Of a DNA stretch of 64,000 nt, positions 1-64,000 are shown piece by piece (the first letter of the stretch is position 1; the number at the start of each line of letters is the position of its first letter). The stretch lies in contig OX597814.1 of NCBI GenBank assembly GCA_951406725.2, positions 158,844,001 through 158,908,000 on the forward strand. The letters run 5' to 3'. The notes beneath the pieces were generated by a model, which saw only the letters and a program-made list of their open reading frames with translations, did no database searches and was not told where the DNA came from. Source of the DNA: Octopus vulgaris. Lineage: Eukaryota. A program made the translations under genes and the position numbers.

Positions 1-896
1 GAGCACGTGGTATAACTATAAAAAATAGTGATGATGGAAGTATGTAAATAACATAAATATTTTACAAATTAACACATTCAGAAAATTTATTATAATTTTT
101 GTCTTCAGAAATCATGTAATCAACAATTTGAGAAAATAATGAATGTATAATTTTTTTTTTTATTTGCATTGGAGAACTCTAATGATTTTCACAAATGTGA
201 AGATATATATAATGATGTGTGTGCTTGTGTGTTTCCAGATGATGAAACTCAGAGAAAAATTAGTAATATACATGCAATGTTAAATACTTAATTTTAACTT
301 TCACCTGATGTTTTTCATTAACAAATTTCCCAGCCCAACTTCAGAAGACAAAATTAAAGGGAAACAACTATCCTACCCTGCTATCAGGAGGAAAACAAAG
401 GAAAAGAAAACTAGATACTAAGTAGATGATACAACACTAAATCAATATATAACTATACATGTAAAAAATACAATTTGAATTTTAAAACATATCTGCTAAA
501 TTAAAAATAGTTAAAAGGCTATCAAGATTTTGCTTAAAATTTTTTTTATCTATTAGTAGTGTCCATAGAAATTCTACTCCTTAAAATTCGCCCCACTTGG
601 GAATATATCATGTCATTTCCTGCATAATCCATTGATTACTTTCTGTTTTTTTGCCTATAGTAGAAAGAGTTATTATGTGTGTGAGTGTGTGTATGTGCTA
701 GTAGCATTTATTTGAATCTCACTTGTTTTATCACTGACATACATTTACCATTCAGTTTCTACAGTATAACATTTTATACCACAGGATTCAATAATTAGCA
801 CTTAAGTATAAGATATTTAAATAACATATGCCAAAAATAGTTATAATATCTAAATATAAAAATGTTATATTTAAAGTATAACAAATAAGTTCAAAC

Positions 897-1199
897 CTGC
901 AGATCTATAAAGAGCTACTGGATGTGAAGCCTCTAGACTTTCTCCAGACATTGTTTCAGGCCTGATTCGAAAATGATAATCACAGTTAGGTTTCAAGCCT
1001 GTGATTCTGTAGAAATTTTCAGTGACTCTTGTTGCATAACTTCTCCATTGATGACTTGGATATTCCCGAATTTCAATTGTATATCGCAACTGAATATTTG
1101 TATTATAAGATGAAATATAAAGCCGGCGCCATGATATCCAGACAGCTTGTGGTTCAATACCATACAATTGAGGTTTTTCAATGGGGCATTGTGGAACAA
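897..1199 (-). CDS. Fn3 domain exon 11
   Basis: Core of ORF 871..1224; 303 nt, phase 1-1. Confidence 0.92.
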
Positions 1200-1570
1200 C
1201 TAAAACATAAAATGTAAAAGACATGTTACTTAAGCAAATAATATTACAACTTGATTAAAATTTTGTTATTTTTTTAAAAATCAGATAAAAATTATGCTCT
1301 GAATATTTTTGTCAGGAATGATATACTTAGAATCTCTTTCTCTTCTTTGAATAAAGAAATGATAGGAGGGTAATAACTGGTATAGTTATCATAATTAGAA
1401 CTACTTAAATAATGTCATAATGAAGTAGTTAATTGTTAAACAGGTGCTTACAAAAATTAATTCATGATTTAGGCAAAGTTAAATATTTCCAGAAACACTA
1501 ACATAAAAATATAAAAGAAAAGGTTTAAAACTCCAATGCATATATCTGTATATGTGTATACATAAATATA

Positions 1571-1608
<38 letters not shown>

Positions 1609-4600
1609 CGTGCGTGCGTGTGTGTGTGTGTGTGTGTATGTGTGTTTACAAAAATACTTAATTCTTTTTTGTCATATAAAGTTGCATCCATATTTTTCCA
1701 ACTAATTTGCAATATAAGTATTTCATGGATCTTATTGTCATGTATTATTAATATCAAAACAAGGTATTTCTACACATATATAGATATATGTATTGGAGTT
1801 TTAAACCTTTTCTTTTGTATTTTTATGTTTGTGTATCTGGAAATATTTAACTTTGCCTAATTCATGAATTGATTTTTGTAAGCAGCTGTTTAACAATTAA
1901 CTATTTCATTGTGACATTATTTAAGTAGTTCTAATTATGATAACTATACTAAATATGCTAAAATATTTGTTGCACCATTCTAAGTCAAGGCTCGAATCAC
2001 TCGATCATAACTCTGTCTCCATTATTAGAATCTTGTGAGATACTTACCTCTACTTCGACTGTATGACACAGGAATTGATGGTTCAATAGCAGAACTAGAA
2101 CCTGTCTCAGCTCGAACTCGAAATAAGTAGTTACGTTTCGGTTTTAAGTCTGTTAATTTGTAAGTAGTACTCCTCACACCGCCAACCACACGCTTCCATT
2201 CTCTTGAAGGAAGTTCTTGTGATTCAATAGCATATGTGTAATCTTTTCCAACAGAAGGTGCTCTTGTTGGTCTCCAAGACAGCTGAAAGCCTTTAGATTG
2301 GATATCAACTATCTCAGGGGTTTCAATAGGTCGTTTGTATTCTGAAACAAATTCAATGTTATAATAATATAACTTGTGTAGCAAATGAACTGAACTTTAG
2401 TTTAAATCAGAATAATAGAATTAATTTATACTTAATGAACACAATGAAGTAAATTAATGTTTCTTTTTCATATATTTTGTAAAAAGTGTAACAAAGAGCT
2501 CCATTCCCATATAATGTTGAAAATGATTTTAAAAGGCTTAGTTTAATCGTATTTAAGAGAAGCAGAAATTTCACAGGTCCTGTTCAAATTAGTTTATGTA
2601 AAAACCTTTACATGCTATTTGGTTGTTTATTAAAAAACATGAAAGTTCATACCAACTACAGGCACTTAGAGATATGCTCTGATGAAAACATTCCTATTTA
2701 TAATCAATTCTTAATAAAAACCTAAATGTAATTTTAAGAAAATTTTCATTTGCAGAAGTAGTGGGTTGATTTTCCCAGTTTAGTTAGTATTTTCCAATTT
2801 AACAAATAACAATATTGTTTAACACAAGTTGTGTGATTTCCATTATATTTAATTTATGGAAGCACTTTAAAAATACAAAGGATGTGTTTTTCTTACGGGA
2901 GATGGCAGGAACCCTTATTGCCATCGATGGTTCACTGACAGCAAATGACGTCTCAGCTTGAATTCGAAAGGTGTAATCTTTGTCAGTGCGTAATCCTGTT
3001 AAGTAGTATGACGTGTGTGGGATTTTAGCAACAAGTGGCCTCCATTTGGATGATGGAGAATCTTGAACATAAATACTATAAGTTATGGGTATCTTGTCTC
3101 TTAAATATGATGGCAGGGCTGCAACACGCCATGATAGACGAAGGGATCCAGGCTGAACATCAGATATGACTGGTTCTTCATGAGGCATACAAGGTGGAAC
3201 TAAAATAGAAGATCAATATAACATTATTATAATCCATATATATATATATGTAAACAGGAATAGGCATTCAAAGAATCAATCAGAGGAGCTCACAGTAAGC
3301 TGGCGTGCAGCTCTCAAGAAAACAGTGGCTGTGGCTAAGGTCTAACTTCACTGACATTCTCATAAACCAAGAATCACAATGGTGAAGAGTATATAGCAAT
3401 TAACAAGATAAGAAAAATGAGAGGAGAGATTCCATTTGTTGATAGCAATTAACAAACAGCTCTTCTCTCTCTGCTCTTATTTTGTTAATCATATATATAT
3501 CTATCCCTTGCAGATTTGACAGAAGAAAATCAGATGCCTTTGGTGCTAAATTTTAAATCATGATATCAAATTAACTGCCATTCCTCCTGCATACTTGGCA
3601 GATGTAAGATGCTACTCTTGTCCACTAAAATTTTTCTTATCACACCTGTATTAATTTAGTGAGTTTTCTGTGGCTTAGAAGTATTTTGACTTCAATTTTT
3701 AGTGAAGCATGTGCTTATGTAGTACACTAGGAAATATAAATATATTTATATATCTTATATATCATTAATTTTGCCAAAACAGCTTCTATGGTCACTAATG
3801 TTATTATCTTTAGGAATAATATCGTTCATTTATATTTATAAATAATTTCACATGGTTCATTTGTTTCAATGGTGTTCAGCCACTCAAACGAATTTACAGG
3901 CATGGTATTAGTGAATTCTAGTAGCTATCCCTTGCAGATCTGACTGAAGAGAATCAGGTGCCTTTGGTGCTAAATTCGAAATCATGATATCAAATTAACT
4001 GACATTCCTCCTGCATCCTTGGCAGAGGTAAGACGCTACTCTTGTTCACTAAAATTTTTCCTAACATACCTGTATTAATTTAGTGGCTTTTCTGTGGCTT
4101 AGAAGTATTTTGACTTCTATTTTTAGCAAAGCAGGTGCTTATGTAGTACCCTAGTGTATATAAATATATTTATGTCTTATATAGTATATATATATGGCAA
4201 ATGTTTTTATTTTTCATTCCCTTCAAGATTTTATCCCTAATAGTGGTTTGGACTTTAGCTGTTCCTTCTAGCGTGAAAGGAATCCTGTGATGGATACCTC
4301 TTATGTGTTTAAATGTACACTGTGTATATATATATATATGCATACATACACACAAGTAAATTAAAATATTCATCACAATTATATTAGAAAAAAAATGTTT
4401 CTTTGACTCTATAGTTGTAAATATGAATTATTTTCATAATTTAAAATTTTACATCTATAATGAATTTCTATTTATATTAACTTTATCCAAACAGATTAAG
4501 AGATTCTCAAATTTCTTTTGATGTGACCCTATAAGAACAACTGTTGAGATAGAATGTTTCATTATTAAAAAAAGGAATAAAAATAATGCTAGATTATTAT

Positions 4601-7600
4601 TATAATAAGATCTTTTAAAAATTTTAATATTTCATGCAGTATAAATTTTAGATTAGAAAATAAAATAAAAACTATGTTATATGACCAGATTGTCTCAATT
4701 TTGGAATTTTAATAAATTAAAATAAATCAGTATTTGATATCATACCTGCTCTTTTTCTAAGGATTAATGCACCAGTTGGTTCACTGATACCAAATTCATT
4801 TTCAGCTCTAATACGGATAGCATATTCTTTATTTGGATGTAGATTATCCAACTTGAAAGCTGTTGTTGGTATACCTTTAGCAACAGTAACCCAGTGGCCA
4901 AAAGGTATTTCTTGTAACTCAATTCTGTAGGAAACTGGTGAATAATCAACAATTCTAGAGGGTATTTCAGCTGATCTCCAAGCTAAAGACACTGAATCAG
5001 AGGTTATATCAACAACATAGGGTATGTCTTTAGTCATCCGTGGAGGTCCTGTAAAACATGGAAGATATTAAAGAATCTTTATATGTCTCATTGCATCTTG
5101 GAAGATATTTGTAACTGTTACTATAAATAGATACATTTGTGTGTGTGAGAGAGAGAGATAAACATTTGATATCAATTTACAAGTTTAGGACAATATAATC
5201 CTATTAACAAAATTCACAAATTTAATGTTAAATAGGCATATATATTTTTCCTTTCTGATGATGTCATATGAGCTACATATTGTTTACAAAAATACTTAAT
5301 TCGTTTTTGTCATATAAAGTTGCATCCATATTTTTCCAACTAATTTGCAATATAAGTATTTCATGGATCTTATTGTCATGTATTATTAATATCAAAACAA
5401 GGTATTTCTAGTAGAATGCACTGCATGAGCAAAACAGTTGTAGATTATTTATAAAGGGTCAGTAGCTGTTCAAAGTTAAAATAGGCTGGCTTTTGAAAGG
5501 CAAACTCAGTTCTAGTAATGTGTGGTTTCCATAAAAAATTTAATTTTTTTACTGTTCATTTTTAAGATATTTCTTAATTATAATTTGTTCTTCAGTGAAA
5601 AAGTAGAAGCTTTGCTGTTGCAAAAGTAGTTCCTAAGTTCCTACTTCATATCCTCATTCAAGGTAAAGATGTACATTCAACAGGAATTGTTGAGGTTGCA
5701 TGCAGTTTCAGTCAATGTGAGAGAAAGGAGAAAAGGGTGTGTATGTGAATGTTTGAGCATATGTGAGTGTGTGTGTGTGTGTGTGTTTAAGAGTGTGAGT
5801 GTGTGTTTGTGTAGTTGTAGACAGTAAAGTCATATAGAAAACATAATTATCATGTGGACTAATAAAAAAGTGGTATGCAAGAAAGCATAATCCATGAAAT
5901 TTAATTGAGTGTGCAATTAATAATGCTAAAATTGATAGTGGTGAGAAATAACAGCAGAAACGGAATAGAAATATGTGATTATTTCATTAAATTTCAATAA
6001 CCTGTAACAATTAGTGAAATTAGTTTGAACCTACCTGCACGTCTAGCCAAATACACAGGAAGTGTTGGCTCACTCAGATCTGATCCTATGTAAGCTCTAA
6101 TGCGGAACAAATAGTCTCGATCTGGTAAAAGATTTGATACCTGGTAACTTAGAGTACTTATATCCCGAGCCAGAGGGTGCCATAATTCAGAAGGTGGTTC
6201 TTGAATTTCAATGAGGTACAGTAATTGACTGAGGCTCTTTGAATAACCACGGGGTAATCTGCCCTCTTTCCAGGACAGTTTTATAGATGTTGGGTGAATG
6301 TCAGACATATGTGGTTCATACAATGCCATTTGAGGAACTGAAAACAGAAAATATATTACATCCTAGAGAATCTTCATTAAGTTGACTTTAAACAGTTACC
6401 TTATTTATCAGATTTAATAATACTGCATTTTTATCTTTATTTACAGTTAATTTCGATGAAGCTGTTTCTTAGTGAGAAGAATGATTTGCAATGTATTAAT
6501 TTAGCACTAACTGTTAGTAGCCTTTGGTTACTTGGGCAACAAGCTTTCCAAAGTTTATATAATTAGTTTTTCACCTACTTATTCTTATCATATAACTCTT
6601 TTCCAATATAATGAATGAAACACATTTGAAATTGTTTGATCAGAATGTATTATAAACAATCAATGACTAATGTTTGTAAGCATTAAATTTTACATTATAT
6701 TACAATATAATTTGATCCACAAAAATTCATTCATTTTTTGTTTTTACTTGTCAAAAAATGTAATTAATTCAGTACTTATATTCTTCAATAAAAACATTCT
6801 TTTAGTCTACATACTATTTAAAGGCAACATTCAATTCTGCACTTACAAAATTAAGAACTTCAAAAACAAAAGTTTGATATTTCTAATGAAACCATTATTC
6901 TGCTTTATACAGGAAAATTCAATGAATTTTGAGAAAATTACAAATTATGGACATAGAATATTACTTTCATTGTTTCTTAGTTAATAGTATTAATATCTAC
7001 CGCAACAAACTTGTTTGTAACATGTTGAATAATTTCCAGCATAAACTATATTAACTAACATATTAAAAAACATGGGAAGATCAATGTTTGAACATATGAC
7101 AAGTGAATAAATGGATAGGAAAAAATACAAAGTGTCTTAAAAGTAAAAAGATACAAGGTTAACTATGAAAAACGACTAGAAGTTGAATTTTTAACAAAGT
7201 GATAAGTAGAATTTAATTAAAAAAATCTCTCTAGTTTATAGTTGTAGATATTTAATCTCTCTAGTTTATATTTGTAGCATCAAAACTTATTTTAACCATA
7301 CAGGAAAAGTGATAATATATATTATTTATACAAACTTAACTTATTTAAAATTATTATATCAAATTGAAAACAACATTAATATAATATCTATAAATAGTGT
7401 AAACTTCCCAAAATATTACTTCCCTAATATTTCCAGAGATATAAGTCATTAGTTACTATATGCAGCTATGATTAACAAATGATTCAAATAAAACAAATTA
7501 TACTCATAACAATGAGTTTAAACACTTTTACAAATATTGTAGATGAACTATGCAAAATTACTCTACTAACTTTAGTGTCTGGACATCATTAGATCCCAAA

Positions 7601-10600
7601 TGGACTCTAATGAAGTAAAAGTCTGTTTGAGAGAAAATGATTGCTCCAGAACACTAATGTCAAGAGGCATGATAAAAAACAATATGACATGTAAATGAAT
7701 TAGCATTTTAAAAACCTATGATAAAAATATAAGCAGTTTAAGCATTTAGAAATTTTGCACTAACTTAAGAACTTACAAAGATCAAAGGTGACACTTTATT
7801 TTTATAATATTTATAAAACATAATTTGCAATAGAAATGTTTATGATGGAGATACATAAGTAATTTTCATTTCCAAAATATTTTGAAGAATATCGGCTAAA
7901 TTTGTAAGCCATATTCTGCTACATAATTAAGAATTAAAGTATTTTGAATCAATTTTTTATATACAGTAGCTAAAAATATAAGAATATGACTAAGTGAAAA
8001 TAGGAGTAAATACTTGACTAAAAGCTGTTTCTCTGCTGAAAGCTTTTAGTGCAATTTTCATAAAATTAGTCTTCAAATAGTTTTGATAGAATGTGTTTAA
8101 AAACTTTAATTTTCATATCTTAATTATTATAAGTTTATCTTTTCTGTATGAAAAGATAAGCTTATAATAATTGTATATACTTCAGAAAATCCTAACTATA
8201 CGCTGAGTTGTAATGTTAACTGAAAATCATATTTAAAATTGTCTTACCAGGTCTTCTTTGTAAAAGGACAGGGAATGTAGGTTCACTGATACCACTGTCA
8301 GTTTGAGCTTGAATCCTGAATCGATAATCTCGGTCAGGCTTTAAGCCAATCACTCTATAGTTGAGCTGAGTTATTCTATTTGCCACTGGCATCCATTCCA
8401 TACTTGGATATTCTTGCATAAATATGCTATATGTAATTGGAGAACGGAGGTGTTGATAGGCTGGAACCTCAGCTTGCTTCCAAGATAGGTTAACAGAATC
8501 ATTCCCAAATGGTGAAAGGATAACATCTGTTCGGGAAAGTTTTGGTGGCACTGCAAAGCAATTGGAGCATGAATTAATTGTAAAGCACATATACTTATAA
8601 TCTTATCAAATATTTTTAAAGTTGAACAAGAACAAAAAATTACCTGGAATCTAATATATCTATATATCTCATATTTTACTTACATATATCCATTTTATTT
8701 GTTATTGAGTTGTCATACAAGTGGAGCATAAGAATATTTTGTTTGAAAGGCTGACTTCGGTACTGCTTGATTCTGATTTTAATTCAATGTTTATTCATTT
8801 AAGCATAAGTAATATATTTGAATAAAGGATACAGTTGAAATGGATATATCTTAACGAAAGTTACTTTCCTCAAGACTTACTCTGATGAAAACTACAAATA
8901 TATAAGTTATAAATAAAAACCATAATTACTTACCTGGTGTTCTATATAAGCCAATAGGTGGGGTTGGATCACTCAAACCTCCTTTTGTATTTGCACGTAT
9001 CCTGAAAAAGTAATCATGATTTGGTGACAAATTTTTGATTCTGTAACTTGTTCCAGTTACTCCTCTGGCTATCTCATGCCAATGATATCCTGGTATGTCT
9101 TGTTGTTCAATAATATAATCAATCACTGGATACTCCACTTCATGTACTGGCCTTTTAATTAGATACCATCTTAACAATATATCAGGACGTTCTTCAAAGA
9201 TTTCTAAATTATGGATTGGTGGCTGGATAGGAGCTAAAGTAAGAATAAATAAAAAATTAAATGTTTTGCAAAAAAGAAGTGGTAACAATTCAGTATATGT
9301 TAAAAAAAATTAATGGAGTTATATAATGTATTGAACTTTATTTTCAAGTCATAGAAAATGACAATTTGTCTAAGGCCAACAATAAAAAAAGATTTCAAAC
9401 TCAGTCCATACAAAATCTATTGAACTTAATAATTCCATAGACTATTAGGTTTCATTTCAGGATTGAGTGAGTTCAATAAAAACTTAATTTACATTGTATT
9501 TCAAACATTATCTTGTTAATGATAATTTTATCTAAATTTATGACTGTGTATAACCTGCAGTAATATGAATTCAAACTCTGCTACAAGCACTATTTTATGC
9601 TCTTATGAAATATATATTTGTCTATCTGCTTAGCTAAAATTGAGTGTAAGCATTAAAGAATTATCCATTTATGTCTTCTTAAGTTCTAAATTCAGGTCCA
9701 GGTAGAGGTGATAACATGAGAACAGATCAAATTCTAGAGTTGGTCCTATCAACTTACCAACAAAGTCTTGGCTTTGTATCAGTGTAAGAGATGATTATGA
9801 ATTAAAGAAATAGGAGTGTTGAGTTGGCAAAATTATTAGAGCATCATACAAAATGCCTTATAGTATTTAGTTATAACATTTACATTTTAGTTTCAAATCC
9901 TACCAAGGTCAACCTCTGGAATTGATGAAATTAAAGTATCAGTTAAATGCTGATGTTGATTTAATCAATGTATTTCCTCCCAACAAATTGCCAGCTTTGT
10001 GTTTAATTTAGAAGCAACCAAATAAATGATACATGAAAAAAATAAAGAAGTTATTAAAAAAAAGTTTTAGTTGTAGTAGTTGTGGTATTAGGATAGTAGA
10101 TTAGCAGAATGATTAGGTGATCAGTAATAATCCTTTCTACTATAGGCACAAGGCCTGAATTTTTGGGAAGAAGCTAGTTGATTACACTGACCCTTATGCT
10201 CAAATGGTGCTTAATTGATTGAACCCTGAAAAGATGAAAGACAAAGTCAATCTCCGCAGCATTTGAATGCAGAATATAAAAGCAGATAAAATACTGCTAA
10301 GCATTCCATCTGACATGCATATGATTCTGTCAACTCATAGTCTTAATGTTTATGATAATGCATTAGTAATAATGGTTTCAAATTTTGGTGCAGGGCTAGC
10401 AGTTTTTGAGGAGAGGGGGACATTAATTATATCGACTCCAGTACTTGACTGATACTTATTTTAAAATTCAACAAATCATTACTTCTAAAGATTACAATCA
10501 CTTTTGCTTTTAAAATCTATTAAATTTTTTTAATTGGTGTTATGATGAATAGGTTTGCACATTTAAGACATTTGGATGAATTATTTTATTCACTTTTCAT

Positions 10601-13600
10601 GTTAGTTTATTAAACTTATCATTATTTTGTAGTCCTGCCAATAATGTTAACATTGTTTCTTGGAGATATTCATTTGGTTTGGATATGCTAATCATAAAAT
10701 TACCTATATTCTAGAGACTTTTCAATAAAAGTGAGCAAGCTTATTTTATCCATAAATTGGGGGGAAATAAATGTCAAATGGAGATCAATGACGGAGAAAA
10801 CAACAATTTTGATAAAAATATATTTAGGCACCAAATAAATTGGGAAAATTGTTAAACTTTAAAGGTAATTTTAATTTAGACTACTTACATGCAAACCTAC
10901 GTAAAGCAACTGTTCTTGAAGGAGGGCTCAATCCATATTCACTTAAAGCTCTAACTCGGAAGTTGTAATCTCGAGCAGGAGTAATATCACCTAAATGGTA
11001 ACTTGTTGTTGGTACACCACTGACGACTGGATGCCAGTCTGGATGAGGAGGCTGTTGTGATTCAATCATAAATAAAAGTGATCCATCACCATCACCATAG
11101 CTAGGTATATCTGTTCTGCTCCATCTGAGATTTACAGTGCTTGGTTCATATTGTTCTATATCCAGATGATCAAGGGGGCTTTTACCTTTTGCTGAAAATA
11201 AGTGCAATCCATACAAACAGTATTATATATGTATATAATTCTATTGTTTACCATCAAAATTGAAAATCCTGTTATCAATAATTGTTAAAATTATGAAAAG
11301 TAATCATTGTGATGGCAATAAAATATACAATTGTGTAACGAATCTTAAAGGTAAAAAATTTAATTATTTTTGCTTGATCATCAATTTTGCAAAAAAATCA
11401 TCGATATTAGTATTATTGATATCAATATAATATGAAAGTCACAAATTATATTTGATAAAACCTATTATACATTCATTCTCATGAACATTCTACCAATTAT
11501 TAGACAAGATGTATTTGTTGGTAAAAGTAGGTCTTTACATGTTATTCTGAATACCAAGTAAAAAGAAAATAACAAATAAATAAGCAAAAAAAGAATATAT
11601 CAACTAAAAAGAGCACAAGAGCATTTTGCCTTCTGCTGGATGAAAATTTACCCATAGTTCTGTACATATTTACAGGTGGTGATGGTTCAGTAACTCCCAA
11701 TGGAGAATATGCTCTCACTCGGAATCTATAATCTTTATTTGGCTCCAGCCCTTTGATAACGTAAGATGTGTCTGGTATTTTGGATGCATATTCACGCCAT
11801 TTATGTTCAGGAGGTTGTTGTATTTCAATAATATATGTTAGCTCATCATCTGTGGCTCTGAAACTTGGTATGTGTAACCGATTCCATCGAAGACGAATTG
11901 ATGTTGGGTCAAGGTTTTCAATGTAAGGACGATCAACTGGTATACCAGGATATACTAAAATAGTAATTATAATGCAGAGAGAAACTCAATGAACATAATA
12001 TAAATAGAAATAGAAATAGAAAAAGAGTTTTAATGATAAATACAAATAAATCAGAATATATAATTTTGTAGTTGCAAACTATTACCTTAGAGGTAAATCT
12101 AAATTGATATATTTCACATTTTTATTACCAATTATTTGTTTACTTTTGTATTTCTCATGTTTGTGTTCATGACTGATTAAAAAGCTTTAGTAAATGTTAT
12201 ATAGTAATAACATTTTTGAAATTTTCAGAAAATCCATTTTCATATCAAAAGAAATAAAAAAATAGTCAATTTTCTATGATACTGATCAAGGATAAGGAAT
12301 TTTAAAATTCTGCAGATATTATTTTATAACTGTAGTAATGGAAGAAAAACTGCCATAATTGAAAGAATGTTGAATATGTATTAAATTTAAAAGAAGGAGA
12401 AGAAGTGAAGAGACAAACCACTAGAGACATAGTGCATGCAAGGCAGATGACTACTTGAAATATACAAAAATGGAAAAAAACATATAAGAAGAAAGAATGA
12501 AGTAAGCTGGTGCTACAGAAAAAAGCACTTAGTACGTTCTGTAAAGTAGTTGATATTAGGAAGGGCATCCAACTGTAGAAACCATGCCAAAACTAAGATG
12601 CAGGGGCAAAACTTGATACTCCAATAAGTTCAATCCTGTTAAACTGTCCATCCCATACCAGCATGGAAAGTGGTTATTAAAATGGTGGTGGTGGAGGAAA
12701 GGAAAAAATAATATTTAGAACTCAATGCAATAAAATTCTTAAATAATACAGTTCTCCTGCCTTTGGTGTGACAACATAAACACAATCAGGTATTTCTTCA
12801 TTGAAAATGTTCAAATGGCCTTCAACTTCTTTTCTTCACTTTCTTCTTTGCCATTCTTTGTTACTATTGTTCCAGTACATGGGTGCTTCAACATAAAATA
12901 ATGTTGTTGCAAAATCATCATTGATGCACGATGAAAAGAATTCTGTCAGTGTTATTCTTGTAAGTCATTCATTGACAGCCATATATATCCTCATTATTTC
13001 TGAGCAATATTCTTTGTTCATCTAGTAGATGAATTTGTAGTTTCACTATTGCTGGTGCTCTTTCATGAATTGAAAATCCTAAGATGGATGTGACTGCTTT
13101 GGATGGTCCAATATACCTACCCATTAGTTATTGACTAATTTCATTATCATTGTTTATTTGAACAGCAGCTTGATCATTTCCTTTCAGCTTGTACTTGATG
13201 ACATACTTAATTGACCTCACTGAGGCAATGATTTCAACATTTCAGTGGCATTTGAATGCTCTTAAAAGAGTTTCATTATAAGGTACAACCCATTTGTTGC
13301 TTATTTTTCCATTCTTATGCGATTCAACTCCTCCAATTGCAACTAATCTTCATCTATAAAGAGATAATCTCTCTGACTGTTTCTCTGCCTTTTGAACAAG
13401 ATGATAAAGATTAATATTCTATTTTAAATAAAATAGTAATTTTCCCCTTTAAGAAAAAAATCACGTACCCATGATTTAAAACATATCTCAATATAGGGAG
13501 AATTTCTCTTTCAGTTTATGGTGCTCAAAAGTTGTATAAATGATTAAAGGGAGAAAAAAAGAAAGTAAGAAAAAAGGATGGCCGAACGGTGGTAGCTACT

Positions 13601-14306
13601 TGATTTTTTTTTAAAGGGGGAAATGACAATTTTATTTGTAATCTTTATCATCTTAATCAAATAACAGGGAAAAAAAAAACTTTTAGTTTTAGTATAATAC
13701 AGATAGGAATAAATCCATCATTTATTCATCCCATAAGGACAAACTTGAAGGCAGACAGACAAACAAAGGGGGAGATGTATATTGTATATATGTGTGTATA
13801 TGTTTATTGTGTGCATGTGTATGCTTGTTGTCCATATGTACTTTTGTTCTTATTTTGCCCAGCTTTAACTGTAATGGAGCTTATGATAAAAATTATTCCA
13901 GTTGTGTATCTCCTGCCCTTTGTATATGTGCAGAGAACACAGGACTACATTAGCCAACATGTCCTGTTTCAAGACAGAAGCTTATGAATTGAGAGAGATT
14001 TGGCTGCTACTTTTATGAGGTCTGGCTAAACTGTAAAAGCCATACAGACAGTAGAGTGCAATTTTTAAATTGATATAACTTCTACTTCTGATATGTTGAA
14101 TGACCACAGAGGGATTCCATGGCAAAACAACTATTACAACAACAGCAACAACATTATATTATTTAGTTATGAACTTTTAATTTTCTTTTGTATTTCATTT
14201 TACATATTGCTTAATCTACAGGTTTTAGTTTATTTCATTTGATTTGAATAAATGTTTGCATGATAATGCATGTGCTTATATATATCTGTATGTATGTGTG
14301 TGTGTG

Positions 14307-14338
<32 letters not shown>

Positions 14339-16430
14339 TGTATGTATGTATTTATTATTTCAAGTTTCTCCAGTCCACTCAGCTGGCAAAAATGAGTTGT
14401 ACCTATGATTCAAAGGACCAACCCCATCACATTCTGTCATATTTCATATTGTCATTCTGTCAATTTCGCTAAGAACTACATTGAGGGTATACATACCTGT
14501 GGAATACTCAGCCACCTACATATAAATTTCACAAGTAGGCTGTTTCATTGATCTGATCAACTGGAATGTTTATCATTGTAACTGACCGAGTGCCAGTTTT
14601 GTGTGTGTGTGTGTGTGTGTGTACGCATGTGCATGTGTGCTCGCGCATGTGTGTATGTCATTGTTCAGTTTTATTTCAAGATTTCTTGCCAATAAAGAAA
14701 GCCAGTTTCTAACCTAGATTCAAGGTCCTTCATTGGAATTTCAACATTAACAGCAGGGTATGTATGTATGTATGTATGTATGTATGTATGTATGTATGTA
14801 TGTATGTATGCATGCATGTATGTATGGATGCATGCATGCATGCATATATGTATATCATGCAAATTATAATGTTAATCAGAAGGACTGAAATGAATTTGAA
14901 TATTTGAAAGAGTAGCTGTGAGAGAATTATAAGAGAAAGAATTCTCTGGAGGGACCAAATTAATTTTTTGTTACTGCTCCTCAGGGAAAGCATACCTAGT
15001 TTCCTTCCCCAATCAAGCATGGAATATTTATCTAATTTATTAAGTAGTTATAAATTATGTTGTCACAATGGTGAAAAGTATAATTGGCATATTTATGTTT
15101 TTGACAACTCATCTTTTAATTAAATGATATATTTATTTTATGTGCAGCATAAATGTATACAGCATAAATATGTACAGCATAAATGTACAGCATAAATGTA
15201 AGGAACAAATTGAGGGTGTCTGGAGTGTTGGACAAGAGAAATTTTGCAAATTGAAATAATTGTGAATATTAACTTCAGAGTGAGGTGAGACAGATCACTT
15301 CATTGAAGGACAAAAGATAATCAAACAGCTATACTTGTTTGGTGGTGTTCACTAACTCATTAAGACAACCCATGAATTCGTAAGATGGAGTAAGAGACAC
15401 TTTGAACAAAACAATTGGATATTTCAGTTACTAATAACTAAGTGAAAGAAGGGAAGGATGAGGAGAATATATTTTATGGATGACACAGACACCACTTTTG
15501 AGAATGAAGTTGGAATATGGAATGTCAGCTATTAAGGAAAATCAATGACACACTTCATTAACAAATGCATCAAACTCAACCATTACACATTGTCTTTAAA
15601 ACAATGATTAAAGCAGATCTGAAACTTTGAAAAGGTTATCCATGTAAGTTAGAAATAAAAATAAAACAAGGAAAACATATACAAAAGAAAGCAAAAAATA
15701 GAGTGAATAATTTCAGAATAAAAAAGAAAAAGGAAAGCATACACAGCAATTATTTTCAAAAATACATGACAAAATCTAAATAAAATATATTTTTGCTTTC
15801 TGTGAAATTTATAAACTAAGTCTTTTCTGTTCTATTGCAAAGACTGTTTTCAGAAGAGTTCTACTTATATTCGAAATTATTTTGGTCTCCTTACTAGGGA
15901 ATAAATCAGCTAACATTGATAGACAGATCAGCTTTTGCTTCCCTTTTACTTCCTTTATTTCCTCTTGTATTTCCTACTTGAGGCAGATGTTAAGTCTCTA
16001 TTGCTGAATGGCGAAATAACTTAAAGCAATTCATAGAAACATATGTGCTTGTACAAATGCATGTGTGTTTGTAAACAAAATGTCAATAGCAACATAAAAG
16101 TATGTCAGACAGGAGACTCGTGCACACACACACACTCACACACACACACACACACACACACATGAATACACCATCATCTTCAGTAGCAGCAGCATCAGTG
16201 TCATTGTCTTTTTAATGTCTAATTTTGCTTAAGTCAGAGATTCTTTCTATTATTGGATTCAACCTTCATCTGTTTCCAAGCAAGGCAATAGTTGCCCTGA
16301 ATGATTGTAAATAAATAATACCAATTATATGAACAGTGGTTCATTTATGTTACTGCTATGAACTATCCTGCAGGACTTGATTAACTATCTGAGAGGTAAT
16401 CATGTATCTTTCCTCACCAGATATTCTGAG

Positions 16431-16470
<40 letters not shown>

Positions 16471-16997
16471 CATATATATATATATATATATACACATATC
16501 ATTGTACTATGCTGTACTTCATTTGTATTCTTGTGTTTGCTCTTACTCTTATTCTATTTGAAAGGAGAAACACAACTTAGCTATTTGTAACTGACTTTTA
16601 TATGTATTAGCCCCACCAACCACTTAGACCCTCTGAAGAAGCCTAGGGGCACATCTACTATCCAAGCCTTGTCTGCCCACCCCTGCATAACACTGAAGAG
16701 GTGGAGATAACCTGGAAGATTTCATTGCCTCTTGGCAGAAATAGTCATAAGGACCTAGCACCTGCACACCCATTTAGTTTTTTGCCAATTTGCTCATTTG
16801 CTCAATTGCTCATTTGTTTCTATATGCTTATATGTATTCACACCCTTGTTTATGCAGTTACTAGCTTTTTCCACTCACTAATCTGTACCACTTATACATG
16901 TGTGTGTAGTCATCCAATACATTTGAATAAATAGACATACTGGAATGTTTACCGGTTGATGTCTGTCAATTTTATATCCTCTCCGTTTTCTTATTTG

Positions 16998-17044
<47 letters not shown>

Positions 17045-20000
17045 CATTTCTAGATATGTATGTTCTCTCTTGTTTTAGTATATTAGTTATGCTATTGATG
17101 AGAGGGGTTTCATATACACAGGCAACTCAGAATTTTCATAATTACCTGCTCAAATTTTTTTACATATATTTGCAAAGTGCATGACTATAGACACACATAG
17201 ATCCCTAGATTCACATATACATACCTTGCAGTATGTAATGCTAATTAAAATATTTTTATATTACCAACAAAATTATTTTGAAGCCATTTGCATCCACATA
17301 TATCTAAAGCTGCTTTATGTGTACATAAAGCAGCTTTAAATATAAATACACTATAAATATATTCAAAATATTTTTGTATAAAATCACTCAGGCATGCCAC
17401 ATGCTTAAAATGATATTTAATCATTTTGATTATATTACCTGGATATTTCTCCCACTCAATGGATATTCCTGAAGACATAGAATATATCAACAAATAACAA
17501 GTGAAAAAATTCACCCTTTCTTAATAATAATATATAACATTATAAAAATGTTTCTCATCTGAAACAATGATTTCTTACATCATTTTGTATCTTATTTGAA
17601 CTAATTATATTGTAATTTTTTAAAATTAAACTTTAATTACCAATGTTTATGTTCCAAATTTTTAATTTGTTGCACTATTCATTTTAAACTGATAGTATTC
17701 TTGCCCTTAGGGGATAATGTTGAAAATATAAAGTTCACAAGTAAGTCTTGTATAAAACAAAATAGAACAAAATACTTTTAGAGATATGTGAAAAGGATAC
17801 ATAGAATATTTAGCTATCTAAAGATTACTTAGACATTTAAAATGGTCATGAGACAACCAAAAGTTTATTTATGAATAGCCAAGCAATGAAATTAAATCTA
17901 GTAAAGGATAACTGTTCTAAGAATGCTCAATAAAAGAAAATTGTTTCAATTTAAAAACTGAATTTTTACCTTTAGCTCTTCTTAAAGTAATTGGATATGT
18001 AGGTTCACTTAGAACACCATGATCAATTTCTGCTCTGACTCGAATCATGTAGTCTTTTTCTGGATTTAAACCATGAATATAATGACTAGTATCAGGTATA
18101 CCACTTGCCAAAGGTATCCAGTCATTACTTGGAAGCTCAGAAATTTCCAACCTATAGGTATGTGGTGTATGCCTTCTTTTGCTACTTTCAGGAGTAAGTT
18201 GCATGGGTCTCCAAGCTAATCTCGTGGATTCTTCACCGAAATCTGGGAGTAGTGGTTTTGTCAAAGGAAACGATGGCATAGCTGAAAAGATTTAATATTT
18301 TAATTCCATAACTATTTAAGACCTCAAAGTCACAATTTAAATAACCTGAATTTATCAGCAAACATTATGATCTTAAATTATGCACATGGAAAATGTGGAA
18401 ATTTTTATAAAATATAAAATAACTTTTTGTTTAATATTAAAGATATTTTTCAAACATAAAGTCATACATTTAAGCATTTTAAATAATCATCTTTATATTT
18501 AAATTTTTAATTCAATTTCGAATTAATTGTGTATTCAACTTCTCTTTGTCATAATCAGAGATGGAGATGGGTTTACAAACTAGGGGTATACAAAGGTCTG
18601 TGAGGCTGAAGTTGAGAAGGAAGTGAGGTTAGATACTAAGAGGCTTCCTTACACATACACACACCCGTGAGTTTATTAATAGGAATACTGCAACCAGTGG
18701 ATCCTCCCCATTTTCCTCACTAGTCATAATAATAATCATATACATTACTAACAGAAAAAATTGAAGTCAAACAAATGCTTTGCAGTAGTTATTTTGTACT
18801 TTTGTAATCTAAGTTTAAATTCTGCTTCAGTCACTTCTTTTTTACTTATGATGAACCAATAATGTAATGTTGTCTGTTCAATGAAGAGCAGCCCTTGTTT
18901 CATAGAAATTAATCTTATGTCTAAAAAGGAAAATTATAATTGAAACAAGTTATGAAAATGTGTTTGTACCTCAAATATGATTTCTACTTTGACTTACCAG
19001 TTCTTCTTGGCAGCATCACAGGTGCTGTTGGTTCTGAGGTAAAATTCTTATTTTCAGCTTTAATACGGAACATATATTCAGTATCAGGGTTCAGATTATC
19101 AAGATAGTGATCATTTCCCTTTATTCCAGATGCAAATGGCTTCCATGATCTGTGGGGTAATTCTCTACTCTCAATGCTATATGTAATTGGACCGACTTTA
19201 GAAGGAATATCAGCAGACACAGCTGGAACCCAAGAAAGCCTTGCAGAAGTTGGTTTGATATCAGACATAGATGGACGACCTGCATAGCATCCAGAAACTT
19301 TAAAAAAAGAATTAAAAGGTTATACAATATTACAATGTCACCAGATTTTATAATATAAAATTCAATTTCATATAAATTTGTTAAAGACAAAAAACATAAA
19401 CTGAAATATTAAAACTGATACCTTAAACTCCACCTGTTTATATAATTCTTTAATCAATAACAGAGGAATTCTTGACTGGCTGACTTGGAGGACTCATATA
19501 TAATAAACAGCTGAGTTCACAGCTGAATTTGTCAAATAAGTGGAAGTAGTTTTCCAAGTGTGAGAGCAGAATCAATGGACCAAAGAGTTATATAAGCAGA
19601 AATTTTAGGCTGAGTATCCAATGCAAACTATGGGTATACACAAGAAATACATACAGGTTGACAAAAAAGGTCTTCATATGTAGTAGATGAACAGGAGTGG
19701 TTAGTAGTAACTGCACCTATTAAAGCAGGGGTTGGAGAAAATTTTTAACCAATTACTCCAAAATTTATGCTGACATTACCTCCTTGATTTGAAAGGAAGA
19801 AAATCATAGATTCTTTGAATTCAAAAGGTTTATTGAATTTATTTATATAGAGAATACAATTATAAATATAAAATGTATAAAACAAATGCAATAAAATAAA
19901 TTAATATCCTCATTGTGAAACAAAAGGATTTTTCTTGAAACTTTTTCACTTTAGGCTTGGGAGCAATGATGTCTCAATTTTGTTACAATTTCATTAAAAT

Positions 20001-22498
20001 TGGGGCATTTTGATGCCAGAGCAATTTGGATAGTCTTCAGGATCTAATCAATTTCTCTGTTTTTGCTTTTATGTTCATTAGAGTGGAAAATCCTTATTTG
20101 CAAAGGTAGGTTGTTGCAAAAGGCAGCAACTTTTTGACTGCCTCCTTATGTCAGAAAAATTTTTGTTGTAACAAAGAACATGTTTTTTTCATATAATATT
20201 AATTGTCTAATGAGTTCTCATTACCCCCAAGAATATTACTTTTACCCTGCTTGAGGTAATCTACCTTGGTTTGCTGACCCTTGCATTATAGAGATTCTTT
20301 CAAAAACTTAAAGGTTCTCTGTAGTAGTCAACAATTCCTATTATCCAGGTGACCTAATTAGCAGTGAAAATAGGTGTTCCAAAACAATAGTACTCAGAGT
20401 AAGAATGTGTGGAAAAAGTTCAGGATGCTATTGCCTCCACAGACAACAAAAGGAATCTATCTCTCCCTCTTTCCCACTGAGTAGAGGATAGATTTTATGA
20501 AAGGCTTGTCAGTAGTAAGTTGAGCATGATTCTCTGGATGTGTTTTGTAAGTATGAATGATGGAAAACAAATGGGCTGAGAGAAAAACTGAGTATAAGAA
20601 CAATTAGGTGTAGTGTGCAAGAGAGAAGCCTATGCTATGAACATGTTGCATAAGAAGTCAACTACTCACCAATGTCTTAACTATAGCCAGATTTGTTGGT
20701 TATAGTTAATGGGAAAGAAAATGGGAAATTATGGTGGTAATGCTTATAAAATTAAAAACTTCCAATCACATATCTCAGCTTGAGCTCAGACTTATCTGAC
20801 AAGGAAAATATTTGCCATTTACAGAATTCTTTTATAACCAATAAATAATCACATACTTACTATCAGGGTAATCATCATATCTTTTATCTACAGGTATATC
20901 TGGTATAATGGTGGGTTTTGCATCAAATTTCTTTCTAGCAGGCATTTCATCTGGAACTATAAAACGATAAATGATATCTTTTATTTCATCTTTTCCTTAA
21001 TTTACATATGCTCTTATCTTTTCCATAATTTACATTGTATATTAATTTATACATAAATGTATGCATTAAGTACAAATATATAAATATATGATGTGATGTG
21101 TGTGTGTGTGTGTGTGTGTTTTGATGCATGAGCATGGACAAGAATGTAAGTATGAATGCATGAATCCACCTGGAGAAGTAAGAAGATATCTTCAAACAAT
21201 TATCTACATCCTTCACTTATCCTGCCCCTTTGACAATGATATCACCAACCAATTATGAGAAGCTTACAGAAAACTTGAAATCTTACCACACCATGACTTT
21301 CATAAGCATAAACATATCCAGAAGCTCAAAACTAAAAAATCATGGTGTGTCAATCTGTTATAATCTTTACACTATTCTATGATTGTGAAACATCGGTAGC
21401 ATATCAACATCAAATACACCCACTTGAGAGGTTTCATAAGGAAACTTGAGACTTAATTTGAACTATGATCAATGGATGAAGTACTGGCAAAAATAAAAAC
21501 CATAAGACTTAAACCATTAACTCCAATAGTTGAGATATGCAAAAAGGATGCTAGACATGAAAATACCCACACAGATCCTTTACTTTGAGCCTCTTGACAG
21601 TCATCATCCAAGATGTGCATCAGAGAAATGCATCTGTGATTCAATCAAGAAAACCATGCCATTTCAATAACTGTGCATAGTTTACTATTGACATTTCAAC
21701 TATTACACATTTCAAGTACTGTGCACCTTCTTTTATATATCCCAGATCATTATGTTTAGACCATTTTGTTTATATTTTATGAAAATCTTAACAAAAGTAT
21801 CCTTTCATAATGTGTGTGATTATGTCTTCCACATCACAGTAGCTTCTAATATTTGCCTCCTCAGGATTAATCTCCTTATGGATTTTGTTGTATAATATTC
21901 TAGCTATGATATCACATCTCATCGCCAGGTAATGCCATGATAACATTTTTGGACAACTTCTTAAAATACTAGTAACATCCACTGTTGGTTGGTCCATCTG
22001 TCTGTTTGTGTATGCTTGCATGTGCACATGTATAAATCGATGCAGGTATGGATATCATTGCATATGTGAGCCTGTATGCATTAACCTCTGTATGTGACAC
22101 AAACATATATTTATTAAATGCTAAACTTATTTTCAAAATGTAATTGTTTAATCAATAAATGTTACATTTATGATTTACTGAATAAAAAGCTTACTTTCAA
22201 AATTCAAACTTCCAGATGTAATAGCTCTTCCTGCTCTGTTGGTAATAACACATGCATACATTCCAAGATCAGTAGGTTGGACATTCTCTATGCCCAAATA
22301 GCAGTTGCCTTCAAATTCAGTTAACTTAAAGCGTGGATCTGGTTGAAGAGGATATCCATCTTTTGTCCTGTGAAATATATCAAATATTTTTTTTTTAATT
22401 GCAATATATTTATTTTTTTATCCTGAAAACAATGCCTGTTACCAGATTTATTAGTAAAGAATTATCATTCATTCATTCATACATACATACATACATAC

Positions 22499-22534
<36 letters not shown>

Positions 22535-22892
22535 ATACAGGTTACTGCAAGTGCAACCATAACTTGATGTTTGTATTTTCTCAGACAAGCTCACATAGAT
22601 AAAAGTTGATTTCAATGATACAGAATTATCTCTTGAATAGGCTATTTATTATGAAGATATGCCAATAATATATAAAGTAAAAGTGCTTTTATTACCTATG
22701 TTATAATTTTTTTTATTTTGTTAATCTGTTCACATATGTCTGTGGTTATCACACGTAAGCTGAGATTAACTTACTTATAAAATCACTTAAAATTCAAAGT
22801 TTTATTTTTAGAATGGTGGTATAAGATGACCCCAAATTTTTAGTGTAAATTTTAGAATTTAAAGGTCATCTTATAAGTGTAAATATATAGTG

Positions 22893-22975
<83 letters not shown>

Positions 22976-23709
22976 AGTAAAGACCCTCTTCAGTCGTGAA
23001 GGATCATGGGATTGCACCTAGAAAGTTCCCATTCAAGGAACAAGTCCGAGCAAATTGTTTATGGAAGATCAGTAGTCACTCATGCATACCAGCTGCCCCT
23101 CTCCATGCCAGCAATGTTAACCAAGGAAAAAAGCGAAGACTGATACAGCTTTGGCACTAGTGACATAGCAACTCATTTCTAAAGCTGAGTCAACTGAAAC
23201 AATGTGAAATAAAGTGTCTTGCTCAAGAACATAGCACACAGCCCAGTCTGGGAATTGAACTCACTACCTCATGACTTTGAGCTTGATATCATGCAACTTC
23301 ATATATATATATATATATCCCGCTGTTCTTGAGGAGACCTATTGAGCCAAGTGCGTTAACACCAACATCAAAATGAAAATCAAATGGAAATTGTAGTTAA
23401 GATACCTGTGCTGGTGACACATTAAAAGCACCGTCTGAACATGGCAGATGCTAGCGCCTCCTGACTGGCGTCCGTGTTGGTGACACGTAAAAGCACCAAC
23501 CGATCATGGCCATTTGCCAGCCACCTCTGGTCCATGTGCCGGTGGCACGTAAAAAGCACCAACTACACTCACGGAGTGGTTGGCGTTAGGAAGGGCATCC
23601 AGCTGTAGAAACACTGCCAGATCAGACTGGAGCCTAGTGCAGCCTCCTGGCTTCCCAGACCCTGGTCAAACCGTCCAACCTATGCTAGCATGGAAAACGG
23701 ACGTTAAAC

Positions 23710-23745
<36 letters not shown>

Positions 23746-26700
23746 AAGAGAGAGAGAGAGAGAGAGAGAGAGTTATAATACTTTTAAAGAAAAAGTTATT
23801 TTTTTGATCTTCAGATTTTATTTTATAGTGAAGACTGTTATCTTGAATTGCGTTTAACTGTGCGTTGAAATAGGCTCCTGCATGGTTTCCTTTGGTGTAC
23901 TAAAACTTTGCGTAGTGAATTATTACATAATTGTTATTGGACAACACCACTTCTCAGCGTTTAAGTTCACTTAGAGTAAGATTGGATCAAATACTTAAAA
24001 GCAACTTCTTTATAATCTAACTTTTAATTACATATCCCAATACATTACCAGTTATTTTCTATTTTGATATTGATAAATACCAAGGAAATATCTTTGTCAC
24101 AGTTCTTCCTTTGAAATTTGTATCTAATGTTTTAGTAAAATGCAAATAGTAAATTAAAAATGTGCATTAATCAGAAAAAAAAACCTTTCAAATATGTTAT
24201 TAAACATTGTAGCATATCAAGATAAAGCAAAAGTATAGTTTACCAGAATACTTCAACATCGGGTATACCAATAGCTCTGCATTCAAACCTAACAGAAGAA
24301 CCTTCTTTAACAAACAGATTTGGAAGACGTTTTGAAAATGATGGTGGTAAATCATAGATGGATTTTTTGGTCTCTCTGAAACAAAAAAAAAAAAAAAAAA
24401 TTAAGAGTATTATTCACTGATTTCCTTCAGTTATTTATAAACATTAATTCATTTTACTGTTCACTTTGTAATATAGAAAACGATAGCAAGAAGTTTAAAT
24501 AAGAAAGGTTGTCATAAACATAAATATCTTGTTACATTACTCTGAAAGCATAACCTGTAAACAAATTATTTTAATTTAAGATATTTAAGAATATCATCAA
24601 AATCAGTAATATGAAATCTAGTTAATATATCACAATTACATATTTAATAAATACAATAATAATAGTTTCAAATTTTGGCACAGAGCAGTTTTTGATGGAA
24701 GTTGTCAAGATTGACTCCAGTACTTGGCTAGAACTTATTTCATTGATCTCAAGAAGATGAAAGGCAAAGTTGACCTTGATGGAATTTGAACTCAGAATGT
24801 AGAGATGGTCAAAATGAACAACACACGTAGAAAAAGACGATGCAACCAATTCTGTCTTTTAATTTTCCTGCAGTTATTACTCTTGAACTGTATATGCAAC
24901 TATGTATTTTTTTTTTTTTTGCTCAGGAGCTCGGGTGAAGGGTAGAGTTAGAGACAGGGGCTCCAGGTCTGAGGGGGTTAACATCCATAATATCTATATG
25001 AAAAAGGGGAACAAATTTTTGTGCTCTAACATGGAATAGCATTCTGTACATTGCCAGGAAAATGCTGGCCAAATATATACTCCGAAACCTTTTCTAATCA
25101 ATATCCTAAAATGTCCCACCAGAGTCACAGTATAGCTTCCTTAAGGATTAAAGCAGTCAGCATGGTATTCATTGTAAAGTGGCTTCAGAATAACTGCAGG
25201 GATCACCATCAGAACCTGTTCATCGCATTTTGACTCTATCAGCAAGGTATTTATGTGGGATATTCCCCAAAAGTTTGGTTGCTTTCCTAAAATTTTTATT
25301 CTTCTCTGCTAGTTCCACATAGGGATGGTGACTTGAGTTGTTGTTGGATAGTAGAAATCCAGCCTGTCAGTCGAATAACAAGAGTTAGACAAAGCAGTAT
25401 GTTTGCCCCTGCACTGTTTAATGTGTGAGCATACTGATATGCAGACAGATTGAAAGAGAAGCAAGATACTATCAACTTCAAATTCAACAGAACCTTTACA
25501 ATATCAGAATTCTGCAGGCTGCTACCAACAGTTTTTGATATGTGAGTGTAAGTGTGTGTGTGTATGTAGTGAGCTGGGAGGTTTGTGTATTGGTTCAACT
25601 TATAAAGAATTTCACTTACTTAGGTGGGGATACATCATCTTTTACTGTTAGTTTGGCTGAGGTTGTTAATTCTCCTTTCGGATTTGAAGCTTTACATGTA
25701 TATTCTCCTTCATCATCAGGGTGAACATCATAGACAAATAGGGAATGTTTCTTGCCATCTGATTCAATTTTGTAATGATCAGAACTCTAAAAAATTATAT
25801 AAATTTTGATATTAATTTTTAATGTAGACATAAGGCTGTACAATTCTGAGGAGAGAGTTTTAGTTATCATTGAAATCAGAACATAATGGGACTTAACGTA
25901 TAGTTTTGATATAAAGGGGAAAAAAATGCATAACAAATTGCTATGCTTTATTCATTATTTGCTTTGATTTATTTTATTTATTTGTTTATATATTTATTTT
26001 GAGGAAAATATTTATGTAAATACTAAATATTTTGTTCTAACCTTAATCTCTTTTCCCTTGAAGTACCATTTAATTTCTGGCTGTGGATCTCCGAGAGTTG
26101 TGCATTCAAAACAGACATTACGTCCTTTATGTACTCTAGTGTCATCCAGTTTGCGAATGAATTTTGGTTCTCTCTCATAGATATCATGAGGTTTCTCAGA
26201 TTTTACAGTTATTCTTGCACTGCATATTGCCTCTCCAAGGGGATTACTAATGCGGCAGGTGTATACACCAGTATCTGCTAGGGACAGTTTTTTCAATTTT
26301 AAGGAACACATGTCTCCATCTCTAGTAACAACAAAATCTTCTGTTGGACCAATTTCATAGTCATTAACTAGCCACATTACAAATGGATCAGGATATCCTG
26401 AAATTTTGCACTTTAGTTCGGTCATTGTTCCTTCCATTATAGATTTGTCATCAAATCTTTCAATGAATCTTGGAGCTTTTTGTTCTTTGGTACGATCAAC
26501 TGTTTCAACAGCTAAAATAAGAAAATATCCAGGTTATACATGTAATAGGGAAATTTCATTCAAAATGTCACAAGAAAATATAATTAAGATTTATGACTTT
26601 TTCTAAAACTTCTGCATCAAACAATATACATAAAATTTATCTCTTAAAAAATATACATGCAGCAACACATATCTAAATATTTGGTTCTCCTTGTTTTAAA

Positions 26701-29700
26701 ATGGTGTTTTGACTGCATTAAGCTGATAGATATTAAAAGCTTTTGAGTAAATTAATAATATTATATTTAATTTAAGTTAAATTAAATATAACAGAAAATC
26801 CCATTAAGTAAATTTTGTATTCCATGTTTTTTTCTTTTTCGTTTTTCTTGTTTCAGCTCAGAGCTGAGGCCATGCTGATGCAACACTGTTTTGTGCTACA
26901 CTGTTATTACTAAGAGCCTCCTCTAATATGTGGCACTTGGTGAAGAATGGAGTTTGATATAGCTACCCTCATTTGCACCTCTTGCCGTGAGGTAGGTTCA
27001 TCTGGGACTCTTGACAGGAAGATGTCCAGCTTTGATTTAAAAACCGCTACATCTACTTTGTACAAGTTCCTCAGACTCTTTGGGAGAATATTAAAAAGCT
27101 GTGGGCCCCTGAAACCCAGGCTGTTGCAGTAGCTGGTCCTGAAGTGTGATGGCATTGCTGGGATCTTTGGCACTATGTAGTGTCATCCCGTTCTAGCATT
27201 GGTGTAGCTTACAATGCCAAAATTTGGCACAATTCCTTCCATTGAATTTATAAATTTAGACAACCTAAATATTTCAAATTAGAACTTCTTACACCATATG
27301 AAATAACTCCAATTTGGAAATGATTTCTATATGTAAATTTCTCTTTAACAACTGTTAATGAATAATTGGGATAATACATCAGAATGTAGAGTGCATTAGT
27401 TTTCTCCCTAATACAAAAAACATATATCTGTTTATGACACCAAATAGTACAGACTAGTGCTGTTCCTATTGCTTCTTCAGGCCTATAAATCAGTGTAAGC
27501 TTTCCAAACACTTTGTGATTATATAATGGTGAGATTTACTTGTACATGGTACTTATTTATAGATAAATGATCTGAATCAGTTATTGTTACATCTGTCAAT
27601 ATTGCTGGTAAGCAATATAAACTCCAAGTATTAAAGTCAGCAGTTAACTCCAACACTGACCTACCGTTCCAAACACACGCATGCCGACACCATCACACAC
27701 TGATTTGATGTGATATATATTAATAAATTACTTTTACAAGGAAAAGTTTTGACAGTTACTTCAGCTTCCATCAGACTGTCAAATGAAGGCTACATAGCCA
27801 AAACTTTGAAGTAACTCTTGAACTCTTTCTTTAAAAATAAAATTGATATGAAAAGTATTGAGTGATCTTTCAATTAAATAATACAATGACTGACTTTTTA
27901 TGTATAATTATACATAAAAGTAAGCATTTTATATGTATGTATGTATGTATGACATGAGGTACAACTACGATTTCCTCAGTTCAACAGATCTTCAGAAGTG
28001 TGGCATATCATCCAACAGTTGAAGGGTGCTTTTAAACGGGCCAGTTATGTGACACCGGCATTGGCCATGACTACGATCTCACTTAGCTTGCTGGGTTTTC
28101 TGAAGCACAGCATATTCTCCAGGGTCTCATTCGCTTGTCATTGTCTCTATGAAGCTCATACGTGCACACACATACACACATATATATATATGATAAATGA
28201 AAATGACCTAACAGAAATAACTGAAAGTGCTCAGTGCCATATATTTGAACAGCAAAGATGAATAGAGGTATTTTAAATACCATACAAGATGAATTCTCGA
28301 TCACCACTTTCAGAGAAGATAAAACAATCACTTGGTTATAATTAGGAACAGCTCTAAAAGAGCAGAAGGAATAATCCTACAAATCAAGAATTCTCCAAAA
28401 TTAATATTCCATTAAAGAAAAGAGAGTCTAATTGTCTAGAGATAAGATAACAGCTGTGGACATGTTACCGCTTCAGCAAGCATCACCAACATTGTAGTTA
28501 CTCAACCTTTTTCAGAAGAATGTGACAGACATATACGAAAAAAGAGTAGAATACATTTATGGCGTAGCTAAAAGATGTAACTCAGAGTCACCTGTAACAA
28601 GCATTTATCTGCACTCTAAAAGTAGCAAATGAATTTGCAACCAATTTGTCTGGCAAGGTAAAATTAAAGAAAACTAAACAGAAACAATGACGTATGTAAG
28701 GGGACATAATTCCCATTTTTTTTATTAGCTGAGTTAACTCCCTTGTATTTCTTGTTCTCACGTGAAAGCGTTTCAAATATATATAAAATGTTCTTCATTG
28801 GACAAATACTGTTTTTTTTGTTAGTTGCAATGTGGTGTCCGATAAGAAGTTCAAGTTAATTGTATAAGGAGTTCTTTACAAGTTATAAGTTTGTGATTGT
28901 GTGTATATATAGGAAATGGGTAAATTTTTATAGTCATATATTGTATATGAAAGAATGTCATAAAATGTTACATTTATGATGACATACCTAACTAGGATCT
29001 GATAGTGCCAAATTTGATCAAATAAGCATTATTAACATCATTTGGAGATGTGTAATTTGTGTGACCATGTAACATCAGAATAACTGTTAGTCTGTGACGG
29101 GTGGAATTTTTCTGTATGACTGGCTTCCGTGCCGGTGGCACGTTAAAAGCACCAACCAATCGTGGCCGATGCCAGACTCCCCTGGCACCTGTGCCGGTTG
29201 CACGTAAAAAGCACCCACTACACTTGCAGAGTGGTTGGCGTTAGGAAGGGCATCCAGCTGTAGAAATATTGCCTGATCAGACTGGAGCCTGGTGCAGCCC
29301 CTGGCTTCCCAGACCCCGGTCGAACCGTCCAACCCGTGCTAGCGCGGAAAATGGACGTTAAACGATGATGATGATGATGATGATGAAGCATCTATTAAAG
29401 AAGTCGCTTCAGTTATAGCTCCACAACCTTATACAGTAGTGGCATTTTCATATCTCAGTATACGTATATTCTGGATCTTTTGAGAGTTCTTCACCTGATG
29501 CTCTCCTAAATGAGCAGCATGTGTATTCTCATCATTTCTCAAAGCCACTTGATTCACCTTTTTCTCCTCATATCTGACGTGTCTCATCAGTCAAATCTCT
29601 ATACAAAATGATTTCAAAAACCATAATTTCCAGAACTAAAGTCCACTAGAACTACCTCCAAACTTTAGTCTGGTCTATTGATTTCAACCTACAGAAATTT

Positions 29701-32700
29701 CTGCTAAACATCAGTATATCAACCTCCTTATTCTAATGTCCACCTCAAAAAATATAAATGAGTAACATCCAACAACGAAAAATAATATAATTCCACTACC
29801 ACTGCTTTAATTATGAATAATTTATCACGAAAGCTCTTATGATCCTTTTTCATATTAGGAATAACTGTTTGAACTACTAAATCTCTAGTATACTGAAAAT
29901 TGCATCATATGGATTAGGTTTTCATTTCAAAATAAGTCTTTTAGCATATGGGTGGTTAGTGCATTAAAATATAAGGAGTAGCACACTTATTCACTAACAT
30001 ATTAAACAATATTCAGGAAAATTCCATCAAGCTGATAGTTTTTTCTTTTTCTTTTTCTTTTTTATCATCATTACATTAGCTTACATCACAATCAATGCAT
30101 CAGCAACACCAACATCATGTATTAGTTATAGCATGTAGTACTTTTTGAACCTCACACAAAACACTTTTTCTAGAATTACATCCCTACCCACATTTATTTC
30201 ATTATATATTATCACAGTTAAAACTAAACACCAATTACATAACATTCTGAATGATTTTGAAATAGAGATGAATATATTTTTTTAAATAAACATTAATTGT
30301 TCCTATATTGCACAAACAAATCTCCCATTTTGTTTTTACATTTATAAACAATGCTTTTCTGGTTTTGGATTAACAAAAGATATATGCCACCCCCAACAAA
30401 AAAATGGAATCATAACTAAAAGCATCTGCATAAATTATTTTCAATTCTCTACTCATAGGAGAAAGTGTATAATACTCCCTAATCAATAAATAATTCTAAA
30501 ATTTTAAAGATTCTAATTTATAACTTACGGATCACATTTAAATATGCTTCAGTGTAAGCTTCTCCAAATTCATTTTTAGCCCAGCATATATATCGTCCTT
30601 TGTCTTCAAGCTTTACAACAGGTATTATCAAAGAATAAATATTATCATTTATATTTTGTAACTGGATTCGCTCATCTGCTTCAATGACTTTTCCTTCTTT
30701 CATCCTGAAAAGTAAAAAAACCCAATTATTTAGATGGAAGACAAATATTTATGCATTTAAATAAATGAGTATAGTTATAAATAATATTAAACATTTAGCT
30801 TAACTTATGAAAAATACTTCTAGATTATAGTTTAAACAGAAAAAAATAAATTTTTTGTTATAGTTGCATACACTTTTTTGGTGACATTGTATTTACTGTC
30901 TTGTCATTACCATCATCATTGTAATTATCATCAATTTCATCATTGTTTCAATGTTTAATTTTTCTGATTGCCACAATCTGAATATCTATATCACTTCTTT
31001 GTGTCTTTTGACCTCAAATCTAAGACCTGACCTTAATACTTGATCCTGTTTCCTTCTTTCCCATAAGCACCTTCAACTGTCAGTATACAGCACTTTTCTA
31101 TTCAATATCCATCAGTCACTTGCATCACATAACAGTATAAGTGCAGTCAGTTCTCCTGCATTTATCAGCTGATATTTTTGATACTAAATTACTCCTTAGC
31201 ATAAATGGGCACTGACCACCATGTACATTACCATTAAGATAACCATGAAATATTCACTGAATTTACCTCATTTCTGCCCAGTTTTCACTGTATTCCACAT
31301 TCAATACCCAACTTTCAATACCATACAGTGTAACACTTTTTGCACATTTCTATGAATGGCACTTTAATTATTATCCATCCCTTTAATCTAGTTATAATAT
31401 TATCACTACTAATAGTTTAAACATTAATTAGAACAGGTAAGTAACATAAATATCAATTACTTCTAGTGAGCTAGCTGAGCAATTCACAGGTATAACTAAA
31501 AGAGTCTATGTCACACATTAATGTTATAATGATAGGTAAGGGAAAATATTAATACAAACCATGTAACTATTGGATCTGGTGTAGCCACAACACGGCATTC
31601 AAACTTGGCTACTTTACCCTCTTCAACCAAACAATCATCCATCTTCAGAATATACTGAGGTTGTTCTCCTTGTACTATAATGCCTTCATCTTCAGATGGT
31701 ACTGCTACTTCTGGTACTTTTTCCTCTGGTTTCTTAATCTCAGCAGCAACTTCTGGTACTGCTACTTCTGGTTTCTTAATCTCAGCAGCGACCTCTGGTA
31801 CTGCTACTTCTGGCTTCTTAATCTCAGCAGCGACCTCTGGTACTGCTACTTCTGGTTTCTTAATCTCAGCAGCAACTTCTGGTACTGCTACTTCTGGTTT
31901 CTTAATCTCAGCAGCGACCTCTGGTACTGCTACTTCTGGTTTCTTAATCTCAACAGCGACTTCTGGTACTGCTACTTCTGGTTTTTTGATCACAGCAGCG
32001 ACCTCTGGTACAGCTACTTCTGGCTTTTTAATCTCAGCAGCGACCTCTGGTACTGCTACTTCTGGCTTTTTGATCACAGCAGCGACCTCTGGTACAGCTA
32101 CTTCTGGCTTTTTAATCTCAGCAGCGACCTCTGGTACTGCCACTTCTGGCTTTTTAATCTCAACAGCGACCTCTGGTACTGCAACTTCTGGCTTTTTAAT
32201 CACAGCAGCGACCTCTGCTACTGCTACTTCTGGTTTCTTTATCTCAGCAGCGACCTCTGGTACTGCTACTTCTGGCTTTTTAATCTCAGCAGCGACCTCT
32301 GGTACTGCAACTTCTGGCTTCTTTATCTCAGCAGCGACCTCTGGTACTGCTACCTCTGGCTTTTTAATCTCAGCAGCGACCTCTGGTACTGCAACTTCTG
32401 GTTTCTTAATCTCAGCAGTAACCTCTGGTACTGCTACTTCTGGCTTTTTAATCTCAACAGCAACCTCTGGTACTGCAACTTCTGGTATTTTACTATCAGT
32501 AGTATCTTCTGGCTTAGGTGATACTTTCTCTTCTGGGATTCCTAAGAAAAGTGATATTTTATATTTAATTTTTAATTATATAAAAAAATTGAAATAAGAA
32601 GAACATACAATTTATTATTTTTTAAATCATTATTTACACCATCTACAGCAAGATCTGAAATGAATATTTGCATATTTATTCTTAACACATATAGGCAGAT

Positions 32701-33077
32701 TTAGACACAAAATATGTTGGGCACCATAGTATATGTCTGTATGTCATTGGAGAATAACTTCTCACTTCTGTGAGAACTATGTATTCAATACACTTGTCTC
32801 AATAGAATTCTGGTACAGTCTATACAATTTATTTTGCTGTGCTTCAAGCATTTGTTTAGTAATTTATAACTAAATAGTAATGAAGTTACTACATGTTTTA
32901 CTATATATAGTTGAGTAGCAATCTTAATATAATCAAACTTAATCAAGCAAAGTCTTTTTTGCTATTAAATGTAGTAAGGAATGAGTTCCCCAAAATGTTA
33001 GTGCAGACAACAAATGCTGTCTACAACATTAAAGTAAGTTATTTCTATCTTAACCCTATTTGTCAACTCCTTTTCAA

Positions 33078-33124
<47 letters not shown>

Positions 33125-36100
33125 TAATAATAATAATAACAATAATAATATCATATTAAATGTTCTTACTTTCTAAGATAGTAACTTCAGCAGTGCATTC
33201 AATAGAGCCATGTGCATTTGTTGCTTTTACTGTGTACATTCCAGCAACTAATTTTGATGTATCTTTGATTGAGAGTGTGTGAATTTCACCATTGTCAATA
33301 AGTTTAACATTATCTGACTCTTTGATGATGTTATCTTCTTTAAACCATGTTACAGTTGGAGCAGGCATGCCAGTGACAACACAATCCAAAGTAACTGGAG
33401 ATCCTTCTGTAAACGACAAAATTCCATCCATGTAAAAAATTCCATGAAATTATTGAAATTAATATAGTAATACATACAAGTAAATTTTATAAAATTTCAT
33501 TCATGATAACTTAAGTCATAGCTTACTGAGTTCTTCAGAAGTAAGCAAATTTTGGAAGTTAAAAATAATCAATACAAATTTTATAATGCTTAAATGAAAT
33601 CATGGGAAAATTAATAAGTGGGTAATAAAACATATATCTGTTTCATGTTTTTCAAAAGTGCTAGTATGTATAAGTAATTGTATAAAAAAATGAAAGTGAT
33701 TGGAATAAATTCCATATGCAAGTAATGTTTCATACCAATATAAAATACTTCAAATTTCAGTTAGAGGCCATATATATTATAAAATGCTTCACAACAGGGA
33801 TTCCAGATACCATAAAAGTAGCTCTTAGAATCCATTTTTCAAAACTAACATGGCTATTTTCATGTTTTTTCAGAAACTTTCTGATGTATTTTATAACAAG
33901 TAGACTCTGAGCCTTATATAAATTAGATCATACATTACACTTCTTAGGTACGGAACACATTGTAATGTTTCCAAAAATCGAAATATATCCCAGCTGTGTG
34001 TGTGTGAGAGAGAGAGAGAGGGGGGGCTGAAGAGTGTGGGATGTGTTTGAAAGTCACTGATGGTGATGACTTCAGAGAGGTGAAGTGAGTTAGATGTCTT
34101 AACCCTTTGGCATTTAAACCAACCATATTCAGCCAAAATATTCTGCCTGATTTATGTTCAAACCAACCAGATTTGGCCTCCACATAAACCCTACAGTGTC
34201 ATTCTAAAAGTAAATAAGCACATCATTGAAATCTTAAAGCTATAAGATAATGTAAGGGTTAAATGCAAGAAGAAATATGGTCTAAGTGTTTCTGATAGTG
34301 GTTGAATGATTTCGAAGAGTTGTAGAAGAAGCAGATCTATTTGGAGGAATGAGTGAGAGAGTCTTGGAGTTTAAGTAATTAGACACCTTCTTGTTGATAT
34401 TCAGGAGGGAGATAATGATGGTGCTAAACCGCACTGAAAATAATTAATAATTTGGTTATTCTTAATAAAAATTAATATAGCTTAGCCTTATTTTTGTAAC
34501 TGTTATTTAGGTTCTGGATTAGAGAAGATAGTCTTTAAGATAAATATTTAAAACAAGAGTTAAAACATTTAAACTTTACCTTCAGCAACTGTTTTGCATA
34601 TCTTCTTTTTAAAAGCTGGTTTTGCAGTTCCATCATCAAATTCAGTAGCTGTATGATAACTTAAAGTATCACTTTCATATGAATCCAATGAATAATAATC
34701 TGTAAACAAAAGCAAAACAAAATAAATATTGATTTCATTAAATAATTTAAATTTAAATTAATTTTTTAAATGCTTATATTTTAAAGAAACTATTTTCTGT
34801 AACAAGAAAAATAATGTAAGAAGTAAGAGTAACAGAGAGTCCTCTATAATTCAATAATAAAAAATAACTTTGCACTGTAAATGTGATAGAGCATCATTAT
34901 TGTGGTCATTGCTGTCATCACCATTGTGGTCTTTATGCCATCCTTCTTATCATCATCCTCACCACTATCAACTTCAATACCATTACTACTATCAAAAGCA
35001 CTTAGATTCATTATCAAAACTACTTTCATAAAACTGAAACAAATAAATACACTTTGTGAAACAAATAAATTTCCAGTTAATAATCAAATGGGCAAGGAAG
35101 AGCACATATTGTTATGATAAAAAGTAGATCCCCATAACAAAATGAATTTTCAAGTTTTAAATGAAAAACAGTAAGATTTTTTTCCAGCAAAGAAATTTCT
35201 GATTTGTTTCACATTCATAATATACAAGCACAAGGCTGTTAGTTGCATTGTCATTTAAATTATTAAAATAAGTGCTTATTATAAGCATATTTAAAAAAAA
35301 AAATTTAAATCAATTAAGTTAATACCTGTAGCATCAGTTTTCCTGTCAGAATCAGATTCAGGTTGAGCTTCAGTTGGTTTTGGAAGTTCTGGGGATGGTT
35401 GCTTTTTCTTCGCAGCTTCTTCAAGAGCTTCAGCAAGTTTCTTCTTGTGTCTCAAGATTTCTTCTTGTTGTTCAAGAGTAATATCAGTTTCCTCAATGCC
35501 TACAATTATTGAATATATTTCAATTAAACAATAATTGTTAATCAATTCATATTTATAGAACTAAAACAATAAATTAATTCAAATATGATATTTATCACAT
35601 TTTCCCTAAGTGATTATTTTCTACACATTGATTTAACAGTAAAATAATTTAGTGGAGGTGGCAAGGTAAGAGAAAGTTCAGAAGTTACAGTATTGGGAAA
35701 GATGTAAGCTATGGATACATAGGAGGTGCAGCAATATCAAGGGTAGGTGAAGAAGGAAAATAGTTTTTGTGTGTGGAAAGTGCACAGGTACACTTAACAC
35801 TAAAAATGTACAAAAAATAGACTCCAGCAAATACCAGGAGAAAAAACTAGAAGTAGCTGATAGCTTCTATTACCTAGGTGATCAAGTTAGTAGTGGAGGT
35901 GGATGCTCCAAGAGTGTATAGCTGCTAGAGTAAGAACAGGCTGAGCAAAGTTCAGAGAGCTCCTACCTCTGTTGGTAACACAGGGCCTCTCTTTCAGAAT
36001 GAAAAGCAAATCATATGATGCTTGTGTGTGGACAGCCATGCTACACAGCAGTGAAATATGGGCTGTGACCACTGAAGACTTGTGTAGGCTTGAAAGAAAT

Positions 36101-37270
36101 GAAGCTAGTATGCTTTGCTGGATGTGTAATGTCAGTACAACAAAGTGTAAGCATCTTGAGAGAAAAGTTGGGCATAAGAGGCATCAGATGTGATGTGCAA
36201 GAGAGACAAATGCACTGGTATGGTCATGTGATGCATATGGACCAAGACAGCTGTGTAAAGAAGTGCTGGTCTCTACCTGTGGAGGGAACCTGTGGAAGAG
36301 GTAGACCCAGGAAGACATGAGATGAAGTGATGAATCATGATATTCAAACGTTGAACCTCTTGGAGGCAATGGCAAGTAACCAAGACCTTTGGTGATATGC
36401 CATTCTTGAGAAGACCTGTCAAGCCAAGTGAAATCACAATCATGGCTGGTGCTAGTGTCATGTAACAGGCACTTGTACCAGTGACATGTAAAAAGCACCC
36501 TTCGAACATTGGACAATATGCTGTGCTTGAGAAGACCTGTCAAACCAAGTGAAATGATAGTTGCGGCTAATGCCAGGGTGACATATCTGGCACCTGCGCA
36601 AGCGGCACATGGAAAACACATTTTGAACTTTGGGCCTCATAGAAGTAGTGACAAGTGACCAAGACCTTTGGCAATATACTGTAATTGAGAAGACCTGTCG
36701 AGCCAAATGAGATCATAGTTGTAGCCGATACTGGTGTTTTGTAACTGGTACCCATGCCAGTGGCATGTAAAAAGCACCCACTATATTCTTGGAATGGTTA
36801 GTGTTAGGAAGGGTGTCCAGATGTAGAAACTATGCCAGATCACACTAAAACCTGGTGCAGTTCCCCAGCTTACCAGTTTTCAGTCAAATTATCCAACCCA
36901 TACCAGCTTTGAAAATGGACGTTAAATGATGATGATGAGAGTACTAGATATAAAAACAGAAAATGTCAGGAATATGAGTGCTTAGAACATGTCACTAAAA
37001 TATACAGATATTTATAAATAAGTAACTTTTAAAAAACCTTATATGACAATGATTTTGTATGCATATTTCATTTACCTATGACTTCTATATAGTAATATGG
37101 CTACAATTATTAGTTTCTGCACAAAAATGTTTATTACTTTCACTATATATGTGAGCTAATAATTAAAATAGTTCACTCATTTGTACATAATCAGCTGTTT
37201 TCTTTCCTGAATGTATTTGATGTTAGTGTTCTCTCAGGCTTTATATATATATATATCTATATATATATAT

Positions 37271-37306
<36 letters not shown>

Positions 37307-37315
37307 TTATGCATG

Positions 37316-37362
<47 letters not shown>

Positions 37363-37376
37363 TATATTTATGTATG

Positions 37377-37425
<49 letters not shown>

Positions 37426-37430
37426 GTATG

Positions 37431-37469
<39 letters not shown>

Positions 37470-38282
37470 TCATCATCGTCGTTTAGCGTCCACTTTCCAT
37501 GCTGGCATGGGTTAGATGGTGCAACTGGGGTCTGGGAAGCCAGAAGGCTGCACCAGGCCCAGTCTGATCTGGCAATGTTTCTACGGCTGGATGCCCTTCC
37601 TAACGCCAACCACTCCATGAGTGTAGTGGGTGCTTTTTATGTGCCAGACGAGGCTGGCAAGCAGCCACGATCGGATGGTGCTTTTTACATGCCACCGGCA
37701 TGGAATACATACATACATACACATATATATATATATACTTTATTTAAAAGCAGCAGAAATTCAACAAAACCTGTTACTCGGAGTTTCACGTTCCCGTTCG
37801 TCGGACAGTTTTTGTTAAAAAAAGAAAATATATATATATGTGTGTATATCATTTGTAAGATGTGGAAAATATACCGCCAACTATGCCCAAACGACCTAAA
37901 CATTAGCTTCAAGGTTCATCCAAGACTTGGACCATGGGCTATACGTCCCCTGCCCAATTCAAGATCACAACATACATGTACACTGCAACATAATTTCTTT
38001 TCCTCAACAGGCCCTGCCCTATTTAACATTGTCCCGAAAGAGATCAAAGAGGAAAAGGATCCCATCAACTTTAAACAGAGTCTGGATAGATTCCTTCAAA
38101 GAATACCAGATAAGCCACCCATAATTGGATACAACTCACCCAACAAGAACTCACTACTTGAACAAAACTTGACTTAAACAAAACTTGACTTAAACAGGAT
38201 TCGAATAATCCTATCAGGTGGTGCTATTAAGTTAGACATGGCCTGGACCAATCTTTGGTCGAAACATATCTAAGTTTATATA

Positions 38283-38347
<65 letters not shown>

Positions 38348-38348
38348 G

Positions 38349-38385
<37 letters not shown>

Positions 38386-38394
38386 GTATATATG

Positions 38395-38425
<31 letters not shown>

Positions 38426-41400
38426 AAATATATATCAGCAAGAAAGACTAAATCAAATTGTAATAAAATAAAATAAGTTATAGTATACCCATTTGTTTCA
38501 GAGCAGCTCTTATGTCTTTGATCCATCCTTGTTTTGCATAATTATTTTTAGCTTGAACAGTTAATTTCTCAGATGTTGCTTCAGCAAACCATAGTTCAAA
38601 ACGTCTTTCATCTTCTAAAAGCTCACTGATTTGTATATTTTGGAGCTGAAAAGTAAATTAAAATGTTATTAAAATTATGGATACATTTTATTAAATCAGC
38701 ACTCTATTATTTTGGAGAAATAGCTATAATTTCAGCATCTAGTAATATTGTAAAATGTTTTCATTTTGTCTACCATTATAAAGAAATATAAACTGTTGCT
38801 GGTTTGCTATTGTCTAATATAAGCAGTAGTTGGAAAAGGAGTATTTGTATTAGCTAAGATTGAGAAATAATAAAAGCAAGAGAACGCTCAGCTACAACTT
38901 ACAAAAAATATACTTGAACAGTCGTTTTAGAAATATATATGTGCACACATACATATGTACAGACAAACCAATAGATAGGTAAATAGACAACTGTTATGTA
39001 GCTGTACATACATCAGTGTGTATGTGCATGTGTGCATGTATGAGTATTCATGCGATATTTAATATACAATAATCTAATTTTTCTGAGTAATAAAAATTTA
39101 TTTTAAAAATTTTGTACCTTTCGTACATATGTTACATTGGATAAAAGTAGAAACGAGTCATTTCAGTGAATTTTAGGTAATTCTATTCAGTGAATAGAAT
39201 ACTTTTTTTAGTTTTGCAGTCTAAATAATATTTAGATAAATAAACATGTTGAAAATAAATCTGAAACAAGCATAAATGAAAATAAATTGAAAATGAGCTG
39301 AAATGTGCTCATATAACTAAGTTTATATATTATTTCGAATACATTATTTAATTCTTCTTTATGTATAAAAATACAATCATATACATTTATATAATCATAG
39401 TTTGTGCATATGTTGAAATATATTATGCACAGTTCTAAAAATACTTAAATATTACATTTTTTTAACAAGTTATTAATGCCATGCTATAAAATCTATTTTC
39501 TAAGACAAATATAGAAAAAAAATAGTTCTTACAAAACTTCATAAACAAAATGAAAGTACCAGTTAATTCAGTCAAATAGTTCATTTATAACTGTATGACG
39601 TCCACAACCAGTTTGTTTCAGTAGATACAAATGATCAAAAATCCAGAGCCAAACATCTATTTTAAGAATTTCTGTAACTTAAATATACCCACCCACCTAA
39701 TGTTACATAGAAGGGGTTTAACTATCTCATCTCTTTTCATTCAGATTAGTATATCAAAGGAAGTAGCAAAACCAGACATCACCACTAAAGAAGCACAACA
39801 TCACTGATATATAGTTATATCTATAAAAATGCAACAACAATTTTTAAAATCTTTCAGTATGTCTTAAATTTTCTAGAAGTAATATAAATATTTTACACGT
39901 TGTTCAATGTTTGTAGTTTAGCTTTTACTCATAAAAATCTATTGCTTCATTAAATTAATTTTAGCATTTTCCAATGACTATATTAATTTAAAATTATAAC
40001 TACATTGATCATCTATTTATTTATCATTATAATTATTTATTTACTTTCACAAATTATACCACTATTAACACAGACACTTTTATCACTATCACCAACAATA
40101 CAACTAACAATGCAATATTCACTTCCAAATTCCTACTTATAATATTCATCATTATTACTACTTCATGTAACATGAATATCAAATTATTCAAATTATCTCA
40201 TGCTAGAAAAGAGACTTCATTCTTAATAAAATTATCTTTAAAGCTGACATAGTTAGCTCTAAAATCTAACTGATAAAAGAAAATTTGATAACAGAACTAC
40301 ATTTAGTGCTTTGGAATTTAGTTAGATACTGTATTAGCTGCTAGATATCTTAATAATTAATGGCTGATGGAATTTGGTACTGGCATGTGCTGTCTCTGGA
40401 CAACAACTTAGCTCTGCTTTGGAATCAAACTGATACATAGCATTTTGTATTACCTTTTACTAGATAAATGGATAAAAATAGAATGGTAAATGGAGATCAA
40501 ATTTATTCTTAGTTTCTAAAACTTTAAAATTAGTAATAAAATTACATTTGTATTTGAAAAGTTATAAATACATAAAAAAAACAGTATATGATACAAAATC
40601 TGTGATATTAAAAAGCTAAACTTCTGGATATACAGTTTTGTAAATGTTTGGCATATATACATATATTAATATACATTGTATGCTGAGAATGAAGGTTTAT
40701 CATTGTCAACAAAGACATTCCCTAAAGTTTCTATTTTCATTGTAACCAATACATTAGGATTTCTTGCATGAGCTATTATAATAGAACATATAATACATTA
40801 ATACAACACCATAGTAGTCCTCCAACCTTAGGTCCATTTGATAATTCTATTTCTCAGACCTTATCTTATAATTATGATGGAATAGAAAGATGCATCTTTA
40901 ATCTAATAAAAAATGTGTTGGCACCAGATTAAACGGGTTTGTATATTTTTTATGCAATTTCATATTGAAAATTTATAAAAGCAGACTTCGTATAAGTAGA
41001 AATTAATTACAAGCAAAAATACAATAAACAAATATATAAAATAGTGAATAAAAATACTTACATCTATCAATGACTTAAAAGCAAATGTTGGGGCATCTGT
41101 TAAAGATTCTGGCTTTTTCTTTTTTGTTATCAATATTTTATCAGGAAACAAAAACATATGTCTGTCTTTTCCTTTGGTTTTAGAAACTTCTTTGTCCCAT
41201 ATTTGAACATCATCCTGAATTCATAATGATATTTTTTTCATAAGCATCTCACAGATGGAAAAAATAGGAATAGTAAAATCAGGGAAAAAGTAGCAATAAT
41301 AAGATAGCAAATATAGTTTCCTTTAGAACTTCATATCATTCAATTCTCTCATTCATTACCAAAATTTATATCATCATTCAACATCCACTTTACATGCTGG

Positions 41401-44400
41401 CATGGGTTAGACAGTTTGACTGGAACTGGTAAGTTGGAGAGCTGCATCAGGTCCCAGTCTGATTTAGCATGTTTTCTATGGCTGGATGCCCTTCCAAGAT
41501 TGTAATGGGTGCTTTTATGTGCCACTGGCATGGGTGCCATTTACATGACATGGGCAATGGTTACAACTACGATTTCACAAGTGCCATTTATATGACACAG
41601 GCAGGACACCATTTACATGACATTGGCAACACCCATGACTAAGATTTCATAGGTGCCATTTACATGACACTGGCAACAGCCATGACTCAGCAACATAATG
41701 TTAATTAAACATTTTGAAATTCTTACATGTCTTAGTACTTCTCCAAGGCTATATATATCTCCTGGAAATTCTTCAACCTTTTCCAGCAAACGAAGATGCT
41801 CAACTCTTTTAATTATTTTCATAAGCATTTCAATAGCCTTTTCAAGATCTTTCACACCATCTCCAGCAGTTACAGTGTAACGTAAGCAATCCTAAATGAA
41901 AGAGACAGTTGAACATTTTTATAATATCAAAATGATAAAGCATTTTCAAATTTATAACATATTTATGAAATGATTGAGCATAGTATTTATGAAATGATTG
42001 AGAATAGTTGTACATGATATGCTTAAAAATCACAAATAAAATGATATCAAACTGTAAATCATTAAATGCATTGCCAAAGCTCTAATACTTTTGTTCTAAA
42101 GAAGTATTAGTACTTTAGAGCGTCAAAGATGTAAAACATTTGTGATACTCATAAATGTCTACTATTTATTACTTGTTCTATGTTTAAGGCTCTAATATCA
42201 AAAGAGAATGCTTAAAGCCAAAACAGTAGAATTTCAAGTGCTATTTTTAATCCCAAAGTTATAAGATGATAATTTACAATCCATTTTATACGTTTCCCCC
42301 ATTGTAAAGCTTTTGATTTTAAGAGTATACAATCATCACTGGTATAATATATACTCATATTAATATCATCCCACTGAAGATAGTTCTTAAAGAGACTTTA
42401 TTCAAATAAATTGTTTGAGGGTTAAGTATTCAATTTGACAAAGACTAGTAGTATAATAATTAACAGAGAAGCCAAACTACAGCTTTGATTATTTTTCACT
42501 AGTCTAAATTATTACCAGGATTTGCTGCAATATTTAGTGCAGTTTTGTATGCTTTGGGAGTTTGCAGTGCTTTGTTTTGGCCTTGTGCATCTAAAATATC
42601 CTCTGTGATGTGTGTTAAACATATTGTAGTGCCATATTCTGTATGTTGTGTAATTTCTGAATCCTGAGGTTTTAATTGTTTTTATCTGCATCTTTTTAAT
42701 TATCTTTTTAATCAAGACTCCCTGTTATAAGGACTGTTTCTAGTTTCAATGGGATTGTTGTTGGTTTCTAAGGGGTTGTTTCTGTTTTTGAGTTGTTTTT
42801 CTTTCCTGATTGCTATTTATCATCATGAGCTCAACAGTTGTATACATGTTTATACAGTTTTATACCATCATGTGCATAGTCTTCTACAGTTTCCTTTAAA
42901 AAATATCAGGCCCTGTGACTGTGCAAGAATTCATTGAAGAGGCAGAATTGGTAGGGCATCAAAGTATTTTGCAGAATCTAATCACATTCCTTTGCTATTA
43001 GGATAGATTTTGCCTTTAATTCAGCTTCCATAAAATAAGTACTATTAATATACAGGCTGATTTTATTAATTGTTTCTCCCCCACCCCCCGAAATTCCTAG
43101 TTTGGTACCAATCTAAGAAATGAAGTCCTCAATAATATCACAATAACAAAACAAAACATTATGTTTATACATCATTATTCTTATATTAGTATCAAATGAA
43201 CTGAATTATATAAGTTTTCTTTTGAGTTATTGTCGATATTGTAATTAAAAATGATTTTGGTTAAACATAGGGAAAATAATTCTGATTTAATTATTAATGT
43301 TAAAGCTTTCAGTAATTACTATTGATTTTATACTTAATATGAATGTTTTTCAAAGAAATGATAAAATCAACTTACCTTAAGTATTTGTTCATAAATACTT
43401 AATCTTTTGAGTGGACAAGCCAAATATTCAACAAGGGATTTATCAGAAATTGGACATGTCTATAAGCAAAATAAAGAAATACACATTTTTATAATTTACA
43501 TATTACCCAGACTTTTATTAAAACAGAATTATAGTATTAAGAATATCAGATTCTATATTTTAAACATACAAGAAAAATAGTTAGATGTCTTAGAATTATT
43601 TAATAGTTGTAATCTATAAGGAGTCAAAAGTAAGGAAGGTTATATTATTTAGCAAATGTATGTTTCATAGCAGTAAACAAAGGAATGAAAATTAAGAATT
43701 TTATAAATAATTTTGAAATAAATGTTAAAGAATGCACTTTGTATTAATAACAAAAATATATGTATACTGTTATACATATATTTCATATTAAAGTAAAATC
43801 ATTCATGAACTTATACATTTTGATACAACCACTATTTGAGCAAATTTTCTGTTTACCCCTCTCAGGCAAGAGTTCAGCTCTATTGAGAGTTTCTTATTAA
43901 TGAATTTGAAAAAAATAAAAACGACGATCATGTTATGTAGTAGAAGCATTATTTCTAATCCCTAACTGCAAATATATAGTACCAAGATTTTCTATACAAT
44001 CATCAATCATAGTTTCATAGCTATTTATGATTTTAAAAGCTACAATTGTAACTAATTTTCAACACTGTGAGTAGTCTTAGTTATTTTTCACTTCAAAATT
44101 CAACTTGTCCTCAACGTTTATAAGTTGTTTCACATGCCCTCAATGTTTACAAGTTGTGTTTCTACCATACCGGTAACACTGCATATATAACATGATAGAA
44201 ATTACATCAGCAATTGATCTATGCAGATCATCTGATGAGAAAAATTTCTTTGTACAATACACAATTTTAAAACTTTTAAAATATCTCAGCAGTTGTACAT
44301 TTTGGTCCTTTATTAAAAATATCTCTTCCAGTTTTCCTCCATACTTCTGTCAAAAATTCTCTACTCCTGCAGATAAAGCTTTCACACCACTGACCCATTT

Positions 44401-47303
44401 TGTTAGAACTCAGTCTATATATGCACATCAAATACTCTCCAACAACTTTAAAGTGGGACTGTTAATAGTAAACAACTAAACTTAATATCACTTTGAACCT
44501 TCACAAACTCCTTCATTATATAGCAATGGTAAGCTGCTTTTAAAAATTCAGTAAAAATAATGTTGGTCTTTTCATGAAGACTAAGGGAATCTACTACTTT
44601 CTTTTATTACTTAGGAAGAAAGACTGGTGAATGGGGAGTGGAGTATTATCCTAAAACCAGAGATCTGTCTCAAATGTTTGCAACAAAGTGAACTCCTCTA
44701 AAAGTATTTGAGGATATGTTGATGGTGCTAAAGCAGGTAATGGATTATACTTACTACCCAAGTAGGCTACATCAAGATTTAAACTTAGTATGCAAAGAGA
44801 TGGAATAAATACTACAAGGTACCCCATCCAATGCTGCCATTCTAACACTTTAGACTGGTAGCATTGAAAAGAAGAATGAAAAGCAAATTGATCTCAATAG
44901 GATTTGAGCTTAGAATGCAGACAACTAGAATAGATACAAGGTACTTCATCTAATGCAAAAAATGCTTACTACCTAAAAATTGAATTATACACCTCAGCCA
45001 TTCACAATTCCCAAAATTACTGCACAATCTTCAATAATCTATCATAGTGATAACATGTATCTAACATAACTGCATTATGTTTTCTATATGCTAAAAGATA
45101 TTTTAACCTTAAAATGTGATAATCCTTTTTAAAAAGTTCTAATATGCTTTTTACTGTTTCCAGATCTCTGAAATTACACTTTGCTTTATATATAGATGTA
45201 CAAACATTATAAATTACATCTAAGAAAAATCTCTGCAAAGGAAATACAATTATATTCTCCACTGCTAATACCACAAGCTCACTGCTGAGTTATGTAATTT
45301 CTGAGAAATATCTGCTCTGAACTTGATTGTATTATTTCCCAAGTTAAATCTATTCAAAGTCTCTTCTACATTTTCCCTTCATCCCTGCAATTTCCTTCCT
45401 TATATTCCATAATGACCCTCATTAAATATTTCAGTATATTTTTCTTTCTCATAACAACATTCTTCTAGAACTGTCTTTCCACCAAGATCTTGGCTGTAAC
45501 AATTAATATAAGCATTATTTACTGTCATGCAGTTATTCCTACGTTCAATTCTTGGAAGACATAAACAGATTTAAAGCACTAGGTATTAGCTCCAGATTAC
45601 AAATTGAAAAAAAAAAGATATAAAAACAATGGAGATACCTTCAAATATTCTTTTGCTTCTTCTGTAGCTAAGAGAATTTCAGCCTCTGGCCGATGATATA
45701 AAAATGGAATATACATTTGGAATTTCTCAGCCTATAAAGCATAAAAATTGAATAATGTATTAGATAATCTTGAAGTGCTGTAGTATTTAATACATAATAT
45801 AATACCAAAATTTTGTTGGAATGTATTTTAAATAACACTGGACATAAATTGTAAATTTGGAAATTATGTAATCTAAAATTTTTACAAATTTGTTATTTTA
45901 ACAATTGATTGTATAAATTTATTGAAATTAAAAATTATTAACAAATATAATTAAAAAATGATTTATTTTGTATTAAATTAAGCAAAAATAGTAAGCATAT
46001 GAACAATTTGTTACTAATGTATGCAGATTATTGTAGGAAGAAAATTACAAAACATTGTTAAGCTATAGTATAAAAAGAGGGAATAGTTTTATTTTTGCAT
46101 TTTCAACTATTTTATAAGAGGTACACTTTTCAAAAACATGAAAAGAAAGAAAGAAAGAAACTCACCATTTTAAGAAAAGATCCACCAATTTTAGATGGGA
46201 AGCAGGCACATTCACAAAGTTCATTCATAAAGATACTGAAAAATATATCATCATTCCATAATATTAGATAATGTGAACTCTAACCAATTTTCAAAACATC
46301 TAAATCACTCATCAAAAATTGTGAAATCAATATGGAAACAATAAAATATCAAAGCAACTAAGAAGCAATTTCTTAACTATACATGACCAGGTCATTTCCT
46401 GTTGCTATGCTGCCAGTAAAATATTTGTTAATCATGCTCATACCTTCACCAAATTGCTTACTATTCTTTTTTAAAGTATGTTGCCTTGTCTATATGTTGA
46501 AAGACACAGAAACACACACACAACCCCCATCCTCAAAATAACTATATATATCATATGTATATATACTTATAGTCTTTGTTTGAAGTGTGTTGCATTGTAT
46601 TGATAGACTTGCACTTACAATTTCTGCAGTTTAAATCAAAACTTGTTAGTTAATATGGTGATAACCAACCAACCAACCAACCAACCAACCTACCTACCAA
46701 CCTACCTACCTACCTACCTACCTACCTACCTACCTATCTACCTACCTATCTACCTGCCCACCTACATATCTATCTATTTATCTATTCTTCACACACATTC
46801 TCACACATTCTCTCTCTCTTTCTCCTTTAAAAACAACTTTTTCTCCTCCATTTCTTGTAAAAATATGTTGTGACGTATATTTTGATTCCTTCCCTTTTGA
46901 CGGATAGACAGAGGGAGATCTACTCTTTTATAATATAAGATGTAAGTACATTGAATACAAAACTATCCCTTACATTAGCACTAGATCAGAAATTCAGAGG
47001 GAAGAGATATAGCTAAATCAATTAGCCCCAATATATGGCTGTAACTTATTTTATTAACTCTACTAGAATGGAAAAATCAAAGTTCATTTCAGCATGATTT
47101 GAACTCAGAGTATAAATGAACAAAACTAAATCCTATAAGACATCTTTGGCATTATAATTTCAGCCATTCTCCTACATTTCTTATGGGAGATGATTTTAGT
47201 AGATGAAGTAAAAGAATTTGAAGACAAGCATGCAAAGAGTTCTCTGTCATCTGATTTTATAAGTTTATCTTCCTCAGTTTATTAAATATACTGTTCTCTC
47301 TCT

Positions 47304-47372
<69 letters not shown>

Positions 47373-49723
47373 GCACACACACACTGTGTAATTGGATAAG
47401 CTGGAGCTATAGTTTTAGAGAAGCTTGCTTTGTATTTGACTCTTTCAAATCTTTACCTTACTGACAAACTACTTCAGTCCAAGATTTTAATACTTTCAGA
47501 ATTCTTTTTTACTGCACTAATGATCCTCAGTTTTGATCTGCTATCCATTCGCAAAGCCTTTATTTTCATTTCATGTAAATTACAATCATTTTCACAGATT
47601 AAATCAGATATCTTTTATCAGTTTTAGTAACATTAACCTTGTCTCGAAGGATAATGATTCCATATACATTATTTTATTTCATTTACTAGGATGCATATAT
47701 CAATATAATCATCATTTTCATTATTAATTTAACATGTTAGAGTCTTTATTATCATCATCATCATTGTTGTTGTCTTTGCAGTTATTGTATTAGAATATGA
47801 AGTTGGATATAAATAGCATGTCTTTTTATGCGGGATGCAAAAAAGAGGAAAAAATACAAGATGATAATCAATCAAATAGCTTATAATGCAAATATGGCTT
47901 ATATACCACACCTGTCTTCTTCACAATTTAGCACCTTGTCAATTAGCCACACCCATCTTCAGCAGAAGAAAGCATGTTGTGTCAGTAAGCCACACCCAGG
48001 ATTAATGTGGTGAATTCAAATTACATTGGGGTCAGTTTTAATTTTCATCAATCAAGGATCAATAAAATAAGAACTATTACTATACAGGGGCTGATTTACT
48101 TCACTATATCCATCTTTCTCACAAATCATAAACTTCTACAAATGTGAAAAATCATTATTTAAAGATATAACTACATTACAATAGCTTCCAAAATCTATAG
48201 CTTTCATAATACTTACTTTTTATGGAAATCATAAATATCTTTGATGTTACCAAATAGTATGTCTTTATTATCTTTGAGACATGCAGGTACATCTGGTTTA
48301 TCCATTTGATTATAAAATGTATCCATCAGTGTTTCTAAGTCATGGAGATACTCTCGTTCTGTTTCCAGGATGTCAGTCAGAGCATATCTGTTAATCATTA
48401 AAAACAAAAATTATAAAATGATTTTCAAGATAACAATAATGCTATGAAAAAAAAAATTGAAAACAAAACTAATCAGTGTTAAAACAAATTAATTCACATT
48501 CCAAAAGGCAACAGAAAATAAATATAAAGCTAATTAAAAAAGGAAATAAAATGAATATACACATATATTATAAATTTAGCACCAGTTGTTCAATTATTAG
48601 CAGCTTTCAACTGAAGTGAGTTTTCATTACATCTAGCAAGAAAAGGAGACAATAAGTAACATAAGCTTCTATTATAACTATGAATACCATGAGGAGAAAT
48701 ATAGTTTAATAGGATACCCATTTATATATAAAAACTAAAATACAACTTCCTTCAATTTGTCAATTATTTGATTAATACAGAATTTTTATTATAACATTTG
48801 TACAGATTTCAAATCTAAAAATTAATTTTGCATGCTTTCTATGTGACAGAAACAAAAATATAAAGACAGATACAATTACAGATTTCAGGCTTTTTATTTG
48901 CAAAACATATATAAACACAACTTGAATTTAATTGTAAGAGTGCATTATCAAAGCATGCTAAAGTATACTGTCAATTTTCACTTATCAAACAAATTCCTTA
49001 AACTGGAATTCAGTTAATAGTTTTCTAATTTGATGGAAAAATATAGTATAATAAATAAGGGAATTATAGAATTTTTGAATTTAAGAAATAAATATTTCAG
49101 AAAAATCATTAAAAAATTTACTATCTTTCAGGGTACCATGCAAAAGTTAATTTTCATGTCTATTTCAGCTTTGTAAATGAATTCTAAAGTAGTACAAATT
49201 ATATTTTCAATAGCAAGTCATGTTTAAAAAACTTTACTCCTAAAATATTTTAGTCAGAATATTTACAATATGCATCAAGTTTCATTTTCCTTCCTTTTTA
49301 ATAAATTTCTAGACTTAGTAATGTTATATCATTGAAAAAAATAAAATACATTAAAAAGCCACTGCACAACCAATACCATTTGCTTCAGTTAAATGCTAAT
49401 AAAGAGAAAATATATTTGTAAAAAACACAGACAGACAGACTGACAGACAAATGAGGAAGACAATGCAATTTATATGAGTTGTTCAAACATTTAACTCTTC
49501 AACAGCAACCACCGACTGAAATTGCAAATGCAATAAGAAAAATAATCAGTTTCTTTTATAAGATAAATCTGATAAAATTAATATGATGAAATATTAAAGA
49601 ATTTGAAATATTTAAGGTACAAAATCCTTTGGAGGAATCCATTTATTGGAAATATGTTTCTGGGTAGAAATTAAAAGGATGTACAAAAGAAACATCACTG
49701 ACCATAAATAATAAGTCAGTGCT

Positions 49724-49765
<42 letters not shown>

Positions 49766-49852
49766 TATAGATATACATACATATACATACATATATATAC
49801 ATATATATATATATACACACAGATATGTATGTATATATATATATATACACAC

Positions 49853-49912
<60 letters not shown>

Positions 49913-51408
49913 ATATATGTATAATATTTATTTATTCAGTATCATTCTCTCATTCCATTTAATTTGAAGGAAGTTGAAATTTATTATTCTATGATAAAAA
50001 TATCAAGTATGACTCCTTAGAAATTAATTCCTAGATATTCTTGTAGTTTCAAAAGTTTTGAAGTAAACATTACAGATGAGACAACAATTTGAAAAGTATA
50101 TACTAAATATTTTTTGCAAAACACATTACAAGTAATTTAGGTTTTGTTACATATATTTTGTTATAATATAAACTAAAGTGAAAGTATGGTATTCACACAT
50201 AAAAAAAAAAATTAGTCTCCTTTAAAAGAAAATGCAAAAGCTTTTAAGTCAGAGCAGCTCATGAAATTTTCCCTAATTTCTACACACTGCCATGCAGTAT
50301 CTGCTGGTATTTCTGCTCTGGAATCAAAGTTTTACTCACGCCATCAGTTGGGGTCCAACTGTCAGAGACTGAGTTCTATCTAACTCGGTGAAAGGGCTAC
50401 AAGAAATCAATAATACAGCCAGTTGGATCAGAAACAAAACACATAATTAGTCCTTAAAGTGGCCAATAAGAGAAATATTTTGGAAAATGTTTATTTTCAA
50501 TGTTATTAGTTTTCATTTTCTTAAAATGTATTTTTGTAACAGAAATTCTTTAAAAAAGACGATTAAAAACATTTAAATTCGCCAATAAACCTGGAAGAAA
50601 ATAAAGTATTATGGAAAATTTTGAAAGAGAATATAATAATTCATATATATATATTAACCAGTTCAGTGCCATGTAGCATTTCAAAAATACTGTTTCAGTA
50701 TTGTTATTAGCAATATAAAAACTTAACTGTAAATACACTCAAAAATTCAAAAATTAGTATAAATACACATAGCAATATATGAACTATATTTCAACATTGT
50801 TTTATCCCCTGTGTAACATTAATTTCTGTCAAAAAAGAAGGGAATTTAAGCTTGATATATTTCTTTAAAATGACAGTGAACTGGTTAGAACTCATTGATA
50901 AATGCAAAAACAAATTTCAAAACTGAAAACAAATTAATTGAAAGTACTACTAATAATACTATGTACAAAATTTTGAAAATTTCAGTTTCTTTTTCTTTCA
51001 GATTTTACGATAATCTGTCAAGAAATACAATATAAACAGTTAAATGCAGTATATTAAACAGAATTTTCTAGATTAAAATTGATTTCACTACTTTTAAAAT
51101 TGAATTTTTTAAAAATATTTATTTTTAAAAAAAATCAAGTTTATTGGCTATAAACAGAAATAAAATCAATGAAAGTTATGGATATCTCCAGTAAAAAAAA
51201 ATAATTCTTATGTAATGCATAGCAAAAATTAATTTCAAAATTGTATATCTGTTCTAGACAGTAACTTTTAACTCTTCATGCCAATCCATGTCACAGAGAA
51301 TTCTTTTCCAATGCCTTCCTTAGATAACAAAAAAATAGATAAACTATTTACTAGCCCAAAGACATCCAGCTAAGAATAGATCATCTATGACCAATTAAAA
51401 ACATTATT

Positions 51409-51439
<31 letters not shown>

Positions 51440-54400
51440 TTATATTGGCAGAATCATTAGAGTATCAGAAAATATGCCTTGTATTTGTTCCTGTTCTTTA
51501 CATTCTGAGTTCAAATCTTACTGTTGTCAACTTTACCCTTCAGCACCCACTCAAGTACTAGGTTCAGCAGTATCAACTGTTAACTAATTCTAATCTCCTT
51601 AAAAATACTGGTACTTAATCAAAAGCTGCTGTTGTAGCACTACCAAGGTACCACCTTTTCATTGTGCAAAGGTGGTATCATAGCCAACAAGGTAAATCCA
51701 AAACATAGTTATTGCTACTTGAAATTATTATTATTATTGATATATGCAGATGTGCTTTTTCTCAGTCTGTGAGTTTTGAATATTTTACCAAATATATATA
51801 TTTAGATAATTTCCAACAGTAATCCTGCTACAACATGTCAAATGTCTACACACAGACTGGGGAGACGTTAGGTCAATCATATTTAGTTCTAGATATATTT
51901 TCTTGTTTTTGTTTACATCCAACTCAAGATGGTTACATGTCAAAGAAATTCCTCTTAAAAATGTAAAAAATGTAAAAATGAACTTAACTACATGGAAAAT
52001 AGAGGAAAAAAGAAATGGACCACAAACTTAATTTCATTGTAAGATTCACACATTGTGCAGGTAAAATTACTTTTTAAAATTAAAAAATCAATTTGAACTA
52101 TTTAAAGAATACTATTAACAAAAAGAATACACATTTTGTTAAACCAAGAAAGTGTTGTCTTTTAGAGTGATGAGTGGTAGCACCAATGAATGTAACTGTA
52201 GAAACCAGAGCCAACAGATTACATGTAAAGTACTACATGTGATTATTACATCAGTAACAGCAGAAGGAAAAGGAAAGAAACAAAAGAAAGAAATAAAAGA
52301 ATTAAAAATTTTCAGTAAAACCTTTGCTATATCCAAGACACTTGGTTTCACCTAAGAGTTGCTGTTTGGTTCAAGTCAGTCCTGACAGAGCTGACTAATG
52401 AGAAAAGACATTCCAGAAGTGATCATTCTAAATTTTCTTATGTGGAGGGAATCTAGGACCATATAATCTAATACATTTTTTCTCTGATGGTAAGGTGTAA
52501 AATGAAGGAGATTTGGATGCTATTTCTTGTAGGTCAAATGACTACTTTGAGGTTCTCACATTAAGTTAATATTTTTTGTGGTATAATTCAGTACTGAAAG
52601 TAGCTGCTTTGTAAAAGTGATGTGCTGACTTACAAACCCAGTTCAATTTTTCCAACAGGTATATCTAAATATACTATCATTATAAAATTTCAATGCTTGA
52701 AATATATGACTAAAAATTTGAATATATCTACATCTGATGACACTCTTAATTAAAGTCAGCTGAGAACAGTTCAAGTTAAAAATTATTGGCTTAGAATATC
52801 AGTGACTTATGATGGTTGTTGTATTGGGTGAGCTGCAAACCCAATGTCACCAAATTTCAAGCAGGGGTATAACAAAAGTTTTCCATTAAGATTCACAATT
52901 AAATTAATGAGAAAGGTTAATATTTATAATGAATTTGCCATTTTCAATGGGTGTGCAGTGCACATCTAGCACACCTGAAATGTACACCCATGTAGAATAT
53001 GATCCAAAAAATTTTAAATAAAATTATTCATCTTTTGTAATGTTATACTTAAACTTTTCAAATAATGTGAGCTATAGTAGAAGTATTCTTACTATGGACC
53101 CTTTTCACTAATTTTCGACATGGACACATCTAATTATTAAATTGGTATAGTTACTGAGATACTAAAGCATTCAGAAATATAATGCATGCAACAATATAGA
53201 ATTAAATACCCATTAAATAATTTTATAACAGAATTTTTCTAATATATATTCTACCATGTAGATATATTTTAAAATGAATGATGAAAACTTCAAAATATTT
53301 TTTATATAATTACAAAAGCAGAAGCAAAAAATATTTTAAAATAAGAAGTATGGGAAAAAAATCAATTAAAAGCAAATTAAAAACATTTTATAAGCTTAGA
53401 TACAAAAACTAGTAAGTAAAAACATAAAAGTTTCTAAATTTGAATAACAAAATGTACATTATGTAATGTAATCAGTCACAAATTAATATTCATAGGGAGA
53501 ATATTCACACTAAAAATAAACAGCATAAATTATTAGAGGAGGCATATTTAAATATTACACAAAATCCTTTTGTATGAAAAATCTTAGTAATATATTATCA
53601 TCATCATTGCTTTAACATCTGCTTTTCCATGCTTTCATGAGTAGGACAAAATTTATTAGGGAAGATTTCTATGATCCTTCCTATAGTTAGCCCTAACCTG
53701 CTTCCAAGCAAGGCAATATTTCTCCATTGCCAGATATGTGGTGTCAAGACAAGGAGACACAAGCATACAGACACACATTCACTAGCAATGAGAATTTGAA
53801 ATCAAATAAAAAATTTAACATTATTTATATGAAAGAATTAGAGTTGGATAAACTTTGCTTTCACCCCCTCACTCCACCCAAATAAGAATAACTTAAGTAT
53901 GTATTTATAACTTTCAAGTTAAAAGCCATTGAAGTAGGAAAAGGAAAAAACATAACTTGGAAAAAGAAACTCAAAGATGTCTCATTAACACTCATTTTCT
54001 ACAGAAGGAAATTATTGAAAACTTCAAATAAAAGAAAGAACACATTGGACAGCTTTGCATTCCTAAAGGATGGCATACTATGAAATGCTGTCATAGGTAC
54101 AGAAGTCCACATGGTCAATGAGCATCAAAGAGTAAATAGTGTGGTAGTTAAAACTTTGACACTTTCGGAGTTTGCCTGGTAAGCAGGAACAAAACTAGTT
54201 ATAGTAGGCTATATCCAAATGTTTGGCAGAATTTTGAATAATAGGTATAATTAGCCAACAACAAAACATATACTGGTAGCCAGTGTTCATGCTGCATACA
54301 TGAATAGCATAAATCATTTTTAATCATGAAATGACATTATTGAGAAGTTAAGTAATAGGGTCAATGTAATCAACTAGTATTCCTCCCCAGCTTACTGGCC

Positions 54401-55798
54401 TTATGCCAAAATTTAAAACCAATGTAACAAATAAGATTTAATAAATTTTAAAAATAACTCAGTGGTACACTGACTGAAAAAGTGTATATGCAGAGAATAT
54501 ATCTTCATTGAGAGAGTCCATGAATTCAGTGTTTCTCTACAGAAATGAAGCCAACCAGACTCCATGAATAATGTTAATCCCCTCCTTTATCACCTTCTAA
54601 CTCAATTCACTCTGTCTCCTCCATCATCATTGTCTCTCTCTCTCTTCCTTCACCCTCTTATCTTGGTTCTTCTGTCACCACTCTCTATTTTTTATTTACC
54701 TCCTCCTTTATTTATTCACTTTAATGAATAAAGTCATTGTTCACCTTTAGTGTTGTGGGATATAAGGCAATCTCACTAGTGCCAGTACTACAATAAATGC
54801 ACCCTGTTACACACTGTGAAATGGCCAGAGGATGATCAAAGACAAATACAGAGTTGAAAGACTCTTTAACCCTTTAGCACTTAACCAGCTATATCAGGCC
54901 CAAAAGTTGTTTTATACTCAAACCAGCTTGATCAGGCCTTTCAGACTTACCCTACTATGTCATTGTAAAAATAAACAATCACATCACTGAAATCTCAAAG
55001 CTACAGGATATAGTGTGAGTAACACAAAACAATGTGAATAAATAAGCACTGCATTTGACAAAATAATCTCAATGCTAAAGGATTAATCTTGCCAGAACAA
55101 TGACAATTTTTCTATTGTGCATGCTAAGCTAAAATGCACTTAGTACACGCAGTTCAGGTGTTGGTGTTATGAAGAGTATCCTACTGTAAAAACCTTGTTA
55201 AAAATGAAGTGTACTAGAGAGACATGGTCTTTTGACCACTCTAGGAGGGGAATAATTCAAAATAAGAACTGACTTGAACAAAGACAATCCAACCAACCCA
55301 TACAAACATGGAAATAGATGTAAAATGACAACGTATACATAAAAAAAAAATGAGCTAGGGGAAATAACTCAGAGTGGCCACTGTGAAGAACAAAGATGAA
55401 TAACAGTATATTAAATAACAAATAGGATAAATTCTTGATTTACTGAAATTATCTCCACTTCCAGAGAGAGAGAGAGAGTAGATTCCCTCCTTAGTGTCAG
55501 TTGGTACCAACTGCAAATGAGAAGAGATAATTCCAAGAGTCAAGAAGTCCCCAACATTTAAATTTATATCTATTAGTGTATACAGCTATGAAATACAGCT
55601 CTGAAAAATGACGGAAATATATCAAACATAGAGCTGAGTTAAATTGTTATTAAAAAAATATGTGTAACTCCTACCAAATGTTGAGTATAACTTTTATGAT
55701 TTATCCACTCACTCATATATATATAGCATGTATAAACATACATATATATACATGCATATATAATTTCATATGTATTCATATATATGTATATACATATG

Positions 55799-55853
<55 letters not shown>

Positions 55854-58296
55854 ATATATAGACATACATATACACACACACACACACATATATATATGTA
55901 TGTATATATTATATAAACATGTATACAGACATGGCCAGATATATTCATATATACATGTGCCATATGTATGTCAATGTATAAATACACACACTCATAAACA
56001 TAATTATATTGTATATCACATAATGTCTAATGTATCAGAAAATATTTGAAAATTCAAGAATTTTAAAGATATACTTACCTTCTCTTTAAACTAGCTTCTT
56101 GTTGTTTATTACTGATCTGAATAATTTCTTCCCGGAAAGCTTCTCTAGTGCTTTTCTTCACAAGAGATTTTATAGCAGGTTTTATTTCCAAATATCCTGG
56201 TGGTACCCATCCTTGTTTAGCAGGGGTACTTTTTGTTGGTTTTGTGCGAACAAGCCATTGTGAAGAATTTTCCATGTCCAAAACTTCTACAAACTGACCT
56301 TCACTGAGTCGAATGCTGTCAGTACAATCTTCATCTGGCTTGTAATCCGCAAGGACAACATAGATAGGAAATCCCTTTAAATTGCAATGAAGAAAATTCA
56401 TCAACTAAATATCATTGAAAACAAGTAGGCAAATATGGATTTAATATAATATAGAGTATCAACCAAAACTCATTCACATTATTACATTGGGTCATCCCAT
56501 AAATAATGCAGTTTTTTTATACTATCTAGTAGACTTGCAAAGATTCTCTTCTAAAATTCACTTGTGTGTAATGAAAAATACTCCTCCTGTTCTGACCTAG
56601 TCTACAGAATTCCTATTTTTTCCGTCCAAAAGATTTTGAAGACTGCAGAATAAATGATAATCAGATGGGACAATGTCCAGTGAATATGGTGGGCGGGGCA
56701 TCGTTTCCCATTCAAACTGCTCTAGTCTTTGGAATGTCATCCTTGCTGTATGTGGCTGAGCATTATCCTGGTGGAAGGACAACTTTCATCTTAAAAACAA
56801 AGATGGTTGTTTTTCTTCTAGCACTGACGTAAGCTGCTCAAGCTGCTCACAGTAGATCTAGTTTGTCCTCATTTGGTTTGTGTTTAAAAGTTTAAAGTGG
56901 ACTAAACCTTTCATATCCCACCAAACAGATAACAGCACCTTACATGGATGAAGACCTTCTTTAGCCTGGGGTGCCAGTGTTTTTCCTTTTCCTACCCACT
57001 GTCTTTGGCACTTGACATTTTTAAAGAGAACCAATTTCTCATCACCAGTCACTATTTGGTCCAAAAAGGTTCAATCATGAGATGTGGCAGTAAAGAAGAG
57101 CACATATTCACTCTCTGTGCATGATTAAACTCAGAAAGTTTGTGAGGAACCCATTGATCCATTTTGCTGACTTTTCCGATGACACACAGCTGTCGATGAA
57201 TGGTTGAAAGACCAAATCCAAGTATATCTGCTAGTTGCTTAACAGTTACAATGGGATTTTGTTCCACCACGGTTTGCAGGACGTCTTCGTTGAGTTCTAC
57301 AGATCTTCCAGGATGAGGCTTGTCTTCTTGGCTGTAGTTTCCAGCTCAGAATTTCTGGAAGCACCATTGACACTGGTTTACATTTATTGTCCAATCTCCA
57401 TATATTGCATTAATATTCCTTGCACTTTCTGTTGCATTGTTGTCTTTACTGAACTCATAATGCAAAATATGCAGAATATGCTCCTCTGTCACTTCCATTA
57501 TAGCTTTGAAAAATAACTGTTAAAATCGAACAACACTCTTCAAAACTTGCATGAAGAATAAGCACAAGGTAAAATTACAACCTGCTTTTATAGAAAGTTG
57601 ATGCAGGTAGTTTATCCTGTCCCCCTCCAACTTTTACTTCATGCAATTGAAAAAACCGCATTATTTATGGGATGACCCAATACTTAAATTTCAAATATAG
57701 TAACAGCAAAATTCATTTGGAGTCTTAGAATTACTCTAAATGTGTAAAACACTTAAATATATAATACACATGCTTTACTTCATGTAAAAAGCTGTCGTCT
57801 TCCTCTTCTGATGATAATACTTCAGGAGACATTCTACCACTTGGTGACTTTGATTTATGGTCCCTTTTCAGAGAAATTGAGTCTGAAATTTAAATTTATT
57901 CCAATTTAGATATTAATCAATAAGATTATCTTACATGATAACTACATAAAGTAAATAAGATGATTTTAATATTATGTATATTCAATTTCAATTCTTTCCA
58001 GAATACTGAATTCAAAGTAAATACTGAAGGGTTTCAGCTCATCTCACTTTCACATTATAAAGTAATATGGCATTTTAAAACAAGCATATATTTGTATGAA
58101 ACAAAATATTACAATTTAATGAACTCTTTAATCTTTTATGTATAATTATTGTTATACATATTTAAATATGCAGAAAGTATTTCAAAGAATGCATTCATTT
58201 TCTGCAAAACAATGTAACCCAAAAAGTATTATGGTATAATTTTAATTAATTAAAATTTTTTGGCTTATCATATTAGGTATGTTAGCACTCACTTTA

Positions 58297-58327
<31 letters not shown>

Positions 58328-59366
58328 TAGCACCATGCACTACTGGGATCCTCTACATACCCCAACAATTACCACTCTTTCTTTTTGGTTGTCATAATAC
58401 AAAGTATTTATTTTGAGTTAAATTATTTTCACTATACTGCCAAGGATCAGAAACACTCCCATTATTTTAAATGATTATATTCCAGAGTCGACTCCCTTGC
58501 CTTTTTTGACTAAAATTAATTATAATTGACATAATGATTTAGACTCAACAAAAACTGAATTCATTTAACAAAGTTTTCAGCTTAAATTTCTATTTTGGAA
58601 TGTTTCCATCCAATTGGTCGTTTTGATAATGATACTACTTTTCACATCAAACTAATTCAAATATTACATACCTTCTTTTGTTTTATCCATCGTTAGCATT
58701 TTTGAAGGAACAGTGCATACCTGTTACAAAACAAAAAGGATTAGATAAAAGAGAAAAATTAAATGAAATGATAGAGCATAGTTTTGATTTTCCTAATTCT
58801 GTAGTTATAGTAAACTTGAAACACCTCTGCATAAGTTTATAATTATTCATAAACAAATATAAATATTCTTATTACATTATAATAACACATTTTAGTTTTG
58901 TGGAAGATTAAGCAATTAAAAATCATTGAAGTATTAAAAGATATGGGTATTTTAATGTCTCAAAATAATTAGTACCTGATCCCTCCTTTCTAAACTTTGC
59001 ACAACCCACATTTCAGTGTCTGTTGAATTAAGGACCATTACTTGAACATCTTTTTGTAGTGTCACATTAGTTTTAGTGTCAGTAAAATCACACACAAGTG
59101 AATAGATTGGTACAGCATCCTACAAAACAATGGAAAAAAAACAGCTTTAACTAAAATCAAGCTGGTTTTAATTGTCTTATAAAATTTTCAAAAATCATAA
59201 GGTGTGGATATATATATATATATATACACATATAGCATCAGTAATGTATATAATATATTGTTGGATACCCTACACTATAATGCATATATATATTATGTAT
59301 ATATATATATATAGATAGATAGATATAGATATAGATATATATATATATGCATGAACATAGACACTG

Positions 59367-59418
<52 letters not shown>

Positions 59419-59685
59419 GCACATTCTTTTCCAATACTGAGTTTCATTTCTTTTTAGCTAGCTAGAATGGAAAAACATTTAAATTTTCAACCATTATTAA
59501 TATTGATAACTTTCTAAGTATGATGCTCTTTTGTGAAATTTTTTCTCTTCTTTTTGCAGAAGTTTTGCTTTTAAAATCTTAACTATATTATTAAAACCAT
59601 CACTTTGATTATTTATCTCAATACAAATGATTTACCTTTGTATCAGAAACAAAGTCAGCTTGCTGTCCATCTGGCTTTTCTAGAG
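897..59685 (-). CDS. OBSCN: Obscurin/UNC-89-like giant muscle protein, partial multi-exon gene model (SH3-like, SH3, DH, PH, Ig, PEVK-like repeat, 4xIg, 11xFn3)
   Basis: 33 exons with GT-AG ends join with matching phases into about 2530 aa with no stop. The SH3 ([10 protein letters not shown]...QGWV) and DH-PH (KRVEHL...[24 protein letters not shown]) segments closely resemble vertebrate obscurin as I recall it; orthology needs a phylogenetic check. Confidence 0.85.
1380..1949. repeat. Long intronic inverted repeat (arms about 1380-1558 and 1771-1949)
   Basis: The arms are reverse complements with about 10 mismatches in about 180 bp. The spacer is (TG)n plus a 130-bp copy of 5281-5410. Confidence 0.92.
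2048..2341 (-). CDS. Fn3 domain exon 10
   Basis: Core of ORF 2025..2384; 294 nt, phase 1-1. Confidence 0.92.
2897..3199 (-). CDS. Fn3 domain exon 9
   Basis: Core of ORF 2799..3188; 303 nt, phase 1-1. Confidence 0.92.
3500..4175 (+). repeat. Two diverged copies of about 250 bp (3500-3750, 3925-4175), possibly a non-autonomous Helitron-like element
   Basis: The direct copies align by eye. Each ends aagcaNgtgcttatgtagtacNCTAG (short palindrome plus CTAG), and the first starts A|TC. Confidence 0.6.
4746..5048 (-). CDS. Fn3 domain exon 8
   Basis: Core of ORF 4717..5037; 303 nt, phase 1-1. Confidence 0.92.
5281..5410 (+). repeat. 130-bp direct repeat of 1643-1772
   Basis: tgtttacaaaaatacttaattc...atcaaaacaaggtatttcta is near-identical at both sites. 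Confidence 0.92.
6035..6337 (-). CDS. Fn3 domain exon 7
   Basis: Core of ORF 5994..6329; 303 nt, phase 1-1. Confidence 0.92.
8248..8550 (-). CDS. Fn3 domain exon 6
   Basis: Core of ORF 8216..8590; 303 nt, phase 1-1. Confidence 0.92.
8934..9233 (-). CDS. Fn3 domain exon 5
   Basis: Core of ORF 8926..9288; 300 nt, phase 1-1. Confidence 0.92.
10889..11191 (-). CDS. Fn3 domain exon 4
   Basis: Core of ORF 10881..11216; 303 nt, phase 1-1. Confidence 0.92.
11652..11954 (-). CDS. Fn3 domain exon 3 (absent from ORF track)
   Basis: Hand translation [32 protein letters not shown]...[13 protein letters not shown]...[24 protein letters not shown]; 303 nt, phase 1-1. Confidence 0.92.
12715..13390 (-). 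mobile_element. Decayed Helitron RepHel fragment
   Basis: Minus-strand translation gives [68 protein letters not shown] and [19 protein letters not shown]. These are hallmark Helitron Rep-region motifs, broken by stops and frameshifts. Confidence 0.85.
14360..14600 (+). mobile_element. SINE fragment
   Basis: The ctccagtccactcagctggcaaaaatgagttg core resembles the SINE at about 22975-23295; flanked by microsatellites. Confidence 0.5.
17970..18281 (-). CDS. Fn3 domain exon 2
   Basis: TRLAW...YRLE...W...[15 protein letters not shown]; 312 nt, phase 1-1. Confidence 0.92.
18998..19297 (-). CDS. Fn3 domain exon 1
   Basis: SARLSW...YSIESRE...W...[15 protein letters not shown]; phase 1-1. An alternative in-frame acceptor would end the exon at 19279. 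Confidence 0.9.
19726..20283 (-). mobile_element. hAT (Buster/Charlie-type) internal-deletion derivative
   Basis: TIR-like ends CAGGGGTTGG...GCTGACCCTTG with a degenerate 8-bp TSD carrying central TA (tattaaag/cattatag). The minus strand encodes the hAT dimerisation motif [26 protein letters not shown]. Confidence 0.8.
20861..20956 (-). CDS. Exon: Ig-to-Fn3 linker ([32 protein letters not shown])
   Basis: TATAG acceptor, GTAAGT donor; 96 nt, phase 1-1, open. Confidence 0.75.
21150..21450 (+). mobile_element. Decayed RTE-type LINE fragment
   Basis: [35 protein letters not shown] resembles the RTE post-RT motif TKLKVY..VV..TLLYGCETW...LERFH. Confidence 0.55.
21460..21990 (-). mobile_element. 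Decayed RLE-type (R4/Dong/NeSL-like) non-LTR retrotransposon C-terminus
   Basis: [24 protein letters not shown] resembles the zinc knuckle plus RHD motif. It is followed by NIMIWD..K.CTVLE, like the PD..(D/E) restriction-like endonuclease. Confidence 0.5.
22195..22367 (-). CDS. Exon: second half of Ig5
   Basis: [46 protein letters not shown]; phase 2 to 1. Confidence 0.9.
22975..23295 (-). mobile_element. tRNA-derived SINE
   Basis: The minus strand reads gagttcaattccc (B-box-like) then gttcttgagcaagacactttatttcac...gactcagct, a typical SINE central domain; flanked by (AT)n. Confidence 0.65.
23325..23745 (+). mobile_element. RTE-LINE 3' end / related SINE with (GAT)n tail
   Basis: gagtggttggcgttaggaagggcatccagctgtagaaac...ggacgttaaac(gat)n; the same 3' end as the RTE fragments at 35780-36937 and 60618-61641. 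Confidence 0.8.
24244..24375 (-). CDS. Exon: first half of Ig5
   Basis: [36 protein letters not shown]; phase 2-2. Confidence 0.9.
24700..24850 (-). mobile_element. SINE of a second abundant family (diverged copies also near 9880, 10200, 44860, 47050, 48020, 51500)
   Basis: Shared motif ttctgagttcaaattcc..aggtcaactttgcctttcatc...aataagt (B-box-like sequence plus conserved core). Confidence 0.6.
25040..25500 (+). mobile_element. Decayed RTE-type reverse transcriptase fragment
   Basis: IARKMLAK...PESQYSF...[24 protein letters not shown] matches the RT motif GKILAR..LPESQCGFR..DMIF..RQLQEKCREQ..LYIAF. Confidence 0.6.
25620..25786 (-). CDS. Exon: second half of Ig4
   Basis: [48 protein letters not shown]; phase 0 to 2. 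Not in the ORF track. Confidence 0.9.
26042..26511 (-). CDS. Exon: Ig3 and first half of Ig4
   Basis: [10 protein letters not shown]...[15 protein letters not shown]...[14 protein letters not shown]...[10 protein letters not shown]...[16 protein letters not shown]; phase 1 to 0. Confidence 0.93.
26860..27240 (-). mobile_element. CR1/L2-group LINE 3' fragment
   Basis: ORF 26910..27173: [20 protein letters not shown]...[16 protein letters not shown]...SNSILHQ, a typical ORF2 C-terminus. Confidence 0.7.
29118..29386 (+). mobile_element. RTE 3' end / SINE copy with (GAT)n tail
   Basis: Same sequence family as 23325-23745; CpG-rich, so probably a young copy. Confidence 0.8.
30529..30704 (-). CDS. 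Exon: second half of Ig2
   Basis: MKEGKVI...[27 protein letters not shown]; phase 2 to 1. Confidence 0.92.
31560..32541 (-). CDS. Exon: PEVK-like tandem repeat and first half of Ig2
   Basis: 982-nt exon, phase 1 to 2. About 18 x [14 protein letters not shown], then [10 protein letters not shown]...[21 protein letters not shown]. Confidence 0.9.
31728..32485 (-). repeat. Coding minisatellite, 42-bp unit x about 18
   Basis: The plus-strand unit ggtttcttaatctcagcagcgacctctggtactgctacttct recurs with few substitutions; 18 units counted. Confidence 0.95.
33170..33406 (-). CDS. Exon: Ig I-set domain 1
   Basis: [23 protein letters not shown]...[12 protein letters not shown]; phase 1-1. Confidence 0.92.
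34099..34262. mobile_element. piggyBac-like MITE with TTAA TSD
   Basis: TTAA|CCCTT...AAGGG|TTAA; homologous to 54866-55086. Confidence 0.7.
34580..34699 (-). CDS. Exon: linker and start of Ig1 ([40 protein letters not shown])
   Basis: TTACAG acceptor, GTAAAG donor. The P.F.K I-set start continues in frame into the next exon. Confidence 0.82.
35326..35499 (-). CDS. Exon: charged/coiled linker after PH
   Basis: Core of ORF 35291..35545 ([16 protein letters not shown]...); phase 1-1. Confidence 0.8.
35780..36937 (+). mobile_element. 5'-truncated RTE LINE (ORF end, repetitive 3' UTR, (GAT)n tail)
   Basis: KFRELLPLL...[10 protein letters not shown]...[16 protein letters not shown]...[10 protein letters not shown]...WYGHVMHM...GRGRPRKT, with frameshifts. 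Confidence 0.85.
37241..37466. repeat. Compound (AT)n/(ATGT)n microsatellite (one of many; others near 1560, 14290, 14760, 16430, 17000, 22900, 33080, 38280, 46660, 47300, 49730, 55780, 59370)
   Basis: Directly visible simple repeats. Confidence 0.95.
37467..37703 (-). mobile_element. RTE 3' end / SINE copy, inverted
   Basis: Reverse complement of the family at 29118-29386, with a (CAT)n tail on the plus strand. Confidence 0.8.
37762..37816 (-). ncRNA. Minimal type I hammerhead ribozyme (Penelope/retrozyme-like)
   Basis: The minus strand reads AACAAAAA-CUGU-CCGACGA-ACG(GGAA)CGU-GAAA-CUC-C-GAG-UA/ACAG-G-UUUUGUU. Stems I, II and III all pair. The core is CUGANGA with a U4C change, followed by GAAA and a GUA cleavage triplet. 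Confidence 0.75.
37845..38277 (+). mobile_element. CR1/L2-group LINE 3' fragment (second family)
   Basis: [12 protein letters not shown]...[17 protein letters not shown]...[16 protein letters not shown]...NSLLE, inserted in (AT)n. Confidence 0.7.
38489..38645 (-). CDS. Exon: PH C-terminus ([20 protein letters not shown]...[22 protein letters not shown])
   Basis: FELW strand and K..W...I helix of a PH domain. TTCAG acceptor, GTATAC donor; phase 0 to 1. Confidence 0.9.
41062..41214 (-). CDS. Exon: PH domain (DDVQIWD...[20 protein letters not shown]...FAFKSLID)
   Basis: R..FLF...L.. PH motif typical of DH-PH tandems. TTCAG acceptor, GTAAGT donor. Confidence 0.9.
41368..41690 (-). mobile_element. 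Diverged RTE 3' end / SINE copy with internal tandem gtgccatttacatgaca units
   Basis: tcatcattcaacatccac...ggctggatgcccttcc is homologous to 37467-37703. Confidence 0.65.
41727..41891 (-). CDS. Exon: DH C-terminus and PH start (DCLRYT...[28 protein letters not shown])
   Basis: TTTAG acceptor, GTAAGA donor; 165 nt, phase 0-0. Confidence 0.88.
43376..43459 (-). CDS. Exon: DH domain CR3 ([28 protein letters not shown])
   Basis: TATAG acceptor, GTAAGT donor. Aligns by eye to the DH consensus L..YLIKPVQRI..Y.LLLK. Confidence 0.85.
45639..45731 (-). CDS. Exon: DH domain ([31 protein letters not shown])
   Basis: TATAG acceptor, GTATCT donor; 93 nt, phase 0-0. F..Y..(Y/F) DH pattern. Confidence 0.85.
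46166..46235 (-). CDS. Exon: DH domain ([24 protein letters not shown])
   Basis: TTCAG acceptor, GTGAGT donor; phase 2 to 0. Confidence 0.85.
48217..48387 (-). CDS. Exon: DH/RhoGEF domain start ([17 protein letters not shown]...[12 protein letters not shown])
   Basis: DH conserved-region-1 motif TEREY and LFGNI..IY.FH. AACAG acceptor, GTAAGT donor; phase 2-2. Confidence 0.92.
50340..50396 (-). CDS. Putative 57-nt cassette exon between SH3 and DH ([20 protein letters not shown])
   Basis: TTTCTTGTAG acceptor and GTGAGT donor. Symmetric phase 2-2, open in the gene's frame, and GC-richer than the flanking intron. Confidence 0.6.
54866..55086. mobile_element. piggyBac-like MITE with TTAA TSD
   Basis: TTAA|CCCTTTAGCA...TGCTAAAGGA|TTAA; the internal sequence is shared with 34099-34262. 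Confidence 0.7.
56079..56374 (-). CDS. Exon: obscurin-type SH3 domain
   Basis: [13 protein letters not shown]...[11 protein letters not shown]...[24 protein letters not shown] (ORF 56075..56404). GTAAGT donor; phase 0 to 2. Confidence 0.92.
56487..57680 (-). mobile_element. Mariner (DD34D) DNA transposon, decayed
   Basis: About 30-bp TIRs TTGGGTCATCCCATAAATAATGC(A/G)GTTTTTT; TSD TA on the right and CA on the left. The transposase starts at ATG 57498 and has WVPHKL, TGDEK, QDNAQPH and [14 protein letters not shown] with 34-aa D-D spacing, plus stops and frameshifts. Confidence 0.93.
57779..57882 (-). CDS. Exon: Ser/acidic linker ([35 protein letters not shown])
   Basis: TTTCAG acceptor, GTAAAG donor; 104 nt, phase 1 to 0. 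Confidence 0.8.
58672..58720 (-). CDS. Exon: degenerate SH3-like domain, part 2 ([16 protein letters not shown])
   Basis: AACAG acceptor, GTATGT donor; 49 nt, phase 0 to 1. Confidence 0.75.
58976..59119 (-). CDS. Exon: degenerate SH3-like domain, part 1
   Basis: TTGTAG acceptor and GTACT donor; 144 nt, phase 0-0. Translates [48 protein letters not shown]. Confidence 0.8.
59636..59685 (-). CDS. Obscurin-like exon (linker [17 protein letters not shown]), most 5' exon found
   Basis: Strong polypyrimidine tract with TAAG acceptor (an in-frame alternative TAG lies 6 nt downstream). GTAAAT donor. Phase 1 to 0, in frame with the next exon. Confidence 0.7.
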
Positions 59686-60617
59686 CTTAAGAAGAAGGGA
59701 AAGGAGGAATTAAGATTTTATGCCTAGCACATTACACAAATAATTATGTCTAAGAGTAAAAAAAAAATATATGAAACTGTTAAAAGAAATAAAAACAGTT
59801 AAAAGAACAAAACGGATAAAATAATATGTTCAAAAATTAAATCAGAGAACTTGAAGGAAGCGCTTCTGCAAAGCCTGAGCTCAGATGGCTAAAACAAATT
59901 TACAGAAGAACAAAACAACTTTTCAAATAGTAAATATATAATTTAGAATCAAAAAGTTATTACCATATTTTAACAATTTCTTTTTCTATATATGTTATGA
60001 GTAAACTTCTCTACATTATAGAGAGACATGCATCAAGTTGTTGTTTGCTTGATAATTTTCTTCTTTATCCCAGTTTTCAAAGATTTTTATAAAAAAATGT
60101 CCTAACATCTTTTTAAAGAAGCCTAGCTCATTAATTAATGATATATGAACATGTAAAATGTGAATAAACAGTGACATGAATTTGAAAAAGTTTCTGTTCT
60201 GATATTAACTAGACAGCAGAGAACACGCATATAAATCACCTTGCAAGGTGCTACCATTCAAAGCAAAATAATAAATAATAATAGGAAACCTTTGCGACAT
60301 AAACAGACTCATAAAGAATATAATGATACATAAAAAAAAAACTGTGCCGCAGTTGTCAATTGTGAGATTGCCAGAGAATATAGTAAGAGAGAAATAAAGT
60401 CACATCATAGAAAAATATTCTACATTGGTCATAAATATATATATAAATTTTTGTTTTTTACTTTATTTTATTCTTTAGGCATGGAAGCAAAATATTGCTC
60501 ATTCCAGACGTATAAGTTTACATGATCCATCCAGCTTATATGTATATGCATATATGAAGACCCATATATGCATAGATATTGTCATCACTGTCACCATCAT
60601 TATCTTTGTAACTTTTG

Positions 60618-61641
60618 TCATCATCATCATCATCCTCATCATCATTTAACATCCACTTTCCATGATAGCATGGGTTGGATGATTTGACTGAGGACTGGCA
60701 AACCAGATGGCTACACCAGACTCCAATCTGATCTGGAAGAGTTTCTACAGCTGGATGCCCTTTCTAACGCCAACCACTCTGAGAGTGTAGTGGGTGCTTT
60801 TACATGCCACCAGCATGATGGCTAATCAGGTGGTACTGGTAATGGCCACGCTCAAACGGTGTTTTTACATGCCACCTGCACAGGAGCCAGTCCAGTGGCA
60901 CTGGCAACGACCTAGCTCAAATGTTTTTTCATGTGCCACTGGCATTTTTACGTGCCACTGGCATGGAAGCCGGTCAGCTGCTCTGACAATGATCACACTC
61001 GGATGGCACTCCATTGGCATGGGTGCCAGTCATCAAATTTGATTCGATTTCGATTTCACTTGCTTGAACAGGTCTTTGCAAGCAGAGTTTAGTGTCCAAT
61101 GAAGGAAAGATATGCATAAATAGGCTGGTTACACCCCTGGCATATGCCACAGGTTATGGTCTCACTTGCCAGGTCTTCTCACACACTGCATATTTCCAAA
61201 GGTCTCGGTCACTAGTCATTGCCTCGGTGAGGCCTAATGTTTGAAGGTTGTGCTTCACCACCTCATCCCAGATCTTCCTGGGTCTACCTTTTCCACAGGT
61301 TCCCTCAACTGCTAAGGTGTGGCACTTTTTCACACAGCTATCCTCATCTATTCTTACTACATGACAATACCAGTGCAGTTGTCTCTCTTGCACACCACAT
61401 CGGATGCTTCTTAGGTCCAACTTTTCTCTCAAGGTACTTACACTCTGTCGAGTATGCACACTGACATTACACATCCAGCAGATCATACTGGCTTCATTCC
61501 TTGTGAGCTTACGCATGTCCTCAGCAGTCATGGCCCATGTTTCACTGCCATGTAGCATGGCTGTTCATACACATGCGTCATTCAGTCTACCTTTTACTCT
61601 GAGCAAGAGGCCCTTTGTCACCAGTAGAGGTAGGAGCTCTC
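60618..61641 (-). mobile_element. 5'-truncated RTE LINE
   Basis: ORF 61154..61558 MLHGSETWAMT...WYCHVVRI...GRPRKIWDEVV...DRDLWK, then a 3' UTR and a tail reading (CAT)n on the plus strand. Confidence 0.85.
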
Positions 61642-62863
61642 TGTATATATATATATTTGCATGCATAATCATAAATACATTTATATATGTATGTGTATAT
61701 ATATCCATATGCTTGTGTAGATAGATAGTAGACAGACAGACAGATAAACAGGAAAATTGACAGAGAGATTGACAAGTGGATATTAAGTCAGTTGAAGGAA
61801 GGCGACAGAGCCAAAATTTTACAGTAGCTCAACATATCCCCATAAAAATTATACATGTGTGCATGCATGTATACATGCATGTATACATGAAACCATTGTA
61901 AGATTTTGACAGAACAGAGAACTAGTAATATAGATAAGTATAAGCTCATGAATTCAATCAAAATATATAAAAGAATATTACTCTACCTGGCTTAATAAAC
62001 AAAGGGTTATAGAAACCAATGTAAATGTTATGGAAAGCATCTGTATTTCATGTCTGTTATCAGTGGTTCTTAATTATTTACATTCTCATTTTGACTCTCT
62101 TGATGCATTTCCTTAAAAGCCTTATATTAAAAATATGGTTTCCTAGACTTTTGTTTTCTAGACTACAGCTTATTTCTTTGAATTTTATAGGTCATGCTCA
62201 TAATTTAACTATTCAAATATTGCTTATGAATGAATGATGTTAAAAAAAATGAATATTTTCCATCAACTTGAAAAGCAGATATTATGATTAAGAAATAACA
62301 TAACAGTTGCATTTAGAACAGCGTTCTCAAATACCTTCAAATAATGGTTGTCAAATAAAAATTTAAAAAATGCAAAGCTCAAAACCTTGCTATTAAAGCA
62401 ATTTTAGAAATAAAAAATCTTTGAAAGCATAAAGAAAATGTGCACAAATTATCCATGCTACAAAATTGTTAGACATTATGAAATATTTGTCAGAACGGTA
62501 TTATTTAGAGACAAATTTTAGGCTAGTGCTTAAAGCCACTGTTTGAAAATAAAAATGCATTTTTAAAATTTCAGTCCATTACAAAAATAGAAAGAAATTT
62601 GCTAATTTAAATCACAAGGCTGGCAAATTTTATATATTTGAAGATGCTAACTATTAAGAATAATTTAACTGGATAAAATAAATTCACAACTCAATGAATA
62701 ACAACTTCGTTCTAAAATGTAGTATTGTAGCTCAGCTTTAAATGCCTCCATATTACTGATTTTCTTATTCAAAGAATCACATAGATGTTTAATGACTTTT
62801 TAGCATGACTAATTTTTCAATAAGTTTCTCATTTGATGTACTTAAACAAACAAACAAACAAAT

Positions 62864-62895
<32 letters not shown>

Positions 62896-64000
62896 TAAAT
62901 CAGAACTAATCAATAAAGTTTTTTCCTAATATCAGAGTATATAATTACATTTTGTTAAGAGTTAAATGTCTCTGAAAATAATTGATTCTCGAAGAATAAT
63001 AAGTGAGATATTATAGCCGAGGCATCGTGGTTATTAAGTCTATCTTTATCAAGCAATGCTTAAGCATACATCTAGTGTGAAGGTAAGTAATTGAATATGT
63101 GAGACATTGCATCCTCATATATGTGATGTTTCAGTAATTTTCCAGGGTCACTGAACTCTGCTATGCAGAGACTGGCTGTTTGATTTCAGATAAATTGTTA
63201 TTAAGATTTGGTCTTTAATGATTGCTATTGAGGAGGGAGAAGTAGATTTTGTTTGTTCATTAGCTTTAATTACCTTAACTTAATTAGGAGGTCCTTGGCA
63301 ATACAGCACATCTGAATTTGGCTCCTTATAATGTGGTTGTTTTAATATGAGAGTCTATGTTGTTTGTATGTGTTCATATTGGATAAAAGTTATGTTTTTA
63401 GAATAGCACTGAAATATTATTCTGACGAGATTTTAAATTCTCAAAATATTTGCAGTTGATCAGAGATATTTTGTGGTTTGAAGCATGGAGAGAACATAAC
63501 CCAAACTAAATCAGTGTTGAAATTGGAAATTGGGGTTGATTGTACTAATGAGGAATAAGATAGTACTGAGAGTTTGCAACTAAAGTATTTTCATAGATTT
63601 AAAAAGATAAAACATTTCCACATGGTAGAATGTGGCAAGTACTAAACTGAGTGAAGAAAAACTTACAAAGAAATAGATAGACTATGTCTTACATTTAGTT
63701 ACACAAATATAATGAAATAGGATAATATATGTGTAACATTATAAAAAAAGAAGGCTGTATTGAATAATGTCCTAAATGTTCAAAAATGTAGGATGATTGC
63801 CTTTGATCACAGGTTTAGTCAATCAAGATTGACTTTGGGTTAAACAACAACCACAATTAGTGTTATAACATTTTTCATAAATCAAATATAAGTTAACATT
63901 GCTAACTAAACTTCAAATAATCAATAATGATAATAATCTATTGTGATATAAGTATATATATACATCTATTATTTTAGAGATTATTATATTGGAAAAAATG

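What the first reader, a model, noticed from the sequence alone, without database searches (positions are those of the whole stretch)
897..19297. Uninterrupted array of 11 Fn3 domains on an obscurin RhoGEF, one symmetric exon per domain
Seen: 11 exons of 294-312 nt, all phase 1-1, each a complete Fn3, continuing in frame after only 5 Ig domains. Known: UNC-89 and obscurin are built mainly from long Ig arrays with very few Fn3, while Fn3-rich arrays are typical of the myosin-binding regions of titin and twitchin, where Ig domains are interspersed. Inference: a lineage-specific architecture linking a RhoGEF module to a pure Fn3 rod, perhaps for thick-filament binding in molluscan muscle. Any subset of exons can be skipped in frame, so isoform length could be tuned combinatorially.
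Basis: partly seen in the sequence, partly recalled or inferred. Interest (0 to 1): 0.75.

Follow-up and report, generated by a model that had tools for sequence, protein, structure and literature searches.

The report
Mollusc obscurin with an Fn3 rod
This is part of the octopus gene for the giant muscle protein obscurin, in which one fibronectin-type domain appears to have been copied 16 times to form a rod shared by molluscs and a ribbon worm; it likely acts as a fixed-length spacer or scaffold, and although it is in automated gene models, my literature searches found no description of it.

Summary
In detail: 11 exons of 294-312 nt, all AG/GT, phase 1-1, each one Fn3 domain. Three corrections: a 30-nt microexon sits between units 2 and 3; the array runs past the window (12 tight units, 16 in all); and it ends in Ig-Ig-kinase-Ig-Fn3-kinase, the obscurin/UNC-89 tail. 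Spliced contigs from 4 of 4 runs laid show the 22195-20956-19297 joints. The RhoGEF-side and Fn3-side contigs end inside one shared exon, so only its 42-nt repeat is unbridged. The layout is not octopus-specific: gene models of 14 mollusc species and a nemertean have RhoGEF plus 12-17 Fn3, whereas 103 of 103 arthropod models have two Fn3. The units group with the single pre-kinase-1 Fn3 of arthropod obscurin (100/98) and lack the twitchin DGG motif (0 of 115), although an AU test did not reject the alternative (p 0.30). Combinatorial skipping is unsupported: no skip joint was seen, one contig equals the full exon sum (5072 nt), and 1 of 49 mollusc models drops an internal Fn3. Verdict: a real, ancient variant of obscurin that my searches did not find described; thick-filament binding is untested.

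The parts
18998..19297 (-). Fn3 unit 1 exon, 300 nt, phase 1-1
17970..18281 (-). Fn3 unit 2 exon, 312 nt, phase 1-1
17439..17468 (-).
   Evidence: joints in 4 of 4 runs; AG/GT; present in O. bimaculoides models
11652..11954 (-). Fn3 unit 3 exon, 303 nt
10889..11191 (-). Fn3 unit 4 exon, 303 nt
8934..9233 (-). Fn3 unit 5 exon, 300 nt
8248..8550 (-). Fn3 unit 6 exon, 303 nt
6035..6337 (-). Fn3 unit 7 exon, 303 nt
4746..5048 (-). Fn3 unit 8 exon, 303 nt
2897..3199 (-). Fn3 unit 9 exon, 303 nt
2048..2341 (-). Fn3 unit 10 exon, 294 nt
   Evidence: the loose end at 2897 matches this exon's start in 4 of 4 runs
897..1199 (-). Fn3 unit 11 exon, 303 nt
   Evidence: the contig length sum includes it
1..15 (-). 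Start of Fn3 unit 12 exon (303 nt, continues into L001). Units 13-16, Ig-Ig, kinase 1, Ig, Fn3 and kinase 2 follow 61-212 kb beyond the window start
20861..20956 (-). 96-nt linker exon between Ig5 and Fn3 unit 1, phase 1-1
   Evidence: joints 22195-20956 and 20861-19297 in 4 of 4 runs
22195..30704 (-). Exons for the 3' half of Ig2 and for Ig3-Ig5 (30704-30529, 26511-26042, 25786-25620, 24375-24244, 22367-22195); these Ig domains are split by introns
31560..32541 (-). 982-nt exon with 18.1 copies of a 42-nt (14-aa) P/E/V/K/A-rich repeat (31725-32485) and the start of Ig2; the RhoGEF-side and Fn3-side contigs both end inside it
33170..35499 (-). Post-PH linker and Ig1 exons (35499-35326, 34699-34580, 33406-33170)
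38489..41214 (-). PH domain exons (41214-41062, 38645-38489)
   Evidence: PF22697; joints
41727..48387 (-). DH (RhoGEF) exons (48387-48217, 46235-46166, 45731-45639, 43459-43376, 41891-41727)
56079..59685 (-). SH3 exon (56374-56079) and four upstream exons (59685-59636, 59119-58976, 58720-58672, 57882-57779)
   Evidence: the contig length sum fits

Best explanation
These exons encode 11 of the 16 tandem Fn3 domains of the octopus obscurin/UNC-89 orthologue (SH3-DH-PH-Ig5-Fn3x16-Ig2-kinase-Ig-Fn3-kinase); the array likely arose by repeated copying of obscurin's single pre-kinase-1 Fn3 and likely works as a mostly constitutive, fixed-length rod that replaced the usual Ig spacer between the RhoGEF head and the kinase tail. 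Shown: the exons, their splicing in series, their place in the RhoGEF gene, and the same layout across molluscs. Inferred: descent from the pre-kinase-1 Fn3 exon (a phase 1-1 exon duplicates without shifting the frame); an age older than the cephalopod-bivalve split; and a spacer or scaffold role. By analogy with C. elegans UNC-89, the SH3 would anchor on paramyosin and DH-PH would activate RhoA. A predicted short form stops after unit 12 and lacks the kinases.
For: Gene unity: joints in 4 of 4 runs from 4 studies. The X5 contig of 5072 nt equals the predicted exon sum of 5072, and the RhoGEF-side contig of 2185 nt equals 2182 plus 3 shared letters. Layout: models of 14 mollusc species carry DH-PH plus 12-17 Fn3; the nemertean Tubulanus has Ig11-Fn3x12; 103 of 103 arthropod models have one Fn3 at the same place before Ig-Ig-kinase 1. 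Origin: array plus arthropod pre-kinase-1 Fn3 form one side of a branch at 100/98 (98 of 288 rows) and at 0.997 (all 288 rows). The DGG-type motif is in 0 of 115 array units, 0 of 9 arthropod units, 100 of 110 twitchin units and 19 of 21 titin units. Mean identity is highest to the arthropod unit for 11 of 11 window units. Fixed length: octopus units 1-4 and 7-11 pair with oyster units in order; octopus units are only 26-45% identical to each other but 70-96% identical to the same position in Argonauta; 1 of 49 models lacks an internal Fn3. Domains between PH and kinase 1 number 23-24 in 9 mollusc models, 25 in the nemertean and 17-26 in 10 arthropod models. UNC-89 SH3-paramyosin binding and RHO-1 activation come from passages of PMC4865318.
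Against: The AU test did not reject array plus twitchin/titin as one group without the arthropod unit (p 0.302; 48 of 288 rows). The alignments are short (95-97 columns), the bootstrap had not settled, and no nematode or vertebrate obscurin Fn3 was in the trees. The annelid Dimorphilus model has only 3 Fn3 and 11 domains in the span, which weakens the conserved-length argument. Each unit is well conserved at its own position, which suggests binding partners as well as spacing. Logan contigs drop rare variants and 39 joints were not shown, so low-level skipping is not excluded. No single contig crosses the 42-nt repeat, and three models of other molluscs start after the DH domain, so some Fn3 transcripts may lack the RhoGEF. 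No functional data.
Confidence: 0.62

Rival explanations
1. The expanded Fn3 rod is a thick-filament-binding element that lies along the paramyosin/myosin core, as titin A-band and twitchin Fn3 do, acquired convergently. This can coexist with origin from obscurin's own Fn3.
For: Units 1-12 are mostly spaced about 100 residues apart with almost no linker. Each position is conserved. Mollusc units are richer in Arg (0.091 against 0.044 in twitchin) and slightly basic (mean +0.8). The top solved-structure hits by sequence are titin Fn3 tandems. Paramyosin-rich thick filaments in these animals are recalled, not from a call.
Against: The units lack the twitchin/titin DGG signature and the Ig-Fn3-Fn3 super-repeat. 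Net charge varies from -5 to +8 with no pattern, and nemertean units are mostly acidic. The titin hits rank first partly because many repeats add up in the score, and the single-domain fold search ranks Robo3 first. In UNC-89 the paramyosin contact is the SH3.
Confidence: 0.27
2. The symmetric Fn3 exons are a combinatorial splicing cassette that tunes obscurin length between muscle types.
For: All units are phase 1-1. One Mytilus galloprovincialis model lacks Fn3 unit 6 (1 of 49). Vertebrate OBSCN isoforms arise from one-domain-per-exon modules (passage of PMC12812942).
Against: No skip joint among those shown, and one unbroken contig spans the array in X5 and X7. Annotated variation falls in linkers and protein ends. 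Phase 1-1 is the ordinary state of Fn3 and Ig exons (recalled; the 21 upstream Ig exons share it). Unit order has been kept across mollusc classes.
Confidence: 0.07
3. The Fn3 array was captured from a twitchin- or titin-like gene, or belongs to a separate transcript that annotation fused to the RhoGEF gene.
For: The AU test did not reject grouping with twitchin/titin. One O. bimaculoides model (XP_052827439.1, 'titin-like') starts after the repeat exon and has no RhoGEF.
Against: That model starts inside the repeat exon, which both contigs enter from opposite sides. An older model of the same species joins the two parts (XP_014775820.1). Position, motifs and the best trees point to obscurin's own Fn3.
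Confidence: 0.04

Closest known systems
Mollusc and nemertean RefSeq/GenBank models named obscurin-like, titin-like, twitchin-like or unc-89-like (e.g. O. bimaculoides XP_014775820.1, Littorina XP_070188406.1, Mizuhopecten XP_021352030.1)
   Same: Same DH-PH-Ig5-Fn3x12..17 layout, most with the two-kinase tail; 94% identity to the O. bimaculoides model.
   Different: These are automated models with inconsistent names; bivalves have 17 units, gastropods and octopods 16, and the nemertean 12 with 11 Ig.
Arthropod obscurin/Unc-89 (Drosophila A8DYP0-6 and 102 other models)
   Same: DH-PH head where the model reaches it, Fn3-Ig-Ig-kinase 1-linker-Ig-Fn3-kinase 2 tail, and a similar number of domains between PH and kinase 1.
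   Different: Long Ig run (18 in Drosophila) with one Fn3, against 5 Ig and 16 Fn3 here. Kinase 1 is a pseudokinase in arthropods (PMC10129394, PMC11487192, passages) but keeps HLDxKPxN and DFG here.
C. elegans UNC-89
   Same: SH3-DH-PH, two kinases, and isoforms with and without kinases (PMC4865318, passages).
   Different: 53 Ig and 2 Fn3 in UNC-89-B; its sequence was not compared here.
Twitchin/projectin and titin A-band Fn3 arrays
   Same: Many intracellular Fn3 domains of about 100 aa in series in a giant muscle protein.
   Different: Ig-interspersed super-repeats, a single kinase, no RhoGEF, the DGG motif, and a separate side of the tree.

Membership tests
Obscurin/UNC-89 | SH3-DH-PH module | tested here: met
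   SH3 and PH Pfam hits on window exons; RhoGEF in the 94%-identical orthologue, mapped to window exons
Obscurin/UNC-89 | C-terminal tandem kinases with a linker-Ig-Fn3 between them, preceded by Fn3-Ig-Ig | tested here: met
   Exons found 163-212 kb downstream on the same strand; kinases group with arthropod K1 and K2 in a small FastTree.
Obscurin/UNC-89 | RhoGEF and Ig/Fn3 chain on one transcript | tested here: met
   Continuous joint chain in 4 of 4 runs except across a 42-nt repeat inside one exon
Obscurin/UNC-89 | Long Ig tandem with two Fn3 between PH and kinase 2 (canonical invertebrate layout) | tested here: not met
   Ig5-Fn3x16 instead; this is the variant feature and does not count against orthology
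Obscurin/UNC-89 | M-line localisation, RhoA exchange activity, paramyosin binding | not testable with these tools
   Needs experiments
Twitchin/titin A-band Fn3 array | Ig-Fn3-Fn3(-Fn3) super-repeat | tested here: not met
   No Ig within the 16 units
Twitchin/titin A-band Fn3 array | DGG-type motif (pattern taken from the alignment) | tested here: not met
   0 of 115 array units against 100 of 110 twitchin and 19 of 21 titin units
Twitchin/titin A-band Fn3 array | Common descent with twitchin/titin Fn3 to the exclusion of obscurin Fn3 | tested here: inconclusive
   Best trees say no (100/98), but the AU test did not reject it (p 0.302)
Twitchin/titin A-band Fn3 array | Binding to the myosin filament | not testable with these tools
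   Needs co-sedimentation or localisation
Combinatorially spliced cassette array | Skip junctions in transcripts | tested here: not met
   None among the joints shown in 4 runs; full-length contig in 2 of 4; 1 of 49 models skips a unit; rare variants not excluded

The most novel reading that the evidence does not exclude
Lophotrochozoan obscurin independently evolved a titin-A-band-like thick-filament ruler. Its single pre-kinase Fn3 was amplified into a 16-17-domain rod that lies along paramyosin-cored filaments, possibly matching their axial repeat, and positions an apparently active kinase 1. This would be a convergent solution for muscles built differently from those of the fly, worm and vertebrate models.
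Probability: 0.2. Interest if true: 0.75.

Novelty: new variant of a known kind. Interest (0 to 1): 0.42.

Why it matters
Invertebrate obscurin is described from the fly and the worm as an Ig chain with two Fn3. Molluscs, a nemertean and partly a brachiopod use a different build, hidden under names such as 'titin-like' and 'twitchin-like' that can mislead expression and proteomic studies of mollusc muscle. The swap of Ig for Fn3 at a similar total length is a natural test of whether obscurin's middle is a passive spacer or a binding surface. It also gives a concrete candidate for what organises thick filaments in obliquely striated and catch muscle. The finding is not specific to octopus and gives no evidence for combinatorial Fn3 splicing.

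Tried and rejected
Combinatorial skipping: looked for in contig joints and in 49 gene models; not supported. '11 units' as a titin-like 11-domain super-repeat: rejected, since there are 12 tight units and 16 in all, and other molluscs have 13-14 tight units. Octopus-specific layout: rejected. Sequencing runs: no RNA holder listed on record; I laid 4 of the 24 listed runs, all guessed to be RNA, and they show GT-AG spliced joints. Contig depth is lower on the RhoGEF side than on the Fn3 side in 3 of 4 runs; contig depth cannot rank parts of a gene, so I drew nothing from it. Contig breaks inside the array in X1 and X6 lie at single-letter differences or beside low-depth intron-containing contigs, so I did not read them as skipping (inference). 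The charge survey gave no clear binding signature. The fold search confirms an Fn3 fold but cannot show ancestry. The Bulinus protein with 40 Fn3 and no RhoGEF (P0037) and the N-terminal Fn3 units of the Dimorphilus model (8 of 12 with the DGG motif, outside the array branch) were set aside as unrelated. No complex prediction was run. Literature: nine searches gave no paper describing this layout. The library lacks most subscription journals. The figures of PMC12198301, whose kinase tree includes octopus and oyster sequences, could not be seen; its text supplements hold no 'obscurin'.
Full report
Setting. The window is AT-rich (31% GC) and lies on a 226-Mb contig of a 2.8-Gb genome. Its proteins are 91-94% identical to Octopus bimaculoides models, so it is an octopus.

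Observation. Six-frame translation shows 11 Fn3-like frames on the minus strand between 897 and 19297. Their exons are 294-312 nt, bounded by AG/GT, and all phase 1-1. All 11 pass the Pfam fn3 cut-off. An AlphaFold model of unit 3 has seven strands and pLDDT 89.6 and matches Fn3 structures. A profile of the units hit 17 of 11,065 frames in 464 kb, all on this strand.

Unit 12 starts at window base 15. Units 13-16 lie about 61, 135, 143 and 153 kb beyond the window start, also as single phase 1-1 exons. They are followed by Ig, Ig, kinase 1, a linker, Ig, Fn3 and kinase 2, ending about 212 kb out. About 4 kb after unit 12 there is a phase-1 acceptor with a 16-codon terminal exon, identical in protein to the end of two O. 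bimaculoides models. The Argonauta model instead continues to unit 13 and the kinases. I infer forms with and without kinases, as in UNC-89 (PMC4865318, passages), but did not lay reads on either joint. Upstream of SH3 lie 21 intact Ig exons and a dense run of 30-nt microexon candidates: 143 on the minus strand and 0 on the plus strand between 120 and 264 kb, in line with earlier scan notes.

Transcript evidence. I laid 4 of the 24 listed runs (4 studies, 2 organism labels; RNA is the tool's guess, but the joints are spliced). All four show 22195-20956, 20861-19297, 18998-18281 and every joint down to 4746-3199. All four also show a 30-nt microexon at 17468-17439 between units 2 and 3. In X5 a single contig of 5072 nt equals the sum of all exons from inside the repeat exon through unit 12 plus three letters; X7 has a 5097-nt equivalent. 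A second contig of 2156-2185 nt runs from the SH3 region through DH, PH and Ig1 into the same exon from the other side in all four runs. Only the 18 x 42-nt repeat inside that one open exon is unbridged. No skip joint appears among those shown (39 were not shown, and contigs drop rare forms).

Distribution. Searching with the array found DH-PH plus 12-17 tandem Fn3 in models of 14 mollusc species: Argonauta, O. bimaculoides, Crassostrea virginica, two Saccostrea, Tegillarca, Mizuhopecten, Argopecten, Pinctada, Mytilus californianus, Biomphalaria glabrata, Littorina, Babylonia and Nucella. The nemertean Tubulanus has Ig11-Fn3x12, a partial Lingula model has 7 Fn3, and the annelid Dimorphilus has 3. 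Of the 116 new proteins (the best 120 of 241 hits were listed), 103 are arthropod obscurin models, many of them isoforms of the same genes, and all have exactly two Fn3; the rest are 5 molluscs, 1 annelid, 6 twitchins and 1 nematode model without Fn3. UNC-89-B has 53 Ig and 2 Fn3 (PMC4865318, passages). The layout is thus lophotrochozoan, not octopus-specific, and is routine in automated models under misleading names.

Origin. The array sits exactly where arthropods have one Fn3, just before Ig-Ig-kinase 1. In a FastTree of 288 Fn3 domains (one partial titin unit dropped), all 115 array units and the 9 arthropod pre-kinase-1 units form one group at 0.997. In IQ-TREE on 98 of these rows the split has 100/98 support, with the bootstrap not fully settled. 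The DGG-type motif is absent from array and arthropod units but present in 100 of 110 twitchin and 19 of 21 titin units, and the group majority lines share several features between array and arthropod units. Against this, an AU test on 48 rows did not reject array plus twitchin/titin without the arthropod unit (p 0.302), and no nematode or vertebrate obscurin was included. Octopus units 1-4 and 7-11 pair with oyster units in order, whereas best matches of the Argonauta units in the nemertean show no order. The mollusc array therefore predates the split of the classes, and the nemertean array may have expanded partly on its own.

Skipping. Among 49 models in 12 sets from 11 species, one lacks an internal Fn3 and two end early with other termini. 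The remaining differences are in linkers and protein ends, including three models that start after DH. Units are 26-45% identical to each other but 70-96% identical to the same position in Argonauta, so they are not interchangeable copies. Phase 1-1 symmetry is better read as what allowed the duplications (inference). The young, homogenised upstream Ig array (84% mean identity among 19 units) and the microexon array are the better candidates for length tuning.

Mechanism. Shown: anatomy, splicing and conservation. Inferred: a near-linkerless rod. At about 3.6 nm per domain (55 domains spanning about 200 nm, PMC4865318 passage) 12 units give about 43 nm and 16 give about 58 nm plus linkers. The number of domains between PH and kinase 1 is 23-24 in 9 mollusc models, 25 in the nemertean and 17-26 in 10 arthropod models, but 11 in Dimorphilus. 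Fn3 gain therefore roughly offsets Ig loss, which fits a spacer or scaffold that holds the SH3/RhoGEF head apart from the kinases. Thick-filament binding remains a live rival: the units are conserved by position and are Arg-rich, but their charge is irregular and binding was not tested.

Literature. I saw passages of PMC12812942 ('mollus' 0 times), PMC4865318, PMC10129394 ('mollus' 0), PMC11487192 ('mollus' 0) and PMC12198301 (passages, section 14 and a supplement text search; its kinase tree includes octopus and oyster, figures not visible). Other papers were seen as search listings only. Nine searches gave no description of the Fn3-expanded layout; subscription journals are largely missing from the library.

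Verdict. A real feature and a clear member of the obscurin/UNC-89 family, in a variant shared by molluscs and at least one other lophotrochozoan phylum. It is already present in databases, apparently undescribed, probably self-derived and mostly constitutive. Interest 0.42.

Noticed in passing
L021-L026 (window-relative 64.0-115.8 kb), minus strand: 21 intact single-exon phase 1-1 Ig domains upstream of SH3, 19 of them with 84% mean pairwise identity, plus about four broken copies. An O. bimaculoides model joins 16 such Ig to the RhoGEF. A young, homogenised array.
   Followed up: partly
L026-L040 (window-relative 120-264 kb), minus strand: 143 candidate 30-nt phase-1 microexons on the gene strand against 0 on the other strand, matching earlier scan notes of a microexon array in the same gene.
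   Followed up: partly
L018-L019 and L041-L042 (171-212 kb beyond the window start): Kinase 1 keeps the beta-3 lysine, HLDIKPGN and DFG, as do the other mollusc, nemertean and annelid K1 sequences aligned, whereas arthropod K1 is a pseudokinase. Kinase 2 has HLN in place of HLD and, in the octopods, Arg at the beta-3 lysine position. The active/inactive polarity may be reversed relative to C. elegans. Predicted only.
   Followed up: partly
window 31560-32541: P/E/V/K/A-rich exon with 18.1 copies of a 42-nt unit between Ig1 and Ig2, a possible elastic segment. A newer O. bimaculoides model begins at its end, splitting the gene.
   Followed up: partly
L001, about 4.0 kb beyond the window start, minus strand: Short alternative terminal exon after Fn3 unit 12 that would give a kinase-less form; older oyster models and a Pinctada model also end after 13-14 Fn3.
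   Followed up: partly
window 58672-59119: Exons whose translation resembles a second, degenerate SH3-like segment before the main SH3 (judged by eye, not scored); the Lingula model scores two SH3.
   Followed up: no
window 56600-57345, 35890-36800 and 61157-61828: Fragments that look like transposon or retroelement remnants in introns (judged by eye translations; labels recalled).
   Followed up: no
protein P0087 (Dimorphilus gyrociliatus): The annelid model has 12 twitchin-type Fn3 before the RhoGEF and 3 obscurin-type Fn3 before kinase 1; possibly a fused gene model.
   Followed up: partly
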